This document shows, one piece after another, positions 1-64,000 of a DNA stretch of 64,000 bases. Within the stretch, counting starts at the first letter, position 1. Every line of letters begins with the position of its first letter. The position numbers and the translations under genes were made by a program. Origin of the DNA: Patescibacteria group bacterium. GTDB taxonomy: Bacteria > Patescibacteriota > Patescibacteriia > JBDRGY01. The notes under the pieces were generated by a model that saw only the letters and a list, made by a program, of their open reading frames with translations, did not search any database and had not been told where the DNA came from. The DNA lies in contig JBDRGY010000003.1 of assembly GCA_043817315.1 (NCBI GenBank), forward strand, positions 59,181-123,180, in the 5' to 3' direction.

Positions 1-1803
1 GATGAGTTAATTTCTGGATTGGATAAAATCGATTGGCCCCAGAAGACTAAAACCAGTCAGTTGAACTGGATCGGCAAGTCCCAAGGTGCCAGTATTAAAT
101 TTTTCGTCGCCGACTCCAAATTATCAATCGAAGTTTTTACAACTCGAGCTGATACCTTATTCGGAGCAACTTATATGGTACTGGCTCCGGAACATCAATT
201 GGTGCAACAGCTCAGAGACAAGATTACCAATTGGAAGAAAGTAGAAAAATATATAACCGATACTCAAAAGAAGACTGAGATTCAACGAACTGATTTGGAC
301 AAAGAAAAAACCGGAGTAGAGCTTAAGGGCGTTAAGGCGATCAATCCGATTAACAATCAAGAGATCCCGATTTTCATCGCTGATTATGTCTTACTGGGCT
401 ATGGCACCGGAGCTATCATGGCCGTGCCTGCTCACGATGACAGAGACTGGGAGTTTGCTAAAAAGTTTAAGCTACCAATCATTGAAGTAATCCAAGGCAC
501 AGAAGAAACTGATGTTCAGCAACAAGCCTACATAGGCGAAGGCAAGATGATTAATTCGGAACAGTTTGACGGATTAGATCATAAAGAGGGCGCCAAGAAA
601 GTGGCTGAACAATTAAGGAGTAAAGAGTTGGGTGATCTGGCAGTCAATTACAAAATGAGGGATTGGATTATTTCTAGGCAAAGGTATTGGGGCGCCCCCA
701 TCCCAATTATTTATTGTGATAAATGCGGCGAAGTGCCGGACGAAAAATTGCCGGTGCAACTGCCCGATGACGTCGATTTCAAACCAACAGGTGAATCCCC
801 ATTGGCTTCATCGGATAAATTCGTAAAGGTAAAATGTCCTCTCTGCGGTGGGGAGGCATCGCGGGAAACTGACACCATGGACACTTTTGTTTGCTCTTCC
901 TGGTATTTTTACCGCTATGTTGATCCCAATAATGATAAGGAATTTGCCGATCAGCAAAAAATCCAAGACTTATTGCCGGTTGATATGTATATTGGCGGAG
1001 CGGAACACACGGTGATGCATCTGCTTTATGCCCGTTTTTTCTGTAAAGCAATGCTAGACTTGGGATTATTGCCCCAAGACACTTTTATAGACCGAGAACC
1101 GTTTTTGAAACTGAGACATCAAGGTATTATCTTGGGACCAGATAGACAAAAAATGTCTAAGTCCCGAGGCAATGTTGTGGACCCGGATCAGCTGGTCAAG
1201 AAATACGGAGCAGATGTTATCAGAATGTATTTGTGTTTCATGGGGCCTTACGATCAGGGTGGCCCCTGGGATCCTAAAGGGATTATGGGTGTTAAAAGGT
1301 TCTTAGATAAGGTGGAAGGCTTACTTCAAGGGATAAACAGTAAAGCTAAAAAGTCTGACGGTAAAATTCTACATCAGAGCATCAAGAAAGTAACCGAAGA
1401 TATTGAGGGATTAAATTTTAATACGGCAGTGTCTCAGCTGATGATTTTGGTTAATAAGTTTGTCGAATCAGGATTTAATAAGGTTGACTTGGAAAAGTTA
1501 TTAATAATCCTAGCCCCCTTTGCCCCTGAGACTACAGAAAAACTGTGGCAACAGTTAGGTAATAAAGATTCGATTCACGATCAACCCTGGCCGGATTTTA
1601 AAGAAGAACTAATTAAAGAAGATGAAGTTGAGTTAGTAATCCAAGTTAACGGCAAAGTAAGAGACAGAGTTAAAGTATCAGCTGACATTTCGGAAGATGA
1701 AGCCAAGGAGGAGGCGCTGGCTTCAACCAAAGTCTTGAAATGGGTTAAACAGCCCAAGAAGATAATTTTCGTCCCAGGTAAATTAATCAACTTAGTGGGA
1801 TAA
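1..1803 (+). CDS. leuS: Leucyl-tRNA synthetase, C-terminal ~600 aa (5' end lies upstream of window; frame open from nt 1)
   Basis: Translation carries class I LeuRS segments (YIGGAEHTVMHLLYARFF, KMSKSRGNVVDP KMSKS motif, anticodon-binding region). ORF is open to position 1, so N-terminus is missing. Confidence 0.9.
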   Translation, partial: DELISGLDKIDWPQKTKTSQLNWIGKSQGASIKFFVADSKLSIEVFTTRADTLFGATYMVLAPEHQLVQQLRDKITNWKKVEKYITDTQKKTEIQRTDLDKEKTGVELKGVKAINPINNQEIPIFIADYVLLGYGTGAIMAVPAHDDRDWEFAKKFKLPIIEVIQGTEETDVQQQAYIGEGKMINSEQFDGLDHKEGAKKVAEQLRSKELGDLAVNYKMRDWIISRQRYWGAPIPIIYCDKCGEVPDEKLPVQLPDDVDFKPTGESPLASSDKFVKVKCPLCGGEASRETDTMDTFVCSSWYFYRYVDPNNDKEFADQQKIQDLLPVDMYIGGAEHTVMHLLYARFFCKAMLDLGLLPQDTFIDREPFLKLRHQGIILGPDRQKMSKSRGNVVDPDQLVKKYGADVIRMYLCFMGPYDQGGPWDPKGIMGVKRFLDKVEGLLQGINSKAKKSDGKILHQSIKKVTEDIEGLNFNTAVSQLMILVNKFVESGFNKVDLEKLLIILAPFAPETTEKLWQQLGNKDSIHDQPWPDFKEELIKEDEVELVIQVNGKVRDRVKVSADISEDEAKEEALASTKVLKWVKQPKKIIFVPGKLINLVG

Positions 1804-1804
1804 G

Positions 1805-2968
1805 ATGCCCCAATCATTAATTAACTACCAAATCGACTATTCCTTGAAAAGGGAGATCAATGAACTCTATTTAAGTTCCGCTATCCGCAAATTTGGCCTG
1901 GGCATGATCACTTTGTTTGAGCCGATCTATTTCTATTTATATTTCAATTCGATCAGTAAAACTTTAATCTATTTAATGATTCTTTATGCTGTATATTTCT
2001 TTCTGGCTCCTTTGGGTGGAAAGATCTTTACCAAGGTCGGGCTGAAACATTCCATCCTAATCAGTGTGCCCATTTTATTGTTGTACTATTTCGGTCTTTA
2101 TAATATAAACTGGGGACTGTTCATGGTTTTTATCGTAGGATTATTGGATGTTGTTTTTAAGCTGTTTTTCTGGCCCGCCTTTCATACTGATTTTGCCAAA
2201 TTTTCCAAGAAAGAAATTAGAGGCACCCAGATCAGCCGCTTAGCCTTAGTCACCACCATAGGACAAGTGACCGGACCACTCTTGGGAGGACTTATCATTG
2301 TCAAGTTCGGCTGGCCGGTGTTGTTTATAATTGTTATGGTCTTGCTGATTGTTTCCACTTTTCCCTTATTTATGTCACCGGATATTCACGAAGTATACAG
2401 TTTTACTTACAAGCAGGCAGTGTCGAGATTGTTTACCAAAAAAAGGTGGAAAAGAACCCTGGCCTTTGCCGCCCAAGGGGCAGAAAGCAAGGTGGCTATT
2501 TGGATTTGGCCGATATTCTTATATTTGTTGATCCCTGACTTCGTGAAAATTGGCTGGCTGACCACCTCAATCCTGTTTATTACTGTTTTTTTAGTTATTT
2601 TCCTGGGTAAACAGCTAGACAAAGGAAAAAGAAAAGTTATTTTACGTATTGGCAGCATTCTCAACAGTTCTGGTTGGCTTTTCAAGATTTTTGTCACCAG
2701 CATACCACAGGTTTTTGTCGCTGATACTTACTCCCGATTTGCCCAACGTTCTCTGAATATTCCCTTTTTAACGATTTTTTACGATAAAGCAGCTAAACGA
2801 GGTTCTTATCTAGACGAATATATAATTTTCCGGGAAATGAGCCATGCCCTGGGGTCAGTAGTTATGTTTGCCTTAACCTTGTGGATTTATGCGATAACTG
2901 GCACCTTAATATGGGCCTTTATCATTGCTGCCATTGGATCATTATTTTTAATTTCTTACAGCCGCTAA
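1805..2968 (+). CDS. Polytopic membrane protein, MFS-transporter-like (paralog A of 3554..4723)
   Basis: 387 aa, ~10-12 hydrophobic helices. Shares FEPIYxY, LPLGxK(F), GPLLGGLxI(K)F blocks with the 3554..4723 product. LPLGAKFARRFGY in the paralog resembles MFS motif A. Confidence 0.5.
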   Translation: MPQSLINYQIDYSLKREINELYLSSAIRKFGLGMITLFEPIYFYLYFNSISKTLIYLMILYAVYFFLAPLGGKIFTKVGLKHSILISVPILLLYYFGLYNINWGLFMVFIVGLLDVVFKLFFWPAFHTDFAKFSKKEIRGTQISRLALVTTIGQVTGPLLGGLIIVKFGWPVLFIIVMVLLIVSTFPLFMSPDIHEVYSFTYKQAVSRLFTKKRWKRTLAFAAQGAESKVAIWIWPIFLYLLIPDFVKIGWLTTSILFITVFLVIFLGKQLDKGKRKVILRIGSILNSSGWLFKIFVTSIPQVFVADTYSRFAQRSLNIPFLTIFYDKAAKRGSYLDEYIIFREMSHALGSVVMFALTLWIYAITGTLIWAFIIAAIGSLFLISYSR

Positions 2969-2969
2969 T

Positions 2970-3554
2970 ATGCAAGTAAAAAAAGACATCAAGCAAGCAA
3001 TAGCAGTTCTAAAAAATGGAGGAGTGATTGCCTATGCCACCGATACCGCCTACGCACTAGGGGCCGACTATCGCTCAGCCAAGGCTATAAAAAGGCTCTA
3101 TCGGATTAAGGGCAGGGATTACAACAAGCCACTTATTTTAATTGCCGCCGATCTGAAACAAGTTAAGAAAATAGCCCATATCGGCAGTGAAGAGAATAGA
3201 TTGATAAAAGAGCACTGGCCTGGTCCTTTGACCATACTGCTCAAAGTAAAAGATCAAGAATTAAAGAGTATCAGCAAGGATGGGTATATTGGAATCAGAA
3301 TTCCTGAAAACGATGCAGCCATACTGCTGGCCGAGAAGTTGGGTTACCCGATTACTGCCACTTCGGCTAATCTATCCGGTCAGACTGCTTGCTATACACC
3401 CTACTGTATAGTCAAACAGTTTATCAATAAGGTATATACACCTGATTTTATCTTAGATGGGGGAAGGTTATCAGCTGGGGATATTTCAAGTATAATAAAA
3501 ATAGATAAAGGAAAAATAAAGATAATCAGACAAGGAAAAGTTAAAATAACATAA
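2970..3554 (+). CDS. tsaC: L-threonylcarbamoyladenylate synthase (YrdC/Sua5 domain, TsaC-type)
   Basis: 194 aa. AIAVLKNGGVIAYATDTAYALGAD ... IKGRDYNKPLILIAADL ... HWPGPLTILLK match the YrdC/Sua5 fold signature. Size fits stand-alone TsaC. Confidence 0.8.
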   Translation: MQVKKDIKQAIAVLKNGGVIAYATDTAYALGADYRSAKAIKRLYRIKGRDYNKPLILIAADLKQVKKIAHIGSEENRLIKEHWPGPLTILLKVKDQELKSISKDGYIGIRIPENDAAILLAEKLGYPITATSANLSGQTACYTPYCIVKQFINKVYTPDFILDGGRLSAGDISSIIKIDKGKIKIIRQGKVKIT

Positions 3555-4723
3555 TGACTAATCCTTTCAAGAAATTCCATTACAATGTATCCGGTTATTT
3601 TGCCAATCATCTGACCCAACAAGTCAAAGAGCTCTATGCTTCTGTAGCCATCATGGATTTTGCCAAATCGGCAGTCATGATTTTTGAACCGATTTACTTA
3701 TATACAATCGGTTTTTCTTTACAAAAAATCTTGATCTTCTTCTTAGCCGTTTACGTAATATATTATTTTTGCTTGCCCTTGGGTGCCAAATTTGCCAGGC
3801 GGTTTGGTTATGAGCACGGGATTCTGTGGAGCACCCCCTGTTTAGTTCTTTACTATCTCTCTTTGTTCGGTATCGCCTATTATCCCCTGCTGATTTATCC
3901 GGCCATTTTCTTTTTGGTACTGCAAAAATCTTTGTATTGGCCGGGCTATCATTGTGATTTTGCCCGCTTTAGTATGAAAGGAGAGCGGGGCAGAGAGATT
4001 AGCAACTTGGTGGTTTTGGACTCCGTTGTTTATGTTGTGGGGCCGTTATTGGGGGGTCTTTTGATCAAATTTGTAGGCTTTTCTGCCTTATTCATAGTGG
4101 CAGCTGTCTTGATCTTGGTATCTAATATCCCTCTGATGATGACCAAGGAAACGTTCAAGGTCACCCCTTTTTCCTATACAGGGGCCCATAAAAGGGTCTG
4201 GCAGAAGAAACATCGACGCAAATTTTGGTCCTATTTTGGTTTCGGAGAAGAATTAATAGTGTTGGTGATTTGGCCGATCTTTATTTATACAGTTGTCCAG
4301 GATTATTTATCAATCGGGGCAATTGTTGCCGGAGCCACTTTCTTTACCAGTTTGATTATTCTTTGGGTGGGTCGGGTTACTGACAAACAAGACAAAAGAG
4401 TAGTGCTCAAATCAGGCACTATAATATATTCGATCAGTTGGTTCCTGCGTTTATTTGCCGGAACCGGTTTGCACGTTTTTATGATTGACACTCTATCTCG
4501 AGTTTCTAAAAACACCATCTACGTTCCTATGACTGCCCTGACTTATGACCGGGCCGTTAAAGGCAGTGTCATGAAAGAGATTGTCTTTTTTGAGATGGCT
4601 TTGGTGATTGGAAAAATCGTGGCCATTTTACTTGTTTTGGTATTGCTCCAATTTTTCACTTCTGGTTTTGAGGCGGCCTTTATTGTAGCAGGAATCATGA
4701 CTCTTTTTTACGCCCTCCGTTAA
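3554..4723 (+). CDS. Polytopic membrane protein, MFS-transporter-like (paralog B)
   Basis: 389 aa, paralogous to 1805..2968 (same length, conserved blocks). Start overlaps tsaC stop (ATAATGA). Confidence 0.5.
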   Translation: MTNPFKKFHYNVSGYFANHLTQQVKELYASVAIMDFAKSAVMIFEPIYLYTIGFSLQKILIFFLAVYVIYYFCLPLGAKFARRFGYEHGILWSTPCLVLYYLSLFGIAYYPLLIYPAIFFLVLQKSLYWPGYHCDFARFSMKGERGREISNLVVLDSVVYVVGPLLGGLLIKFVGFSALFIVAAVLILVSNIPLMMTKETFKVTPFSYTGAHKRVWQKKHRRKFWSYFGFGEELIVLVIWPIFIYTVVQDYLSIGAIVAGATFFTSLIILWVGRVTDKQDKRVVLKSGTIIYSISWFLRLFAGTGLHVFMIDTLSRVSKNTIYVPMTALTYDRAVKGSVMKEIVFFEMALVIGKIVAILLVLVLLQFFTSGFEAAFIVAGIMTLFYALR

Positions 4724-5560
4724 ATGACTGACCAGATTCAATATTTAAAGAAAATTTTTCGTCAACATCACCTCCGACCGAGCAAATTACGCGGTCAGAA
4801 TTTTTTAATCAACCCGGATGTGGTAAATGAATTGGTAAAGTTGGCCGAGATAAAATCGGGCGATAGTGTTCTTGAGATAGGGCCAGGCCTGGGTATTTTG
4901 ACCAAAGAGATTTCCCAGAAAGCCAAATCAGTTTGGGCGGTCGAAGTTGATAAAGGACTTGCTTCGGTCTTGCCTAAAATAATGAGTGACTATCCTAATG
5001 TAAAGATTATTCCGGGAGATGCCATGAAGCTGCAGGGCAGTCTGGCCAAAACTCTGCCTGCCAGTTACAAAGTAGTAGCCAACTTGCCATTTTCCATTAC
5101 CTCACACTTCTTGCGTCAATATCTAGAAACTGATAAAAGGCCCACAGACATGACATTGATAGTCCAGAAAGAATTGGGAGACAGAATCTGCGCTCCCCCT
5201 GGTCAGATGAGTTTGATATCTGTGGCTGTACAGTTTTACGGACGGCCGACGATCTGCGAACTAGTTAGTCACCAGAATTTCTGGCCCCAACCCAAGGTTG
5301 ACACAGCTATTATGAGAATTGACCAGATCGGTCAAGGCTATAGTGCCAAGATTTACCAGTCAGAAATTCAAAGATTCTGGCAGATAGTTAGAATTGGTTT
5401 TTCAGCTAGGCGTAAACAATTGAAAAATAACCTCAAAGCTGGATTAAAAATTGATAGTGCTCAAATTGTAAAAATAATGCATAAAATTGGGCTTAATGAA
5501 CAAATTAGAGCCCAGGATTTGACAATTGATCAATGGCTAAAGTTAGCCAAAGGTTTTTGA
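4724..5560 (+). CDS. rsmA: 16S rRNA (adenine1518/1519-N6)-dimethyltransferase RsmA/KsgA
   Basis: RGQNFLINPDVVNELV ... VLEIGPGLGILT (SAM-binding GxGxG) ... NLPFSITS pattern typical of KsgA. 278 aa. Confidence 0.85.
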   Translation: MTDQIQYLKKIFRQHHLRPSKLRGQNFLINPDVVNELVKLAEIKSGDSVLEIGPGLGILTKEISQKAKSVWAVEVDKGLASVLPKIMSDYPNVKIIPGDAMKLQGSLAKTLPASYKVVANLPFSITSHFLRQYLETDKRPTDMTLIVQKELGDRICAPPGQMSLISVAVQFYGRPTICELVSHQNFWPQPKVDTAIMRIDQIGQGYSAKIYQSEIQRFWQIVRIGFSARRKQLKNNLKAGLKIDSAQIVKIMHKIGLNEQIRAQDLTIDQWLKLAKGF

Positions 5561-5571
5561 GGGTCCCTAAT

Positions 5572-5600
5572 TTGACCAAACCCCAAATATGTGATATAAT
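5572..5600 (+). promoter_or_regulatory. Near-consensus sigma70-type promoter: TTGACC (5572-5577), 17-nt spacer, extended -10 TGaTATAAT (5592-5600)
   Basis: Read directly: TTGACC-N17-TATAAT with TG at -15/-14. Lies 24 nt upstream of the ATG at 5624 that heads a 4-gene co-directional operon. Confidence 0.55.
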
Positions 5601-5623
5601 GGAGACTGATAATTGGTCAAAAA

Positions 5624-6514
5624 ATGGCACAAAATTCCGATAACGAGATTAACGAAGGGATACCCATTGAGTCGGAAGGTTTTAAGGAATTAATAGACCT
5701 GGAAGACGAGCCTTTACCCGAAGATTCATCAGCAGTATCTGAAGATGATGTCGCTTTTATTGGAGGAAATATGTGGGAGGAACCTGAAGAACGGCCAGGC
5801 AGAAGCGGAGGCAGAAACCAAGCAGCCAAACAGACTTCCGAGCCCCTTAAAAAAACCAATAGACCGCTTTGGGTACTATTCAGTGTTGCTTTGCTGGGTA
5901 TGTTCGTATTCTTTTTAGGCTTTTTTGATGTTATCGGTCAAATCAGCCTGCCCTTTATAGGTGATGGATCAGGGGAACTGACCGCCCAGGATGAAGCAGG
6001 CCTGCTTCTAGATCTGCAGGTGATGGACACTGATGAAGATACCCTAACCGATTATGAAGAATTGTATCTCTATAATACGTCTCCCTACCTGTCAGACTCC
6101 GATTCAGACGGCAAAGATGACGCCACCGAACTGAATGATGGTACCGATCCTAATTGTCCCAAAGGTCAGCTTTGCGGAACCACCTCGACAAATACCAACA
6201 GTTCAACTAATACCAATACCAACGAAAGTTCCTCGGAAGAAACAGTAACGGCTGATCAGTTAAGACAGACTCTAATAGAAAGCGGAGCGCCCGAAAGCAC
6301 AGTTAACGCGATGGATGATGAGACTATCATCCAAACTTACGCCAACCAGACCAGCACCCAGGACATCACAGTTGGCAGTTTAGAAAACTTAGCGGCAGAG
6401 GACGTCCGTCTGCTATTAAGACAGGCCGGAGTGGCTGATGCCACCTTGACTGAAATGGATGACGCTACTCTACTACTGGTTTTTCAAGAAGCCCTTAATG
6501 AAATTAATCAATAA
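5624..6514 (+). CDS. Acidic membrane-anchored hypothetical protein with a D-rich Ca-binding-like motif and internal repeats
   Basis: 296 aa, strongly acidic. One TM (RPLWVLFSVALLGMFVFFLGFF). DTDEDTLTDYEELYLYNTSPYLSDSDSDGKDD resembles thrombospondin-type-3/Ca-binding D-x-D-x-DG repeats. Repeated [TA]MDD[EA]T[IL] units near the C-terminus. TN/ST low-complexity tract. Confidence 0.5.
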   Translation: MAQNSDNEINEGIPIESEGFKELIDLEDEPLPEDSSAVSEDDVAFIGGNMWEEPEERPGRSGGRNQAAKQTSEPLKKTNRPLWVLFSVALLGMFVFFLGFFDVIGQISLPFIGDGSGELTAQDEAGLLLDLQVMDTDEDTLTDYEELYLYNTSPYLSDSDSDGKDDATELNDGTDPNCPKGQLCGTTSTNTNSSTNTNTNESSSEETVTADQLRQTLIESGAPESTVNAMDDETIIQTYANQTSTQDITVGSLENLAAEDVRLLLRQAGVADATLTEMDDATLLLVFQEALNEINQ

Positions 6515-6528
6515 TTTTCCTTAATATC

Positions 6529-9500
6529 ATGGGCATAAAACATAGTCTGAAAACAAAAATGAAAAAGGCACTGGCCTTCATTGCTTTATTCGGATTAGTA
6601 GTCCAAATAGCCGGGCCAGTTCTTTTATATCCGGAAATTGCTCATGCCGGTTTACCTACTTTTGCTACGGTGATTGCCGAGCCCTTCCGGCAGATGATTG
6701 ATGCTGTCAAATATGCCATTCAAATTGCCGGTGATGTCATGTTTAAAAATGCCCTGCGCACTTTTACTGCCAAGATTGCCTACGATACGGCTGTTTGGAT
6801 TGGCAGCGGGGGCAAAGGGCAGAAACCTTTATTTGTAACCAAGCCGGGACGGTATTTGGCAGATGCTGCCGATTCCGCAGCCGGTGATTTCTTAGATCAG
6901 TTATCAACTGCAGCTTGGGGGGAAAGCCTTTGTGATATAGCCCCTGAGCTCAAATTTTCTATTTACGAATCTATTAAGATCCAATATAGCTTGGATGAAA
7001 AAGCCATTCGCAAGGCCAGCTGTACAGCATCTGATATCTGGAAAAATGTGCAGGGCACCCAACTAATCGCTGAAATGGAGGATATGTTTGAGCTGGAACA
7101 AAGCTCCCTGGGACAATTGATTGAAATCGGTTTACAGGCTCCTGAAGAAGCAGCTAAAGGCAGAGAGCAAAAACAACATGAATACGAATTTGGCGGAGGC
7201 TATTTGCCCACTATGACCTTTTCCGGAATCGTCAAAACCCCCTCGGTTTCTTTGTCAGCTATGGTGGATCGATCACTGGACTTAATTACCAAGTCTGAAG
7301 AGCAATACACAGGCAATGCGGTGGCCGATGCCATCGGAGTTTTCTTTAATACTTTGATCAAAACCTGGATAAAAACTTTATTTGATGAAGGGCTCAATCC
7401 CAATGTTCAAGAAGGTGTGGGGCAGAAGCCCAAATCAGGCGTTTTAGCCGCTCGGGAAAAATTCTTTTCCTTAGCTGTTCCCAAATTTTCCACCGGGGGA
7501 CCAGTAGATATTCTAAACGAGTTAGCGGCCTGTCCCAGTGATGCCCGTTATCGCACAACTAATAATTGTGTCATTGACGACAGATTTCGGTTGGCCGTGG
7601 AACAAAAAATGAGAGTCAAAGATGCGGTGGCCCAAGGTCTTTTAGACGAGTATAAAATATTTGGCTATGACGCGGCAGGTCAGCAACCGGATTTCCGCAA
7701 TGGCTATCCCTATAATACAATGGTGGTTTTGAGAAAGTATCGAATTTTACCGGTAGGCTGGGAATTAGCAGCCAAATACATCAGGGACAAAGAAGACCCC
7801 CGGCAACTGCACACCCTAAAAGATGTACTGGAAGCTTACGATGACTGTCCGGTTTGTGATGAGAACAGCGAAAACGTCGGTGATTTATGTGACGATAACG
7901 ATGATTGTATTGATGGCCCTACTGCTCCTGGCCTTTGTGATTTTACCTTGGATTCTCCGTTATGTGGTTTAGTAGATCCGGCCTGGGTATTAAAAGCCCC
8001 ACAAGTAACTTGTAACCGACAGGGTCCTGGAGAACAGATAGTACATGAAGATTGGGAGAGAATTGTAGACGTCAATAACGACGGTGAAATCAATCAAGAA
8101 GACCCACCGGTTCAGATGGTAACCAGGGCCAACTATTGTGCTGATGACCAAACTTGTATCAAGGAAAACGATGACGGATCCTGTGCTCAATATGGTTATT
8201 GCTACGAAGAGAAAGAAATTTGGAAAATCGACGGAAACGGTTGTCCAGAACAGTACGGTAGCTGTTTAGGTTTTAAAAACTCCAACAACAAATCAGTTGC
8301 CTATTTGACTGACACCTTGGATTTTGATCACTGTGACGAAAACAACGTGGGCTGTAAATGGTATTGTCAGGACTGGGACGACACTACTGCCGGCTATCAA
8401 TGCAATAATTATCCCATTAATCCCTTGGATGCTGATTCACCGGGACCGGATGGTGATCCTGCTACCTTAGACGATAACAATCAAATACAATGCACCAACC
8501 CGGACGGCTGTACCTGCTATACCGAAGACAACCTGGCTGACCCCGTTCTTGATGAAGCCGGTGATTCTTGTGTCATTGCTGACGGGGAGTGGTCATGTAC
8601 CCCCAAGTGCGTCTTGCCTTATGAATGTCAATTGGCAGAATGCCTCTGTGTTAGCTGGAGCGGTGATTATTGTAACGTGGCTCCGGGTGGAACCGAGTGT
8701 GACTTGGGAGGACAACCTTGCACTCTAAATAATTCCAAACTGACTATCGATAGTGATGCGGAAACATGTAAAGCCAAAGATACCGGCTGTAGCGAATATA
8801 TCAGAATAGTAGAGGGGACAAATTTACTATCCAATTCATCTTTCGAAATATTTACTGGCGATGCCAATGACGGTGCTGAAGACACTTTTGACGCTTGGGT
8901 TAAGAAACCAGGATCTACCTTCGTAACCTACGCCCAGGTTAATCCTTACTTGGGAAATCACACTTTAGTAATAGAAGGAGGGGCCGCCAATGATTATTTG
9001 GCTCACTACTTTGAGACTGCCACACCCATCGAAAACAGGTCATTTACTTTTTCCTATTATGCCAAGACCGATAACTCGGGCTGCAGCGGCGCTTACGGTA
9101 TAGACGGAGATCAAGCGGCAGGCGGCGGGGCAACGGCCAATTACACAACTAATTGGGAAAGATATCATTATACTCATAATTTCACCAAACATTGTTTGGA
9201 TGCGGGACACGCTCTTTGTTCCACTGATGCTGATTGTGCTGCCGGAGTTTCCTGCGGTGGTGACACCAGCATCCAGCCTTTTGTGCGCCCAGCTCCCGGT
9301 TGTAAACTTTACGTGGATGCGGCTCAAGTGGAAGTTGGTTTTGTCCCCACTGAATATAAAGAGTACAACACCGTCAATCAGCTATATCTCAACGAGAATA
9401 GAGTGGCTTGTTTATCCGAAGAAGCCAACTGTAATTTATATACTCCCCGAAGAGGCGGCGATTCTGTCCCGGCGGTAATTACGGAAGCGGGTTCATGTGA

Positions 9501-12500
9501 CACCTCTTCTATCGACTGTGACCAGTGTGATGAAGACCAGGTAGGCTGTCGCGCTTTTAGAGAACAACCGCTTGAAGCCAATGCTCCTGATAAAGAACAC
9601 GCTTGGCGTACCGGAAATCACTGTTCCGATGATATGTCAATTTCTTGTGCCACTGATGCCGAATGTGTAGCAGCCAGCGCCGGAATCTGTATACCGGAAG
9701 TGGACTTTATTATGGATAGTGGCAAAGAATGCCCGGCTCGCTACGTTGGCTGCGAAGAATACACCAATTTGGACATAGTAGCCCAGGGTGGTGAAGGAAA
9801 AGAATATTATACTTATCTTAGGTTGTGTGCTGAACCGGGCAATGCCGGATGTACCACCTATTATACTTGGGAAGGTTCAGCTACCGCCGGATACCAAATC
9901 AAGATTCACTCCTTAATAGAAGGAGGAGATGGTGGTCCTTGCACCCAGATAGATTATGGAGCAGCTCCGGAGACTATCCAATGTGCCGGATTTGATATTT
10001 GTGATCCCGGAATAGATGGAGCTGATTGTCGTGAATACTATGATGCGGCCGGTATTGTCTATTACCGTATGGAAAGAGATACCATCACCTGTTCTGATGA
10101 CTGTCATCCCATGAGAAACACTATCGACGACCGCATCTACCCGGCCGTACCCAGTGAAAATGAAGAATGTTCTTCTAGCTATAAAGGTTGTAGAGAGTAT
10201 AAAGGATCAACCGGCTCCAATGTCAGGTTGGTAATGGATCATGATTTTGAAGAGGGCAATGTGGGAGAATGGAATGGCCAGATCAGTTCAGAAGCGATAA
10301 CTGCTGGCGGACATTCTCTATATACATCAGGGGCTATTAGCAACAGCATGGATGTCAATAATAACCTGACTTATATTTTATCTTTCTGGGCCAAAGGTAG
10401 TGGCACTACCCTCAATCCGATTACTATAGGAACTGTTCAATTTGACCTGGAACCAGGCGAGATTGCCCTGAATGATGAATGGCACAACTATACAGTGGGA
10501 CCGTTGGTCTATGGAGATGATTCCGATGTGGTAAATTTGACCATCAGTGGTTCAGGCAATTTCTTCATTGATAACATTGTGTTACAAGAAGTGGGGGCCA
10601 GCCTCTATCTGATCAAGGATTCATATGATATCTGCGACCAGGTAAATTGTGACGAATACTATGACCTGCAGAAGGATAAACATTTTCTTAAATCATTCAC
10701 TAGATTGTGTCGCGAAGAAGCTATCGGCTGTGAAGCCCTGATCGATACCCAGAATTCTTCGGACAACCCCTTTGCCGAAACCTTCTTTACTGGTACCGAA
10801 GATGAACTGACCGTGGCTGGTGATTTGACTAGGACCTTAGTCAACAACAAAAAACATTACTGCAAGCCCGATGCTAAGGGTTGTAGCCGATTGGGAGCTC
10901 CTACCAAGGAACAAGATCAATCGGTATCGGGTTTCGAATCGACTTTTCTAAAAAATGACCCCGATAAATATGACGATATCTTGTGTCGTACCAGAGAAGT
11001 CGGTTGTGATGCCTTTGATATCGAAGATAATGATTCTATCCTCTACTTTAAAGACCCGGGTAGACGAGTCTGTACCTGGCAGGAGGGAGTCAATGTCGGT
11101 AGCGGTCAACTAGTCTCCGGTTGGTTCAGATTTGGAACCACTGAGGCCTGTAATCCTGATGCCGATATCTATGACACTCGAGATGATGATTTTAACAACG
11201 ATTTTGTAGCAGGTGATACTAATGACCTATGTCAGTATCGGGTATTGGGAGAATGTATCGGCACCGATGATCCTTGTAACAATGATACTGATTGTGGTGG
11301 TGTTGACTCTTGTGTTGATATCAAGAGACGCTGGTGTCTCAAATCAAGCCCGGCCGGCGAGTGCCACCCCTGTTATGCCAAAACTTGCCCCAAGGACGAA
11401 AGTACCTGTACTGAATACCGTGATCCTTTATCCAAAGCAATCAGTGTAAATATTCCCGAAGTCAACGCCTTAGATTGTGAGGTGCATTGTCCCATTCAGT
11501 ACGATGGCATGGGAGAACCACTACTGGTTGATGCCGATTGTATCACAGTCGGCTATGCGGGCGGAGGCCGACCTGGCTGTCAGCCTTATCACTATCTATC
11601 AAACAGTGTTGATAAAGAATCCTGCAATAGCATCATTAATCCGGACGACAGTTGTGTGGCTTTTGCCGAGATGCGTAATCTCTATGAAGATATCAACCCG
11701 GAAGGAACTACTTCGCCTTTTGCCCCAGCTGCCTGTAACGGCTGTTCTATTAATCGTCAGGGAGTGGGCAATACGGATAATGAATTGGCAGAAATATGCT
11801 CTGACAATGAAGACTGTTGCGCCAACGTACCGTTTAATCCGGGCGACAACGTAGATTTAGGGGCTTGCCGGGCCAATACTATATTGAAAGTAGCTCCGGA
11901 TCGGGAATGTAATAAATGGGCGTACTGTCGCACCAGTTGGACTATAAATATGCCCAACGGTGATAAGGAAAAAATGTGTTTTGAGATAGGAGCCTGTAAT
12001 AAAGTAGATGCCAGTGGAGAATGTGTCAACACTTTGGACTTGGGAGTTTGCTCTGGTGATCCTACTCAAACGTGTACCCAGGATTATGATTGTAATATTG
12101 GAGAAACCTGTGTTATTAATGAGATTACAGTTGATTCTCCGGGGGAAATAGAAACTATCCAAAATCTATCAGGCCTGGCCGTAGCCGGAGCCAGCTGGAA
12201 ACCGGATGGCAGTGTAGTAGTGCCCGGTTATTATGCCTATGCCGGCATGAAAGAAGTGGGCCTGGGTATTGACCTGATTAACGGCGATATGGAAGAAGGG
12301 GAAACTGATCCCTGGACGCCGGTGGGTGATACCTCTTCATTAGAACTAGAAACTTCTAATCCCCAGGACTATACTCTGAAAGTGTCAGCTTCCGAAGAAA
12401 ACCACGGCACCGCTTACAGTCTAAACGGTTGGGTGTCAGAGGGTGATAAAGTATTTATAAATTTCTGGGCCAAAGCCGGTGAAGGTGCCTCATCTATTAG

Positions 12501-15500
12501 AGTAACCATAGGGGTTAACGGAAATATTGAGGCTCATAGTGAACTAATAACCCTATCTTCCAGTTGGAAAGAATATTCAGTTTATTTCGAAAATATTAAT
12601 TGTGGTGGTGGTTCTTGTGGTACAGCCTATCTTAACTTCATATTACCTAATTCACCCGGCAATCTAGTTTCTTTCTATATCAACGACGTCTCCTTACAGA
12701 CTGTCCTTGAAAAACACAGTGACTGGGAAGCTTCCTATCCTAATGATGAAGATGTGCCCAGTTATCAACAGCAAGATCCTCAATTTGTGGCTCGTTCTTG
12801 CAGAATGTATCCAAGGGAAGATTCTTTACAATGCAGCTATTTTGACAGAGCCAACGCCCGTTCCTATAACGGCTGGAAAGGCTATTGTGTAGAAAAAGAT
12901 CCTCGAAATTCCAATTATTGTCTGCAGTGGTGGCCGGTGGATATCATCCAGGGTGAATCTGATATCTTTGGTACGGAACAGATGGCCGGCTATTTCGGCC
13001 GCACCCCGCTTTACTACTGTCTGCAAATGGGTGTTTACGAATTACACCGTTCTTTTTACAAAACCTTAACCTGTAAATACTGCAAGGAGAAATGTCCCAG
13101 TGGCTACACCAAGAGAACAATAGGAGGTGGTGATAACTGCACTTGCTGTTGGCATTGCGGTCAGATAGCCGGTGATCGTAAAAAGGTGTACTGCGATCCG
13201 GTAGGCGGCGATCACTGGGAGATTTACGACGGTGATATTCTTTACGACAAAGATAACAAGCAGGTAGAAATTATTGCTAAGAAATGTGAAGTGGTAGCCA
13301 AGGTGGTGGGAGTTAGAGGAGAAAATATGGCCTGGGCCGAACGCACTAAATATGGTTCTGATTATACGGTGGTGCCGGATATCGGCTCAACCATCGGTAC
13401 CGACAGGGACCCCTTTGGCTCTTTAGTGCCCCCGGCTAATCAAGAGGATTATCCGGACGGCTGGTCTGGCTCCCCCCCAGAATTTACAGGCTCGGCTAAT
13501 GTGCCGGAACCCCAACCTTTATTTGTGATTCCGGACACCCAGGCCAATTATGAGTCCCTGGCCAGGGCTGGTAAGCCGATGTGTTGCTATGACAATCCGG
13601 GTTGTGGCAGTTCCAATGCCAGGATCAATACCCCTGAATATACCAGGAATGAAAAAATCAACACTACACCATCAGGCGGCAAAGAAAGACTAAAGAGGAT
13701 CTTTGCCAAAGGAATGAGTGCCTGGGTCTGGAATGAACCGAGATGTGAAGAGGGATCTGACCTCTTTCAGTGTACTAATCAAACGGATCCTGGCGTACCA
13801 ATCCAGGGAATCAGTGATATAGACGGCCAGGGTTGTGAGAATGATGCCGGCAATCAAGATGACAATCTATGTTTATTTGAAGCGGGTAGTTGTTCCTCAA
13901 AGATATGTATTATTCCCGGGGTGGATGAAAGCAAGATAGGTTCTTATGATGATGACGGCACTCCTTATATGCACGGCCGTTCCTGCGGTTGTCCGGCTGG
14001 TGAAGGTTTTTGTGAAGTAGTGCAACAATGTAATGATCCGGCAGAAGCTGATTATCTCTTCCCTTGTGGTGATGAAGTCTGTTCGGGAGAGGATATTTGC
14101 GTCCAGTCAATGTGTACCGGGGATAATTTGCATCCGGGCTGGGAAGGAACTTATAACTGTGAAGTCCAAAACAACTGTCCGGACGGTGCTTTCTGTAATA
14201 CAAATAAATCTTGTCAGAGTTACGAACAAACCTGTACTTGCCCCGATGGAGATTGCAATCTGCAATCAGATGTATGCACTAACCATCCCACTATCACTTG
14301 TGATGAAGATGCTGACTGTTGTACCGTGGCTGACGGGGTAGAGTGTACCGGCAGTTGGTGTAATCTCAATAATTCTTGGTGGTGCTCGGCTAATTCCGAC
14401 TGTTCTTATTGTGAAGCTACCGGAGAGCTGTGTATTACTGCGGAACAGATTACCGCCTGTGCTGATGCCGGCAGCTCCTGCCTCAATGATGTCTGTAATG
14501 ATTTATGCGGTCCTAACACTCAATATTTTTGCAGTAATAATCCTACTTTAATATGTGACCCGGACGGACAATGTGACCCGGACTGGGGCTGTGATGCCGC
14601 TAGTCGTTGCGTCAAAGTGGATGAAACTTGTGATTGCCCGGCTGATGCTGATGATTATACAGCCAATGATGTTGCCTACTGTGCCTCCACCAACGCAGCC
14701 GGAGATGAAAATTTCTGTCTCCAGGGACAAGAAGCTTGTGGTTGCCTGGGCGGGCCGGCTGATTGTGAAGCCATTGAAAGATGCTCAGTACCGACCGATG
14801 ACGGACCGGACGGTATCCCAGACACTTATGACGATACTCACACTTCGCCCTGTACCGGTGGTGAAGACCTGTGCTGGGAAGATGCCGGAGCTTGTTATGA
14901 CGGAGTATGTTCAGCCGGGGGCAAGCCTTGTGATGACGCTAACCCTTGTGAGGCGGATGAAGGCTATTGTGTCCAGTACATGTGTGTAGTGGATTACGCA
15001 GTATCCAACACAGCCTGGCAAAAAGGCGGAGTCAATTATATGCAGGCTTGCAGTAGTAGCAATCAGTGTGCTGGAGCTCAAGCTTCTTGCCAGAATTTTG
15101 ATGGTGCCTGCTATTTCCCCTATGATGCACCAGAAGACGGTTCGGTCTGTTTTGAAGACGAAGATTGTTTTTCGACGGCTGCTGTGGCCGGTGGCGAATA
15201 TGGAACCTGTAATGCCAAATACTGTTCGGCTGGAGCCTGGGGCCGTTGTGGCGGTGGAGGTCGGTCCTGCAATCAAGGTGATGAATGTGATGATGGTGTG
15301 GGGGGAACATTATGTGTCAAGAAATTATATAGCTCATGTAATGATGCTGAAGATTGTGGCACTCCACCCTTTGGTGTCTGTCGGGGCACCTGCTCTTTTA
15401 CCGGTTGGACTTGCAGAACCAGCTGTTTCCCCTTTGGGGGAAGTTGCAATAACCCGCACTGCATCGGTGGTCCCAATAACAATGAATCTTGTGGCTCCGA

Positions 15501-16017
15501 TATGGATTGTCGGGGAGATGAGGCCTCATCAACCGCTGGTTATGTGTCGGCTGATTCCCACCTGTCGGTTTGGGATCAGGATTTTGAAGACATGCCGGTT
15601 TGCAATCCTGGTGACCGACAGACTTATGATCCCAGCGATGATGCTTTGGATTACTGCTATTATCCTCCTCTAGTTTCCAATGTCAAAGCTAATGGTAGTA
15701 CTCACGAAGATATTACCATTAACGGATCCGGTCCGATTATTCTGACCTTTAACTCTTCGGTCAATGCCGAACAACTGCCCCTGAGACTGGTTATTGTCGA
15801 TTTTGGTGACGGCTATGTTTTCCGCCGTCGCTTTACTCCGGGAGTACAACCCCATGATGATCCCAGCAATCCCCATGTAATTTCTCACCGCTATGAGTAT
15901 AACGGCACTCCCACTGATTACACTATTAAGGTGACTATCAGCGATAACTGGCAAAAAACCAATGATCCCAATCATCCCAACTCACAATACGCTGGGACAA
16001 TCACGGTTGGACCCTAA
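6529..16017 (+). CDS. Giant (3162 aa) secreted/anchored cysteine-rich surface protein with three CBM4/9-like carbohydrate-binding-type modules and a PKD-like C-terminal domain
   Basis: N-terminal hydrophobic signal/anchor. Several hundred Cys in recurring CxxC / C-x-D-x-x-D-C spacing. Three modules starting N/S-x-F-E / DMEEGET ... W and ending Y/I-[ID]-[ND]-[IV]-[VS]-LQ (aa ~760-900, ~1230-1360, ~1910-2060) resemble CBM_4_9. C-terminus has PKD-like VDFGDGY. Uninterrupted 9.5-kb ORF. Confidence 0.7.
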   Translation: MGIKHSLKTKMKKALAFIALFGLVVQIAGPVLLYPEIAHAGLPTFATVIAEPFRQMIDAVKYAIQIAGDVMFKNALRTFTAKIAYDTAVWIGSGGKGQKPLFVTKPGRYLADAADSAAGDFLDQLSTAAWGESLCDIAPELKFSIYESIKIQYSLDEKAIRKASCTASDIWKNVQGTQLIAEMEDMFELEQSSLGQLIEIGLQAPEEAAKGREQKQHEYEFGGGYLPTMTFSGIVKTPSVSLSAMVDRSLDLITKSEEQYTGNAVADAIGVFFNTLIKTWIKTLFDEGLNPNVQEGVGQKPKSGVLAAREKFFSLAVPKFSTGGPVDILNELAACPSDARYRTTNNCVIDDRFRLAVEQKMRVKDAVAQGLLDEYKIFGYDAAGQQPDFRNGYPYNTMVVLRKYRILPVGWELAAKYIRDKEDPRQLHTLKDVLEAYDDCPVCDENSENVGDLCDDNDDCIDGPTAPGLCDFTLDSPLCGLVDPAWVLKAPQVTCNRQGPGEQIVHEDWERIVDVNNDGEINQEDPPVQMVTRANYCADDQTCIKENDDGSCAQYGYCYEEKEIWKIDGNGCPEQYGSCLGFKNSNNKSVAYLTDTLDFDHCDENNVGCKWYCQDWDDTTAGYQCNNYPINPLDADSPGPDGDPATLDDNNQIQCTNPDGCTCYTEDNLADPVLDEAGDSCVIADGEWSCTPKCVLPYECQLAECLCVSWSGDYCNVAPGGTECDLGGQPCTLNNSKLTIDSDAETCKAKDTGCSEYIRIVEGTNLLSNSSFEIFTGDANDGAEDTFDAWVKKPGSTFVTYAQVNPYLGNHTLVIEGGAANDYLAHYFETATPIENRSFTFSYYAKTDNSGCSGAYGIDGDQAAGGGATANYTTNWERYHYTHNFTKHCLDAGHALCSTDADCAAGVSCGGDTSIQPFVRPAPGCKLYVDAAQVEVGFVPTEYKEYNTVNQLYLNENRVACLSEEANCNLYTPRRGGDSVPAVITEAGSCDTSSIDCDQCDEDQVGCRAFREQPLEANAPDKEHAWRTGNHCSDDMSISCATDAECVAASAGICIPEVDFIMDSGKECPARYVGCEEYTNLDIVAQGGEGKEYYTYLRLCAEPGNAGCTTYYTWEGSATAGYQIKIHSLIEGGDGGPCTQIDYGAAPETIQCAGFDICDPGIDGADCREYYDAAGIVYYRMERDTITCSDDCHPMRNTIDDRIYPAVPSENEECSSSYKGCREYKGSTGSNVRLVMDHDFEEGNVGEWNGQISSEAITAGGHSLYTSGAISNSMDVNNNLTYILSFWAKGSGTTLNPITIGTVQFDLEPGEIALNDEWHNYTVGPLVYGDDSDVVNLTISGSGNFFIDNIVLQEVGASLYLIKDSYDICDQVNCDEYYDLQKDKHFLKSFTRLCREEAIGCEALIDTQNSSDNPFAETFFTGTEDELTVAGDLTRTLVNNKKHYCKPDAKGCSRLGAPTKEQDQSVSGFESTFLKNDPDKYDDILCRTREVGCDAFDIEDNDSILYFKDPGRRVCTWQEGVNVGSGQLVSGWFRFGTTEACNPDADIYDTRDDDFNNDFVAGDTNDLCQYRVLGECIGTDDPCNNDTDCGGVDSCVDIKRRWCLKSSPAGECHPCYAKTCPKDESTCTEYRDPLSKAISVNIPEVNALDCEVHCPIQYDGMGEPLLVDADCITVGYAGGGRPGCQPYHYLSNSVDKESCNSIINPDDSCVAFAEMRNLYEDINPEGTTSPFAPAACNGCSINRQGVGNTDNELAEICSDNEDCCANVPFNPGDNVDLGACRANTILKVAPDRECNKWAYCRTSWTINMPNGDKEKMCFEIGACNKVDASGECVNTLDLGVCSGDPTQTCTQDYDCNIGETCVINEITVDSPGEIETIQNLSGLAVAGASWKPDGSVVVPGYYAYAGMKEVGLGIDLINGDMEEGETDPWTPVGDTSSLELETSNPQDYTLKVSASEENHGTAYSLNGWVSEGDKVFINFWAKAGEGASSIRVTIGVNGNIEAHSELITLSSSWKEYSVYFENINCGGGSCGTAYLNFILPNSPGNLVSFYINDVSLQTVLEKHSDWEASYPNDEDVPSYQQQDPQFVARSCRMYPREDSLQCSYFDRANARSYNGWKGYCVEKDPRNSNYCLQWWPVDIIQGESDIFGTEQMAGYFGRTPLYYCLQMGVYELHRSFYKTLTCKYCKEKCPSGYTKRTIGGGDNCTCCWHCGQIAGDRKKVYCDPVGGDHWEIYDGDILYDKDNKQVEIIAKKCEVVAKVVGVRGENMAWAERTKYGSDYTVVPDIGSTIGTDRDPFGSLVPPANQEDYPDGWSGSPPEFTGSANVPEPQPLFVIPDTQANYESLARAGKPMCCYDNPGCGSSNARINTPEYTRNEKINTTPSGGKERLKRIFAKGMSAWVWNEPRCEEGSDLFQCTNQTDPGVPIQGISDIDGQGCENDAGNQDDNLCLFEAGSCSSKICIIPGVDESKIGSYDDDGTPYMHGRSCGCPAGEGFCEVVQQCNDPAEADYLFPCGDEVCSGEDICVQSMCTGDNLHPGWEGTYNCEVQNNCPDGAFCNTNKSCQSYEQTCTCPDGDCNLQSDVCTNHPTITCDEDADCCTVADGVECTGSWCNLNNSWWCSANSDCSYCEATGELCITAEQITACADAGSSCLNDVCNDLCGPNTQYFCSNNPTLICDPDGQCDPDWGCDAASRCVKVDETCDCPADADDYTANDVAYCASTNAAGDENFCLQGQEACGCLGGPADCEAIERCSVPTDDGPDGIPDTYDDTHTSPCTGGEDLCWEDAGACYDGVCSAGGKPCDDANPCEADEGYCVQYMCVVDYAVSNTAWQKGGVNYMQACSSSNQCAGAQASCQNFDGACYFPYDAPEDGSVCFEDEDCFSTAAVAGGEYGTCNAKYCSAGAWGRCGGGGRSCNQGDECDDGVGGTLCVKKLYSSCNDAEDCGTPPFGVCRGTCSFTGWTCRTSCFPFGGSCNNPHCIGGPNNNESCGSDMDCRGDEASSTAGYVSADSHLSVWDQDFEDMPVCNPGDRQTYDPSDDALDYCYYPPLVSNVKANGSTHEDITINGSGPIILTFNSSVNAEQLPLRLVIVDFGDGYVFRRRFTPGVQPHDDPSNPHVISHRYEYNGTPTDYTIKVTISDNWQKTNDPNHPNSQYAGTITVGP

Positions 16018-16049
16018 TATTTAGTCGCTAAAAAACAAAAATATAAAGA

Positions 16050-18860
16050 ATGACTCACTTGTTTCGGATAACTGAATTAATTAAAAATTCCCGCAAAGTC
16101 CAACTGGGCGCGGTTATGGTTTTTATTATCGTATTTATTGCCCTGATGATGCCCCAGCAGGCTAATGCTTCCGTTGGCAGTCAAGCGCTAAATATCCTGG
16201 GCAATATTATTGCCGGTTTGATGTGGCCCATTATCTGGCTGTTCGGCAACATGACTCGTCTGATGATCTTTTTGCTGATTCAGGTAGCTAAGTACAATGA
16301 CTTTGCAAATTCTACTGCGGTCAACATAGGTTGGTATCTGGTCAGAGATATTGCCAACCTCTTTTTCGTTATTGTCCTTCTAATCATTGCTGTCAGCACG
16401 GTCTTGGGTATTCAGTCTTGGAGTTATCGCAGCCTTTTGGGCAAGTTCATCCTGATGGTGATTTTGATAAATTTTTCCAAGCTGATCGCTTTATTTTTTA
16501 TAGACTTGAGTCAGGTAATAATGCTTACCTTTGTAGAGGCTTTTGAAGACACCATGGCCAACAATATCTTCGCGGCCGGAGGCTTCAATAAGCTGCTGCA
16601 TATGGGTACCCGTGAAGTTGGTGAATCCCAGGGTCTATCTATAGCAGCTGTATTGGGGTCGACTATTTTAGCCACTATCATGGTAGTGGTTATGTTTATC
16701 GTGCTAACGGCCATGACCATCATGCTGTTAATCAGAATTATTATGCTCTGGCTTTTGATCATCATTTCCCCCCTGGCCTACATGACAGCTACCATCCCGA
16801 CCAGCAAGAAATTTAGCAGCCAATGGTGGGGTATGTTCGGGCAATATCTGATGATCGGTCCGGTTATGGCTTTTTTCATCTGGTTGTCTATGATGCTGAT
16901 TGCCCAGACTCAAGGAGCGCCGTCTACGGAGATATTGGATGCGGGAGTAGCAGAGGAGTCGGTCTTGGGTGAACAACCAGAGGTCTATGGAGCCATTACC
17001 GAGATTTCCGAATCTGGTAATTTTTTAAGCTATGGCATGGCCATTATTTTGCTAACTACTTCTATGATATTTGCCCAGCAATCTGGGGTAATGGGATCCG
17101 GTATTGCCGGCAAGGCGCTGGGAGCGATCCAAAAAACTACCATGGCTCCTTTCAAAACAGCCGGTGGCATAATCAAATACGGACATAATAAGTTATATGG
17201 AAAAACCGGTGTACAACTTAATCCTATGGCTCTGGTACGCGGTGTCCAAGACACATTGAAAAAAAGAGAGAGGGATGATTTGGTTAAAGGTGCTGGAAAG
17301 GCCGGTGCAAGACTGGAAAGAGGGGGGCTGCCAGGCGTCATCGGCGGGTTTTTCGGGGCTGGCCGGGATGCTGCTGAAGCCCATGTCAGTGGTTTTTTGG
17401 GTATTAAAGGAATAGTGAGAGCAGTAAGGGTGGCGCGGCACGCTGCCCCGAGAGTTGCTAAAGTACGTGAGGGTCTGGAGGCAAAACAGGCAGTCATAAC
17501 CCAGAATAGTGATGATTTGGGCGCAAATTATGGAAAGGCTTTTGACAGCACTCATGCCGAAAGACAAACAATGTGGGATAGACATGATGACTTGGAAAGA
17601 GAATACCCGCAACTGGAGCAAAATGTAAGAGATGCTGAAGCTGCTTTTGCAGCGGCTGAAGCCACGGGTACCGATAAAGAAATACAAAAAGCCAGTGATA
17701 AGCTTGATGAAGCCGAGGCCGACGAATCTGCCAATAAGGCAGAGAGGAAGGGTTTAGCTGAATCCGCCGGGCCCAGAGATTTACTGAATCAGGATGAAGA
17801 GCTGGTTAAGAAAGAAGTGGAAACCCGTAAAGGTGTATTAAGAACATTGAATCAAGAGGCCAATAAGGTTCAATCCTATTTGGATAGAATACAACCACCC
17901 AGAGCTTTCTACGCTACTCGGGAAAGGCGGATGCTGGAAGAAGAAGAGGCTGGTAAGATTGACTCAACCAACGAAGATGAGCTGATCCAGATGTTTAGGA
18001 ATGCCCATGCTAATGGTGACATGGTCCAGGCGGCAGCCATTTTTCGTCAAGCTACCAAGGCTGGCCATTTTAATGAAATTATTAATCACGGAGCCAGGGC
18101 AAGGAAAGATTGGTGGCTGGACAAACATGGTGGCACCACTGACAAGAAAGCTGATGGAGTAAAACAGATTGTCTGGCAAGGTGGATTATTTCCCAGTTCA
18201 GCTGGCGGCCCCAATGCCTTTTTCCGGGATGTGATGCAAGGTCAGATGAAAATGGGAGAACAGCATGCCCTATCTTTACAAAACGACTTGAGTAGTTATG
18301 CCGAAGCCATAGGACATTGGGGAGTTGCAGGGCAAATGATTGGTGCCAAGGATGGTAAACTATTCCAGCGGACGGAACCGGATCGTTTGAAACGGTGTGA
18401 TGGTGAATCCGGTAAGAAAGATACTGAAGGCTTGATGCGTCATTCCAGCCGCTTACTGCTGGGGGGTGAAACAGTCGATCCTTTCGATCCCTCAAAAAGA
18501 GAACATACTTTATCACCACTGGGTGTCTCTATTCTAAAGCGTACCATTGTCAGTACCTTGAGTAACTTGCCGCGCGGCCGGTTTAACGAAAACCAAGCGG
18601 CTGCTTTGGTTACCCCCCGCAACCTCAAAATTATGAGAGAGGTTGCCGCAACAATTCCTGATAGTGACGTTTTAAAGTATAATGGTAGACGACGCAAAAC
18701 CAAAGAACTATTAGAAGAAATGATCAGGGGCATTCAGCGATATGCTGCCACTTCTCTGGACAAATCTGGCGAGGAGATGGACGATTTAATAGAATCCATA
18801 GATGGTTTGAAAGACGCATTACCCACAAATATTTCAACACCACCAAAAGCAAAAGCATGA
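16050..18860 (+). CDS. VirB6/TrbL-like polytopic membrane protein with a ~550-aa charged/coiled-coil C-terminal extension
   Basis: 936 aa. N-terminal signal-like segment then ~7 TM helices within the first ~380 aa, as in TrbL/VirB6. The remaining sequence is hydrophilic and K/E/A/R-rich. Immediately downstream of the giant protein, with 4-nt ATGA overlap into the next ORF. Confidence 0.5.
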   Translation: MTHLFRITELIKNSRKVQLGAVMVFIIVFIALMMPQQANASVGSQALNILGNIIAGLMWPIIWLFGNMTRLMIFLLIQVAKYNDFANSTAVNIGWYLVRDIANLFFVIVLLIIAVSTVLGIQSWSYRSLLGKFILMVILINFSKLIALFFIDLSQVIMLTFVEAFEDTMANNIFAAGGFNKLLHMGTREVGESQGLSIAAVLGSTILATIMVVVMFIVLTAMTIMLLIRIIMLWLLIIISPLAYMTATIPTSKKFSSQWWGMFGQYLMIGPVMAFFIWLSMMLIAQTQGAPSTEILDAGVAEESVLGEQPEVYGAITEISESGNFLSYGMAIILLTTSMIFAQQSGVMGSGIAGKALGAIQKTTMAPFKTAGGIIKYGHNKLYGKTGVQLNPMALVRGVQDTLKKRERDDLVKGAGKAGARLERGGLPGVIGGFFGAGRDAAEAHVSGFLGIKGIVRAVRVARHAAPRVAKVREGLEAKQAVITQNSDDLGANYGKAFDSTHAERQTMWDRHDDLEREYPQLEQNVRDAEAAFAAAEATGTDKEIQKASDKLDEAEADESANKAERKGLAESAGPRDLLNQDEELVKKEVETRKGVLRTLNQEANKVQSYLDRIQPPRAFYATRERRMLEEEEAGKIDSTNEDELIQMFRNAHANGDMVQAAAIFRQATKAGHFNEIINHGARARKDWWLDKHGGTTDKKADGVKQIVWQGGLFPSSAGGPNAFFRDVMQGQMKMGEQHALSLQNDLSSYAEAIGHWGVAGQMIGAKDGKLFQRTEPDRLKRCDGESGKKDTEGLMRHSSRLLLGGETVDPFDPSKREHTLSPLGVSILKRTIVSTLSNLPRGRFNENQAAALVTPRNLKIMREVAATIPDSDVLKYNGRRRKTKELLEEMIRGIQRYAATSLDKSGEEMDDLIESIDGLKDALPTNISTPPKAKA

Positions 18861-20203
18861 CAAAATTAGAAGAATTTACCAAAAGATTATCCAACCCGGC
18901 CACTTTGCCTGTACTGGAAAAAGCGGTCAATAAGTTCATTTTATTTGCTCAGAGAAAGGAAGCTTTTGAAGTATATCGAACAGTATCCGCATTTTTTGCT
19001 CACTCTGATTTCAGCCAGAAATACCCTAAGTTGTACGACCAATACAGGGAGCAGTTAGTTGTAGCCGAATTCGCAGCTCTTTCTTTGCTGTCGGATCAAG
19101 AAGTAATCCAGCTGTTTCGTGAAAAAGCCCGTCAGGCCTTTACTATTGACCTGTATGATGTTAGGGAAGAGCTAAAGATAAAATTGTTGTCAATCTGGGT
19201 ACCAAAAAGAGATGAGTTAAAAAGGAAAATCAAGAAGGCGTTAGTGGAAAACACCCAGAATATCAGTCAGCAGCCGATTCAGTTACACGATAAGCCGGTT
19301 AAGCCAACTATCGGTAATTGGATATTAAGCTATAACGAGGTTCTAGGCACGGAGATAGCGGAAAAAATAAAGTTGAGCAAATACTTTACGGACAATCCAA
19401 ATTTTAAGAATCTAGTTGAAGATGAAAAGAAAATAGTTAAGAATATCCTGGATTTCTACGAACAACTAAAACACAAATCTCTTTCTCTGGAGGGCTTGGA
19501 GGAGGATGTGCCGGTTGATGACGAGGGCCGGGAAGGAGTGATTAAACAAGGAGTATTTGAAAAATTTGATGCTAAGGCCAATGCTGAAGAGTTGACCATG
19601 TATCAAGAGATAATTGACCGAGTAGTAGCTGAAGAAGAAGCAGCGAAGTCCGGAAAAAGAGAGGAGACTCCGGCCAAGACAGTTCCCAGTCCGCAACCAA
19701 AAGATAAAAAAATACAACAAGCCTATAAAGGTGATCAGACAGAAGAAAAAGCAATTGACGATTTGATGCAGCAGCTGGCCGGACAAAAAGCCACTGAAGT
19801 ATTATTTAAGTCTATTAACAGTAAAGATAAAAAAAGAGTAATCGCTGTTTTGCGCTTACTGGCCCAAGAAAGGCAATTGGAAAAGATTATCACTGTAGGC
19901 GGTCAGCTTAGTGCTATGTTTGAAGGATACATGCAGGCCAAATTCGGTCCCGAAATAGTAACTCAATTCAAACAGAATCCCAACAAACCGGTTTACGTTT
20001 ACAGTTTCTTACAGTATATCTTACAGGATAAACTGGGTTTAAGTTCTTCGGAATCAGCCAGGCAAGCTATTCATCTGGCTAATATATATTCAGCCAAGGG
20101 CAACGACCAATACCTAAAGATGGCTTATGCCGATGAGCAATCGGGTGAGTTTAATTGGGCAGAGGTAGTTAAGGGGAATAAGGGGTTGGAAGTAAAGAGG
20201 TAA
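18857..20203 (+). CDS. Hypothetical cytoplasmic protein (448 aa), translationally coupled to the VirB6-like gene
   Basis: Start ATG overlaps stop of 16050..18860 (ATGA). No TM and no recognisable motifs. Charged and helical. Confidence 0.45.
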   Translation: MTKLEEFTKRLSNPATLPVLEKAVNKFILFAQRKEAFEVYRTVSAFFAHSDFSQKYPKLYDQYREQLVVAEFAALSLLSDQEVIQLFREKARQAFTIDLYDVREELKIKLLSIWVPKRDELKRKIKKALVENTQNISQQPIQLHDKPVKPTIGNWILSYNEVLGTEIAEKIKLSKYFTDNPNFKNLVEDEKKIVKNILDFYEQLKHKSLSLEGLEEDVPVDDEGREGVIKQGVFEKFDAKANAEELTMYQEIIDRVVAEEEAAKSGKREETPAKTVPSPQPKDKKIQQAYKGDQTEEKAIDDLMQQLAGQKATEVLFKSINSKDKKRVIAVLRLLAQERQLEKIITVGGQLSAMFEGYMQAKFGPEIVTQFKQNPNKPVYVYSFLQYILQDKLGLSSSESARQAIHLANIYSAKGNDQYLKMAYADEQSGEFNWAEVVKGNKGLEVKR

Positions 20204-20210
20204 CGAGTAA

Positions 20211-20226
20211 CGGGTGACGGGTAATG
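20211..20226. repeat. Left arm of imperfect inverted repeat (cgggtgacgggtaatg) flanking the four-helix-bundle gene
   Basis: Reverse complement of 20660..20675 (cattactcgtcactcg) gives cgagtgacgagtaatg, a 14/16 match. Confidence 0.5.
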
Positions 20227-20265
20227 AGATGCAAAGACGGGGATTGATGAATAACCAACAGGGAG

Positions 20266-20655
20266 ATGAAAAATGAAGAGCCCGGGGACGGAAGAATTAG
20301 AGAATTTACAGATTTAGAAGTATGGCGACGGGGCCACAAGTTAGTAATAAAAATATACAGTGTAACAAAAAAATATCCCGGTGAGGAAAAGTATACGTTA
20401 GTTACACAAACAATAAGAGCGGCGGGTTCAATAACAGCAAATATAGCTGAAGGATTCAGCCGTTATTATTATAAGGACAGGGCGAGATTTTATTACAATT
20501 CGAGAGGATCAATATCTGAGTTGCAGAATCATTTAATAGTTGCCAAGGATTTAAAGTATATAACGCAGGGGGAATTTCAAGATTTATATAAAATTTCTGG
20601 CGAAATTCGTAGAATGCTGAATGGATTAATCCGTTCAACCCATAAACAGAGTTAA
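20266..20655 (+). CDS. Four-helix-bundle protein (23S rRNA intervening-sequence protein family, TIGR02436-like)
   Basis: 129 aa. LEVWRRGHKLVIKIYSVTKKYPGEEKYTLVTQTIRAAGSITANIAEGFSRYYYKDRARFYYNSRGSISELQNHLIVAKDL is the characteristic pattern of this family. Confidence 0.75.
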   Translation: MKNEEPGDGRIREFTDLEVWRRGHKLVIKIYSVTKKYPGEEKYTLVTQTIRAAGSITANIAEGFSRYYYKDRARFYYNSRGSISELQNHLIVAKDLKYITQGEFQDLYKISGEIRRMLNGLIRSTHKQS

Positions 20656-20659
20656 TACC

Positions 20660-20675
20660 CATTACTCGTCACTCG
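20660..20675. repeat. Right arm of inverted repeat flanking the four-helix-bundle gene
   Basis: Pairs with 20211..20226. Begins 5 nt after the TAA stop. Confidence 0.5.
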
Positions 20676-20684
20676 TATCCCATT

Positions 20685-20706
20685 GCTCCGAGCTCGGCCT
20701 TTTTTT
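20685..20706 (+). terminator. Putative intrinsic terminator (self-complementary CCGAGCTCGG followed by T7)
   Basis: gctCCGAGCTCGGcc then ttttttt at 20700-20706. Confidence 0.4.
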
Positions 20707-20734
20707 ATTTACCTTTTTTAGTTAGAATAAGGGT

Positions 20735-21649
20735 ATGAACGACCTGGTAATATTTAGCGGTTCAGCCAATATTCCCCTGGCCCAAGACATAGCTCGCAGT
20801 TTAAACACTCCCTTGGGAGATGTTTTAATCCAGAAATTCTCTGATGGGGAAACCTATGTTGATCTCAGAGAAGAGCTAAAAGGTAAACAAGTTTTCATCA
20901 TCCAATCTGGGTCTAATCCGGCTAATGAACATTTGATGGAATTATTACTGATGATAGATGCAGCCTGGCAAGCAGAGCCAAAAAAGATAGTGGCGGTCTT
21001 GCCTTTTATGCCTTACCGCCGCCAGGAAAGACAGGTGGAGCCGGGAGAACCAATTTCCTCTCAACTGGTCGCTGATTTGATTGAGACCGCCGGGGTGGAT
21101 AAGGCGATCATCATGGATATACACACCACCAAGATTCTAAATTTTTTTGATATCCCGGTGGCCCACATTTCAGCTACAGAAATGATTGCCCAGTATTTTA
21201 AGGACAAAATTGATGACAACTGGGTGTTAGTAGCGCCTGACGAAGGCAGTCTTTGGCACACTCAAAACGCAGCTGATGTTTTTAATTTTCCTATTGTGCA
21301 AATATTAAAAAAGAGGACCAGCCACGATAAAGTAGCCAGCATGTATATCAAGGGAGATGTCTTTGCCAAAAATGTATTGCTGATTGATGATGAGATCAAT
21401 ACAGCCGGAACTTTAGTGGAAGCGGTTAATTTATTGAAGCACCAGAAGGCAGCTGATCTATATTTTGGCTGCACTCATGCCATCTTGTCCGGACCGGCCA
21501 TAGATAGATTGCGCCACGCTCCGCTTAAGGAAATTGTTGTGACGGATTCCATTAATCTGCCCCAAGAAAAGAAACTGAAGAATTTAACCGTTTTATCAGC
21601 GGCTTCCATAATTGCTGATGCCATTAAACAAGAGGCGGCGATTTTATAA
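20735..21649 (+). CDS. prs: Ribose-phosphate pyrophosphokinase (PRPP synthetase)
   Basis: 304 aa. N-terminal Prs pattern (IFSGSANIPLAQDIARSLN ... KFSDGETYV ... GKQVFIIQS) and C-terminal PRTase fold (VLLIDDEINTAGT). Confidence 0.85.
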   Translation: MNDLVIFSGSANIPLAQDIARSLNTPLGDVLIQKFSDGETYVDLREELKGKQVFIIQSGSNPANEHLMELLLMIDAAWQAEPKKIVAVLPFMPYRRQERQVEPGEPISSQLVADLIETAGVDKAIIMDIHTTKILNFFDIPVAHISATEMIAQYFKDKIDDNWVLVAPDEGSLWHTQNAADVFNFPIVQILKKRTSHDKVASMYIKGDVFAKNVLLIDDEINTAGTLVEAVNLLKHQKAADLYFGCTHAILSGPAIDRLRHAPLKEIVVTDSINLPQEKKLKNLTVLSAASIIADAIKQEAAIL

Positions 21650-21675
21650 ACAAGACGGAAGCAAATAAAAAAATA

Positions 21676-21710
21676 GGGCGTCTAAGCAGTTGCTTGACGC
21701 CCTTGGTTGC
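21676..21710 (+). terminator. Possible terminator hairpin after prs (GGGCGTC-12nt loop-GACGCCC, weak U-tract)
   Basis: 7-bp GC stem. Downstream ttggttgcc is only a weak T-run. Confidence 0.3.
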
Positions 21711-22012
21711 CAGGGAAAGAAGTTGGGGAGGTCAGTGGACCATGCCAGAGCCAGTACCGGATTTTTCGGCTTGTTTGCTAACCGGCCGAGGCTGGTCCTG
21801 TCTGCCGTCCTGTGAGCTGGTCGGCTTGGTGTTGCTCTTTCGGCGCTTTTTCCTGCCTTTATAGGCAGATCCCTGGAAGAAATTACACATTGTTTTCTCT
21901 CCCTACGCTGCCTGGATTAACAGGCTGTTTGTGGTTAAAGACCGAATTTCTCTCCTATCAGGCACTAATAGTATCACAATATTAAGAAATGTCAAGGTAT
22001 ATTATCCCGGTA

Positions 22013-22041
22013 TTTACTAAATATAAAAAATGTGCTATAAT
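22013..22041 (+). promoter_or_regulatory. Sigma70-like promoter: TTTACT (22013-22018), 17-nt spacer, extended -10 TGcTATAAT (22033-22041)
   Basis: Read directly. Sits upstream of the ATG at 22057 and overlaps the ATG at 22030 proposed by the ORF track, which argues for 22057 as the true start. Confidence 0.45.
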
Positions 22042-22056
22042 AACAGAGTAAAAGCG

Positions 22057-23001
22057 ATGAAAAATATCGTTCTACCTTTAGGTAAAATTAGAAAAAAGGA
22101 TGTCAAAATCGCTGGTGGCAAAGGCGCTTCCTTGGGCGAAATGGCATCGGTCAAGATACCTGTTCCTAATGGTTTCGTGGTTCTAGCTCAAGCGGCTGAT
22201 CAATTTAGCAAAAACTCCGGATTTGATAAGCCAATAGTTGATTTATTCAAGAAAGTTAATCTCAAGTCAGTCAATTCGGTTAATCAGACCTCAAAAAAGA
22301 TACGTACCTTAATAAGCAAGGCAGAATTTCCTAAAGAGACTGAAAAAAGCATTTTGGATGAATTTGCCAAGCTAAAAACCAAGTATGTAGCGGTTCGTTC
22401 TTCGGCCACAGCAGAGGATAGCAATAAGGCTTCCTGGGCTGGGGAGTTAGAGACCTACCTCTATGTTGACAAGAAGAATCTGATAAAGACCGTGAAGAAG
22501 TGCTGGTCTTCTCTTTATACCCCCAGAGCCATATTCTACCGCTTTGAGAAGAAACTGGATAAAAAGAACATTGCTGTTGCCGTAGTGATTCAGCAAATGG
22601 TTGATTCAGAGATAGCTGGCGTGGCCTTTACGGTTCACCCCGTGACTAAGGACAAAAACCAAATGGTGATCGAAGCTGGTTGGGGTTTGGGGGAAGCAAT
22701 TGTAGGGGGGCAGGTTACTCCCGATACATACGTTATTGATAAGCAGGACGATTACCTAGTTGATATCAATGTATCGGAACAGACCAAGAAACTAATTAGG
22801 GCCAAAGAATCGGGGCTTAAAGAAGTTACGGTTAAAAAGTCTGATCAATCAAAGCAAAAATTATCGGGCCAACAAATAATTGCTCTGGCCAAGATTTGCC
22901 GCCAAATCGAGAAACACTACCAGTTGCCGCAAGATATTGAATGGGCCTATGCCAAGAATAAATTTTACATCACCCAATCGAGACCGATAACCACTTTATA
23001 A
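22057..23001 (+). CDS. Stand-alone PEP-utilising-enzyme N-terminal ATP-grasp domain protein (PPDK_N-like; truncated PEP synthase/pyruvate phosphate dikinase-like)
   Basis: ATP-grasp nucleotide-binding segment of PEP synthase/PPDK (GGKGASLGEM ... VAVRSSATAEDS ... YITQSRPIT). No phospho-His or PEP-utilising TIM-barrel domains follow. Track ORF begins at 22030, but the promoter -10 overlaps that ATG. Confidence 0.65.
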   Translation: MKNIVLPLGKIRKKDVKIAGGKGASLGEMASVKIPVPNGFVVLAQAADQFSKNSGFDKPIVDLFKKVNLKSVNSVNQTSKKIRTLISKAEFPKETEKSILDEFAKLKTKYVAVRSSATAEDSNKASWAGELETYLYVDKKNLIKTVKKCWSSLYTPRAIFYRFEKKLDKKNIAVAVVIQQMVDSEIAGVAFTVHPVTKDKNQMVIEAGWGLGEAIVGGQVTPDTYVIDKQDDYLVDINVSEQTKKLIRAKESGLKEVTVKKSDQSKQKLSGQQIIALAKICRQIEKHYQLPQDIEWAYAKNKFYITQSRPITTL

Positions 23002-23004
23002 AAT

Positions 23005-24279
23005 ATGGAGGACACTTTCAAAGTTAAAGATAAAATCCCCGTCAGAAAAGAAGACGGCACCTTTTCTATATTGGAAAGTAACGGAACTGAAGAAGTAGTT
23101 CAAAAACCAGAAATGCCCCAACCAGCTCCGCCACCACCACCTCCTCCACCTAGGCCTCAATCCCAACCTCCAGCTCCTCCCATTACAGATAGACCAGTGG
23201 AATCGCCTCCACCACCTCCGTCTAAACCCCCACAACCCAGACCGGTTCCTCCACTCCAGCCGACTATAGAAGAAAAGCCGGTTTATAAGCCACCGATTAG
23301 AGAAGACCAGAAATCAGACGTTAATGGTTCAGCTGACTTTCAATTTAGCAAAGATGACGCGGAAGAAGTGAGGGGTCATGAGGAAAAATTAAAGAGTTTC
23401 GGATCAGCCGATTTTGTCACCGACGGAGAACGGGTAACCACGGAAATTGTATCTGCCAATAACCTTACCTTTGATGATGAGATATATAGAAAGCGCCTGG
23501 TAGCTATAGTCAATTCCCGACTGAAGGATATCCGTGATTTTCTGGAAACCAAAGATATGCTGTCTCGTCCTATTAAGGTAGGGGGCATGGGCTACGAGCA
23601 AACCTTAACCCAGAAGATTTTAGATACAATCGAAGCGGAAGCTACCAAACTCCACGGTCATCCTTTGGCCAAAGTACATACCAAAAAGAAAGTGGCTCCT
23701 CCTGCTGTAAAGCCGATCCTTCCCAAGGAAATCAGACAGTCCAAACCCAAGGCTCCAGTTCCAGAATCAACCGCCCCCAAGATTGCAGATGCGCCAAAAC
23801 CTATTCAGCCAAAAGTTGTCAGCCAGCCGATACGCCGGACCGTGCCCATGAGGGCACCAACTAAACCAACTGTGATTTCTTCCATACCCCAAGTAAAGAG
23901 GCCTATAGTAGAGGGGGAAAGACCCAAGATTGAGGACATTAAAAAACTACCCAAAGTGATGAGTCCCATCGATGAGATCAGGGAGATGGACTTGGGGGAC
24001 TTCCGGCGCCTGGGAACTGATGCCAGGGGACGTGTTAATAAGCTGATCGAAAAATTAGAAATACTAGAAGAAGAATCATACGCCAAGAAAGCTCAGGGAA
24101 AAGATGCCTGGAAGAAATCAAGGATATATATGTTGTATTTAGAAATTGGTCAGCAAAGCATGGTTCAGGCCAAACCGATAGAAGAAATAGTGGCTGTAAG
24201 GGCCCAGCAGAATCTGCCTACTATCAACTTTGATGAGTTCGAAGCTATCGCTGATTTTAACAAAACATTAAGGTTCTAA
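23005..24279 (+). CDS. Proline-rich hypothetical protein (424 aa)
   Basis: PQPAPPPPPPPPRPQSQPPAPP ... PPPPPSKPPQPRPVPPLQP tract, then a K/P-rich region. No TM. First of a tightly packed co-directional gene string (3-nt gap from the upstream gene). Confidence 0.45.
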   Translation: MEDTFKVKDKIPVRKEDGTFSILESNGTEEVVQKPEMPQPAPPPPPPPPRPQSQPPAPPITDRPVESPPPPPSKPPQPRPVPPLQPTIEEKPVYKPPIREDQKSDVNGSADFQFSKDDAEEVRGHEEKLKSFGSADFVTDGERVTTEIVSANNLTFDDEIYRKRLVAIVNSRLKDIRDFLETKDMLSRPIKVGGMGYEQTLTQKILDTIEAEATKLHGHPLAKVHTKKKVAPPAVKPILPKEIRQSKPKAPVPESTAPKIADAPKPIQPKVVSQPIRRTVPMRAPTKPTVISSIPQVKRPIVEGERPKIEDIKKLPKVMSPIDEIREMDLGDFRRLGTDARGRVNKLIEKLEILEEESYAKKAQGKDAWKKSRIYMLYLEIGQQSMVQAKPIEEIVAVRAQQNLPTINFDEFEAIADFNKTLRF

Positions 24280-24281
24280 TA

Positions 24282-24755
24282 ATGCAATTTCTGGTTCCCC
24301 AATTTATAGACACGGAAGATAGAATATTCGGTCCGATTTCCACCAGGCAATTCGTGGAAATCCTGGCCGGTTTTGGCATGATGTATGTTGCCTACAAAAT
24401 GAGCACTTTTTGGCTCTTTGCTATGGAGGCAGTTTTTATTTTAGGCTTGGTAGTGGTTTTTGCCTTTGTCCGTATCAACGGGCAGGGCTTTCATTTTTTT
24501 GTCCTTAATCTAATCCAGACTTTACGTCGGCCCAAGATTAAAATTTGGTTAAAGGTAATTGCCGATAATAAAATATTTCCTTCCAAGCAGAAAGAAGTAA
24601 CAGTAGCGGCAACTGCGCCTAAACCGATGGTAACCTCCTCGCGACTGACAGAATTGTCTTTGGTAGTTGATACCGGGGGAGTGTATAAATCAGACGAAGA
24701 AAAAGCCAAGGAATTAATAAATTCTCAAAATGCCCAAAGAAAAAGAAAAAAGTAA
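24282..24755 (+). CDS. PrgI-family / VirB3-like small membrane protein (T4SS)
   Basis: 157 aa. N-terminus VPQFIDTEDRIFGPISTRQF matches the PrgI-family start (VPKDI..YEEKIfGLTlRQ). Two TM helices. Sits directly upstream of VirB4, as PrgI/VirB3 does. Confidence 0.55.
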   Translation: MQFLVPQFIDTEDRIFGPISTRQFVEILAGFGMMYVAYKMSTFWLFAMEAVFILGLVVVFAFVRINGQGFHFFVLNLIQTLRRPKIKIWLKVIADNKIFPSKQKEVTVAATAPKPMVTSSRLTELSLVVDTGGVYKSDEEKAKELINSQNAQRKRKK

Positions 24756-25437
24756 GATGAAACCATCTCAGACTAAGAAGCAAAAAGCCTCAACCCAGGC
24801 TTATCTGGACATATCCGAAATTAAAGATGATTGTGTGGTAATGAAGGACGGTACTTTGCGCATGGTATTGTTAGTTTCTTCTATTAATTTTTCGTTAAAA
24901 TCCCAAGATGAACAAAATGCTGTTATCCAAGCATACACCATGTTTCTCAATACTCTTGATTTTCCCTTGCAGATTGTCATTCAGTCCAGGAGGCTAAATA
25001 TTGAAGATTACCTGAAAAAATTACAAAAGACAGAAAGAGAACAGGTCAATGAATTGCTGAAAATGCAAACGGCTGATTATCGTAAATTCGTCGGAGAATT
25101 AGTGGAATTAGGAGATATTATGAGCAAGCGCTTCTTCGTGGTTGTACCCTATTCAGCTTTGACCAATAAACCCAAATCTTTTATGGATCGTATCAGGGAG
25201 ACTTTGTCCCCGACCTCGATTATTAAATTGAGCCAATCTAAGTTTGAAAAATTCAGAAACGAATGCCGCAAGAGGACCGAAATGATAATGGGCGGATTGG
25301 GTTCAATGGACTTGAAGGCTGTCATTTTGGACACTCAATCTTTGATTGAACTGTATTACAATAGTTATAACCCTACTGTTTCAGATTCACAAAAATTAAC
25401 AGAACCAGGAAAGGTGCAAGCCGAACCCTATGATTGA
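24730..25437 (+). CDS. VirB4 N-terminal-domain-like protein (CagE/TrbE/VirB-type region), translationally coupled to VirB4
   Basis: 235 aa. YLDISEIKDDCVVMKDGTLRMVLLVSSINFSLKSQDEQNAVIQAYTMFLNTLDFPLQIVIQSRRLN resembles the N-terminal CagE_TrbE_VirB region of VirB4 ATPases. Stop overlaps the VirB4 start (tATGATTGA). Confidence 0.4.
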   Translation: MPKEKEKSKMKPSQTKKQKASTQAYLDISEIKDDCVVMKDGTLRMVLLVSSINFSLKSQDEQNAVIQAYTMFLNTLDFPLQIVIQSRRLNIEDYLKKLQKTEREQVNELLKMQTADYRKFVGELVELGDIMSKRFFVVVPYSALTNKPKSFMDRIRETLSPTSIIKLSQSKFEKFRNECRKRTEMIMGGLGSMDLKAVILDTQSLIELYYNSYNPTVSDSQKLTEPGKVQAEPYD

Positions 25438-27436
25438 ATTAGCTAAAGAAAAAGAAGTAAAATCCCAAGAAGAAATCCTGACTAAGGAGGAAAAAACCAA
25501 GAAAGAGCAGGAAGAGCTTCTGGAGAAAAAGGAACTTTACGAAGCTACCCGTAGTTATTTGGAAGGAGTGATTTCAGTTAAGGATTTGATCGCCCCGGCT
25601 GGCATGAGGGTGCAGCCCTCCTATGTGGAGTTGGGAGACAAGTTGGTGCGAACCGTTTTTGTGGTGACCTACCCTCGTTATATTGCCGTTGGCTGGTTCG
25701 CCCCGATTATCAGCATGAACGTGCCTTTGGACATTTCCATGTATTTTTATCCAGTACCCTCTCAGATTGTTTTAAAGCAACTTAAGAAAAAGGTGGGTAC
25801 CCTGGAGGCGGATATTATTGCTGATGCCGAAAAAGGAGCCCCCCGCGACCCCATTAGAGAAACAGCCCTGAAAGACATCGAGCGACTAAGAGACGATCTG
25901 ACCCAGGGTATTGAGAAATTTTTCCAGTTTGCACTATACGTTACTGTCTACGCCGACGATATCAAAGAACTTAATGAATTATCGGAAAAGGTAGAGGGCA
26001 TGTTTGGCTCCAAGCTGGTATATTCCAAACGAGTTTTGTATCAAGCGGAGCAAGGGTTTAATTCTACATTGCCCTTGGGCAGCGATGAGCTGCTAATCAG
26101 CTTTAATATGAATTCTTCTCCTTGCGCCTCTTCTTTTCCCTTTATTTCTTCTGAATTGTCTTCAGACAACGGGGTTCTTTACGGCATTAACCGACACAAC
26201 AATAGTTTAATATTGTTTGATCGCTTTAGTCTACAAAACGCTAACAGTGTAGTCTTTGCTACCTCAGGAGCGGGTAAGAGTTATGCGGTTAAATTGGAGG
26301 CCTTGCGCAGTTTGATGATGGGCACTAGTGTCATCATTATCGATCCGGAAATGGAATATAAATATTTGTGCGAAGCGGTTGGTGGGACCTATATTAACAT
26401 TTCTTTGAATTCGGAAAGTAAGATTAATCCTTTTGATTTACCAAGACCTGTCGGAGAGGGAGTAAAACCGGCTGATATTATTCGTAGTGCGGTCATTACC
26501 CTGAAGGGAATGATGCGCCTGATGTTGGGAGACCTTACTCACCAAGAGGATTCGCTGGTTGACCGAGCTCTTTTAGAAACCTATGCCAAAAAAGATATTA
26601 CTTCTGATTCTGATCTGGCAAAAGTAGAGCCTCCTTTGATGTCGGATTTTGAAGAAGTGATGGGCGGCATGGAGGGCAGTGATAGCCTGGTTAGCAGAAT
26701 CAAGAAATATACCGAAGGAACATTTTCCGGTCTTTTTAACAGTCCTACTAATATTGAAATGGATAATCAGATGGTGGTTTTCAGTGTCCGTGATTTGGAA
26801 GATGAGTTAAGACCGATCGGCATTTCTACAATCGTTTCCTATATCTGGAACGTGGTCCGATCTGAAATGAAAAAGAGAGTCTTGGTAATCGATGAAGCCT
26901 GGTGGTTGATGCAAAACGAAGATTCAGCCAAATTCATTTTTGCTCTGGTAAAACGATGTCGTAAATATTATTTAGGAGTTACTACCATTACTCAAGACGT
27001 CAATGACTTTTTGAGATCGCCTTATGGCCAAGCCATTGTCACCAACTCAGCTATCCAAATGCTGTTGAAGCAGTCACCTGCTGGCATCGATATTCTGGTC
27101 AAAACCTTTATGCTGACTCAGGGTGAAAAGTACTTACTTCTAGAATCGGGAGTGGGAGAGGGTATTTTCTTTGCTGGAAATAGTCACGTAGCTATCAAAG
27201 TGGTCGCTTCCTATACCGAAGATCAACTAATTACTTCTGATCCCAGGCAGCTGCTGGAAATTGAGCAGGCCAAGAGAGAATTTCAGGAGGAATTAGACAG
27301 CGGCCAGCTACCACCCCAAGAAGAAGGAGAGGGGGCCGCAGATGGTCTTTATGAGCCGGAACCGATAGACCGTAAGGCAGAAGAAATCACCAAAGAAGGT
27401 GCGCTCGGTCCGGAGCCCAAACAGATCCAACAATAA
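25430..27436 (+). CDS. virB4: Type IV secretion system VirB4/TrsE/TraE-family ATPase
   Basis: 668 aa. Gram-positive-type VirB4 N-region (KLVRTVFVVTYPRYIAVGWFAPI ... NVPLDISMYFYPV ... NSTLPLG). Walker A at FATSGAGKSY. Walker B at VLVIDEAWWLM. Acidic C-terminal tail. Confidence 0.8.
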   Translation: MIELAKEKEVKSQEEILTKEEKTKKEQEELLEKKELYEATRSYLEGVISVKDLIAPAGMRVQPSYVELGDKLVRTVFVVTYPRYIAVGWFAPIISMNVPLDISMYFYPVPSQIVLKQLKKKVGTLEADIIADAEKGAPRDPIRETALKDIERLRDDLTQGIEKFFQFALYVTVYADDIKELNELSEKVEGMFGSKLVYSKRVLYQAEQGFNSTLPLGSDELLISFNMNSSPCASSFPFISSELSSDNGVLYGINRHNNSLILFDRFSLQNANSVVFATSGAGKSYAVKLEALRSLMMGTSVIIIDPEMEYKYLCEAVGGTYINISLNSESKINPFDLPRPVGEGVKPADIIRSAVITLKGMMRLMLGDLTHQEDSLVDRALLETYAKKDITSDSDLAKVEPPLMSDFEEVMGGMEGSDSLVSRIKKYTEGTFSGLFNSPTNIEMDNQMVVFSVRDLEDELRPIGISTIVSYIWNVVRSEMKKRVLVIDEAWWLMQNEDSAKFIFALVKRCRKYYLGVTTITQDVNDFLRSPYGQAIVTNSAIQMLLKQSPAGIDILVKTFMLTQGEKYLLLESGVGEGIFFAGNSHVAIKVVASYTEDQLITSDPRQLLEIEQAKREFQEELDSGQLPPQEEGEGAADGLYEPEPIDRKAEEITKEGALGPEPKQIQQ

Positions 27437-27447
27437 ATTTTAGCTAT

Positions 27448-28092
27448 ATGCCAAAACGTTCAACAAAAAATCAAGGTATGTCCCGGGTTACTATTATGTT
27501 GATAGCAGTGGCCATTCTGTTGATTGTAGTTTTGATCGTGGCTTACTTTATCTACCAGAGAAATCCCCAGAACGAGAATACCAATACAACTACAAACCTA
27601 AATACCAATCAAGCTACCACTAACTTGAACGTAAACAATAGCCTCAACACCAATACTAGCACCAATGTAAATCTAAACTTAAACACAGCGCCAACTACTA
27701 CCGATGCCAAGATAAAAGCCGAGCTACAAAGAATAGCCATCAACTTTACAGAGATTTGGGGTAGCTATTCCAACCAGAGCGATTTCGAGAACATTTTAGA
27801 CCTCAAAGTATTTATGACCGAGAAGATGGGCGATTGGGCTGATGATTATGTGAAAAACGCCAAGGAGAATCAGCCGGCAGCCGGCATCTACTATGGTGTT
27901 ACCTCTAAGGTGTTATCAGCCAAAGTGTCCAAATTTGATAAAGACAAAGGGACAGCTGAATTCCTGGTTACCACCCAACGCAAAGAATCGACAGGTACCG
28001 TAGCCAATTCCCGAATTTTCTATCAAGATAATATTATCAAGTTCGAAAAAGAGGGCGGCGTTTGGAAAGTGGCTGGTTCTTTTTGGCAATAA
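27448..28092 (+). CDS. Bitopic membrane protein with Asn/Thr-rich linker and ~140-aa C-terminal globular domain (VirB8/PrgL-like candidate)
   Basis: 214 aa. N-terminal TM (VTIMLIAVAILLIVVLIVAYFIY), NTNTTTNLNTNQATTNLNVNNSLNTNTST linker, then a mixed alpha/beta domain. Position after VirB4 and the bitopic topology fit VirB8. No sequence motif confirms it. Confidence 0.3.
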   Translation: MPKRSTKNQGMSRVTIMLIAVAILLIVVLIVAYFIYQRNPQNENTNTTTNLNTNQATTNLNVNNSLNTNTSTNVNLNLNTAPTTTDAKIKAELQRIAINFTEIWGSYSNQSDFENILDLKVFMTEKMGDWADDYVKNAKENQPAAGIYYGVTSKVLSAKVSKFDKDKGTAEFLVTTQRKESTGTVANSRIFYQDNIIKFEKEGGVWKVAGSFWQ

Positions 28093-28106
28093 TTAAAATT
28101 ACATTT

Positions 28107-28466
28107 ATGGTTGATTATTGGGAAGGCGCCGATCAAAATGATAAAAAGGAACTGGAGTTATTGGAGAAGGATATCAGAAAGAAGTTAGAAGATTTTGAAA
28201 GAATAATTCCACAAACTCAGAACTTCGAGGCTTGGCAGACAGAATATGATAAAATTGCCGAGCTGTTATTTAAAAGATTTGCTCTTAAAAATAAGATACT
28301 AAACAGCCAGGAGAATTGGTTCCGTAATGGTAAAGGTTCTATCCCTGATTGGCAATCAAAATTACCCACAGCAAGGGGTAATATTTCGAGGGAGCTTAAG
28401 GAAGATCTTGCAGTATCAGCTTTACTAATTGAGGATTTATCTAAGTCAGGAGGGAAAAATGGTTGA
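28107..28466 (+). CDS. Small hydrophilic hypothetical protein
   Basis: Likely start MVDYWEG at 28107. The track ORF start at 28062 overlaps the upstream gene. No motifs. Confidence 0.3.
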   Translation: MVDYWEGADQNDKKELELLEKDIRKKLEDFERIIPQTQNFEAWQTEYDKIAELLFKRFALKNKILNSQENWFRNGKGSIPDWQSKLPTARGNISRELKEDLAVSALLIEDLSKSGGKNG

Positions 28467-29568
28467 TGTTGCCCAAGCTGGACAAGTAGCAACACAGCTG
28501 ATAAGTCGTGTTCCTTTGAAATTGATGATGGGTCAAGCCGCTAATTTGATGGGAGCCCAAGGGGCTATGGAGACTTTTAGGGGGGTATCTAGTCAAGATA
28601 TTAAGAATTATGCCAATTATGCCAAGTCGGCCTATGTCACTAAGCGTACTGCAGCTAGAGAAAGGGCCAAGGAAAGAAGAAAAAAGATACAGAACCGTCG
28701 CAATGCGCCATTACAAACTGGCGGCGCAGCGATCGCTAGTGCCTCTCAACAAGAACGTGAGGCCGATGAAGACAGACAGTTGCAGGAGCAAGATTTGTAT
28801 GATCGTAATCCGCAGATGGCCAAAGTTGGTCCAGAGCAGCAAAGCCTGGTGCAGAGAACCTTGAACAGAAGAAAGGCCGCCAGGGCCAGAAAAAGAAGAG
28901 AAGCCACCAAGCTAAAAAGTCAGACCGGTGTCAAGTCATCATTACCAAGCCAGGGAATGATCCAGTCAAGCTTAGCGGGCCAGGGCCAAATTCCTTCCTG
29001 GGGAGATCAAGCCGGTGGCGGAGGATCACAAGCCGCTGGCACAGAAGCTGATGCAGGAGCAGCAGCACAAGATCAGGCTGAAAAAGAAGAGCCGGAAAAG
29101 GTAGAAGAAGACAAGCAGGGAGAAGCCAGGAGAAGACTCAATGCCTTTCGTCGCTTAAGTAAGGCTAAGGAATCCGGGGAAATTGGTGATCTGAAACTTA
29201 AGGATATAAAAAAGGCCAAAGAAGTAATCAAGCACCTTCAGAATATATATCGGGTGATCAACGGAACATCGGCCGTTTCTGTTGTGGGATTGATTATTAC
29301 ATTTCTGGTGATGAATGCCCAATTGATTTTGGGTAACGGGTTCAAGATAAAAATTGTGCCACCACTTCATTGGAGTGAAGTCGGTTTGATCGGATTAGTA
29401 GATGTCCTGTTGGCCGTTTTACTTCTGCTTGCCATGTTACAGATTGCCATATTTGGGATAATGATTTACAACATCCTACACCCCGAAGCCTTTATTGAAT
29501 ATATGGATATAATATTAAAATCGGGCCTTCAGGGTTTGTTTGATACCTTAAAGGCAATCTTTACCTGA
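28459..29568 (+). CDS. Membrane protein with long basic/Gln-rich N-terminal domain and C-terminal TM helices
   Basis: Start ATG overlaps the previous stop (ATGGTTGA). N-terminal ~260 aa are K/R/Q/A-rich (RERAKERRKKIQNRR ... RRKAARARKRRE). C-terminal 110 aa carry 2-3 TM helices. Confidence 0.4.
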   Translation: MVDVAQAGQVATQLISRVPLKLMMGQAANLMGAQGAMETFRGVSSQDIKNYANYAKSAYVTKRTAARERAKERRKKIQNRRNAPLQTGGAAIASASQQEREADEDRQLQEQDLYDRNPQMAKVGPEQQSLVQRTLNRRKAARARKRREATKLKSQTGVKSSLPSQGMIQSSLAGQGQIPSWGDQAGGGGSQAAGTEADAGAAAQDQAEKEEPEKVEEDKQGEARRRLNAFRRLSKAKESGEIGDLKLKDIKKAKEVIKHLQNIYRVINGTSAVSVVGLIITFLVMNAQLILGNGFKIKIVPPLHWSEVGLIGLVDVLLAVLLLLAMLQIAIFGIMIYNILHPEAFIEYMDIILKSGLQGLFDTLKAIFT

Positions 29569-29585
29569 TATCTAATTATAAGTCT

Positions 29586-31121
29586 GTGAAAAAAATTGGT
29601 TGGTTTATCGTTCTATTGATAATAATATTTGGGATTTTTGGCTTGCATCAAACAGTTGTTAAAGCCCAAGAGGCAGGTTCTGCCGAGCACGAGTCCTTAA
29701 CCCTCCAAGTTCCCCTGGGTGCCGGTAAAGATATCCTGCAATACCCCTATTTCCCCCAATACCTGGAATGGTTATTTGAATATTTCGTAGGTATCACCGC
29801 CATCTTAGCTGCTATCGGCTTGATGTGGGGTGGTTATAAATGGATTGCTGCTTCTGGCAATCCGGGCATGATTACCTCGGCCAAAGGCAGTATTATGAAC
29901 GCAGCTGTTGGTTTGGTCATTGCTTTAACTTCCTGGTTGTTACTTAACACCCTAAATCCTCGGATTACTAATCTGGAGTTTCCCCAGATAAAAAGTCCGG
30001 GGTTTCTCACCGAATCCCTTTCCTGTTCTGGCAAAGACTTTCCCTTGACCGGTGACGACGGTACTTGTTTACCGCCTGATCAGATCCCGCCCTTGGCACT
30101 CTGCCGAGTTGCTGGCCAAGATCCGGTTTATGGAGATGTTGCCTACGTTGCCGAACCTTGGGGTACTAATTGTGGAGAATCGGCTAGCGGTAATGCTTGC
30201 CAGCCGGCAGGTGTGGCTGACGATGACGAGAATTTCAATCAGATGGGTACAGCCTGCGCTGACGGTAGTAAACAAGCTTGTTTCATTATTAACAAAGACT
30301 ATAGTCAATCGGCTTATTTCCGGTGTATGGATTCATTATCTCTACCTGAAGCTAATGCCAAGGGATTCAATGATTCTGCTTGGACTGGGGGTGATGGGCC
30401 TGAATTGTGTATATCCGATTTTCGTTTAAAATGCGGTAAGATATATTGGGAAGAGGGGAATAGTAGTGGGGACGGTTTTTTCGGAACCTTTAGTTATAGG
30501 CGACGCCTAAAAGATCGTTCTGCCTGTGTGATTGATCTTAATAGTTATACCATATACCGGTCAAAATCAGACTGTCTGGGAAATTGGTTTGGTTGCGGTG
30601 CTTATGCTTTTTGTGAGATTGGTTGTTTCGATAATGCTTGGGTAGTAGACCACCGTGGTACAGTCACTCAAGCGGGTTGTCCTACGGGTGTCGGTCATGC
30701 GGGAAATCTCTGCGACGACCTTAGTCAGTTAGCTGATACTTATAATGTCCCCCATCCTTCCCAAAATGCGCCGGTCCTGGACCAACTAATCAGTTGTGTT
30801 ACCAGCAATGTGGCCCCTGGGATGATAGATATGTCCAAATTATTCACAGTTGATCGGGATCACCCTACCTGTAATTACACCCGAGGACATGCTCTTTGTG
30901 AACCGTGTTCCCACACTACCAATTCTTGTCATTATGGTGGCAGCAGCGGAAACGAAGGTGCCTTGGCCGTAGATTTCAATGCTGCCGCAGGTACCACAGA
31001 AGAAGATTTATTCGATGCAATCGAAGGTTTGGTGGTAGCCCCTGGCGCCTGTGCTGGCTTTGCCGGAGAATACTATTTTGAGGACGACCACACTCATGTA
31101 GCAGCTGGTGGCTGTGGTTAA
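29586..31121 (+). CDS. VirB2/TrbC-like pilin hairpin module fused to a Cys-rich ectodomain and a C-terminal possible zinc-hydrolase-like region (paralog 1, 511 aa)
   Basis: Signal peptide (MKKIGWFIVLLIIIFGIFGLHQTVVKAQEA). Then two hydrophobic helices joined by a short loop (FVGITAILAAIGLMWGGYKWIAASGNPGMITSAKGSIMNAAVGLVIALTSWLLL), the T-pilin architecture. About 30 Cys follow. The C-terminal ~140 aa (absent from the paralog) carry H-x-x-G ... ALAVD ... HTH residues. Confidence 0.45.
   Translation: MKKIGWFIVLLIIIFGIFGLHQTVVKAQEAGSAEHESLTLQVPLGAGKDILQYPYFPQYLEWLFEYFVGITAILAAIGLMWGGYKWIAASGNPGMITSAKGSIMNAAVGLVIALTSWLLLNTLNPRITNLEFPQIKSPGFLTESLSCSGKDFPLTGDDGTCLPPDQIPPLALCRVAGQDPVYGDVAYVAEPWGTNCGESASGNACQPAGVADDDENFNQMGTACADGSKQACFIINKDYSQSAYFRCMDSLSLPEANAKGFNDSAWTGGDGPELCISDFRLKCGKIYWEEGNSSGDGFFGTFSYRRRLKDRSACVIDLNSYTIYRSKSDCLGNWFGCGAYAFCEIGCFDNAWVVDHRGTVTQAGCPTGVGHAGNLCDDLSQLADTYNVPHPSQNAPVLDQLISCVTSNVAPGMIDMSKLFTVDRDHPTCNYTRGHALCEPCSHTTNSCHYGGSSGNEGALAVDFNAAAGTTEEDLFDAIEGLVVAPGACAGFAGEYYFEDDHTHVAAGGCG
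29690..29995 (+). repeat. Copy 1 of ~300-bp near-identical (>90%) tandem duplication (pilin-module coding region)
   Basis: Same nucleotide stretch recurs at 31245..31550. Identical 66-aa antisense ORFs at 29834..30034 and 31391..31591 confirm the recent duplication. Confidence 0.8.
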
Positions 31122-31130
31122 TAAAATAAT

Positions 31131-32246
31131 ATGAAAGTAAAAAAAGATAAAATTTGGTTAGCGGTTATCTTCATAAGTATATTATGGGGAGTTTTGGTTG
31201 TCGGCCCTATAGTGGCAGAGGCTGAGGTGGCCACCCCCGCTGAGCATGACCCCTTGACCCTGCAAATTCCCCTAGGCGCCGGTAAAGAGGTTCTGCAATA
31301 TCCCTATTTCCCCCAATACCTGGAATGGTTATTTGAATATTTTGTCGGTATCACCGCTATCTTGGCTGCTATCGGTCTGATGTGGGGTGGTTATAAATGG
31401 ATTGCCGCTTCCGGTAATCCGGGCATGATTACCTCAGCCAAAGGTAGTATTATGAACGCAGCTGTTGGCCTGGTCATTGCTTTAACCTCCTGGTTGTTGC
31501 TAAACACTCTAAACCCCCGGATAACCAGCTTAGAGTTTCCCCAGATAATAAGTCCAGGGGTATTAAGCGATGCACTTTCTTGCGCTGGCAAAGATTATCC
31601 CTTGACCGGAGCAGATGGAAAATGCTTGCCTGCTAATCAAATTCCGCCACTAAAATTGTGTAGAGTGGAAGGAGAAGATCCTGTTTATGGGGCATTGAAA
31701 TATACTAAAAAGCCATGGGAAACAGTTTGTGGCACAACAAATAAAGGTGACGCCTGTTTACCCCTAATAAAAGATGGTAAGGCAACAGGTAACCAGTTCG
31801 GAACGGCTTGTGCTGATGGAAGCAAGAATGTTTGTTTTATACAGGGCATGGACTCCTCGCAAAACGGCTACTTTTCATGTGTTGATACTGTTCAGCTAAA
31901 TGAAGCCCTGGCCAATGGTTTCTCCGAATCGTCCTTTACGGGAGGAGATGGGGCAGAAGGCTTTAATCTTGCCGAGCCCAAGATGTATTGTGGTAGTCTT
32001 TGGTGGGAAAAGGGAGTTACCGACGGAGACGGGTTTTTTGGTACAGCTGCTTATTCTGCAATGTGGGGAAGGGACAGATCTGCCTGTGTAATAAATATGG
32101 CGGCCGGTGTCCAGTGGAAAATTAATTATGCTGATTGTAACTTAAACCTAATAAAACACTGGTGTATGATAGGATGTTGGAATGAAGCTTGGATTATTGA
32201 TGAATATGGCCAAAAACAAAATCGAGGCTGTAGTTATTGGTATTGA
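31131..32246 (+). CDS. VirB2/TrbC-like pilin hairpin module fused to Cys-rich ectodomain (paralog 2, 371 aa)
   Basis: N-terminal ~140 aa nearly identical to 29586..31121. Cys-rich tail is divergent but alignable (GTACADGSK..CFI, GGDG, GDGFFGT, DRSACVI). Confidence 0.45.
   Translation: MKVKKDKIWLAVIFISILWGVLVVGPIVAEAEVATPAEHDPLTLQIPLGAGKEVLQYPYFPQYLEWLFEYFVGITAILAAIGLMWGGYKWIAASGNPGMITSAKGSIMNAAVGLVIALTSWLLLNTLNPRITSLEFPQIISPGVLSDALSCAGKDYPLTGADGKCLPANQIPPLKLCRVEGEDPVYGALKYTKKPWETVCGTTNKGDACLPLIKDGKATGNQFGTACADGSKNVCFIQGMDSSQNGYFSCVDTVQLNEALANGFSESSFTGGDGAEGFNLAEPKMYCGSLWWEKGVTDGDGFFGTAAYSAMWGRDRSACVINMAAGVQWKINYADCNLNLIKHWCMIGCWNEAWIIDEYGQKQNRGCSYWY
31245..31550 (+). repeat. Copy 2 of ~300-bp near-identical tandem duplication
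   Basis: See 29690..29995. Confidence 0.8.
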
Positions 32247-32268
32247 TAATAATTAATATATTATATAT

Positions 32269-33537
32269 ATGACACCAAAAGTAAAAAAAATATTAATCAT
32301 CGTTGCTTACATTGTCACGGCGATTTTTATGGCTTTTGTTATTTACTGGACTTTCTTTGGTGACCGGGATGGAGGCGGAGAAGTTGTTAATGTTAACGGC
32401 CGCTTGGTCAATCTGGGACCCGATGGTACTCTGCCCAATATCAACACCATTGATGTCAGCAACCTGAATTATAGTGTCAATACCAATCAAGTTGTTTCAG
32501 CCAACACTAACGCCGCCTTGCCTGATATTGCCGATGTAGCCACAGGTAGTCTGACCAAAACCACTAAACTCAATGATGATATTGCCTATTACTCTACTAC
32601 TTCTATTGATGGTTCCAATATGTATTACTACGATCGGGAAGACGGACTGTTTTATGTGGTATCAGCCGAAGACGGTTCACTTAGTCTCTTAACTGCCCAG
32701 AAATTTCATTCGGTTGAGAATGTTACCTGGTCGCCCACCAAAGACAAGGCCATCATCGAATTTCCTGATGGTACCAAGATCATGTATGATTTTAGGAATA
32801 ATAAGCAGTACACTTTACCGGAACAATATGAAGAAGTTGATTTCGCCGAAACCGGTCGGGAGATTGTCTTTAAATATATGGGTGAAGATGAAGATGATCG
32901 TTTTCTAGCCATTGCCAACCCAGATGGAACAGGAATGCAGGTTGTAGAGCAACTATCAGATAGAGCTGATAGTTTTGAAGCCGATTATTCGCCATCCGGA
33001 CAAGTAGTCGGTTTTTACAAGGAATCAACAACAGGAGAGAGCCAGGAAGTATATTTTATCGGAAAATACGGAGAAAACTTCAAGTCATTATCGGTCAACG
33101 GTAAAGGTTTTGAGTCTCAATGGTCGTCCGATGGTGAGCAGCTAGTCTATTCAGTCTACAATTCGGGAACCAATTACAATCCTACTTTGTGGCTAGCTGG
33201 AGCTCAAGGGGAAAGTATTGGGGAAAATAAAATAAACACCGGTTTACAGACCTGGGCAGATAAATGTGCCATTTCGGGCAGTACAGCTATTTGTGGAGTG
33301 CCCACCAGCCTGGAAAGAGGCAGCGGCCCCTTTCCCGAGCTATCCTCCAGTAGCCCTGACGTTTTTTACCAAGTTGATCTAAATTCAGGTAACAGTACGC
33401 CCCTGGCTATTCCGGTCTACGGCGATGGTACCGGCCAATTTCAAGTTAAAAACATCCATATCGACGAGAGTGGACGTTACATGTATTTTACGGATGGCTT
33501 TACCGGGAAATTACACAAGATCCAGATAGAATACTAG
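32269..33537 (+). CDS. Membrane-anchored beta-propeller-like protein (TolB/PD40-like repeats)
   Basis: 422 aa. N-terminal TM (ILIIVAYIVTAIFMAFVIYWTFF). Recurring ~45-aa units with S/Y-P-D/S-G pattern (YSTTSIDGSNMYY, SPTKDKAIIEFPDGT, ANPDGTGMQ, YSPSGQVVGF, WSSDGEQLVYS). Confidence 0.4.
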   Translation: MTPKVKKILIIVAYIVTAIFMAFVIYWTFFGDRDGGGEVVNVNGRLVNLGPDGTLPNINTIDVSNLNYSVNTNQVVSANTNAALPDIADVATGSLTKTTKLNDDIAYYSTTSIDGSNMYYYDREDGLFYVVSAEDGSLSLLTAQKFHSVENVTWSPTKDKAIIEFPDGTKIMYDFRNNKQYTLPEQYEEVDFAETGREIVFKYMGEDEDDRFLAIANPDGTGMQVVEQLSDRADSFEADYSPSGQVVGFYKESTTGESQEVYFIGKYGENFKSLSVNGKGFESQWSSDGEQLVYSVYNSGTNYNPTLWLAGAQGESIGENKINTGLQTWADKCAISGSTAICGVPTSLERGSGPFPELSSSSPDVFYQVDLNSGNSTPLAIPVYGDGTGQFQVKNIHIDESGRYMYFTDGFTGKLHKIQIEY

Positions 33538-33556
33538 TAGAATAAATTCTAAAAGT

Positions 33557-33590
33557 AATAAAGCTCAAGTAATTGGGCTTTATTTTTATT
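33557..33590 (+). terminator. Putative intrinsic terminator ending the long polycistron (AATAAAGC-12nt loop-GCTTTATT then TTTATT)
   Basis: 8-bp perfect but AT-rich stem followed by a T-run. 20 nt after the stop at 33537. Confidence 0.4.
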
Positions 33591-33613
33591 GTAGAATGAA
33601 TTAAAATATACCT

Positions 33614-34963
33614 ATGAGCATCAAAACAGTTTATTCCTGCACTAAGTGTGACGCCCAATTCCCCAAATGGCAGGGCCGTTGCCCAGAATGTGGCGCCTGG
33701 GGAACTATCGGACAGCAAACGGTAACCAGGAAAAGTAAACCAATAAACCAAGGATTGCCACCAGGACGGGTGGTTAATTTGGATTCAATAGATGAAAAGA
33801 CTTTGCCCAGAGTTAAGTCCAATATTAAGGAATTTGACCGGGTGGTGGGAGGGGGAATTGTGCCTGGTTCTCTTAGTTTGATCGGTGGTGACCCGGGTAT
33901 TGGCAAGTCTACTTTGGTACTGCAGATAGCTGAAGCTTTATCCCAATCAATGCCGGGTAAAATACTGTATGTTTCTGGTGAAGAATCTGCAGAACAAGTC
34001 AAAATGCGCCTCAAAAGAATCGGCAGGCAAGGAGCAAAGCTACAGTTTCTAAGCGAAACCTCGGCGGAAACGATTGTGGCCACCCTGGCTGAATACCAAC
34101 CCAAGTTGGCTATTATCGATTCCATCCAGACCATGTTTACTGAGGATGTTAAATCAGAGGCCGGTTCCGTCAACCAAATAAAAGCCTGTACCACCAAGTT
34201 TCTGGAAATTGCCAAGCCCAATAATATTTCCCTGTTAATCATAGGGCATGTTACTAAGGGAGGAACCATGGCGGGTCCCAAGACCTTAGAACATTTAGTG
34301 GACGTAGTCTTGTATTTAGAAGGAGATAAATACCATGCCTTCAGGATTCTGCGAGCTGCCAAAAATCGTTTTGGAGCTACAGCCGAAGTGGGTATTTTTG
34401 ACATGCAGGAGAAGGGGATGGTTGAGGTAAAAAATCCTTCGGAACTATTCTTGAAAGAGAGGCAAAAAAACACTCCAGGTTCGGCAGTAGCCTCTATTGT
34501 TGAAGGAACCAGGTCGTTTTTAGTGGAAATCCAGGCCCTAGTTTCTCGTACCCATTTTGGCTATGCCAAACGGGTGGCCCTGGGAGTCAATTTTAAACGT
34601 TTAGAACTATTAGTAAATGTATTAAAGAAGAGAACCAAGCTAAGCTTGGCCAATCAGGATATTAATGTAAATGTTGCCGGCGGTATCAAAATTGCAGAAC
34701 CAGCTGCTGATCTGGCAATTTGTTTAGCTATTTATTCTGCTTTAACTAATAAAGTGATTGAACCCAAGATGGTGGCTATCGGCGAAGTTGGTTTGGCCGG
34801 TGAATTGCGAACTGTAGCCCATCTGGAGAAAAGGATTAACGAAGCCAGTAAACTGGGTTTTAATCAGATAATGATGCCGGCTGCCGCCAAAATTTCTGGA
34901 AATAAAGACCTCAATATTATTACTGTCAAAAATCTACAAGAGGCATTTCAATTTTTAGAATAG
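33614..34963 (+). CDS. radA: DNA repair protein RadA (Sms)
   Basis: N-terminal C4 zinc finger (CTKCDAQFPKWQGRCPECGAWGT). RecA-like Walker A (GGDPGIGKSTL). KNRFG motif (AAKNRFGAT). C-terminal Lon-protease-like domain. Confidence 0.9.
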   Translation: MSIKTVYSCTKCDAQFPKWQGRCPECGAWGTIGQQTVTRKSKPINQGLPPGRVVNLDSIDEKTLPRVKSNIKEFDRVVGGGIVPGSLSLIGGDPGIGKSTLVLQIAEALSQSMPGKILYVSGEESAEQVKMRLKRIGRQGAKLQFLSETSAETIVATLAEYQPKLAIIDSIQTMFTEDVKSEAGSVNQIKACTTKFLEIAKPNNISLLIIGHVTKGGTMAGPKTLEHLVDVVLYLEGDKYHAFRILRAAKNRFGATAEVGIFDMQEKGMVEVKNPSELFLKERQKNTPGSAVASIVEGTRSFLVEIQALVSRTHFGYAKRVALGVNFKRLELLVNVLKKRTKLSLANQDINVNVAGGIKIAEPAADLAICLAIYSALTNKVIEPKMVAIGEVGLAGELRTVAHLEKRINEASKLGFNQIMMPAAAKISGNKDLNIITVKNLQEAFQFLE

Positions 34964-34978
34964 ACTATAATCAAAACC

Positions 34979-35530
34979 TTGAAGAAACTGCCTAAAAATT
35001 TTTTTAATCGCGACACCAAAAAAGTCGCCGTAGAATTATTAGGTCATTATTTGATACGGAAAAAGGGCAGCCAGGTTTATCAAGGAATCATCACTGAAAC
35101 GGAAGCTTTCGTTGGTCCCAATGACCTGGCCTCTCACGCCTCCAAAGGTAGGACCAAAAGAACCGAAACAATGTTTGGACCTGCGGGTCAGGCCTATGTC
35201 TATTTAATTTACGGTATGTATTACTGCTTTAATATTGTGACCGAAGAATTAGATTATCCGGCTGCAGTCTTAATTCGAGCTTGCCAGCCGGTTAAAACGT
35301 ATAAGGGAATTATTTCGGTAGGTCCCGGCAAGTTATCTCAGGCTTTTAGGATCGACAAGAAGCTTAATGGTCAAAGTGTCTATGGCAACCAGATTTGGAT
35401 TGCCAAGGGGCCCGAAGTAATTAAGAGAAAAAATATCAAAAAAGCCAAACGGGTTGGCGTAGATTATGCCGATATGTATAAAAATAAATTGTGGCGCTAC
35501 TATCTTAAAAACAATAAATATATTTCTTGA
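34979..35530 (+). CDS. DNA-3-methyladenine glycosylase (Mpg/AAG family)
   Basis: 183 aa. [50 protein letters not shown] matches the ETEAY..DxASH..G.T.RN..MFG..G..YVY..YG.H.C.N family signature. Confidence 0.8.
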
Positions 35531-35540
35531 ATATAAAAAA

Positions 35541-35566
35541 AGAGGGACGGAATCCAATTCCGTCCC
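35541..35566 (-). terminator. Rho-independent terminator for the minus-strand gene 35584..36270 (possibly bidirectional with mpg)
   Basis: GGGACGGAAT / ATTCCGTCCC 10-bp stem with 3-nt loop at 35544-35566. On the minus strand it is followed by TCTTTTTTTATATT (plus-strand A-run 35533-35540). Confidence 0.55.
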
Positions 35567-36620
35567 CGAAGAAGGTTCACTTTCTAGCCCACGTTTGGGC
35601 AGAGCAGGGAGAAGATCGCCGGTGGCGACTGACGCCGGTCCAGCAACCGCTGAATCTGGGCATGGTTGTTGCCCGTCTCGATCATCTGCCTGACCTGGTC
35701 AGGGTCGAAACCCTTGTTGACCAGTTCCTGGCAGTTGACACAAAGGTCGGTGCAAGCAACCCAACGGCGATAGCGCGGTATCTTGCTCCCGCAGCCTACG
35801 CACTTGTCACCGTTGCCGTTTGCCAGCTGGCTGCGGACGTGTCTTCCCTCACGAACCGAACGATGAAGGAGAGCTTCCCGATCCGGACTGAAGTCCCCTG
35901 TCGAATCAGCCATGTGCACAGCGTAGCGCTGTGATGGTATGTGCGACAGGGTGTTTTCTGTCCGGGCAAGCACGTCCTTATGCATCTGGAGCTCCCGAAA
36001 CCACCTGGTATCGTGGATTTCTCTCCAACGATCAGCCGGCAAGCAATCCAGAAGTGCCATTACAGTATCGGAGTCGTCTGTTCCCGAAACCAACAACTTG
36101 GGAACCAACTCCTCAGGCGCCGCTGACAACAGCTCATCTGGTTTGATACCCAGACGACTCAGCGATCCTAGCTCGATCCCTACCCCTTCCAGATCCTCTG
36201 CAGTGATGGGTGTTCCACCAAGCAGAGTTGCGGTTTTGATACCGCTGGTCACGCTCCTAGCCTTTGCCATCGAAACACCTGCCCTTCAGGTGTTTGCCAC
36301 CAGTTTTTGCCTTTTCAGGACCTCACCTTAGTTTGCCTCGTGATGCAGCTCTTGGGTTCTGAAGAGGCTAGGGTGCGTGTATCCGGTTCACACACCGACC
36401 TCCTTTCCGGTTTTGAAGGTTGTCGTTGACGATGCCAACGGGACAGATTTACCCCTAGGGGCAATCTGCACAATATAGAGGGGAGAAAAGCGTAGTGCCA
36501 GCTTACCAATGCATCCTGGGTCCAAGGCAGGCAAGGCCTGGTGGGGCCCGTCATCCATGTCTCAGGAATGCTTGAGTTTAGCCGTATCGTGGCCCTCGCA
36601 AATTCTCCCCCTTTATGCGG
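35567..36620. other. ~1-kb GC-rich island in an otherwise AT-rich sequence (compositional anomaly, likely horizontally acquired)
   Basis: Visibly high G+C from ~35570 to ~36620. Flanking DNA returns to the AT-rich background on both sides. Contains a single confident gene on the minus strand. Confidence 0.6.
35584..36270 (-). CDS. DksA/TraR-family C4-type zinc-finger protein encoded in the GC-rich island
   Basis: C-terminal CVGCGSKIPRYRRWVACTDLCVNCQ fits the dksA/traR C4 motif (C-x2-C-G-x2-I-x3-R-x6-LC-x2-CQ). SD-like AGGTG lies 5 nt upstream of ATG 36270. Own intrinsic terminator. N-terminal 150 aa are uncharacterised. Confidence 0.5.
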   Translation of the reverse strand: MAKARSVTSGIKTATLLGGTPITAEDLEGVGIELGSLSRLGIKPDELLSAAPEELVPKLLVSGTDDSDTVMALLDCLPADRWREIHDTRWFRELQMHKDVLARTENTLSHIPSQRYAVHMADSTGDFSPDREALLHRSVREGRHVRSQLANGNGDKCVGCGSKIPRYRRWVACTDLCVNCQELVNKGFDPDQVRQMIETGNNHAQIQRLLDRRQSPPAIFSLLCPNVG

Positions 36621-36694
36621 GGTTTTGGTTGAAAGTGAATATTCAAGGAACGTATTGCTTATTATAAATAATTTGGTATTTTTGTCAAGCCCCC

Positions 36695-38752
36695 CTACTC
36701 TAAATGTATATCTTGCCCGAATTGGGCAATTTTTTTAGATAATAAAGAAAATTTATCGAGTTGTTTAATACTCTTTTGAGCGGCCTCCCTGGCTTCTTGA
36801 ATAATTTGATGATCAGATAGGGTGGCAATCTTTAGGTCAAGATAGCCTGATTGACGAATTCCGTATATCTCACCGGGACCCCTGAATTGTAAATCTTTTT
36901 CGGCCAGCTCAAAGCCATTTTGAGAAGCCACTAGCGCCTCCAATCTGTCCAGTGTCTTGGCGGTTTCATTTTCCGTAAAAAGAAAACAGTAAGACTGATG
37001 CCGGTCACGACCGATACGGCCCCTGAATTGATGTAATTGGGCCAGACCAAATCTTTCAGCCCCTTCAATCATCATTACGGTAGCATTGGGGATATCAATA
37101 CCGACTTCCACCACTGAGGTGGAAACCAGAATATTGATTTTATTATCGCTAAAGTCTTGCATTACTTTATCTTTATCTTTTGGTTTGAGCTTGCCGTGCA
37201 AGAGCCCGATTATTAGCTCAGGAAAAATTTGCTGATCCAGCTTTTTGTACTCAGTGGTGACGGCCTTTACTCCCAGTTTGTCAGAGGGGTCAATCAGAGG
37301 ACAGACAACAAATATCTGTCGACCGGCTTTTATTTGATCATCAATAAACTTATAAGTCTCATCTCTTTTTTCCGGTTGCACAATTTTAGTGATTATCTTT
37401 TTACGGCCAGAGGGTAATTGATCGATTATTGATAAATCTAAATCACCATAAATCGCCAGGGCCAAGGAACGGGGAATCGGGGTGGCAGTCATCGAAAGCA
37501 GGTGGGGTAGTAGCTCGTCCTTGGATTGGCTTTTCAGTTTTTTTCTTTGGGCTACTCCAAAACGATGCTGCTCATCAACAATGGCTAATCCCAGATTGTG
37601 AAAGTTAATTTCCCCTTCGATTAAAGCGTGGGTGCCGATTACAAAGTTAATTGCGCCATCGCTGATTAAGCCAATAAGTTCTTTCTTAGTTACCGAAGAT
37701 CGTAAATTTGTTTCAAAATGAGCACGGGTTAAAATGGCTACTTTCAGCTTTTTCTGCAGCAACTTTTTAATGTTGTCATAATGTTGACGAGCTAATATTT
37801 CTGTCGGAGCCATCAACACAGATTGAAAGCCATTGAGAAAACAGTTAATGACCGCAATTACGGCGGTAATGGTTTTCCCCGAGCCAACATCTCCCTCCAG
37901 AAGGCGATTCATTGGTCTGCCCCCCGCAAGATCTTTGAGAATTTCCCAGGCGGCTTTTCTTTGGGCATCAGTTAATTTAAACGGCAATTTAGACACAAAA
38001 GCCTTGGTTTCTTTTTCTTTAAATTTAACCAAGGGGGATTTTTGTTTAGCTAAATCCTGCTTATTTTTTAGGGCAAAAAGCTGGATCAAAAAGAGCTCGT
38101 CGAACTTTAAACGATGGCGGGCGGACTCCAGGTTTTTTTGATTTTGAGGAAAATGGATCTGTTGGTAAGCGGTTTTTAGATTGGTTAGGCGGTATTTATT
38201 TTGGATGGGCTGGGGTAGCCAATCGATGATCGAGTTAGTAACTGGAAGGGCTTTTTTTATCAGAAATCTTAGCTGTTTTTGAGTCAGATTGGAAGTAGTG
38301 GAATAGATGGGAATGATGCCGGCAGTGTGGATTTGATCGGGCCTTACTTTTTCAAAAATCGGAGATACTAATTGTAAACCATATTGACTTAATTCGCATT
38401 TCCCTGAAAGGTAGACAGAATCGCCCGCTTCTAATACCTTAGTCAGAAAACCCTGATTGAACCAGACTACCTTAAGGCTGGCTGTTTGATCTTTTACCAG
38501 ACTTTCCGTGATCATCATTCTCTTGCGAGGAGAACGGAAATTCTTTATCATTTGCACTTTGGCTTTTACAGTAACGATGTCACCACTTTTAACCTGGGCG
38601 ATTGTTGTTATTTGGGACAAATCATCGTAGCGAAAGGGAAAATAGGTTATTAAATCAAAAATAGTTGCTACACCCAATTTCTTCAAACGGGTGGCCACTG
38701 CTTTACCTACGCCGGACAAGTCTTCTATCGACTGGTTATAGTCAGCTCTCAT
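36695..38752 (-). CDS. recG: ATP-dependent DNA helicase RecG
   Basis: 685 aa. N-terminal wedge region (LSGVGKAVATRLKKLGVATIFDLITYFPFRYDD). Helicase motif I GDVGSGKT. DEQHRFGV motif II. C-terminal FRGRIGR. Confidence 0.9.
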   Translation of the reverse strand: MRADYNQSIEDLSGVGKAVATRLKKLGVATIFDLITYFPFRYDDLSQITTIAQVKSGDIVTVKAKVQMIKNFRSPRKRMMITESLVKDQTASLKVVWFNQGFLTKVLEAGDSVYLSGKCELSQYGLQLVSPIFEKVRPDQIHTAGIIPIYSTTSNLTQKQLRFLIKKALPVTNSIIDWLPQPIQNKYRLTNLKTAYQQIHFPQNQKNLESARHRLKFDELFLIQLFALKNKQDLAKQKSPLVKFKEKETKAFVSKLPFKLTDAQRKAAWEILKDLAGGRPMNRLLEGDVGSGKTITAVIAVINCFLNGFQSVLMAPTEILARQHYDNIKKLLQKKLKVAILTRAHFETNLRSSVTKKELIGLISDGAINFVIGTHALIEGEINFHNLGLAIVDEQHRFGVAQRKKLKSQSKDELLPHLLSMTATPIPRSLALAIYGDLDLSIIDQLPSGRKKIITKIVQPEKRDETYKFIDDQIKAGRQIFVVCPLIDPSDKLGVKAVTTEYKKLDQQIFPELIIGLLHGKLKPKDKDKVMQDFSDNKINILVSTSVVEVGIDIPNATVMMIEGAERFGLAQLHQFRGRIGRDRHQSYCFLFTENETAKTLDRLEALVASQNGFELAEKDLQFRGPGEIYGIRQSGYLDLKIATLSDHQIIQEAREAAQKSIKQLDKFSLLSKKIAQFGQDIHLE

Positions 38753-38816
38753 AGCTTTATTTTAGCAGAAGATTGGAAATAAAAAAATCAGGTAGATAAT
38801 AAATTATTAGTCTTTA

Positions 38817-39140
38817 TCAGACTTGATCCGATAACCCAGAAATTCCATCGAACCAGTCCTTGGATAGATCATACCAGTTTGGATTTTCTTTTTCTATTAA
38901 GGACAGCTTCCAATCCCTATTCCATCCTTTCAGTTGTTTTTCGCGACGGATTGCTTCACTAATATCATCTATTTCTTCAAAATAAACGAGTTTGTTAACA
39001 TGATACTGAGCCGTGAAGCTGTATTTGTCGAATTTAGTTTTGTGTTCATAAACTCGTCTAATAAGGTTGTTGGTTACGCCGATATATAGCGTTCCATTGC
39101 GCTGGCTGGCCAATATGTAGATATAATAAATACGGGACAT
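38817..39140 (-). CDS. GIY-YIG nuclease-family small protein
   Basis: 107 aa. YYIYILASQRNGTLYIGVTNNLIRRVYEHK is the GIY-YIG/UPF0213 signature. Confidence 0.75.
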   Translation of the reverse strand: MSRIYYIYILASQRNGTLYIGVTNNLIRRVYEHKTKFDKYSFTAQYHVNKLVYFEEIDDISEAIRREKQLKGWNRDWKLSLIEKENPNWYDLSKDWFDGISGLSDQV

Positions 39141-39219
39141 AAGATTTTTCTTTTATTTCCCGTCTTTTCTGGACTGTCGAATCAAGTTCGACAGTGACTG
39201 CGTGTGTTTTAATTTCTTT

Positions 39220-39294
39220 GGTACCCTCGAGTGGAATCGAACCACTATTACAGGCTCCGCAAGCCTGTGTCCTATCCGTTGAACGACGAGGGCT
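39220..39294 (-). tRNA. tRNA-Arg (anticodon GCG), CCA encoded
   Basis: Hand-folded GCCCTCGTCGTTCAACGGATAGGACACAGGCTTGCGGAGCCTGTAATAGTGGTTCGATTCCACTCGAGGGTACCA. 7-bp acceptor stem (G1-U71 wobble). D-loop with GG and A20. Anticodon stem CAGGC/GCCTG with loop TTGCGGA. T-loop TTCGATT. Confidence 0.7.
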
Positions 39295-39366
39295 AAGTAT
39301 TTTAAAAAGCTTACAGACCACAGCTCATAGCTGTAAGCGGCAGACTGTAAGCTATAAGCAGTTCCT

Positions 39367-39870
39367 TCAGAATTTCAGAGTACGGCGCAGGCCGCGGGAA
39401 AAACCCTCGTGCTCTTTAGTCAAATCTTCTTCAAGATATTGGAGCAAGAATTCCCTGATGCGAACCGGGTTATTATCTTGGAGGGGAACAGCCAGTTCTG
39501 GTCGGATAGCACTTTTAAATTCAAAAAATAGCTCTTTTACTTCAGGAGGATTGTAGATAACCCAGAAATTTTCTATTCGGCTATAAGTGTAAAGTTTCTT
39601 ATCTAAAATAATTCCGTCTTCAGTAATTTGGAAATGAATTTGGTGCGGATCTTTTTTTCCCTGGAAAAAGATAATGACGTCCACCATAACAATAATGATA
39701 GCAAACAGCGGGTTGGCGGTGAAAATTGCAAATATCAAAAAAGCAACTGAAATGACAATGTACCAGAAGTACCATACTCCCGTTCTCTTATACTGTTGAT
39801 ACTCAGGGAAGTCCCACTTAGCAAAGATTTTGCCGTATTCTCCTTCAGGAAATTCTTCTTTTTTAGCCAT
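39367..39870 (-). CDS. Hypothetical membrane protein (167 aa, 2 TM)
   Basis: Hydrophobic segment VWYFWYIVISVAFLIFAIFTANPLFAIIIVMVDVIIFF. No recognisable motif. Confidence 0.35.
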   Translation of the reverse strand: MAKKEEFPEGEYGKIFAKWDFPEYQQYKRTGVWYFWYIVISVAFLIFAIFTANPLFAIIIVMVDVIIFFQGKKDPHQIHFQITEDGIILDKKLYTYSRIENFWVIYNPPEVKELFFEFKSAIRPELAVPLQDNNPVRIREFLLQYLEEDLTKEHEGFSRGLRRTLKF

Positions 39871-39920
39871 ATTGATGTTGTTATTTTTTATCTATAGTAA
39901 TAATAGCTTAAAACGACTGA

Positions 39921-41102
39921 TTATTCAATTTTTAACCATTCTCTCTTGCCTTTTTGAAGAATATCGCCTGATTTTACTTTTTGATCAGGTGATTTTATCA
40001 CTTGACCATTAAGCTTAATCCCGCCCTGGGTGATCAGTCTTCTGGCCTCTCCCTTGCTCTTAACCAACTTGGTTTCCGCCAGCACCAGAAGGACAGTGCT
40101 AGAGGTAACTTTTATTGTTTTTAGATCAGTCGGAGCCGTTTTTTCCCTGATAACTTTTTGAAAATGTCCTTGACCAATATCTGTCCCTTTGGCTCCCCAA
40201 TATATTTTGGTGATAGCTTTAGCCAACTCTTCTTTTATATCTTTTGGGTTTTTGCCCCTTTTCAGTTGTTGTTGCAGTTCTTTAATCTGGACTAGCGGCA
40301 GTTCAGTACAATGTTCAAAATAGGGAATTATCAGCTCGTCATTTATACTCATTACTTTGCCAAACATTTCTTGAGGCTCATCCAGAATATTTATGGTATT
40401 CTTCCAGCTGGAACTCATCTTGCGGCCATCCGGCCCTTCTAAAAGTTTAACCGTCAAAACGTTTTGCGGGGGTTGCTGGTATGATTTTTGAAGAGTACGA
40501 CCCGATAACAGATTAAACCATTGGTCAGAACCACCAATTTCTACATCAGCCCTGATGGCTACAGAATCATAGGCTTGCATCAGGGGATAAATTAATTCTC
40601 GCACTGAAATGCGGCTACCTTTTTTCAATCGAGTTTTTATATTAGTTCTGGAAATAAATTCGTTTAAGGAAAAAACACTGGCCTGTTTGGATAGTTCCCA
40701 GAAATCCAGCTTAGCTAGCCATTCTGAATTGTGTTTAATTTCAGTTTTTTTGATATCTACTATTTTACCGAACTGTTTGATGTATGTTTTTAGATTTTTC
40801 TGGACTTGTTCTTTAGACAACATTGGTCTTTCTGCATCTTTGTCAGAAGTATCTCCCACCAGACCGGTAAAGTCGCCGACAATTAATATAATTTGATGAC
40901 CCAACTCCTGGAACCTCTTCAGCTTGAGCAACAAAACTGCATGGCCCAGATGAAGATTGACGGCAGTTGGATCAATGCCCAGTTTTATTTTTAATTTCTG
41001 GCCTGATTCCAATTTCTGATGTAAATTCTTCTTTATTTCGATTCGAAAGATACTGCGGGTTAACAGGTCTTCGATAATTTCTTTTTTTGATAGTTTGGTC
41101 AT
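39921..41102 (-). CDS. tyrS: Tyrosyl-tRNA synthetase
   Basis: GIDPTAVNLHLGHAVLLL (HIGH-type), KMSSS (KMSKS), C-terminal S4-like domain (RRLITQGGIKLNGQVIKSPDQKV). Confidence 0.9.
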   Translation of the reverse strand: MTKLSKKEIIEDLLTRSIFRIEIKKNLHQKLESGQKLKIKLGIDPTAVNLHLGHAVLLLKLKRFQELGHQIILIVGDFTGLVGDTSDKDAERPMLSKEQVQKNLKTYIKQFGKIVDIKKTEIKHNSEWLAKLDFWELSKQASVFSLNEFISRTNIKTRLKKGSRISVRELIYPLMQAYDSVAIRADVEIGGSDQWFNLLSGRTLQKSYQQPPQNVLTVKLLEGPDGRKMSSSWKNTINILDEPQEMFGKVMSINDELIIPYFEHCTELPLVQIKELQQQLKRGKNPKDIKEELAKAITKIYWGAKGTDIGQGHFQKVIREKTAPTDLKTIKVTSSTVLLVLAETKLVKSKGEARRLITQGGIKLNGQVIKSPDQKVKSGDILQKGKREWLKIE

Positions 41103-41129
41103 AAAAATTGGGCTTATGAAGAAGTGTCT

Positions 41130-41387
41130 TTATTTTTTCCTTTCGGTAAAGAAAAAATAGATGATTAGATAAAGTATGATGATAACTGCAACTGATACAA
41201 TAAAACTGGTCAATCCCTCAAAAGCCTCTGGCCAAAATAGGTCGAGGTCCAAAATCCTGAATAAATGGAGCTGGGACTTATCAACTGATTTAATGGAATA
41301 GGCAATCAGGATAGCAATATGGATAACCCCGGTAAATAAGATTAGTTTCAGAAAGGCTGCTAGAAATCTGTTTCTTATTTTTGGCAT
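41130..41387 (-). CDS. Small hypothetical membrane protein (85 aa)
   Basis: Two hydrophobic helices and nothing else recognisable. Could be spurious. Confidence 0.25.
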   Translation of the reverse strand: MPKIRNRFLAAFLKLILFTGVIHIAILIAYSIKSVDKSQLHLFRILDLDLFWPEAFEGLTSFIVSVAVIIILYLIIYFFFTERKK

Positions 41388-41406
41388 ATCGTTTTAGATT
41401 TGAAAA

Positions 41407-41493
41407 CGGAAGGAGTGGGATTCGAACCCACGAGACCCCTTGCGGAGTCAAGGTTTAGCAAACCTTTGCCTTAAGCCACTCGGCCATCCTTCC
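41407..41493 (-). tRNA. tRNA-Ser (anticodon GCU), long variable arm, no encoded CCA
   Basis: Hand-folded GGAAGGATGGCCGAGTGGCTTAAGGCAAAGGTTTGCTAAACCTTGACTCCGCAAGGGGTCTCGTGGGTTCGAATCCCACTCCTTCCG. Anticodon stem AAGGT/ACCTT with loop TTGCTAA. T-loop TTCGAAT. Discriminator G. Confidence 0.75.
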
Positions 41494-41501
41494 AAATGTT
41501 G

Positions 41502-41771
41502 CTAATTAATTTTACTTTTTGATGTTTCTTTTAGTAGAAATTTTAACCGCTCTTTGCCTTTACCAGATTTAAGAAACTTTTCTTCCCTTAAAGCATCAGT
41601 CTTGTTGCTAAAAACTGCATAATATATTAGTTTCCATGGAGCACCGTTTTTTGTAGAGGCATTTTTTCTTGAATTGTGTTCCTTAACCCTACCCTTTAGA
41701 TTCTTGGAATATCCCTTATAAAGTTTGCCAGTTTTTAGACTCCTTATTATGTAAACATAATGCATATTCAT
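41502..41771 (-). CDS. GIY-YIG nuclease-family small protein (second copy)
   Basis: From internal Met: MNMHYVYIIRSLKTGKLYKGYSKNLKGRVKEHN. The track ORF's upstream 59 codons run across tRNA-Ser(UGA) and a GC hairpin, so the start is placed at 41771. Confidence 0.6.
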   Translation of the reverse strand: MNMHYVYIIRSLKTGKLYKGYSKNLKGRVKEHNSRKNASTKNGAPWKLIYYAVFSNKTDALREEKFLKSGKGKERLKFLLKETSKSKIN

Positions 41772-41830
41772 TCTGCCACTTCGGCCCAAGGCCGACCAGC
41801 CTCGGGCTGGCGGCCATCCTTCCCCGTGTT

Positions 41831-41920
41831 TGGCGGAGGGGGTGGGATTCGAACCCACGGTGACGTTGCCGCCACAGCAGTTTTCAAGACTGCCCGATTC
41901 AACCACTCTCGCACCCCTCC
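41831..41920 (-). tRNA. tRNA-Ser (anticodon UGA), long variable arm, CCA encoded
   Basis: Hand-folded GGAGGGGTGCGAGAGTGGTTGAATCGGGCAGTCTTGAAAACTGCTGTGGCGGCAACGTCACCGTGGGTTCGAATCCCACCCCCTCCGCCA. Anticodon stem GCAGT/ACTGC with loop CTTGAAA. T-arm GTGGG/CCCAC. Confidence 0.75.
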
Positions 41921-41992
41921 AGGTTACAAAAAAACCTGGCTTTTTCAATGTTTGGTTTTAACATTATACCAAAAATAAGTCAATCTGACAAT

Positions 41993-42676
41993 CTAGCCCT
42001 TAGCAATAACCAGGCCCCAAACCTCCCTGGCGCCGGCTTCTTTCAGCACTCTAGCGCATTCATTTAAGGTAGATCCGGTAGTAAAGACGTCGTCAATAAT
42101 AAGCACCCGCCGGCCGTAACAACCCCTTTGTAGCCGAAAAGCATTTCTGATATTTTTAGCTCTTTGTTCTTTGTTAAGACGGGCTTGGGGTTTAGTGTTT
42201 TTAAGTCTTTTAAGTAAGTCGGGATCGAAAGACAACCAAAATGTGTCAGCTATATAATTAGCCACTTCTTCGGCCTGATTAAAACAGCGTAACTTCTGTC
42301 GCTTCAGATGCAGAGGTAGGCTGGTGATAATGAAATCAGAGAATACCTGGTTGTCCTCCAGATAATTAATCAAGATTTGGCTTAATGCCTTCGACAACGA
42401 TTTGACATATTGATATTTGTAACAATGAATAATTTTTTGCAATAGTCGATATTTATAATCAGAGGCAATGATAACCCCGTCCAGCGACCGATTTTGGTGA
42501 CATTGAGAACAAAGACGCCAACTATTACCCGGACGATGGCAGATAGGGCAGAAGTAATGCTGATTTAGGGGAATAGAGTCGAGGCATTTACTGCAAAGAA
42601 AAAATCCCGATTTCCCGCAGCCAAGACATTGAATTGGAAAAAACAGATTGATAATTTTGCTGAAGAATATATTCAT
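41993..42676 (-). CDS. comF: ComF-family protein (competence-associated phosphoribosyltransferase-like)
   Basis: N-terminal double zinc-ribbon (CLGCGKSGFFLCSKC ... CPICHRPGNSWRLCSQC). C-terminal PRTase-type motif (VLIIDDVFTTGSTL). Confidence 0.7.
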   Translation of the reverse strand: MNIFFSKIINLFFPIQCLGCGKSGFFLCSKCLDSIPLNQHYFCPICHRPGNSWRLCSQCHQNRSLDGVIIASDYKYRLLQKIIHCYKYQYVKSLSKALSQILINYLEDNQVFSDFIITSLPLHLKRQKLRCFNQAEEVANYIADTFWLSFDPDLLKRLKNTKPQARLNKEQRAKNIRNAFRLQRGCYGRRVLIIDDVFTTGSTLNECARVLKEAGAREVWGLVIAKG

Positions 42677-42719
42677 AAAAAAACAGGGTTACTTTTCGAC
42701 CCCGTCTTATATTAATAAA

Positions 42720-45248
42720 TTATTTTGACAAAACCAATTTCTTTTTTTCCGTTTTAACTTTAACTGTTTGGCCGGATTTATATTTCCCGGTCAGCAAAGT
42801 TTCTGCTAAAGGATCTTCTATCCTTTCTTGAATCACTTTGCGAATAGCCCGGGCTCCCTGATCGGGACTGAAACCTTTGTCTGCGATCAGATCGATGGCT
42901 TTGGCGGTCAATTCGATTTTAATCTCTTGCTCTTTCAACCTAGATTGCAATTCTTTAATCTGCAGCTCAACTATCTTCCGGATACTGGCAATAGCCAGCG
43001 GTTTAAAAACTAATAATTTATCGATTCGATTAACAAATTCAGGTTTAAACTGTTTTCTTAATTCTTTGAGAACCCTTTCTTTAATTTCCCCGTATCTATC
43101 TGCGGCCTTTTTTTGTTGATCCTCGGACTCAGATTGAAAACCAAAAGCTGCTCCCTTATTTAATGAAGCCAGACCGATGTTGGAAGTCATTATAATGATG
43201 GTGTTCTTAAAATTGATTGTTTTGCCGATGGCGTCTGTCAGATGCCCGTCTTCTAATACCTGAAGCAGTAGGTTAAAAACTTCGGGATGGGCTTTTTCAA
43301 TTTCGTCGAACAAAACAACCGAATAAGGCTTCCTCTTGACCTGGTCAGTTAGCTTATTGGATTCTTTGTAGCCGACGTAGCCGGGAGGAGCGCCTATCAA
43401 TTTAGAGACGTTGAAACCTTCGCCAAATTCAGACATATCGATCCGAATCAGGGCAGCCGGATCTTCAAATACCACTTCGGCCAGCACTTTAGCCAGCTCA
43501 GTTTTTCCCACTCCTGAAGGGCCTAAAAATATAAATGAGCCCAAGGGTCGATTTGGCTGAGAAATTCCGGTTCGGGAACGGCGAATACTCGAGGCAATTG
43601 CTTCGATGGCCTCTTCTTGCCCAATTATCTTTTTGGCAATTTCTTTTTCCAGCCCCAGAAGCCTTTCTTTTTCTTCGACCACCAAATCATGTAAAGGTAT
43701 CTTAGTCATTTCAGAAATAACAGAAGCAATATCTTCTTTGGTAATCCGGCCAACATTCTTTTGTTGGGCCATGGCTTGTTTTTCTTTAAGCCTGGGAATC
43801 TTTTCCATGATCAGTTTCTCTTGTGATTTAATGGCAATAGCTCTTTTAAAGTCTTCAGAATCAACAGCTTTATGTTTCTGATGTCTTAGGTTTTTCAGTT
43901 CAGTTTCCAACGACTTAATTTTTTTGATAAAGCCATCTGATTTATTGGCCACTTTAATTTTGGAAGAAGCCTCGTCAATTAGGTCAATCGCTTTGTCCGG
44001 TAAAAATTTGTCTTGGATATAACGGGAAGAAAGAGTAACCGCTGCTTCAATGGCATCATCGGTAATGGTGACCCGGTGATATTTCTCATAGTTTTTTCTC
44101 ACTCCCTTTAACACTTCTTCTGTCTCTTCCTCGGTCGGCTCCTTAATATAGATTGCTTGAAATCTTCTTTCCAGGGCAGCATCAGATTCGAAGTGTTTTT
44201 TATATTCTTCAGGAGTAGTCGCCCCAATTACCCGGATCTGCCCTTTGGCCAAAGCGGGCTTTAGGATATTAGCGGCATCCATTGACCCCTGGGTGGAACC
44301 AGCTCCGATAATGGTGTGTAGTTCATCGATAAAGATAATAATATTGGGGTCGGCCTTAATCTCGTCAATAATCTGTTTGATACGGCTTTCAAATTCTCCC
44401 CGGTAGATAGTGCCGGCTACTACCAGAGACAAATCAAGACTAAATATTTTTTTATTGATCAAAACCTCAGGAACCTCTCCGGTGATAATCCTCTTGGCCA
44501 ATCCTTCAACAATAGCGGTTTTACCCACCCCGGCGTCTCCCAGCAATGCCGGATTGTTTTTGGTACGACGGGAAAGGATACTGATTAGTCGGGAAATTTC
44601 TTGATTACGGCCGATTACCGGGTCAATATTTTTTTGAATGATAGGGTCGGTTAGATTGGTGCAAAAAAATTCTAAAACCGAGGATTTAGTTTTCGTCATA
44701 GTAGGCATTCCAGGCGGAGCTGGTAATTCCTCACCGGATTCGCTTTTAATTCGGTCAAATAGATTTGTTAAATCTGGAAATTTTGAAGTACTGCGTAAAA
44801 CTAAGGTAATTTGCCGATCAAGATCGGGCTCTTTTATCTTGTTTTCCGTTAAAATGGCTTTTACCTCCAGATCGTCGTTTTCCAAAACTGCCTTGAGCAG
44901 ATGTTCGGTGCCCACATACTTATGCTTGTGCTGGCGGGCAATCATCACTGCTTTCTCAACTGCGGACTTGGCGTTTTTCGAGAGGACGGTCTTTTTTACC
45001 TTATTTTTCTCATCAAAACTGACATCGTTCTGCACTCTCAATTTTACCAGTTGGGATTTTAAGGTATCAGCAGCAAGTCCCAGCTTGGTTAATATCTCCG
45101 AGCCCAGACTGCCTTTCTGGGTTAACAGGCCGTAAACCAAATAAGAGTTAGAAACCTCTTTTTGATTCATTTCTTTGGCAAAGCAAAAGGCCTCATCAAT
45201 GGCTTTTTTCAGGTAGCTGGTAAATTTTTTGACGACGTTAGGCTGCAT
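42720..45248 (-). CDS. Clp/Hsp100-family AAA+ chaperone (ClpC/ClpB-like; two Clp_N repeats, two AAA modules, short middle domain)
   Basis: 842 aa. Walker A motifs GDAGVGKTAIVEGLA and GPSGVGKTELAKVLA. Coiled-coil linker of ~75 aa between D1 and D2, intermediate between ClpC and ClpB lengths. Confidence 0.85.
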   Translation of the reverse strand: MQPNVVKKFTSYLKKAIDEAFCFAKEMNQKEVSNSYLVYGLLTQKGSLGSEILTKLGLAADTLKSQLVKLRVQNDVSFDEKNKVKKTVLSKNAKSAVEKAVMIARQHKHKYVGTEHLLKAVLENDDLEVKAILTENKIKEPDLDRQITLVLRSTSKFPDLTNLFDRIKSESGEELPAPPGMPTMTKTKSSVLEFFCTNLTDPIIQKNIDPVIGRNQEISRLISILSRRTKNNPALLGDAGVGKTAIVEGLAKRIITGEVPEVLINKKIFSLDLSLVVAGTIYRGEFESRIKQIIDEIKADPNIIIFIDELHTIIGAGSTQGSMDAANILKPALAKGQIRVIGATTPEEYKKHFESDAALERRFQAIYIKEPTEEETEEVLKGVRKNYEKYHRVTITDDAIEAAVTLSSRYIQDKFLPDKAIDLIDEASSKIKVANKSDGFIKKIKSLETELKNLRHQKHKAVDSEDFKRAIAIKSQEKLIMEKIPRLKEKQAMAQQKNVGRITKEDIASVISEMTKIPLHDLVVEEKERLLGLEKEIAKKIIGQEEAIEAIASSIRRSRTGISQPNRPLGSFIFLGPSGVGKTELAKVLAEVVFEDPAALIRIDMSEFGEGFNVSKLIGAPPGYVGYKESNKLTDQVKRKPYSVVLFDEIEKAHPEVFNLLLQVLEDGHLTDAIGKTINFKNTIIIMTSNIGLASLNKGAAFGFQSESEDQQKKAADRYGEIKERVLKELRKQFKPEFVNRIDKLLVFKPLAIASIRKIVELQIKELQSRLKEQEIKIELTAKAIDLIADKGFSPDQGARAIRKVIQERIEDPLAETLLTGKYKSGQTVKVKTEKKKLVLSK

Positions 45249-46134
45249 GACCAGTCATAGCTCTTAATTTTTTAACTCTTTCTTGAACCGGCGGGTGGGT
45301 CTGAAAAAGATTAGTAACTCCCTTGGTTACCCCGCCGAATGGGTTAGTGATATAGAGATGGGCGGTAGCGGGACTAGCCTTCCTTAGGGGTCTATCTTGT
45401 TGGGCTAGTTTTTCCAAGGCACTGGCCAAGCCATCGGGATAGCGGGTCAGCAGGGCCCCGGAAGCATCAGCCAGATACTCGCGACGGCGCGAGACGGCAA
45501 ACTTGATTAGATTGGCTACGATAGGGGACAGTATTAAAGCCAGAATTCCCACAATAGCGATTATGGCTCCGGCCTGCCCACCACCGCGACGGCGTCCCCC
45601 TCTCAAGAATCGGGTTCTCCAAAAAATGTGGGTAACCATAGCCACTGTGCCCACCAGCACAACCACAACAGTCATTAGTCGGATGTCATAGTTTTTGACG
45701 TGAGACAGCTCATGGGCAATAACTCCTTCCAATTCCTCATTTTCCAGTTTTTCAATAATGCCCCTGGTCAGAGCAACGGAGGCGTGTTCTGGATCCCGAC
45801 CCGTGGCAAAAGCATTCATGGCGCCATCTTCGATGATGTAGACTTTTGGTAAAGGTAAACCGGCGGTGATGCAGAGATTTTCCACCATACGATAGACATA
45901 GGGGTTGTCTTTTTTGGCAATTGGTTTGGCTCCAGCAATGCCCAGGGCAATACTATCACCTTTGTAGTAGCTTATTAGGGTCATAATCAAGGCGATTATC
46001 CCGGCCAAGATTAACCCTCCATAGCCAGTTCCTTGCCATTGGCCCAGAATCCAACCTAAAAACAGGACAAAAACCACAAAGATGAAAATTAATAGCCAAG
46101 TTCGGCGCTTGTTGGAATCGATTTGTTGGTACAT
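45238..46134 (-). CDS. htpX: Zinc metalloprotease HtpX (M48 family)
   Basis: HELSHVKNYD HExxH motif in a 4-TM context. N-terminal TM pair. Typical HtpX length (298 aa). Confidence 0.85.
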   Translation of the reverse strand: MYQQIDSNKRRTWLLIFIFVVFVLFLGWILGQWQGTGYGGLILAGIIALIMTLISYYKGDSIALGIAGAKPIAKKDNPYVYRMVENLCITAGLPLPKVYIIEDGAMNAFATGRDPEHASVALTRGIIEKLENEELEGVIAHELSHVKNYDIRLMTVVVVLVGTVAMVTHIFWRTRFLRGGRRRGGGQAGAIIAIVGILALILSPIVANLIKFAVSRRREYLADASGALLTRYPDGLASALEKLAQQDRPLRKASPATAHLYITNPFGGVTKGVTNLFQTHPPVQERVKKLRAMTGHAA

Positions 46135-46194
46135 ATTGTTTGAAAACGAACGGCACTAACCTTAGTGCCGTCGTTTTTAAAACTTTTAGTTTTT

Positions 46195-46749
46195 TTAGAA
46201 CTGAACCTTAACTGGTTCCTTTTCCCCTTCTCCGATTTCGAAAAATTCATACTTTTTGAAACCCAGCATGCCGGCGATCAGATTATTGGGGAACACCTGA
46301 ATTTTGGTGTTGAAGTCGCGGACGTTGCCGTTATAGAACCTTCGGGCAGCCTGGATTTTGTTTTCAGTATCAGACAATTCATCTTGGAGTTTCAGGAAGT
46401 TCTGGTTGGCCTTGAGGTCCGGATAATTCTCGGCGACGGCAAATAGTGTTTTTAATGTGCCGGCTAGCATATTTTCTGCCTTACCTTTCTCAGCTACACC
46501 CTTGGCTCCCATGGCCGTTGTCCTAGCTTTGGTGACATTTTCGAAGAGCTCCTTCTCGTGTTTGGCATAGCCCCTGACTGTCTCTACCAGGTTAGGAATC
46601 AAATCATACCTTCTTTTCAACTGGACATCGATGTCTGACCAGGCTTCATCAGTGCGATTGCGCAACCGGATTAACCCGTTGTAGACTCCGATCAGCCAGA
46701 AGATAATGACGGCCACTGCGGCAATGAGTACCCATAACAATGTGCTCAT
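46195..46749 (-). CDS. lemA: LemA-family protein
   Basis: N-terminal TM then GLIRLRNRTDEAWSDIDVQLKRRYDLIPNLVETV, the LemA signature. Confidence 0.8.
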   Translation of the reverse strand: MSTLLWVLIAAVAVIIFWLIGVYNGLIRLRNRTDEAWSDIDVQLKRRYDLIPNLVETVRGYAKHEKELFENVTKARTTAMGAKGVAEKGKAENMLAGTLKTLFAVAENYPDLKANQNFLKLQDELSDTENKIQAARRFYNGNVRDFNTKIQVFPNNLIAGMLGFKKYEFFEIGEGEKEPVKVQF

Positions 46750-46772
46750 ATTTTTTCCTCTTTACTTAATTT

Positions 46773-47231
46773 TTAGTTACTAATAGATAAAACTATTTGA
46801 TTGGCTGTGAAACTGGTCTTGTTTTTGATGTTACTGTCCGATACAACCGTAATCATATCGCCAATTTGCAAATCAGCCAAGCCGATCTCTGTGTCTTCTG
46901 CTTCGGCATTGGCGGAAAGAAATTGAGTATCTTCATTTACCGAGGTGGTATATAGGGTCACTTTGCCTGATTGGGAGACAGCTATTTCTATCTGGCTGTT
47001 GGTAATTCGGTTGATTCTTCCATACCGTGAGTATACTGTGTCACTGGTTGGTAGGGCCAGTGGGTTACTATTAACCTTTTGGCTGTTAGAATTTTGATTA
47101 TCACTTTGCCAGTCAATACTGAGGTTTAAGATGCCAATAATGATCATCAAACAGGCAATGATAATGACGGCCAGTATCAATTTTTGACTATTTTTGTTAA
47201 ATAAAGTTTTTGCTTGATTTTTGTTTGACAT
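46773..47231 (-). CDS. Hypothetical membrane-anchored protein (152 aa)
   Basis: N-terminal TM (LILAVIIIACLMIIIGILNL) and a small beta-rich ectodomain. Directly downstream of lemA on the minus strand. Confidence 0.35.
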   Translation of the reverse strand: MSNKNQAKTLFNKNSQKLILAVIIIACLMIIIGILNLSIDWQSDNQNSNSQKVNSNPLALPTSDTVYSRYGRINRITNSQIEIAVSQSGKVTLYTTSVNEDTQFLSANAEAEDTEIGLADLQIGDMITVVSDSNIKNKTSFTANQIVLSISN

Positions 47232-47266
47232 ATCGATGCTTTTGTGTTAAAATTCAGGAACTCAAT

Positions 47267-47295
47267 ATTGTTATAGCTTAGTAGTTATTATATAA
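47267..47295 (+). promoter_or_regulatory. Sigma70-like promoter TTGTTA-N17-TATAAT upstream of the giant-protein array
   Basis: TTGTTA 47267-47272, TATAAT 47290-47295. Lies in the divergent intergenic region ~50 nt upstream of ATG 47346. Confidence 0.4.
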
Positions 47296-47345
47296 TTAAT
47301 CAAGTCAGAGTGTCAAAAACTCCTGATTATTGTGATTAATATAGA

Positions 47346-49121
47346 ATGAAGAGAGAGCGCAATCAAAAAGCAATATCGCCGAAAGCGATTGGCTTATTAA
47401 AAACAGCCTCCTTATCAGTTTTTGTGGCTGTTTTTTTGTTTATTGCCCTGGGCTTTGTCAGTGAAGTTTTTTCCAGTGATTGGACCCAACCGGACTTGGA
47501 AGATGTGGCTCCTAAAACCTCAGTTTCAGAACCACCTATCAATTTGGGGCCCAACCAGCAAGAGAAAAAGGGCGGATTAATCATCGGGGGATTACACACT
47601 GAATACTGGATTGATATTTCTTCGGGCAACCTGTCGGTTAATACCGGTAATGTATATATAGACAATGATTTGCGAATTCTTAATGCCCCCAACACATTAT
47701 TTTTAGCTGATTCCGGCCTTGATTCGGTTTTGATAAATTCAGAAGGCCTGGATGATGATAATGAATTACAAATTGAAGGCCGGGTCCATTTTGTTAACAA
47801 TAGCCCAGCCAGCGGTCAAGCTACAGTGACGGCAATAACTGGCTCTGACCAGCCAGCTTTTATTGGCAGGGCTTTGCAGGAATCTTTTGGCATACGCGCC
47901 AAAAATGCTGACGGGGCCGGAATCTCTGTTAAAGGAGTGGCTGGCAATGCAGCGGGCGGTCAGACCACTTTTGGAGTTATGGGATTAGCCGGTGATCGGC
48001 TTAACGGAACAGGCGACCCCTACTCTGGTTATTTGAGAGGTATGGTCAATTTTGGGGCAGCCCTGGGGAATCCTCCATTTTATACTAACTCGGATGTTTT
48101 GGTCACCAACTTAAACGTTGACTGGTTAGGCAGCAGCGATTCTTCCGACTTTATGACCGGATCCAGTGTGGCCTCTCAATATATTGAGATTCAGGACTTG
48201 ACTGAACCTCAGCTACAGGAGGGTGCTTTTAAGGTAGCGGGCCAGCAGAGGTTCGACAGTGGCCTGGAAGTCTCCAGTGATAACATTGCTGTCCCGGCTC
48301 TTTATCTGGCCCAACAAGGAGATGACAGCCGGGCTTTATATATCGAAGGTGGAAGCACTTCCCAAGTCGGAGAAACATATTATGGACTGTATAGTTTGGC
48401 AGGTGCAGGCGCTGGCACCAGCTATGCCGCCTATTTCACTGGGACAATACCGATTACTGAAATGGCAGACAGCCCCCTGGTAATCAATTCACGATCAGTG
48501 GCTGAAAATCTTGATGCAGATTTATTGGAAGATCAGCAAGCCTCTCAATTTTTGCAATTGGATGATGTGGCCGCTGGCATTACCCATCTTGACGAGGCTT
48601 TTGTTCGTCTACAGGGGTCGGCCCCCGGATTTTCCCAAACTGGCTACCTAAACCTAGATGGTTATTCGGAAATCGGAAGCGGATTAGTCAGCGCCAAGAT
48701 TACTGTCATCAATAGTACGGCAACGGGTAGCGGTCTCAGACTGGAAGGAGGCTCTCTCAATGACAATATGGCTCTTTATGCCGCCTCAGGACTGGCCAAT
48801 AGTTGGGCGGGCTATTTTGAAGGTGATGTAAAGGTAGACGGCCATGATCTATATATCGAGGACTATCTGGAATTAGATGCCAGTGGTGAGGCAGCCGGAA
48901 GCGGCACTATTACTGACGGGGAACTTAATACAGACATTACCAGCAGTTTCTATAATATGAGTAACAGTTACATTTTTCTGACAATTACAGATTATGGAAA
49001 TAATAATCCCTTTACCCTGAAGGTAACCAAGAATGCAGGAAGTTTCCGGGTATCTCTTTACCCCACCATGATGTCTGACGGGAACGTTACCTTTAATTAT
49101 TTTATAGTCAACAAAGAATAG
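47346..49121 (+). CDS. Secreted/anchored surface protein, member 1 of a 4-gene paralogous family (591 aa)
   Basis: N-terminal TM anchor then SDWTQPDLEDVAPK (W-x-x-P ... P motif shared with the three downstream genes). Shared motifs YAAYFTGTI, WAGYFEGDVKV, NLNVDWLGSSDSSDF. C-terminal module ends ...NVTFNYFIVNKE, as in the next two genes. Confidence 0.5.
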   Translation: MKRERNQKAISPKAIGLLKTASLSVFVAVFLFIALGFVSEVFSSDWTQPDLEDVAPKTSVSEPPINLGPNQQEKKGGLIIGGLHTEYWIDISSGNLSVNTGNVYIDNDLRILNAPNTLFLADSGLDSVLINSEGLDDDNELQIEGRVHFVNNSPASGQATVTAITGSDQPAFIGRALQESFGIRAKNADGAGISVKGVAGNAAGGQTTFGVMGLAGDRLNGTGDPYSGYLRGMVNFGAALGNPPFYTNSDVLVTNLNVDWLGSSDSSDFMTGSSVASQYIEIQDLTEPQLQEGAFKVAGQQRFDSGLEVSSDNIAVPALYLAQQGDDSRALYIEGGSTSQVGETYYGLYSLAGAGAGTSYAAYFTGTIPITEMADSPLVINSRSVAENLDADLLEDQQASQFLQLDDVAAGITHLDEAFVRLQGSAPGFSQTGYLNLDGYSEIGSGLVSAKITVINSTATGSGLRLEGGSLNDNMALYAASGLANSWAGYFEGDVKVDGHDLYIEDYLELDASGEAAGSGTITDGELNTDITSSFYNMSNSYIFLTITDYGNNNPFTLKVTKNAGSFRVSLYPTMMSDGNVTFNYFIVNKE

Positions 49122-52100
49122 ATGATGGTTTTTAGACGACAATTATTTCAGTCCGGCAAGAAACTAACTTTTCCAGTGAAAGTCTGTTTGTTTATTGCGT
49201 CATTACTATTAGTTGTAGGGGTGTTAAAAGTGGGCCAGGCGGCTTGGCAGGAACCAAGTGATGAACCAACAGGCGGAGGGATCTATTCGCCGCCGATTAC
49301 TACCTCTGCTACTGAACAGACCAAGGCTGGTGGTTTAGAGGTAGTCGGCAGTGATACCGATGGCTCTCTAGAAACCAAGGCGGGCCTGGAAGTGGCATCC
49401 GGCAATTTATTTATTGATAATGATCTGAATGTGGCCAACGGCGATTTAACAGTTGGCAGCGATGCCTTGTTTATAGATGCCAGTGCCAGAAGGGTGGCCA
49501 TCAATGATGCTACAGGTGAATCTAGCACCTCATTATGGGTAAGTGGCCGAGGCCATTTTGTCAGCAGCGGTCAGGCCTCAAGCGGTGGCATAGAGGACAG
49601 AGCTTTAGTGGCTGAGTATCTGGATTCAAATTATGATTCCAACACCAAAGAAGAAACGGTTTATATCGAAAACGATTCGGCTACCGACCCGGCGGTTTTG
49701 GGTACCAGCCTTTCGACCAGTGGGGGCGGGGGAGTGTTAGGCAAAGGAGGCGATTTGGATGCAGCCGGGGAGTCTTCCTACGCGATTTTAGCGGATTCAG
49801 GCAGCGGCCAAGGTGAAAATTACGCGGCTGAATTTAGCGACGTTGTCGCAGTTGATAACTTTCGTTTTTATTTGACTGATGACCTGGATATTGCCCGCTA
49901 CGATCATACCGCCACTTTATTGAATGACGGACGTGTCTTGATCACCGGCGGCTGGACCGGAGCCAATTTTACTGATCCTACAGAAACCGCCGAGATTTAC
50001 AATCCGGCCACTGGTCAATTTATCCCGACTACTACAGATATGACTTCGCCCCGGGCTAACCATTATGCCACTTTATTAGCTGATGGCCGGGTCTTAATAT
50101 CCGGCGGTTATGACGCTGACAATAAAAACAGCTTTATTAACACCGGAGAATATTTTGATCCGGATGATAACAGTTTTACGCCCCTGGGCTTTAACTTATC
50201 CAGTATGGCAGAGGGTACAGCTACCCTGTTATCTGATGGCCGCATTGCCTTTATTGGAGGGGCCTGGGGTACTGGTTCTGGTGATGTTTATAATGACGCC
50301 TATCTATGTGACTTAGTTAATGAAAGTTGCGTGATTGGTCCTGGTAGCGGCCTCAGCGATGGCAAAAAGAATCATACAAGCACTCTATATAAATCAGAGG
50401 CCGGTACTGATTATATCCTGGTAGCCGGAGGTGAATCTGGTTCTGTTCATGCCTCAGCCGATATTTATCGAGTCGGGAGCATAAATCAGACTACCTCTTT
50501 GGGTAATATGCCCGGGGGTCGGACGAGACACACCGCCACCCTCTTGGAAAATGGCAAAGTGCTGTTAGCTGGCGGCCGTGACTTAGCAGATAATCGGGGA
50601 AATAACGGTTACCTATTTGACCCGAGTGGTCCCAATATCACCGACATAGGAGATACGATGCAAAATGGACGGTACGCTCACGATGCGGTGACACTGGAAA
50701 GCGGTCTAGTTCTTATTAGTGGTGGTTCTGTTACAGGCAAAGGAATGGACGTTTATGATTATGTCAGTAACAGTTTTATAGATCCACTAGATGACGCTAA
50801 TGACCAAGTGTTGATAGCTCAGCTAACTACCCCCGAGTTCAACCCCCCGCAACTTAATGTAATCCGCCAAGGACACACCATGACTCTTTTACTCAACGGG
50901 CGTACTTTAATCGTCGGAGGTATAGACCCCAACACTACTCTTGTGTCTGCAACGGAGATTACCGAAGCAGCCCTGCAAGTCGGCTGGAGCAGCCAGATCA
51001 CTAATTTGAAGGCTGAATTTTTAGACGGTCACCGGGAAGATGAATTTGTGACTGATGATAATTTTGCCGCTCTTTTCGGTAACGTATTGGAAAATCAAAC
51101 GGCCGCAGACCAGAAATTAAACTTTTATCTTTCGGGACAGGGAATATTTGAAGGAGGGTTGGAATCTGATCTAAATGTAGATGACTTATACGCCATGACG
51201 GCGACCAATAATTCAGATTCAGGAGGTTACGGAGTTAAGGTACAAGCTGCTGACGCTGATTCTGATGAAACTACTTACGGGGTGTATGGCACTGCGGTAT
51301 CCGGCGCCAATACGGCCCGGGCTGCTTACTTCGAGGGCCGAGTTCAGATAGAAACGGATAAAATCAAAGAAGGCTCTTTTATCAACGCCGGTAATTTTGA
51401 CTACTCCATATCAGGACAGGCCGGAACAGCTTTGGCCAACGGTCAAGTATTTATGGCGGGGGGAGATAGGGGCAACGGCGCAGATAATGATTTTGTCAAC
51501 GATTCTTATGCCTACGATCCTTCGTCGGGAAGTATATCTTCTCAGCTGGCCATGCCAACTGCCAGAACCGGACATCAAGTTACTAATATCGGCAATGGTA
51601 AATGGTGGAATCCCTTTTATCAATATCGACGCCAAATTGAAATAAGTGCTGTAACCGATGATGTACCAGCCGGGCACGGTGTCTATATAGATACAGACGT
51701 GGAAGCTCTGGTCGCAGAAGGTAAGGTCAGATCCGATTATAAGGACTGGCGTGTCGTCTACTGGGACGGTGATGGTTGGGAAGATATTGGACGGGATTAT
51801 CTGGGACATCGGGTATCCAGCCAGACCTGGTTTACAGTACAAGAGGTAATTGCCTCCGGTTCCTCGGATGACAATTATTATATTTATTACGGGAATAGCG
51901 AGGAAACAACTGAATCAGGTACTTCCGGGGCTGTTGTTAGCTTCGATGATTATACCCTGGCCAGCTACGGTTCGCTGGACATAGATGTTGATCAATATGA
52001 AGTTTTGGATTCCGGCTATACTTTAAAACTGTGGGGTAATAATTGGAAAGTAGTAAATTATTTTTCCGATACCTCTGACAGTGAATTAAACTTAGATTTC

Positions 52101-53906
52101 AAAAGCGTTACCACCCAAGGAGAAAAGAACGGAATTGGCTTTGATAGTGACATGAGCAACGCGGTAGGGGACTGGGACAATTATTATCAGCTTTTCGGTA
52201 CTGATGCAGCTGACGGAAATATTGCCGCTCCCTACTATTCGGGTAGCGGTAATTATGAAAATTTTCAAGTCGACTTAAATTCAGGTGTTTTCAATTATCT
52301 TCATCTGGCAAATAATAATGATGGCAGCGGGGAGGCGGAAATTTATTATTCCAACGTTAAAGTATTTCCTGCGGTAACCAATGAACCTTCAGTCTCTGTC
52401 CAGTCTGAAGAAACTAGATTAGCCAATTATGCCCTGGTTACTGGCGGTTATGCCAGTTCAGACGGTGAGGCTATTGATTCCGCTGAGGAGTGGCGAACGG
52501 TATCTTGGCCCTCTTACAGTATGATTTTACCCAGAACTAACCATACTGCCACCTTGTTGCTTAACGGAGAGATTTTTGTAGCTGGTGGCTTCGATAACAG
52601 TCTTGGGGGCGATGTTGTAACCAACACCGAATTATTTAAATCCGGTTCTTTCTCCGCCGGACCAGCAATGCCTTCGGGCCAGGCCAGGGGCAATCATACA
52701 GCTACCCTATTAAAAGACGGACGGGTCTTTATAGTAGGGGGCAGTTCAAGCCCAACTTCAGGATATCTATCAAAAGGTTTGATTTACAATTCCCAAACCG
52801 AATTGATAACAGAGACCAATTCATCTTTTAATTTGATGGTAGACCATTCGACCATCCTGTTGCCTAGCGGCCAAATTTTGGTAGCTGGAGGTTGTTATGA
52901 GGGCGATGCTTGGGCTGATGCTGTGCTTTATGATCCGGACACTGATGCCGCTACAGCCCTGCCTGATTTAAATACAGCTCGTTGTGGACACTCTGCCTCT
53001 TTATTGCCGGGCGGACGGGTACTTCTAGCGGGCGGACGGGATGGAAGCAATTACTTGTCAAGTTACGAAATTTACGATCCCCATATTGGCGATGATGGCG
53101 GTTTTGTTCAGTACGATTCGCCGTTTGCTCTGGACGAGAACAGGGCGGATGCTTTATCCGTAGGACTAGATACCGGCCAGGTAGTCTTGTCAGGCGGAGT
53201 CAATGAATTCGACAAATTAAATACAGTAAAAGTGTTTGACCCATACCAGCCCCCGTTCAAAACGAAGACAGGTGCTCAGAGAACGGCCAATTTAAATGCT
53301 TCTTATCTGGACGGCTATGCGGCCAGCGCTATCGCTGACAGTTCAGCCGATTTAACTGAATATTTAACCGTTCAGGAAGACCTAACCAGTCCGCAGACCG
53401 GCACTGAGGGAATTGTTATTTCTGGCAGCCTATACGCTGATCAAGAAATTGAGGTGGAGCAATCAGCAGGTAGTGGCGTGGCTGTTTTGAGCCAAGCTGG
53501 TCTTGGCAGTTATGGTTTATACGCCCAAGGAGAAGCAGTAGCCGGCTCCAAAGCAATCTGGGCTACCAATGCCACTGCTTGGGCCGGATATTTTGAACGA
53601 ATCTCCGGCTATACTACCAAGACCCAAATTACAGGAAACCTATCTCTGGCCAACGGAGTAACTCACCAATCAGGCGGAGCAGCCAGTCGATCCTATATTG
53701 CAGCCGGTATCAGCTCCCGTTCAGTTACCAATCCCCGAGTTTCTCCATCCAGCATAGTGCTTGTTACCATGACTGACAGCGGAGGGGCCTCACAGTATTT
53801 CTCTTTAGAGGTTATCAATAAAGGAAGCAGCTCCTTCACGGTTAGGATGGATCCGGCTGTATCACACGGTTCACCGGTTTGGTTTGATTATTTGATTATC
53901 AATTAA
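49122..53906 (+). CDS. Giant (1594 aa) surface protein with Kelch/galactose-oxidase-like beta-propeller repeats (family member 2)
   Basis: More than 12 repeats of R-x-x-H-T/Y-A-T-L-L-x-D/N-G-R/K-V-L-I/L-x-GG (HTATLLNDGRVLITGGW, HYATLLADGRVLISGGY, HTATLLENGKVLLAGGR ...). N-terminal anchor and AWQEPSDEPTGGGIYSPP. C-terminal ...PVWFDYLIIN. Start adjoins the previous stop with no gap. Confidence 0.6.
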   Translation: MMVFRRQLFQSGKKLTFPVKVCLFIASLLLVVGVLKVGQAAWQEPSDEPTGGGIYSPPITTSATEQTKAGGLEVVGSDTDGSLETKAGLEVASGNLFIDNDLNVANGDLTVGSDALFIDASARRVAINDATGESSTSLWVSGRGHFVSSGQASSGGIEDRALVAEYLDSNYDSNTKEETVYIENDSATDPAVLGTSLSTSGGGGVLGKGGDLDAAGESSYAILADSGSGQGENYAAEFSDVVAVDNFRFYLTDDLDIARYDHTATLLNDGRVLITGGWTGANFTDPTETAEIYNPATGQFIPTTTDMTSPRANHYATLLADGRVLISGGYDADNKNSFINTGEYFDPDDNSFTPLGFNLSSMAEGTATLLSDGRIAFIGGAWGTGSGDVYNDAYLCDLVNESCVIGPGSGLSDGKKNHTSTLYKSEAGTDYILVAGGESGSVHASADIYRVGSINQTTSLGNMPGGRTRHTATLLENGKVLLAGGRDLADNRGNNGYLFDPSGPNITDIGDTMQNGRYAHDAVTLESGLVLISGGSVTGKGMDVYDYVSNSFIDPLDDANDQVLIAQLTTPEFNPPQLNVIRQGHTMTLLLNGRTLIVGGIDPNTTLVSATEITEAALQVGWSSQITNLKAEFLDGHREDEFVTDDNFAALFGNVLENQTAADQKLNFYLSGQGIFEGGLESDLNVDDLYAMTATNNSDSGGYGVKVQAADADSDETTYGVYGTAVSGANTARAAYFEGRVQIETDKIKEGSFINAGNFDYSISGQAGTALANGQVFMAGGDRGNGADNDFVNDSYAYDPSSGSISSQLAMPTARTGHQVTNIGNGKWWNPFYQYRRQIEISAVTDDVPAGHGVYIDTDVEALVAEGKVRSDYKDWRVVYWDGDGWEDIGRDYLGHRVSSQTWFTVQEVIASGSSDDNYYIYYGNSEETTESGTSGAVVSFDDYTLASYGSLDIDVDQYEVLDSGYTLKLWGNNWKVVNYFSDTSDSELNLDFKSVTTQGEKNGIGFDSDMSNAVGDWDNYYQLFGTDAADGNIAAPYYSGSGNYENFQVDLNSGVFNYLHLANNNDGSGEAEIYYSNVKVFPAVTNEPSVSVQSEETRLANYALVTGGYASSDGEAIDSAEEWRTVSWPSYSMILPRTNHTATLLLNGEIFVAGGFDNSLGGDVVTNTELFKSGSFSAGPAMPSGQARGNHTATLLKDGRVFIVGGSSSPTSGYLSKGLIYNSQTELITETNSSFNLMVDHSTILLPSGQILVAGGCYEGDAWADAVLYDPDTDAATALPDLNTARCGHSASLLPGGRVLLAGGRDGSNYLSSYEIYDPHIGDDGGFVQYDSPFALDENRADALSVGLDTGQVVLSGGVNEFDKLNTVKVFDPYQPPFKTKTGAQRTANLNASYLDGYAASAIADSSADLTEYLTVQEDLTSPQTGTEGIVISGSLYADQEIEVEQSAGSGVAVLSQAGLGSYGLYAQGEAVAGSKAIWATNATAWAGYFERISGYTTKTQITGNLSLANGVTHQSGGAASRSYIAAGISSRSVTNPRVSPSSIVLVTMTDSGGASQYFSLEVINKGSSSFTVRMDPAVSHGSPVWFDYLIIN

Positions 53907-53914
53907 GTATAGTA

Positions 53915-56900
53915 ATGACCAGGTTGATCAAAACTGAAAAAATTGCCACTTGTAGTCTGTTGATAGCTTTTTGCAGTCTGGCCGTGGTTCTTTATGTTGG
54001 GGCCCAGTCGGATTCCCGATTTTGGTCCGATCCCCATCCTGGTCAGCCGACAGCCTCTCCGGAAGAAGGAGCACCCCTGACCACCTCAGCTGCCGATCAA
54101 ACCAAGTCCGGTCATTTAACAGTGGGAGAAGAAGTTACGGGCACCGGGTTAATTTCCAATGACAGGGTAGATATCGGCCCCCTACTTGATTGCGACCAGA
54201 CCACAGAAACCTGCTACGGTGATATTAACCTGGGGAGCGGCGGTAGCGTCGATTTAGCCGAGGACTTGGAAGTTGATGCTAATCAAGAGAAATTATTGAG
54301 AGTTTCCGGTTCTGGTAATAAAGTGGGAATTTTAACTGATCCGACCACTTACGAGTTGGACGTGGCTGGCGAAACATACATAAAGAGCCCCAACAACAGC
54401 GATAAAAATGCCCTCAAGGTCAACACCGGTGATGGCACAGGTCTCTCGGGAGAAATTACTTTTAATTCTGATAGCTACTTTGCTGTCCAGGGAGAGGGAG
54501 GAGACAGAAATGGCGGTGGAATTTATGCCGAAGGAGGATCGGCAGATTCTGGCTCCAATACTTATGCTATCAAAGCAGAGCCTGGGTCTGGTTGCGCTGG
54601 TAACTGCTGGGCTGCCTATTTCCGGGGTCGTCTCAAGATAGAAACCGGTTTTCGTGAAGGAGATTCTGATAATTATCAAAGAATTTATCATACCGCCACT
54701 AAACTAAATGACGGCAAAGTATTATTTATTGGCGGCTTGGACGGTGAAGATTTTGTGCCCAATAGGGGTGTTTACTATTATGTGAGAAGAATTACCTACT
54801 TTGATCCTATCAGTCAACAGTTTGGTGATGGGCCATATTTACAAGTGCCTCGTTCTCATCATACTGCCAATCTATTGGGTAATGACGTACTGGTAGCCGG
54901 CGGTTACAAGTGGGAGAATACCGAGCCCAGTTTTGCCAACATGGAATCTACTGATTCGGTAGAAATGTGTAATACTGGTACTTGTCTTCAGATTGATACC
55001 CTGGATCAAGCCAGGGCCAATCATACAGCAACAACCGCCAATAATGAAGTGGTAATAATCGGCGGTGACAGCAAGGTGGGAGACCAGTATCTGGCCCTAA
55101 ACACCATTGAGCATTGTAATGCTACTACCTGTATTTCACCTGGCGTCAATTTAATTACCGCCCGCACCGAACACACCGCTACTCTATTAGACAATGGATT
55201 GATCCTAATTGCCGGTGGCAAGAGCTCGGAAAACAATTATCTGAATAGTACTGAACTTTACGATCCGCTTAACCATACTATTGCTCAAGGCCCTTCTTTT
55301 ACCGATGCCCGGGCAGATCATACGGCTACTAAGCTAGATGATGGTAGAGTTTTTATAGCCGGCGGCTATCGGGAAACGGGTAATAGTATTTTTGGCACTC
55401 ATTATAATAGCAGTGTTATCTATAGTCCTGGCGGAGGAGTTGGTTCTTTTAATGACGGACCCACCATGCTGCTAGCTCGATCTCAACATACAGCTACCTT
55501 GTTGTCCGGGGGTCAAGTGATGATATTGGGAGGAGAGAATGATGCTAAAGCCTCCACTAAAGACACTAACGAAATTTTCAATCCCAATGATAACACCATT
55601 TCCGAAGGACCGGCCCTATTGGGGTACCGCATGGGGCATACCGCTACCTTATTGGATAGTGGAGAAGTGCTGGTTGGTGGCGGCCGCAGTGATTTCTTTG
55701 ATGGATCCACTGTTTGGCAGAAAACAGAGTATTTTTCCACTTTATCTGATGATTTTTCTTTGTTAAGCAGTGAGACTACCACGCATTCTTACGCCGCTGA
55801 CCAGAGAGCCACCTTATTATCTGACGGCACTGTATTATTAACCGGGGGCCGGCGCTTTCCCTACCGCTGGATACGGGACTTACCAAGTAATAACGAATAT
55901 ACTGCCTCTGTTTTTGATCCGCCCACTGACACTTTTAGAAACCTGGATGCAGCTGACAATGATTTGGATAAACTGGGATATCATACCGCTACTGCTGCCA
56001 CTTTCGCCAGTAAATGGTGGTCCTCCGGCGAAGGTTACCCCGCCAGAGAGAGACTGATGGTCACCAATCGAGATATTGAGGATCTGCCACCCGGTTATGT
56101 GGCTACTCTGGCCCTACCCAGAGCTGAATGGGACGACAAGTTATTGGATGACGAATACGATGATTTAAGAATTGTATATTACAACCAAAATGACGGTTTC
56201 TGGCTTGATCTCAATCGCCATGTTGTGGCCACGGATGATACTTTATATGTCTATTTCAGATTGATTGATTTAATAGGTATTGGAGACACAATGAGTGATA
56301 CCAGATATTTCTTGTATTACGGTAATGCCGAGGCTGATACCGCTCCCGCCAATAAATCAGCCGTTTATGATATCTGGGCTGATTTTGAAGAAGGGATCGA
56401 CCCCGATGATTGGGCTACGGATATTTACTCGGGACCCCAAGGCACCCTGGGCATAGATAGTATAGACAGCGATAATTCTTCTCTAACCCTGAGCCACGGA
56501 GATCCGGCCGGTGTGGAGGATGTTGATAAGAAGACCCATACTACCACCATTACAGTTAAAGTGGTTGACCAGGTGGACAGCCCGGTTGGCGGGGCCATTG
56601 TTACTATTACCTGTAGTAGGGGAGGAAGTGATTGTACTGATGACGTGTTCCTGTCCGGCAATAGCGATGACAGTAATGGCAGTGGTAATGCCGAGTTTAC
56701 TTTCACCGCCCCCTGGGCTGATACAGATGAAATTTCTTACGGCTATACTATTGTTGGTGATTACAGTTTCACGGCCACGGCCACTCATCCTTCCTATCAA
56801 GGTGAGCCCTCAATTGGTCCTAGCACTCTAATCACAACAAATCAACCAACAATTGATAATGTTAATATTCAGGGTCCCATATTCGCTGCAGATTGTGTTT

Positions 56901-59900
56901 ATCCAATTTGCGAACTGACTGACTACGTCTTAGAATCGCTAATTGATATTCATTCTGAGGGGGTTCCGGTCAGAATGGCTAAAGTAAAAAATATTATATT
57001 TAAAGGTAAAACATGTTCACAGTCACTTGATCTTGATGCCAACCCAGATATAAATGAAATTGTTTCTGATGAGGATACAATTTTTATTTATCCCTCTGAG
57101 CCAGCGCTACCTGCCTGTGATAATCTCTATTACCCAATTAAGAAATTGAATTACAATGATGGGGAAAATGGCCCCACGGGCCAAGATACGACTTGGATTG
57201 CGAATATGTGTCCCCCTGAGTGTGATTGGGGTGGTCTGGATATCAAGAGGCCCCTTGCCCAAGCGGACTGTTCAGTCAGCGCAGAAGACCAAAAACCAAA
57301 CAGCAGTTTCTGGGATCAATTCATTTCTTCCCTATTTACTATTGAAGAAGTAGTAGCCTCTGAACTGGAATCAGCCTGGCCAGATGATAGAAAAGTGGCT
57401 GAAGGCCAGGTGTTGGGCATTGTTGAGGGAGAAACTCCCAGTATCTTTGAAGAAAACGGCCAGGTGAGAATTGACGGACAAAGAGGCAGCTATGCTCATA
57501 TTGAGATTGGTACAGGCCGGGTGACCACACCCGATACCTTAGTGCTGGAAGGGAAGATAAAAACCGTCGAGGATGTTGATGAGGCTTATCAGGAAGACGA
57601 ACTGGCCATGGGCCTGGCCCTGTACTGGGATCAGAATAATTGGGCCCAGATAAGGCAGCGTACTCTCGGCGGCAATCAATGGGTGATTACCCAAATGGTT
57701 GACGGAACTCCTACCGATACCACCAATGTGGCCTGGGGCTTTAATTTAAATCAATACTATTGTGTCAATGTAAATTTAGACAGGGCCGACATCGTGTATT
57801 CAATAGCTCCCACTATTGGTGATTCAGAATCCTGTGACCAGATAGAAGAATCTTGGACCGAATTGGCCACCATAGCGCGACCGCTGGCTGAATTCAACCC
57901 CAAGCCGTCCAAAATCATTGTGGGCAAAGGAACAGGAACGGCTGATCCTAATCTGGATAATGTGGGTACTCCGACCAATGAGGTAAATACATATTACGCT
58001 GATGATATTTTAGTAAGAGGAACAGCTGATCCAGAAGCCGGGGTGACTATGGCCGGTGACTTACCCGACGAAGCGGTATTGATTACCGGAGGTCATGGAG
58101 GAACTTATAACGGAGATGAGGCCTTGTCAGTTGAAGTATCAGACAAAACTTTCCTCTATTATCCAGACTTTACTGGTTCAGGCAATGACAGCTTGGGAGA
58201 GAGGGGCACTACCTTGCCTGGAGGGCCGCGTACCCATCATACAGCAACCCTGTTATCTGACGGAACAATATATATCGCCGGTGGCTACTATTCTTTGAAT
58301 ACAGCCACAGATGCCCTGCAATCTACTTTAATTTACAATCCAGACGATGATACTTTTAGCAACGGTCCTGATTTGCCGACCACAGGCAGAGCTAATCATA
58401 CAGCTGTCGCCTTGTCCGGTAATCAGGTTTTGATAATCGGGGGAAATAGTAAAATGGAAGATGATTCATTGAATAGTGCAGTGCTGATTGATTTTGATGC
58501 CCCGGTAAGTGTTAGTGAGATAGGGAATATTGGAGGGGCTCGCAGTTATCACACAGCTACTCTTTTGCCCGATGACAGTATTTTAATAGCTGGCGGAATA
58601 AATTTAGACAAAAATCAAGTGATGGGTGGAAATGTTTTAAATAGCACAGTGGTATACGATAGTGGGGATTTTAATGACGGACCCGATCTTTCTCGTCCTC
58701 GCTTCCATCACACAGCTACTTTGACCAATGATGGGAGTGAAGTGTTATTGATCGGTGGTGAGACTTTGCGACATTACCAAATCGGTGAGATAGACCGTTA
58801 TCTGGTGGCCAGTAATACAGTCAGTGATAGCCATCCGGCCCTGTATCGTCACCGAACGCATCATCAGGCTGTTTTGGCAGATTCCATTGAAGGAACCGAG
58901 GACCAATACAATGTTTATGTCTTTGGCGGTCTCTACGGTTGGCAAGGAATTCAAGATGAAACATTTCTATTCCAGGAAGCGGCCATGGAAGTACAAAGCA
59001 GCGAGATGGTAGTCAATCTCAACGCCGATTTACTGGATTCATACGACAGTGATGATTTCGTGTTAATCAGTCAAGTGGGAGAGGAATATGTGGTAGGTCA
59101 GAATCCAGCCAGTTGGCAGCCACAGAGTGGTAGTCTGCGCGTTGATCAATTAAGTCAAATAAGTTACAACTCAGATGACAGCTTGGGAGGGATAGAGGCG
59201 GTCAGTTCAGCAAGCACCGTGCCGGCTGTGACCGTAACCCATACTGGTGCCGGTGATGCTAGTAAAGCCCTAGAGGTTAAGGCAGAACCGGGAGGGGTTG
59301 GCTATACCACTTACGGTATTTATGCCCAGGCTGGTAGTGGAGTCGGAGATCATTTCGCTGCTTATTTCGGTGGCCAGGTTTTCTTAGACAGTACCGGACC
59401 TCTGACTATTCAATCCAATACTCAAGTGGCCAATCTTAATGTCGATAAGCTGGACGGTTTTCATATTGACGATTTCATCTTAACTAAAGATTTGGCTCAA
59501 TACGCCAAATTTGACCAATCAGGTTTAGAGCAGACCGGCAACATTCATGTTTCCAACATCGCCAAATTTACGGAAGATACCATTTCTCCCACCCTTAATA
59601 TAACCAACAAGCCCTCGGCCTATTCTTACGCCTCAGAAGGAGTGGAAACGACAGGTGGCCTTTATGCCCTCAGGGCTATTGGCGGCACTGCTGCAGGCAC
59701 CAACTACGCAGGGTATTTCGAGGGTGATGTTAAAGTGACTGAAGATTTATACGTAACCGGCGGCAAGCTAATTTTTGAAGGATCGCCGGCAGCCGGCAGC
59801 AGCTCCATAGCAGCGGGCAATAATTGTTCTGATACCATTTCTCCAGAAGGATTTGATGCAGAGGCACACGTGATGATCACGGTAACCGATTTTGGAACTG

Positions 59901-60019
59901 ATTCCAATAATTATAACGTCAGAGTCAATCAATTGGCTTCTGATTTTGAGGTCTGTACTTTTGGGGACAGTGGCAACCCGGCTGTTAACTTTGATTATCT
60001 GATCGTTAAATCACTATAA
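53915..60019 (+). CDS. Giant (2034 aa) surface protein with two Kelch-like propeller regions (family member 3)
   Basis: N-terminal anchor and FWSDPHPGQPTASP. Kelch-type HTATxLxDGxVxIAGG repeats at aa ~250-700 and ~1440-1700. Motifs WAAYFRGRLKIE, ANLNVDKLDGFHIDDF, YAGYFEGDVKV. C-terminal ...AVNFDYLIVKSL. Confidence 0.6.
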   Translation: MTRLIKTEKIATCSLLIAFCSLAVVLYVGAQSDSRFWSDPHPGQPTASPEEGAPLTTSAADQTKSGHLTVGEEVTGTGLISNDRVDIGPLLDCDQTTETCYGDINLGSGGSVDLAEDLEVDANQEKLLRVSGSGNKVGILTDPTTYELDVAGETYIKSPNNSDKNALKVNTGDGTGLSGEITFNSDSYFAVQGEGGDRNGGGIYAEGGSADSGSNTYAIKAEPGSGCAGNCWAAYFRGRLKIETGFREGDSDNYQRIYHTATKLNDGKVLFIGGLDGEDFVPNRGVYYYVRRITYFDPISQQFGDGPYLQVPRSHHTANLLGNDVLVAGGYKWENTEPSFANMESTDSVEMCNTGTCLQIDTLDQARANHTATTANNEVVIIGGDSKVGDQYLALNTIEHCNATTCISPGVNLITARTEHTATLLDNGLILIAGGKSSENNYLNSTELYDPLNHTIAQGPSFTDARADHTATKLDDGRVFIAGGYRETGNSIFGTHYNSSVIYSPGGGVGSFNDGPTMLLARSQHTATLLSGGQVMILGGENDAKASTKDTNEIFNPNDNTISEGPALLGYRMGHTATLLDSGEVLVGGGRSDFFDGSTVWQKTEYFSTLSDDFSLLSSETTTHSYAADQRATLLSDGTVLLTGGRRFPYRWIRDLPSNNEYTASVFDPPTDTFRNLDAADNDLDKLGYHTATAATFASKWWSSGEGYPARERLMVTNRDIEDLPPGYVATLALPRAEWDDKLLDDEYDDLRIVYYNQNDGFWLDLNRHVVATDDTLYVYFRLIDLIGIGDTMSDTRYFLYYGNAEADTAPANKSAVYDIWADFEEGIDPDDWATDIYSGPQGTLGIDSIDSDNSSLTLSHGDPAGVEDVDKKTHTTTITVKVVDQVDSPVGGAIVTITCSRGGSDCTDDVFLSGNSDDSNGSGNAEFTFTAPWADTDEISYGYTIVGDYSFTATATHPSYQGEPSIGPSTLITTNQPTIDNVNIQGPIFAADCVYPICELTDYVLESLIDIHSEGVPVRMAKVKNIIFKGKTCSQSLDLDANPDINEIVSDEDTIFIYPSEPALPACDNLYYPIKKLNYNDGENGPTGQDTTWIANMCPPECDWGGLDIKRPLAQADCSVSAEDQKPNSSFWDQFISSLFTIEEVVASELESAWPDDRKVAEGQVLGIVEGETPSIFEENGQVRIDGQRGSYAHIEIGTGRVTTPDTLVLEGKIKTVEDVDEAYQEDELAMGLALYWDQNNWAQIRQRTLGGNQWVITQMVDGTPTDTTNVAWGFNLNQYYCVNVNLDRADIVYSIAPTIGDSESCDQIEESWTELATIARPLAEFNPKPSKIIVGKGTGTADPNLDNVGTPTNEVNTYYADDILVRGTADPEAGVTMAGDLPDEAVLITGGHGGTYNGDEALSVEVSDKTFLYYPDFTGSGNDSLGERGTTLPGGPRTHHTATLLSDGTIYIAGGYYSLNTATDALQSTLIYNPDDDTFSNGPDLPTTGRANHTAVALSGNQVLIIGGNSKMEDDSLNSAVLIDFDAPVSVSEIGNIGGARSYHTATLLPDDSILIAGGINLDKNQVMGGNVLNSTVVYDSGDFNDGPDLSRPRFHHTATLTNDGSEVLLIGGETLRHYQIGEIDRYLVASNTVSDSHPALYRHRTHHQAVLADSIEGTEDQYNVYVFGGLYGWQGIQDETFLFQEAAMEVQSSEMVVNLNADLLDSYDSDDFVLISQVGEEYVVGQNPASWQPQSGSLRVDQLSQISYNSDDSLGGIEAVSSASTVPAVTVTHTGAGDASKALEVKAEPGGVGYTTYGIYAQAGSGVGDHFAAYFGGQVFLDSTGPLTIQSNTQVANLNVDKLDGFHIDDFILTKDLAQYAKFDQSGLEQTGNIHVSNIAKFTEDTISPTLNITNKPSAYSYASEGVETTGGLYALRAIGGTAAGTNYAGYFEGDVKVTEDLYVTGGKLIFEGSPAAGSSSIAAGNNCSDTISPEGFDAEAHVMITVTDFGTDSNNYNVRVNQLASDFEVCTFGDSGNPAVNFDYLIVKSL

Positions 60020-60041
60020 TTATTATTTATTTTTCAAAACT

Positions 60042-61325
60042 ATGAAACAAGCCAAACAAGAATTATTAAGAGCCACTTTAATCAGTGTGGCAGTGCTCAG
60101 CATAGCCGGGTTTATACTAGGTTTGGGGTCTTTCGTGGCCGAGGCCTGGACTCCGCCCGCCGGCTCTCCTCCGACAGGCGGTGACATTGCTGCTCCCCTG
60201 AATGTCAGCAACAGCGCTCAGCTGAAGATCGGCCCAGTTACTGTTGATCCAACAGATACCCAGGGGGTAGTAACCCAAAATTCCCTGTCAATCTACGGCA
60301 ACAATGCCAACTCCAGCCTATATGTGGAACAGAGTGGAGGTGGTTGGGCTACTATTTTGTCAGGCGATGTTCACGTCGGTCCTTTTGCTGGCGGCGGCCA
60401 ACTTTGTCTCAATTCTGGTTACACTAAAGGAGTGGCCGTGCCAGAATGTATTACCAGTTGGGCCGAAGTAGGTGGCGGTGGTAGCACTCTGTGGCAGGAA
60501 ACCGGAAACTTTTTACATCCTTTAAACACTCCAAAATCAGTAGCGGCCGATGCTCATATTATTTCAGGCTATAGCGCAGGTGGTGACATCAGAGTCTGGC
60601 GCGATGGAGCCTGTAATGACGGTGAATGCCGAGCCCTGGTAAATCCCAGGGGAATACTTAGCAATAACTACAATGATTATCTGATAATCAACTATGATGA
60701 TGCGGGCCTTGGTCTGGGTGATTATGATAAGGGTGTATTGATCCCTGGCAAGCTTAATGTTGGGGGTATTCAAGGGGTGCCAGCCACTGATATGACCACT
60801 GCGTCTTTCTTTAGCACCTCTCAATCATCTATCATCAATCCGGATTCTGCCATCTACGCCCAGCAGAATGACCCGGTAGAGGGCTGGGCTGGCTTTTTCT
60901 CAGGCGATGTAGCCATTAGCGGTGGTCTCTACATGACTGGTAGCGTTTATGCAGTCGAAGGAGATCTGAATGCCTCGCGCGGTGGCGGTGGTAAGCTAGG
61001 TAAACTGTTTGCCGGTAATTTTAATGGCAATGTCTATGTAGGTAATGAAACTCAAGACGCCGAACTATGTCTCAATGGCACAGATGATGGCGCCAATTGT
61101 ATTCAGAGCTTTATACCGGATGCCTTTCAATGCAACAGGGGTACTGGCAGCTGTGGAGTGGCTGCTCAGTCGTCCTGCAACGATAAATGCCAAAACGCCA
61201 CTGACCCCGGTCCTGGTTTCTGTGTTTCCGCCTGGGTGGAAAATAAGGGATTACAAAATTTCAATTGTGATGATACGGCGACGCCAGTTGGCACCATTTA
61301 TTGCAATTGCTTACGCTTTGATTAA
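60042..61325 (+). CDS. Surface protein family member 4 (427 aa) with Cys-rich C-terminal region
   Basis: N-terminal anchor and AWTPPAGSPPTGG (same W-x-P-P motif). WAGFFSGDVAISGGLYMTG shared motif. Last ~110 aa contain 12 Cys. Confidence 0.5.
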   Translation: MKQAKQELLRATLISVAVLSIAGFILGLGSFVAEAWTPPAGSPPTGGDIAAPLNVSNSAQLKIGPVTVDPTDTQGVVTQNSLSIYGNNANSSLYVEQSGGGWATILSGDVHVGPFAGGGQLCLNSGYTKGVAVPECITSWAEVGGGGSTLWQETGNFLHPLNTPKSVAADAHIISGYSAGGDIRVWRDGACNDGECRALVNPRGILSNNYNDYLIINYDDAGLGLGDYDKGVLIPGKLNVGGIQGVPATDMTTASFFSTSQSSIINPDSAIYAQQNDPVEGWAGFFSGDVAISGGLYMTGSVYAVEGDLNASRGGGGKLGKLFAGNFNGNVYVGNETQDAELCLNGTDDGANCIQSFIPDAFQCNRGTGSCGVAAQSSCNDKCQNATDPGPGFCVSAWVENKGLQNFNCDDTATPVGTIYCNCLRFD

Positions 61326-61350
61326 TAAATAACATTAATAAAAAAGAAAA

Positions 61351-63039
61351 ATGATGAGAAAACCAATCAATCCGAAAAAGACACTATGGGTAATTATTAT
61401 CCTGCTGGTCTTGGGAATCGCCTTTCAGCTGGTCAATTACCAATTGGGCAAAGTTAAAGTTGTCCTATACGGGACAAGCACGGACTCTGTCACTTTACAA
61501 GTAGAGAATATTTTGTCTGATTTGCAGACAAAATTTGGCTCTCGCCTCAATGTAGAAATTCATTTAGCGGGCCGGTTGTTAGAAGACGGTACTATCCAAA
61601 GTTATCAAACTACTTCAGCAGAAGCGGCTGCTTATGACATCGAAGAGAATATCCGCCAAGCGGTGATAAAAAATCTTTACCCCAATCAATATGCCGATTA
61701 TCTACAGGTGCGTAATACGGACGTGACCAACACCAATTGGCAGTATTTCGCTGAATTTGCCAAGATTAATGCCGACAAGATTTCGGAACAAATAGATTTA
61801 GAAGGAGAAGCTTTATTCAGAGAAGAAATTGCCAAGTTTGAAGAGGTCCGCCAAGACTTACCGATTAACGCCAATACTTTGCCGTTACTCTATATTAATG
61901 ATCAATTGTATAAAGGTTCAGTTGACCATTTTTCCCTGTCAGCTGCTGTAGTCAAACCGATTTTAAGAGGTTGGAAGAGTAAATTGTCAGAAAGTGGTAA
62001 AACCTCTTGGTTTGGAGGAGCTATCACTTTCAGATCCTTTTCAAAATTCCAGCATAACGGAGTTTCTGAATGCTATAACAACTTAGATTGCGACGATAAA
62101 AATGATTACGTGGGTACTTGCCGAGATGTCGGTACTGATATTGCCAGATGTGTGTACACCGAACCGGCTGAAGTACAGTTAACTGTCTTAAATGATGAAG
62201 ACTGTGCTACCTGTGATACTGAATTTACCATAGCTAACTTGCAAGCTGATTTTAAAGGATTATCGGCAAACGAAATTGATGTTTCTTCCAAAGAAGGGGA
62301 GCAGTTAAAGGAAGATTTGGGAGTAAGGGCTTTGCCAGTCTATCTGTTTGGTGAAGAGGTAGAGCAGGCCAGTAATTTTGACCTTTATGCCCAGGTTGGC
62401 TATCTGGGGCAGGTGACCGAATCAGGTGACTACAAGTACACCTTGGTCCAGTCTGGAATTCCTGGGGTGCTCTTGGAAAGAGAACTGGCAGAAAACCAGT
62501 TAGATATCTTTGTAATGAGTCAATGTCCTTATTCGGTCGCTCTGGAAAATTCTCTGATTGCCTTGGCCCAGGATATCAATTTTGACCTCAACGTTCACTA
62601 CGTCCTACAAGGCGAAACGGATGCCGAAGGCAATGTTAGCTTGAAGATGGCCTCGCTGGGCGGGGAAGCGGAATACAATGAAGATATCAGGCAGTTGGTC
62701 ATCCAGAAGTATTATGCAGATAAATTCCTTGATTACCTGGAAGAGCGTAATAAAGATGTGACCAGTGAAGACTGGCAGTCGGTAGCCATGGCAGTTGGAA
62801 TCGATGCAGCTGATGTAGCGGCCAAAGCGACGGCAGAGGGTGAAGACCTGCTTAAGGCTGATGCCCAAACCGCCTTGGGACTGGGAATAAATTCGGCACC
62901 GGCTTATCTGTGGCAGAACCGCTATTTCGGCTTTGGGGTAACCAATCTAATTCAATTTGATAAGTTTAGTGATTTAGAAATTAGAGCGGAGGACATGGGT
63001 TATTGTATCAACCCTCAAGATGGGACTAGTCAAGAATAA
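61351..63039 (+). CDS. Membrane-anchored tandem thioredoxin/DsbA-fold protein (first domain lacks Cys, second carries a CPYS monothiol site) with a Cys-rich linker
   Basis: N-terminal TM. Two ~200-aa halves of similar pattern. The first opens with the strand VKVVLYGTSTDS and the second with DIFVMSQCPYSVALE. Both end in a [ND]S/TAPAYL/TLPLLYIND then Y/F-[KFG] motif, consistent with the thioredoxin-fold beta-alpha-beta and the cis-Pro region. Linker is CYNNLDCDDKNDYVGTCRDVGTDIARCVY ... DEDCATCD. Confidence 0.45.
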   Translation: MMRKPINPKKTLWVIIILLVLGIAFQLVNYQLGKVKVVLYGTSTDSVTLQVENILSDLQTKFGSRLNVEIHLAGRLLEDGTIQSYQTTSAEAAAYDIEENIRQAVIKNLYPNQYADYLQVRNTDVTNTNWQYFAEFAKINADKISEQIDLEGEALFREEIAKFEEVRQDLPINANTLPLLYINDQLYKGSVDHFSLSAAVVKPILRGWKSKLSESGKTSWFGGAITFRSFSKFQHNGVSECYNNLDCDDKNDYVGTCRDVGTDIARCVYTEPAEVQLTVLNDEDCATCDTEFTIANLQADFKGLSANEIDVSSKEGEQLKEDLGVRALPVYLFGEEVEQASNFDLYAQVGYLGQVTESGDYKYTLVQSGIPGVLLERELAENQLDIFVMSQCPYSVALENSLIALAQDINFDLNVHYVLQGETDAEGNVSLKMASLGGEAEYNEDIRQLVIQKYYADKFLDYLEERNKDVTSEDWQSVAMAVGIDAADVAAKATAEGEDLLKADAQTALGLGINSAPAYLWQNRYFGFGVTNLIQFDKFSDLEIRAEDMGYCINPQDGTSQE

Positions 63040-64000
63040 AAAACTTAATCTAGTAATTTCCGGATCTATTGTAGTCATCCTGTTGTTTTGCTTTGCCAGT
63101 TTTCAGCCAGGTTCTGTGCAGTCGGCTATGGACGACGACATTACCGGCTTTGCCTGGTTTGGCGCAAACTGTATCCCCGGAGAGGATTGTAATACCACAA
63201 ATACCGGGGCTATCGGCTGGATCAGCATGAATTGTTATCAGCCAGGCGTTTTTGACGAATGTGGCGGACTTTTCGGCTACGGTGTTGATATCGGACCACC
63301 TAGTGGTGGCATCAGAGACATCACTGGGTATGCCTGGATCGGGACCGGGGACCCCACTAAAGAGTCAGAAGCTCATCCTATTGGTTGGATCAATTTTGAC
63401 GAATACCCTATCGTTGATTGGGATTTGGCTGATTATACAGATGCCCATGTTGATGCTGCCGGTAACATGTACGGTTGGGCCCGGATCCATAGTATCGCGG
63501 AAGATCTGTCGGCTGATAATGGCTGGATACGTTTTCGCTGTGAGGCGGCTGAGTGTGGAGCCAATAGCTATGGAGTTACTATAGATCTGGATACCGGTGA
63601 TTTTCTAGACGGTTCTTTTGCCTGGGCCGGTCATCATGATGAAGGGGGGTTAGGCTGGATTGACTTTAGTGGAGTAGCTATTACCGGTGGTAAGCCGGTT
63701 TTAGTGGTTCAGGAAACTGATTTGGGCCCCACTGCTCCGGCAGAAGCTGATTCTTACGTCCGTCTGCAGTGTGCGGCAACTTTTGTGCCATTAGGTTCAA
63801 ACAATTTCACTGTGTTTGAATACAAAAAAGCTTCAGATTCTAGCTGGTCGTCAATGATTACCGGTACGGAGGGTTATAGTGGAACACCTATCAATTATAA
63901 TTGGTGGGATTGGAGTTCTTCAGGCATTGAAGTTGCTGGTGACACTGAAGATTATGAAATGCGCTGCCGGGTCTGCGCCCAGGAAGCTAATTGTACCGAG
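63020..64000 (+). CDS. Secreted protein with GW[IV]xF repeats, partial (runs off the 3' end of the window); absent from the supplied ORF track
   Basis: ATG at 63020 overlaps the upstream gene by 20 nt. Frame is open to 64000. Signal peptide (LVISGSIVVILLFCFASF). Repeated TGAIGWISMNC, HPIGWINFDEY, DNGWIRFRCEA, GGLGWIDFSGV units and scattered Cys. Confidence 0.45.
   Translation, partial: MGLVKNKKLNLVISGSIVVILLFCFASFQPGSVQSAMDDDITGFAWFGANCIPGEDCNTTNTGAIGWISMNCYQPGVFDECGGLFGYGVDIGPPSGGIRDITGYAWIGTGDPTKESEAHPIGWINFDEYPIVDWDLADYTDAHVDAAGNMYGWARIHSIAEDLSADNGWIRFRCEAAECGANSYGVTIDLDTGDFLDGSFAWAGHHDEGGLGWIDFSGVAITGGKPVLVVQETDLGPTAPAEADSYVRLQCAATFVPLGSNNFTVFEYKKASDSSWSSMITGTEGYSGTPINYNWWDWSSSGIEVAGDTEDYEMRCRVCAQEANCTE

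Follow-up and report, generated by a model that had tools for sequence, protein, structure and literature searches.

A GC-rich predicted transcription unit between recG and mpg

The locus described here lies in a 64,000-nt stretch of DNA from a Patescibacteria group bacterium (called the window below), in which a GC-rich segment is found between mpg and recG. Both flanking genes were confirmed by domain matches (mpg with PF02245, 185 bits; recG with RecG_wedge, DEAD, and Helicase_C), and they are convergent around the slot. G+C content of positions 35541-36640 is 0.555, against 0.440 in the remainder of the 64-kb window, and this is the top-GC 1.1-kb stretch in the whole window, about 3.5 sd over the mean. 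Thus, windowed GC and the domain matches bear out a first-pass annotation of this DNA, which had placed a GC-rich island of about 1 kb between these two genes.

The island is predicted to be a single autonomous minus-strand transcription unit of about 1.12 kb, whose features are listed in Table 1. Its promoter comes directly after recG and abuts the recG stop codon, and the composite promoter pattern is found once in the window and never in shuffled sequences. Four copies of the leader were compared: that of the window, those of two modules in one related genome (L002a and L002b), and that of another relative (L004). The arrangement of the promoter with TACGTT recurs in both L002 modules, and the L004 promoter is TTGACA-17-TATAAT. 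The GC-rich stretch of about 420 nt upstream of the gene, suspected earlier to hold a promoter or a structured RNA, turned out to contain a promoter with 12/12 consensus bases and a structured leader. At the other end, the terminator hairpin and U-tract described previously were confirmed as a perfect stem and a T-run on the minus strand; a homologous hairpin, GGGACGGAUUC...GAAUCCGUCCC, closes the gene in L002 and L004.

A second hairpin with a T-run had been noticed inside the 3′ end of recG, as if to stop read-through out of the island. The hairpin does exist (36713-36729, plus strand), but terminator-like sites in the island region are at chance level (3 observed, 2.1 expected), and the recG orthologues of L002 and L004 lack it at their ends. 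Its T-run corresponds to conserved Lys-Lys codons of recG.

Table 1. Features of the transcription unit, in window coordinates
Feature	Position	Strand	Description
Sigma-70-type promoter	36661..36688	-	TTGACA-16 nt-TATAAT, 12/12 consensus; -35 at 36688..36683, -10 at 36666..36661
5′ leader	36271..36654	-	About 384 nt, GC 0.53; start inferred at conserved TACGTTC (36654..36648)
Large 5′ structured domain	36480..36610	-	Long-range helix 36610..36603 / 36487..36480, GGGGGAGAA / UUCUCCCC
uORF Shine-Dalgarno sequence	36399..36408	-	GGAAAGGAGG, perfect; block kept in 4/4 leaders
Seven-codon uORF	36368..36391	-	GTG AAC CGG ATA CAC GCA CCC TAG, M-N-R-I-H-A-P-stop
Hairpin at or adjoining the uORF stop codon	36310..36368	-	From MFE folds of the four leaders
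SD-sequestering hairpin	36273..36295	-	9 bp, AAACACCUG-AAGGG-CAGGUGUUU; contains AGGTG (36280..36276), just before ATG
Main ORF	35584..36270	-	Divergent DksA/TraR-type protein, 228 aa (P0001, MFH1597937.1)
C4 zinc finger	35731..35802	-	CVGC-x16-CVNC, then Q; residues 157-180
Intrinsic terminator	35533..35567	-	Stem-loop 35567..35543, then T-run; perfect 10-bp stem 35544-35553 / 35557-35566; back-to-back with mpg stop codon (35530)

A very divergent DksA/TraR-type protein

As annotated previously, the island carries one minus-strand gene with an AGGTG Shine-Dalgarno (SD) sequence, which is located 5 nt ahead of the ATG. Its G+C contents at the three codon positions (0.62/0.45/0.64) form a coding-like pattern. 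Synonymous codons differ at 20 of the 25 residues invariant among three homologues compared, and, judged from these codons, the ORF is under purifying selection at the protein level.

The variant in the window (W clade) occurs in only three genomes among 5.8 billion protein clusters, and the four finger cysteines are invariant across the three W-clade homologues. The canonical DksA/TraR finger has a CxxC-x17-CxxC spacing, whereas that of the window protein is CxxC-x16-CxxC and lacks the conserved Pro. The finger had been regarded as C-terminal: all the four cysteines are indeed present, but it is internal, because 48 residues come after it. The protein also has an N-terminal extension of 100 aa and a 40-aa helical C-terminal tail, the latter common to only the three W-clade proteins. 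AF2 gave a poor model of it (pLDDT 52), with helices predicted at 89-110 and 129-150 at pLDDT below 50.

The first-pass annotation had suggested a PF01258 search, which left the window protein unmatched at E<=1, while the two closest homologues scored 19.7 and 20.8 bits, below the gathering threshold of 24.9. Matches to other models are sub-threshold (TIGR02419, 25.7 bits with a cut-off of 59.7, E 1e-5; PRK13715, 12.7 bits with a cut-off of 108), and the phage DksA-like family phrog_54 is matched at E 3e-5. When a W-clade profile was compared with the PDB, TraR (E 0.0035), YbiI (0.006), and DksA (0.14) were hit, and no others. Alignment of the W clade with the DksA/TraR-type proteins encoded at the same place in related genomes (hhalign, 95.7%, E 9e-9) extends beyond the zinc finger. 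The coiled-coil tip of DksA is acidic (DxxDxA), and one Asp, that of an H-x-A-D motif, aligns at this position. Like E. coli DksA, F-plasmid TraR, and YbiI, the window protein has a helix ahead of its four-Cys zinc finger, carries the I-P...R...C-x2-C-Q signature, and occupies the slot of canonical members in related genomes; unlike them, it has the altered finger, scores under the Pfam and NCBIfam cut-offs, and is extended at both ends. Plasmid and phage TraR proteins are about 70 aa and belong to transfer operons, in contrast to the 228-aa product of a chromosomal gene whose synteny holds across lineages. By these profile comparisons, the protein is a very divergent member of the DksA/TraR zinc-finger superfamily; the earlier assignment to a TraR/DksA-type gene therefore stands at the superfamily level but not for TraR proper. 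By analogy, it is presumably a regulator acting in the secondary channel of RNA polymerase, where RNA polymerase binding is an extrapolation from the family because the Pfam model failed and the AF2 model is poor.

The recG-mpg slot in other Patescibacteria

In other Patescibacteria, at least 10 loci have a bona fide DksA/TraR-type gene between recG and mpg. These canonical slot genes lie on the same strand with their own promoters, and 14 slot genes group in one cluster. PF01258 was matched by 10/10 slot proteins tested (23-56 bits), nine of them over the gathering score. For example, the homologue P0003 is in the context recG - X - mpg - radA - T4SS-pilin, and L004 has the same arrangement. 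Affinities of the W-clade protein to those of L010 and L019 point to its nesting among the Patescibacterial slot genes.

The first-pass annotation had viewed the gene as a compositional foreigner, with its T4SS-like neighbors as a hint of past contact with a mobile element. Several observations suit a TraR-type cargo gene acquired horizontally and left between mpg and recG by a conjugative element or phage: composition changes abruptly, the top named HMM matches are TraR of phages and conjugal plasmids and the phage DksA-like family, the W-clade variant is so rare, many relatives have an empty mpg-recG spacer (14-111 nt), which makes the slot variable, and identity of the island protein drops to 27% between genomes where flanking proteins are 59-80% identical. 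Against this stand the canonical gene in the same slot of the other lineages, and the homology of W-clade proteins to slot proteins beyond the finger. Furthermore, all of the 14 slot genes are richer in G+C than their neighbors (by 0.05 to 0.19), and the excess at third codon positions (GC3) is +0.23, identical in three diverged W-clade genomes; equality of this excess in genomes whose flanks are 59-80% identical indicates that it is maintained, and therefore is not a decaying transfer scar. Searches of phage and plasmid collections, as proposed at the outset (blastn and tblastn), and of viral collections gave no match to the island at the DNA or protein level. No integrase or transposase ORFs, flanking direct repeats, or convincing terminal repeats were found at the island, the sole flanking inverted repeat being AT-rich and 73% matched. 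The neighboring T4SS-like genes belong to conserved chromosomal synteny, and the suggestion of mobile contact is not upheld. Acquisition as mobile cargo is thus improbable, and the island DNA seems, on balance, to be the host lineage's own gene rather than foreign.

A GC-rich fragment of another organism joined into the contig by misassembly could also produce an abrupt GC switch, and the source is indeed a metagenome-assembled genome. However, the whole promoter-leader-uORF-ORF-terminator unit lies between recG and mpg in independent JGI, ENA, and Logan assemblies, whose contigs match each other at 100% identity, and the same recG-unit-mpg architecture is present in another NCBI MAG. The junctions are homologous, with the promoter abutting the recG stop and the terminator abutting the mpg stop. 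Because the same architecture and homologous junctions are seen in independent assemblies, a chimera is extremely unlikely.

A structured leader and a hyper-structured coding region

The leader folds more stably than expected (z = -2.0 to -3.1 over the four copies). The long-range helix closing its 5′ domain is present in the MFE folds of 4/4 leaders with differing sequences, and RNAalifold gives it as its principal helix, with a consensus of -5.8 kcal/mol that is weak because there are only four leader copies. The 5′ domain sequence is poorly conserved even within the W clade. An nhmmer leader profile matches only W-clade copies, and no sequence homology was found between the W-clade leader and the L010 and L019 leaders.

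Just before the main ORF, the SD is buried in a 9-bp hairpin. Analogous hairpins occlude the SD in L002a and L002b, and the L004 stem abuts the start codon. Another hairpin begins 0-3 nt past the uORF stop in 4/4 leaders, with stems unrelated to each other (GCCUC/GAGGC, CCGUUGUUG/CAACAACGG, CCGCCU/AGGCGG, and CGUCGCC/GGCGAGCG).

With a covariance scan as proposed initially, Rfam 15 gave no match at E<=1 across 34500-37500, the ykkC/ppGpp classes included, and tRNAs were the only gathering-level matches in the window, L002, L004, L010, L019, L026, and L012. DksA biology is linked to ppGpp, and one may imagine that the 250-nt 5′ domain binds a ligand, such as an alarmone, and controls the SD hairpin, the uORF being incidental. 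The long GC-rich domain of conserved architecture, closed by a covarying long-range helix, and the sequestered SD fit such a riboswitch-like sensor. It is nevertheless quite unlikely in view of the negative Rfam scan, the poor sequence conservation of the domain, and the conservation and enrichment of the uORF (see below), which are hard to call incidental.

By its fold z, the coding region is hyper-structured as well. Against synonymous-codon shuffles, z of the ORF is -5.5, -3.0, -5.6, and -3.6, while nine control genes average -0.5 and canonical slot genes -1.7; with dinucleotide shuffles the values are -6.5 and -5.7, and mpg gives -1.95. Folding of a coding region at z of about -6 is unusual, and RNA structure in this region plausibly explains the GC3 excess. 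Like large RNAs and leaders in Rfam (riboswitches, T-boxes, r-protein leaders, OLE, ROOL, GOLLD, and raiA), the unit folds strongly in a GC-rich segment of an AT-richer genome, has a strong promoter, and keeps its architecture in homologues; unlike them, its excess structure is strongest in the coding region rather than the leader, and only four copies are known.

A conserved seven-codon uORF ending in Pro-stop

In all four leaders, GGAAAGGAGG is followed after 4-6 nt by GTG opening a seven-codon ORF. In the other leaders the uORF reads MAMLHGP* (twice) or MVHNHSP*; the four independent copies agree in length, in His5 and Pro7, and in the stop. This signature is unique in 1.47 Mb and absent from shuffled sequences. 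Analogues in other lineages include MKRGP*, MMMRGGP*, and MNFAQPP*, and in L010/L097, L019, and L026 the slot gene likewise has a Pro-stop mini-uORF ahead of it. Seven independent ones occur in 25.7 kb of recG-downstream spacers; with about 13-14 in the other sequence of about 2.9 Mb, the expectation for the spacers is about 0.12 (Poisson p ~1e-10).

A C-terminal Pro next to the stop codon slows release, as known for TnaC Pro24-stop and for SsrA tagging, and peptidyl-Pro is a poor substrate for release. The window uORF, ending in Pro-stop, resembles these termination-stalling leaders. It is also similar to leader-peptide attenuators (ermC/ermB and cat/cmlA), being short, served by a strong SD of its own, and placed upstream of a hairpin-buried main SD. 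In the L010 and L019 relatives, the anti-SD CCCUUCCUAUA begins 2-4 nt past the uORF stop, and the MFE fold pairs it with the main SD. A ribosome positioned at that stop would be expected to cover this anti-SD. In the window, by contrast, the SD hairpin is self-contained and 98 nt separate the uORF stop from the main ATG, with no direct footprint overlap; any coupling of the two ORFs must therefore be indirect. Other differences from the attenuators are the structured domain of about 250 nt preceding the uORF, and the downstream gene, which encodes a transcription factor rather than a resistance or catabolic function and has no known inducer. Equilibrium folding with a ribosome footprint masked on the uORF left the main SD unopened in 4/4 W-clade leaders; this test has little power because it likewise opened no main SD in L010 and L019, although the footprint covers the anti-SD directly there. 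Its outcome nevertheless does not speak for the proposed coupling.

Arrest peptides are another comparison. RAPP-like arrest motifs include RAGP of SecM, RAPP of ApdA/ApdP, and RGPP (PMC12992588, PMC10951233, PMC10951299); the Arg of such motifs is reported to be nearly irreplaceable, and known arrest peptides need extra N-terminal contacts in the tunnel (PMC12992588). A C-terminal [basic]-[Ala/Gly/Ser]-Pro closing a small upstream ORF is shared with them, and L019 (RGGP-stop) and L010 (RGP-stop) come near RAGP and RGPP. W-clade uORFs, however, have His in place of Arg (HAP, HGP, and HSP-stop), a stop codon instead of the A-site Pro, and only seven residues. The window peptide was rejected as a RAPP-like arrest peptide, R-I-H-A-P-stop having no R-A/G-P-P, R-A-P-G, or R-A-G-P core.

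Possible translational control of the regulator

The reading that we favor, with reasonable though not high confidence, is that of a native DksA/TraR-family gene under leader-peptide translational control, with its G+C content arising from selection on RNA structure. The conserved seven-codon uORF probably controls translation of the main gene. Ribosomes would translate the uORF and then pause or terminate slowly at Pro-stop, a step for which the resemblance of its C-terminus to RAGP/RAPP-type motifs is suggestive. A ribosome located there could remodel the downstream structure and set usage of the sequestered main SD, so that synthesis of a transcription factor tuning RNA polymerase would come to depend on the state of translation. 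The elevated G+C, above all at third positions, would be a by-product of structural selection on the whole transcript, not of transfer.

Or the transcript may act as an RNA that binds RNA polymerase, ribosomes, or a metabolite, with the DksA-like ORF as a second function. Coding-region z values of -5.5 to -6.5 are typical of dedicated ncRNAs, the promoter is of perfect consensus, no role is assigned to the 5′ domain of the leader, an unrelated ORF of 125 aa in L002 has a leader of this type, and the uORF region itself folds as a hairpin in 3/4 copies. In such a dual-function RNA, the uORF would be an SD-like structural or ribosome-docking element and not a translated regulator. The ORF protein is, however, under clear purifying selection by its codons; length, frame, His5/Pro7, and in-frame stop of the uORF are kept despite a weak hairpin in L004; Pro-stop uORFs recur in unrelated leaders; and there is neither an Rfam match nor a known trans target. 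This explanation is rather unlikely. The a/b substitutions in the uORF are neutral under the peptide model and the hairpin model alike.

To our knowledge, gene regulation in Patescibacteria (CPR), with their tiny genomes, is almost unexplored by experiment, and their stringent-response circuitry is largely uncharted. We consider it doubtful, if worth keeping in mind, that the unit of about 1.1 kb represents an undescribed CPR class of regulatory RNA, a dual-function transcript in which the structured leader and the Pro-stop mini-uORF would sense translation status or a ligand and govern a DksA-like regulator, with the hyper-structured coding region as part of the device; if so, it would form a direct feedback loop from translation to transcription. 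If the uORF is inert and the structure only stabilizes the mRNA, the locus amounts to no more than a diverged dksA-like gene behind a long leader. Under the favored leader-peptide control of a native gene, an abrupt GC "island" can reflect lasting selection on a gene of the host, here for RNA structure that extends into the coding region, and is then not evidence of horizontal transfer. Several CPR lineages have a conserved Pro-stop mini-uORF ahead of a DksA-type factor, and this suggests that the level of the regulator may be set by the efficiency of elongation and termination.

Composition and Gene Content of the Island

The GC content of the window is about 0.52–0.60 across positions 35550 to 36600 or so and about 0.36–0.46 on either side. 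The segment 35541–36640, hereafter the island, has a GC content of 0.555 against 0.440 in the remainder of the window, and ranks first among the 1.1-kb windows of the 64 kb (mean 0.442, SD 0.031), in agreement with the first-pass annotation, which described a GC-rich island carrying one gene with its own Shine-Dalgarno (SD) sequence and hairpin terminator. This gene, too, is as described (see table); its GC3 is 0.64, as compared with about 0.41–0.42 in neighbouring genes. The island is flanked by mpg and recG, with radA upstream of them together with a pair of T4SS-pilin genes and the gene of a VirB4/TraG-like ATPase. Within the window, a DksA-type finger is found in the island gene only.

Features of the island, its surroundings and related leaders
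Feature	Locus	Position	Strand	Remark
Promoter TTGACA-16-TATAAT	Window	36688–36661	minus	12/12 consensus; just beyond recG stop, directed into the GC-rich stretch
uORF SD GGAAAGGAGG	W-clade leaders			Perfect SD block; seven-codon ORF starts 4–6 nt later
uORF MNRIHAP*	Window	36391–36368	minus	Asterisk, stop codon
Main SD AGGTG	Window		minus	5 nt upstream of ATG
Main ORF	Window	35584–36270	minus	228 aa; GC1/2/3 0.62/0.45/0.64, coding-type
Terminator	Window			Perfect 10-bp hairpin and T-run at unit end, 13 nt from mpg stop
Hairpin and T-run in recG 3′ end	Window	36713–36729	plus	Present only in the window genome
ATPase and T4SS_pilin cluster	Window	25430–32246		Upstream of radA
GIY-YIG gene	Window	38817–39140	minus	Free-standing nuclease domain, 107 aa; immediately downstream of recG start region
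tRNA-Arg(GCG)	Window	39219–39293	minus	Adjoins GIY-YIG gene
Giant ORF	Window	6529–16017	plus	3162 aa; second-highest GC stretch of window inside (~14400–15600, GC ~0.51–0.52)
Giant ORF	Window	49122–53906	plus	1594 aa
Giant ORF	Window	53915–60019	plus	2034 aa
Second module	L002	460–1322		Equals L001 951–1813; promoter, ~400-nt leader, uORF MAMLHGP*
ORF of second module	L002	892–1269		125 aa, Cys-rich; own terminator
Kerfeldbacteria-type leader	L010	7427–7760	minus	
Kerfeldbacteria-type leader	L019	7004–7350	minus	

The cluster of the VirB4/TraG-like P-loop ATPase gene and the two T4SS_pilin-domain genes, one of which is syntenic in the comparison contig L001, thus has the look of conserved chromosomal content and not of an element that has integrated.

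A Divergent DksA/TraR-Type Protein

The 228-aa protein, P0001, has no match to Pfam zf-dskA_traR. It is matched by NCBIfam TraR (E = 1.2e-5; 25.7 bits, below the cut-off of 59.7) and by the PHROG family “DksA-like zinc finger” (E = 3.4e-5), both over residues ~125–185. Billions of proteins were searched by word index and exhaustively with HMMER, and the only true relatives to emerge were P0003 (172 aa) and, by way of a profile, P0006 (173 aa); P0002 was discarded as a spurious match to a repeat protein. The three proteins, referred to as the W clade, have in common a helix, a finger of the form CxxC-x16-CxxC-Q and a distinctive helical tail of ~40 residues, the sole part that AlphaFold models confidently. 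The AlphaFold2 model from a two-sequence alignment has a pLDDT of 52, and a Foldseek search of the PDB gave no significant match. When the three-protein profile was compared with the PDB, it matched TraR, YbiI and DksA and nothing else. The TraR/DksA assignment falls short of the curated thresholds but is right in spirit, the protein being a divergent one of this type. Of note, 20 of the 25 invariant residues are encoded by differing synonymous codons among the homologues, which indicates that the ORF is under protein-level selection.

The mpg–recG Junction as a Variable Slot

The neighbourhood of the P0003 gene is as in the window: recG and mpg enclose it, and radA and a gene for a T4SS pilin come next. 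This locus is identical among the JGI, ENA and Logan assemblies. The P0006 gene occupies the same position in another metagenomic contig, L004. An assembly chimera, in which the GC-rich segment would have been joined artificially to its flanks, is accordingly given a lower probability. Between the W-clade genomes, the flanking proteins are 59–80% identical while the protein in the slot is just 27–35% identical. Although the 6.5-kb contig L004 (JAIWBS010000052.1) bears the label of a Pirellulales MAG, it carries the island too, and in mpg and recG it shares 77–80% identity with the window; it is probably mis-binned. A metagenome scan with mpg gave, among the matches listed, relatives of up to 59% identity and no further W-clade copies.

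A survey of mpg loci drawn from metagenomes and from genomes representing species shows that convergent mpg and recG occur widely among Patescibacteria and that their junction is a variable slot. The spacer is empty (14–111 nt) in about ten loci, e.g., L007, L008 and L104, and 0.5–1.7 kb long in many others. At least ten further loci harbor a spacer gene of 103–165 aa on the recG strand, whose products group with the island proteins by BLASTP; all ten tested match Pfam zf-dskA_traR, nine of them above the gathering score. In total, a dksA-like gene sits in the slot in at least 14 loci. Several loci (L023/L081, L027, L037, L148, and L005) have other small unannotated ORF families there, and a more distant relative, L032, has a different GC-rich insert (6600–7700; 0.55 vs. 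0.48) with a 154-aa CxxC…CxxC ORF overlapped by a 252-aa ORF and without a long leader. A GC peak near mpg in L025 was set aside as a counterpart, being an unrelated large secreted protein.

The W clade and the canonical slot proteins are related in profile–profile comparison (95.7% probability, E = 9e-9). At the position of the DksA tip, the W clade has an H-x-A-D motif in common with the Kerfeldbacteria proteins of L010 and L019 specifically. The first-pass annotation had seen a compositional foreigner suggestive of past contact with a mobile element. Indeed, composition sets the island apart; however, blastn and tblastn searches of phage and plasmid records found no DNA or protein match, a protein scan and leader-pattern scan of viral contigs gave none, and PADLOC was negative. 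Slot synteny, the homology to canonical slot proteins and these empty searches together indicate that the island holds a native dksA-like gene of this lineage which has diverged strongly; contact with a mobile element is not supported, and horizontal acquisition is the less probable origin. Other readings were rejected: for IS200/IS605, IS110 bridge RNA, retron and Obelisk- or viroid-like elements there is neither a matching enzyme nor any repeat, and the full-length fold is not rod-like; an AT-rich inverted repeat flanking the island was discarded as an element end, being 73% matched and of low complexity and overlapping both the promoter and the stop codon of mpg.

GC Excess and Folding of the Coding Region

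Each of the 14 slot genes exceeds the adjacent recG and mpg in GC content (ΔGC +0.05 to +0.19, ΔGC3 +0.01 to +0.26); in the W clade, the excess of the three genes is +0.16–0.18 overall and +0.23–0.24 at GC3. Since synonymous sites between the W-clade genomes have long been saturated and the GC3 excess is equal, the excess must be maintained, not inherited from a donor. Against synonymous-codon shuffles, which preserve protein and codon usage, the W-clade ORFs fold much more strongly than expected, with z = -5.5 (window), -3.0 and -5.6, as compared with +1.4 to -2.4 (mean -0.5) for nine control genes; the ten canonical slot genes all show a slight shift to negative values (mean -1.7). Dinucleotide-preserving shuffles concur, with -6.5 and -5.7 as against -1.95 for mpg. 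This suggests RNA folding as the cause of the GC3 excess. Over its whole length, the predicted fold of the transcript has 66% of the bases in pairs and an energy of about -0.42 kcal/mol/nt, with local and long-range helices mixed and nothing rod-like. Such folding could also befit a structured RNA with a dual function, a reading of lower probability beside the protein-level selection on the ORF. At the predicted transcript 5′ end, 36631–36644 is complementary to 35571–35584 in the 3′ UTR between stop codon and terminator (14 nt, 86%); the two form a helix of 9 bp in the MFE structure of the complete transcript, a pairing not seen in the homologues.

The W-Clade Leader and Its Mini-uORF

As had been anticipated, the region upstream of the gene holds a promoter and a structured RNA. 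Both leader copies of L002 open with the same arrangement of promoter and then TACGTTC, and the L004 copy has a similar one. L002 carries two tandem modules, each with a promoter, a leader of ~400 nt, an ORF and a terminator, so that four independent copies are available (two in L002, the window, and L004). They have short blocks in common and little sequence otherwise; an nhmmer leader profile detected only these four in 1.47 Mb. The ORF of the second module, unrelated to the island protein, has no match in Pfam or PADLOC and folds with z = -3.6 against synonymous-codon shuffles.

A seven-codon uORF has counterparts in the other leaders, MAMLHGP* (twice) and MVHNHSP*. The signature of SD, start, three codons, His, any residue, Pro and stop is confined to these leaders within the DNA retrieved for comparison, and no shuffle contains it. 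In all four leaders, a hairpin starts at the uORF stop or within 3 nt of it, the stems being unrelated in sequence; a hairpin directly before the ATG buries the main SD or start codon; and a 5′ domain of ~130–150 nt is closed by a long-range helix, again in all four. This leader anatomy is conserved across the W clade, while RNAalifold on a MAFFT alignment of just these four leaders gives a weak consensus structure. The proposed Rfam check returned no matching family, and RNase P, tmRNA, 6S RNA, riboswitches, ribozymes and group I/II introns were dismissed by Rfam scans at E-value and gathering thresholds and by a negative ARAGORN search. A ligand-sensing leader, which the closed 5′ domain might accommodate, is thus of lower probability. 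The novelty is the regulatory and structural packaging, in which a leader with a Pro-stop mini-uORF, not represented in Rfam, goes together with a hyper-structured coding region; the full packaging is seen in three genomes only, with simpler analogues in other Patescibacteria.

The hairpin inside recG, once viewed as a block to read-through out of the island, is probably incidental: it is genome-specific, its T-run corresponds to conserved Lys-Lys codons, and the number of terminator-like sites in this region does not exceed chance.

Pro-Stop uORFs and a Possible Attenuation Mechanism

Long leaders precede the slot gene in other lineages as well, with uORFs MMMRGGP* (L019), MKRGP* (L010/L097), and MNFAQPP* (L026), each after a strong SD. 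A generic search for an SD with a 4–8-codon Pro-stop ORF gave seven independent occurrences in the spacers downstream of recG (25.7 kb) and about 13–14 in the other ~2.9 Mb.

The C-termini of the uORF peptides resemble the RAGP/RAPP/RGPP arrest motifs, which are known to halt the ribosome at its peptidyl-transferase centre and are found in small ORFs that precede genes of various kinds (PMC12992588). However, RAPP-type motifs have an Arg reported to be essential and a Pro in the A-site, where the W-clade peptides have His and a stop codon, respectively. On reaching Pro-stop, ribosomes on the uORF may pause, which would refold the leader and make the main SD more or less available; synthesis of an RNA polymerase regulator could thereby be coupled to translational status. 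In folding with a ribosome footprint kept unpaired, the SD stayed closed in the W-clade leaders and likewise in those of L010 and L019, even though the anti-SD of the latter two was directly covered; this test is accordingly taken as uninformative and lends the model no support.

The L010 and L019 leaders match the classical geometry of translational attenuation, as the anti-SD CCCUUCCUAUA lies 2–4 nt past the uORF stop and, in the MFE structure, is base-paired to the main SD. nhmmer detected no link between them and the W-clade leaders, and they make up another leader family for this gene, unrelated to the first in sequence. The two have a conserved 5′ domain in common, with compensatory changes CUCUGGAGG/CCUUCAGAG vs. 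CUCUCGGG/CCUGAGAG.

Follow-up and report, generated by a model that had tools for sequence, protein, structure and literature searches.

The gene at positions 61351 to 63039 of the window (the whole 64-kb stretch of DNA analysed) encodes a 562-aa protein that is very probably an exported thiol-disulfide oxidoreductase built from three thioredoxin-fold modules. It is most likely a PDI-like extracytoplasmic enzyme, the chemistry and substrates of which we infer. The explanation that best accounts for the observations as a whole, to which we assign a rough probability of 0.55, is a PDI-like, membrane-anchored enzyme with a split active site and with its neighbours as clients. The protein is identical to the NCBI entry "hypothetical protein ABIB97_02690" of a Patescibacteria group bacterium, and the source genome is a metagenome-assembled genome of the Patescibacteria (CPR). 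A search of the full-length sequence against the PDB returned no significant match, and an NCBIfam search returned none. The architecture was read from an AlphaFold2 model built on an 82-sequence alignment (pLDDT 93.9, pTM 0.86), which supersedes an earlier model from a 5-sequence alignment (pLDDT 59) and in which the order of strands and helices is compatible with three thioredoxin folds. All eight cysteines of the protein are invariant across its five closest relatives in the alignment. The gene and its parts are as follows:

61351 to 63039, + strand: whole gene, 562 aa, ATG start and TAA stop
61372 to 61446, + strand: predicted signal anchor (aa 8-32), which may instead be a cleavable signal peptide, from hydropathy and a model helix at aa 8-32
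61447 to 61971, + strand: N-terminal GILT/DsbA-like thioredoxin-fold domain (aa 33-207), from the internal repeat and the model (pLDDT >90)
61993 to 62160, + strand: beta-hairpin module with C241, C247, C257 and C267, from Cys conservation and model hairpins 254-258/266-270
62167 to 62460, + strand: thioredoxin/PDO-like domain (aa 273-370), from a profile match, topology and CxxC conservation
62488 to 62955, + strand: C-terminal GILT/DsbA-like domain (aa 380-535), from Pfam DSBA, the model, Foldseek and the family motif
62956 to 63036, + strand: C-terminal tail (aa 536-562) with C552 (nt 63004-63006), from co-occurrence and the model

The first-pass annotation of this DNA had proposed an N-terminal transmembrane anchor, and this is borne out. 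Basic residues (R3, K4, K9 and K10) lie ahead of a hydrophobic segment that hydropathy places at about aa 12-30 and that forms a helix at aa 8-32 in the model. The protein is thus most likely exported and held at the membrane through this predicted anchor.

The same annotation described two DsbA/thioredoxin-like halves, the first devoid of cysteines and the second keeping C-P-Y-S, and both points held. Residues 31-157 and 378-502 form an internal repeat (30% identity, E=1e-13), in which D45-S-V-T of the Cys-free N-terminal half aligns with C392-P-Y-S395 (nt 62524-62535). In the N-domain, D45 stands in place of the nucleophile and V201 in place of a family Cys. A cysteine at position 45 is found in 63 of 82 relatives; it co-occurs with no other Cys, and a redox link between it and any other Cys was rejected on this ground. 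Pfam DSBA (PF01323) matches the C-terminal half only, at 29.7 bits against a gathering score of 25.6. When the model was compared with the PDB using Foldseek, the top match was mouse GILT (6nwx; TM 0.66 normalised to the target, rmsd 3.3 over 179 columns), followed by DsbA, MdbA, TcpG, FrnE and GST-kappa, all with a probability of 1.0. A profile of the C-domain searched against the PDB matched BdbD, VSR1 and DsbA, and did not recover GILT by sequence. In the model, a helical segment is inserted after beta2 and ahead of the cis-Pro strand in both outer domains.

The placement of the CPYS residues was subjected to a test set beforehand, namely that they lie at the start of a helix following a strand, as in thioredoxin folds. 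C392 lies at the N-terminus of helix 1 of the C-domain, in the model between strand 383-388 and helix 393-406, which it directly precedes, and the cis-Pro candidate P517 (nt 62899-62901) is directly followed by strand 518-521, so the motif occupies the expected position. Candidates for the cis-Pro loop were found in both halves, the N-domain keeping the equivalent P178. Both candidate prolines are conserved at 90% or more in the alignment and precede a strand in the model, and an equivalent of P517 is present in 225 of 245 family domains.

The outer domains share with the DsbA/MdbA/BdbD/TcpG family (PF01323) the thioredoxin fold, the helical insertion, the cis-Pro loop and an extracytoplasmic location, and TcpG (4dvc among the Foldseek matches) and MdbA (PMC6744442) offer a precedent in the folding of pilus subunits. 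However, neither DsbA-like domain has the DsbA-type CxxC at the start of helix 1, where the N-domain reads D-S-V-T and the C-domain C-P-Y-S; moreover, the family has three domains, and no DsbB or VKOR was seen nearby. Across the family, CxxC occurs at this site in only about 5 of about 240 domains, and the family-wide motif is C-P-[Y/F]-[G/S/A]. Because this motif is the hallmark of the family itself, a reading of CPYS as a decayed CxxC was rejected. Foldseek also retrieved GST kappa and HCCA isomerase (3rpp, 1yzx and 3fz5), a likeness at the level of the fold only (E about 5e-4). GST kappa has S-P-Y-S where the window protein has C-P-Y-S. These enzymes use Ser together with glutathione and are not disulfide catalysts, whereas the window protein has Cys392. 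The Ser at the first CxxC position is recorded in PMC2757866.

GILT is the top solved-structure match to the DsbA-like domains, and its HMM (PF03227) covers their N-terminal part in 48 of the 82 relatives. The window protein itself falls below threshold with this HMM (13.3 bits against a gathering score of 22.4, E=0.11). The GILT signature is C-Q-H-G-x-x-E-C-x-x-N-x-x-x-x-C. It is resembled by the family consensus S-L-H-G-x-x-E-x-x-E-x-x-R-Q-L-C, which reads S-L-G-G-E-A-E in the window protein, and both the GILT-type CxxC and the C-Q-H-G-x-x-E-C signature are absent from the latter. Eukaryotic GILT works in the lysosome as a soluble enzyme of one domain with a CxxC site, whereas members of the present family are prokaryotic and membrane-anchored, with C-P-[Y/F]-[G/S/A], a distal tail Cys and the domain duplicated around a CxxC domain. 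A survey from 2008 stated that prokaryotic GILT homologues were not known (PMC2398784).

The likeness to GILT could suggest a surface reductase acting on foreign proteins (those of host or prey envelopes, or scavenged ones) and so aiding attachment or proteolysis by these ultra-small, host-dependent cells, a reading that we consider very improbable. The rank of GILT as best structural match, the GILT HMM matches of relatives (to 6e-26) and the concentration of the family in DPANN, CPR and Omnitrophota argue for it, but fold likeness does not fix the direction of redox chemistry. One family member lies beside a DsbD_TM/CcdA-type electron conduit, which also favours a reductase but is a single case; no reductant supply was found within the window, and the other genes of the operon encode surface proteins of the cell itself.

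Between the two halves, the first-pass annotation had placed a linker rich in CxxxxC. We found there a four-Cys module with the spacing C241-x5-C247-x9-C257-x9-C267, followed by a third thioredoxin-fold domain with C285-A-T-C288 and P329. A disordered Cys-rich linker was rejected, as the region is folded in the model and matches a PDO profile, and the notion of a purely monothiol enzyme falls because the central thioredoxin domain bears a canonical CxxC. The four hairpin cysteines are invariant among close relatives and present in 58 of the 82; their co-occurrence is high among all four (phi 0.91-1.00, values from which a pairing pattern is not resolvable), and they presumably form two structural disulfides. 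The hairpin module has no match in Pfam.

The middle domain has a beta-alpha-beta-alpha-beta topology in the model, and its profile matches archaeal PDO (1j08 and 1a8l, E about 1e-7; N-terminal unit, E=7e-8), with C285 and C288 (nt 62203-62214) aligned on the PDO CQYC and the cis-Pro candidate P329 (nt 62335-62337) on the PDO cis-Pro. PDO is cytoplasmic and made of two units, whereas here a single unit stands between GILT-like domains and after the four-Cys hairpin. A 41-sequence alignment shows C288 and P329 without exception, and C285 conserved at 90% or more. Since the CxxC is absent in 29 of the 82 relatives (present in 53) and its inner dipeptide is highly variable, this site may be auxiliary or structural. 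An arrangement of tandem thioredoxin-fold domains that mixes catalytic and Cys-free modules recalls PDI and ERp44, but the outer domains of the window protein belong to the DsbA/GILT type and contain helical insertions, whereas those of PDI are plain a/b thioredoxin domains, and the analogy is one of architecture only.

The middle domain also bears on the possibility that the protein is mainly a disulfide oxidase analogous to DsbA/MdbA, whose CxxC would oxidise clients and be re-oxidised by a VKOR/DsbB-type partner encoded elsewhere, the GILT-like domains serving for binding only. The thioredoxin fold with its canonical CxxC and cis-Pro candidate is consistent with this, as is a pilus cluster downstream of the gene in two relatives. 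MdbA-like CxxC oxidoreductases are moreover reported to be over-represented in CPR genomes, frequently beside VKOR, and were proposed to act in pilin folding (PMC6744442). However, about a third of the family dispenses with the CxxC while retaining the C-P-[Y/F]-G sites and the terminal Cys, the inner dipeptide is not conserved, and neither VKOR nor DsbB was found in the window or in any relative locus examined. We therefore regard a mainly oxidative role as unlikely, and keep to a PDI-like enzyme.

The eighth cysteine, C552, which the first-pass annotation had missed, is invariant in close relatives and lies in the C-terminal tail, where the confidence of the model falls off at residue 551, to values under 50 over residues 556-562. 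Tails in the family are rich in Gly, Ser, Thr and Pro and end in G-x-C. The presence of C392 and that of the terminal Cys are strongly associated (counts 57/5/1/19, phi 0.82), also in a larger count (95/11/2/30, p=6e-19), and relatives that lose C392 lose the entire tail; this coupling corresponds to only about three to four independent co-losses, with six discordant sequences. The annotation had argued from CxxS to isomerase or reductase chemistry, which is too simple because Cys392 has a co-occurring partner in Cys552. We tentatively propose that the two make up a split active site; their co-occurrence is observed, and the disulfide between them is putative. The DsbA-like protein FrnE of Deinococcus (5cnw and 5cp1), a Foldseek match, likewise ends in a tail that contains Cys. 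The tail Cys of FrnE communicates with its active site. FrnE differs in retaining CxxC and in being cytoplasmic.

The same features recall ERp44, which has a CRFS site, a-b-b' domains and a regulatory C-tail. A retention and assembly chaperone of this kind would use Cys392 to hold unpaired cysteines of clients at the membrane until assembly, the tail Cys capping the idle site. The CxxS motif, the three thioredoxin-like domains, the co-occurrence of the tail Cys with the active Cys, the membrane anchoring and the operon with large surface proteins all fit this picture. Yet the resemblance to ERp44 is an analogy in which no sequence relationship was seen, the canonical CxxC domain suggests genuine exchange catalysis, and nothing points to unpaired cysteines in the clients, so we judge a chaperone role improbable compared with a PDI-like catalyst.

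The gene lies in a co-directional, tightly packed block (gaps 0-25 nt) of genes for putative secreted proteins:

47346 to 60019, + strand: three upstream secreted proteins of 591, 1594 and 2034 aa, separated by gaps of 0-22 nt, with the same layout in the related contig L002
60042 to 61325, + strand: upstream neighbour, secreted, 427 aa (14 Cys), with a homologue at the upstream position in L002
63020 to 64000, + strand: downstream neighbour, running off the window, with homologues downstream in L002, L001 and L008

The four preceding proteins were correctly recognised at first reading as extracytoplasmic, each of the 591-, 1594-, 2034- and 427-aa open reading frames having an N-terminal hydrophobic segment; those of 1594 and 2034 aa are Kelch-repeat proteins. 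The downstream gene starts 20 nt before the end of the oxidoreductase gene, and its product has an N-terminal hydrophobic segment and 11 Cys in the visible 326-327 aa. Neighbour proteins carry 8-40 Cys, and the three related contigs encode homologues of the immediate neighbours in an unchanged order. A profile search of genome contigs with a narrow alignment yielded three loci, two of which had been found previously. Downstream genes encode PilM, PilB, PilT, PilC and a pilin in L001, and PilM in L002. By synteny with these two relatives, a type IV pilus assembly cluster may lie just downstream of the block in the lineage of the window, which ends before any pilus cluster.

A role dedicated to this secretome had been suggested. 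The conserved block of Cys-containing proteins in the CPR subfamily speaks for it; outside that subfamily, in loci mostly from DPANN, no conserved neighbours were found, so the term applies to the CPR subfamily at most. Other Cys-rich products of the window had been brought into the argument as well. The 3162-aa protein is indeed rich in cysteine (203 Cys), and the Cys-rich pilin fusions carry a type IV secretion pilin domain (PF18895) and lie beside PrgI-like and VirB4/TraG-like genes, so that they do not count as type IV pilus pilins. Both are 30-55 kb away, and no evidence links either to the gene. The window contains no VKOR, DsbB or CcdA/DsbD.

One relative adjoins genes for a copper ATPase and HMA-domain proteins, which could point to a non-redox surface protein that binds metal (e.g., copper) or in which all cysteines are structural. 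The conserved motif S-L-H-G-x-x-E-x-x-E and the several family Cys pairs that are clearly structural would agree with this. However, the His of the motif is Gly in the window protein, C392 stands precisely where a thioredoxin fold has its catalytic residue and the cis-Pro candidate is kept, and the middle CxxC aligns with known active sites; a non-redox function is thus hardly to be expected.

For the PDI-like enzyme, we propose the following division of labour. The gene would probably be co-transcribed with those for the Kelch giants, the 427-aa protein with 14 Cys and the large downstream protein. The Cys-free N-domain would most likely be a non-catalytic client-binding module, and the middle domain, judged by its fold and motif, would act as a conventional dithiol/disulfide exchange site. 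In the C-domain, the nucleophile Cys392 would face the cis-Pro candidate and have the distant Cys552 as redox partner instead of a residue within its own motif, the tail Cys resolving or capping mixed disulfides at Cys392. The enzyme would most likely introduce or reshuffle disulfides in neighbour proteins as they emerge from the membrane. That the flanking proteins are its clients is a possibility to which we give somewhat less than even odds.

The family extends well beyond the CPR. Word-indexed searches, with either the window protein or the 82-sequence alignment, returned the same five proteins, and the wider family was reached through an exhaustive profile search. It comprises about 2,270 representative clusters, mostly from DPANN archaea and also from CPR, Omnitrophota and Elusimicrobia, so that ultra-small archaea and bacteria make up most of it, and all existing names of its members are automated. 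Among the 82 relatives, 62 match DSBA, 57 Thioredoxin_4, 48 GILT (best 6e-26) and 30 VSR_TRX. No description of the family was found in the literature on DsbA-like, GILT and CPR/DPANN oxidoreductases. A wider proposal, which we regard as doubtful, is that it represents an undescribed class of prokaryotic GILT-like extracytoplasmic disulfide catalyst, with a split site made of a nucleophilic Cys in C-P-[Y/F]-G and a resolving Cys at the tip of a flexible tail, arranged PDI-style around an optional CxxC domain. Such a class would be chiefly responsible for oxidative folding in the ultra-small, host-dependent lineages of both domains (DPANN, CPR and Omnitrophota), and could be the root of eukaryotic GILT and of the thioredoxin-like domain of plant vacuolar-sorting receptors.

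CPR and DPANN organisms need elaborate, often Cys-rich surface proteins and pili for host attachment. In the family described here, a single membrane-anchored chain unites a GILT/DsbA-like site of the monothiol kind with a terminal Cys that co-occurs with it and, optionally, a CxxC domain, and the family documents abundant prokaryotic relatives of GILT, once thought to be restricted to eukaryotes. If true, the split-site mechanism would be a new addition to the known solutions for disulfide catalysis, and would offer a concrete target, open to expression, for work on how uncultivated episymbionts build their surface proteins.

The open reading frame at 61351-63039 (+), delimited as in the first-pass annotation, starts with ATG, stops with TAA and encodes 562 aa; its identical NCBI entry is a "hypothetical protein" from a metagenome-assembled genome of the Patescibacteria group (CPR). 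At the N-terminus, 4 basic residues precede a strongly hydrophobic segment, and a helix at aa 8-32 continues straight into the first domain in the structure model, in agreement with the transmembrane segment proposed earlier. We read this segment as a signal anchor that leaves the domains extracellular, a cleavable signal peptide being a possible alternative. The two predicted DsbA-like halves are homologous (aa 31-157 versus 378-502, 30% identity, E=1e-13), with Pfam DSBA above its gathering score on the C-half only (29.7 versus 25.6 bits). As was also noted earlier, the first half is Cys-free: D45-S-V-T stands where the C-half has C392-P-Y-S. The protein contains 8 Cys, and 8/8 are invariant across the five closest relatives:

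C241, C247, C257, C267: four-Cys cluster, C-x5-C-x9-C-x9-C
C285-A-T-C288: true CxxC
C392: single Cys of the C-half
C552: last Cys, in the C-terminal tail, missed by the first-pass annotation

The region between the halves had been described as a CxxxxC-rich linker; the four-Cys cluster and C285-A-T-C288 rule this out. A first structure model, based on 5 sequences, had a low pLDDT (59). An exhaustive profile search yielded 2,267 representative clusters of homologues at E<=1e-3, including 276 at E<=1e-30, and a model from 82 of these clusters reached a pLDDT of 93.9 and a pTM of 0.86. The exported protein comprises three thioredoxin-type modules, with the four-Cys module lying between the first two:

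N-domain, aa 33-207: strand 35-41, helix 46-65, helical insertion, P178 then strand 179-182
Four-Cys module, within aa 215-270: four-Cys cluster on two beta-hairpins
Middle thioredoxin unit, aa 273-370: strand 275-281, CATC, helix 291-300, strand 304-310, helix 314-323, P329, strand 330-333
C-domain, aa 380-535: strand 383-388, C392, helix 393-406, helical insertion, P517, strand 518-521

C392 falls between strand 383-388 and helix 393-406 and therefore sits at the N-terminus of a helix after a strand, the canonical nucleophile position that a thioredoxin fold predicts for CPYS. Model confidence drops from residue 551 and is <50 for 556-562.

By fold, the protein is a member of the DsbA-like/GILT-like superfamily. 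The top Foldseek match in the PDB was mouse GILT (6nwx; target-normalised TM 0.66, rmsd 3.3 A, 179 columns), followed by many DsbA, MdbA, TcpG, FrnE, GST-kappa and HCCA-isomerase structures, all with probability 1.0. Pfam matches of the DsbA-like domains in the 82-sequence set were DSBA (62/82), Thioredoxin_4 (57/82), GILT (48/82, best 6e-26) and VSR_TRX (30/82), the GILT HMM spanning the N-terminal portion of every domain. One rival reading is a reductase of GILT-like function that acts on foreign proteins. The window protein itself falls below the GILT HMM threshold, and its DsbA-like domains lack the CxxC that defines both DsbA and GILT. Both DsbA-like domains also share, in the family alignments A2/A4, a consensus in the helical insertion, S-L-H-G-x-x-E-x-x-E-x-x-R-Q-L-C, which recalls the GILT signature; the C-domain of the window protein has a degenerate form (S-L-G-G-E-A-E...R-Q-L-V).

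The order DsbA-like/middle domain/DsbA-like dominates among the 153 best representatives. The active-site motif of the DsbA-like domains is almost always C-P-[Y/F]-[G/S/A] (CPYG in 104 domains, CPFG in 41, CPYS in 11, CPYA in 10), a CxxC of any kind occurs there in about 5, and the cis-Pro equivalent is present in 225/245. This makes CPYS the monothiol motif of the family itself and rules out its reading as a decayed CxxC. Cys 392 is coupled to Cys 552 (57 sequences with both, 5 and 1 with only one, 19 with neither; phi 0.82). Among 138 representatives, the active-site Cys of the last domain likewise co-occurs with a Cys in the last 12 residues (95/11/2/30, p=6e-19). Relatives with S, N or A at position 392 lack the entire tail, and family tails are rich in Gly/Ser/Thr/Pro and terminate in G-x-C. 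A rough parsimony count gives ~3-4 independent co-losses and 6 discordant sequences; we consider the coupling real, though based on few events. ERp44 combines a CxxS site with a tail, and features of the protein recall both; the tail Cys also recalls that of FrnE. An ERp44-like retention chaperone is another rival.

Other co-occurring Cys columns were the pairs 105-147, 120-133, 201-235, 450-492, 465-478, 540-540i and 285-288, and the four-Cys cluster emerged as a group. The N-domain Cys of relatives (C45) had no co-occurrence partner among the conserved Cys. The window protein is pared down: of the family Cys, it retains the four-Cys cluster, the CxxC, C392 and C552 and no others. A non-redox role is a third rival.

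The middle domain is a canonical CxxC thioredoxin module. Its profile matches the N-terminal unit of the archaeal protein disulfide oxidoreductases 1j08 and 1a8l (E ~1e-7), with the CxxC on CQYC and P329 on the cis-Pro, and then plant h-type thioredoxins. An oxidase of the DsbA/MdbA type centred on this CxxC is a further rival. Across the family, the CxxC is found less widely than the monothiol sites (53/82 sequences), and its dipeptide is highly variable. No VKOR, DsbB or CcdA/DsbD genes were found within the 64-kb window.

In the CPR subfamily the gene lies in a conserved, operon-like arrangement with genes for Cys-containing surface proteins. It is the fifth of a co-directional run with gaps of 0-25 nt:

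Gene 1: 47346-49121, 591 aa
Gene 2: 1594 aa, Kelch
Gene 3: 2034 aa, Kelch
Gene 4: 427 aa, 14 Cys
Downstream gene: 63020-64000, overlapping the stop of the gene under study by 20 nt and extending beyond the window; N-terminal hydrophobic segment, 11 Cys in the visible part

Three related contigs, L001, L002 and L008, have homologues of the immediate neighbours in unchanged order (63% identity for L002, 39% and 37% for the other two). In two of these contigs a type IV pilus cluster follows, represented by PilM, a PilB-type ATPase, PilT, PilC and a pilin in L001 and by PilM in L002. Upstream in the window, the ComF-like and ClpC-type genes also follow the L001 order, so a pilus cluster may reasonably be expected just past base 64000.

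All four upstream secreted proteins (47346-61325) share a module directly after the hydrophobic segment, W-x-[E/P/D]-P ... P-[L/I]-[N/T]-[V/T]-[G/S] ... Q-x-K-x-G, e.g. AWTPPAGSPPTGGDIAAPLNVSNSAQLKIG; the 47346-49121 product matches it only loosely (DWTQPD...PPINLGPNQQEKKGG). The module recurs in syntenic proteins (L001 7971-9992, L002 2845-9976, L008 6558-8000) and may be a common sorting, processing or assembly signal. The homologous downstream neighbours (window 63020-64000, L001 11746-14148, L002 11722-16008, L008 9679-10935) share an N-terminal G-W-x-W ... N-x-G-W-x-S-x-N motif, and in L002 this neighbour is a Kelch protein of 1428 aa that contains 40 Cys. L002 (also L003, JAIWBS010000102.1) is labelled "Pirellulales bacterium"; it has the CPR-type order (Kelch giants, gene under study, PilM) and a 63%-identical orthologue, and is probably a mis-binned CPR contig.

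The earlier link to a 3162-aa protein and to Cys-rich pilin fusions was not supported, these genes lying 30-55 kb away with no specific link found. The former (6529-16017) bears a signal at its N-terminus and contains 203 Cys (6.4%); its only annotated domain is one CBM_4_9 carbohydrate-binding domain. The fusions (24 and 14 Cys) carry the T4SS pilin domain PF18895 and are not type IV pilus pilins; they are encoded in a type IV secretion-like (conjugation-type) cluster (24282-32246) with a PrgI-family protein and a VirB4/TraG-type P-loop ATPase. Observation and interpretation in the first-pass annotation each stand in part.

Besides CPR, represented by the window protein, the family occurs in Candidatus Gygaella obscura and a MAG labelled Omnitrophota, one Elusimicrobia MAG and one Spirochaetales MAG (fused to redoxin). 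Most named members are DPANN archaea (Nanoarchaeota, Woesearchaeota, Altiarchaeota, Aenigmarchaeota, Nanohaloarchaea), and 905 proteins match one typical member at E<=1e-20. The DPANN and Omnitrophota members examined showed no conserved neighbourhood. The Woesearchaeota contig L012 (JAZDKJ010000002.1, 1-8313) encodes a member that lies ~3 kb downstream of where a >3164-aa surface protein ends and is directly followed by a 206-aa single-domain DsbA/Thioredoxin_4 protein. On a JGI contig, the 709-aa member P0021 is flanked on one side by genes for a copper P-type ATPase with HMA and a DsbD_TM-cupredoxin protein, and on the other by one for a thioredoxin-domain protein; a connection of some members to copper stress or to a CcdA/DsbD-type reducing pathway is hinted at by this setting.

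Family names are automated throughout ("DsbA family protein", "thioredoxin domain-containing protein", "HCCA isomerase", "protein-disulfide isomerase", "hypothetical"), and our literature search found no published description. A 2008 survey listed GILT as without known prokaryotic homologues (PMC2398784). A thioredoxin-fold atlas mentions in passing two or three DSBA domains in some bacterial proteins, and Ser at the first CxxC position of GST kappa (PMC2757866). A separate MdbA-like family of CPR, which does carry a CxxC, was described by Meheust et al., who linked it to VKOR and suggested a role in pilin folding (PMC6744442).

In how it works, the protein would be most like PDI-type multi-domain catalysts. 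The first module may bind clients, like non-catalytic PDI domains, while C392 would attack client disulfides or thiols and C552, on its flexible tail, would resolve the mixed disulfide or cap the idle site. The CxxC domain could serve as a second, conventional exchange site or relay redox equivalents. Clients would be the surface proteins encoded on either side, probably along with components of the pilus; oxidase, isomerase and reductase are all candidates for the net activity. Extracytoplasmic thioredoxin-fold disulfide catalysts are well known as a class; what appears not to have been described before is the split monothiol/tail-Cys site, the plan of three modules and the occurrence across DPANN and CPR. 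The family is not a categorical surprise; it is large, untouched and experimentally tractable, and it bears on surface building by ultra-small symbionts.
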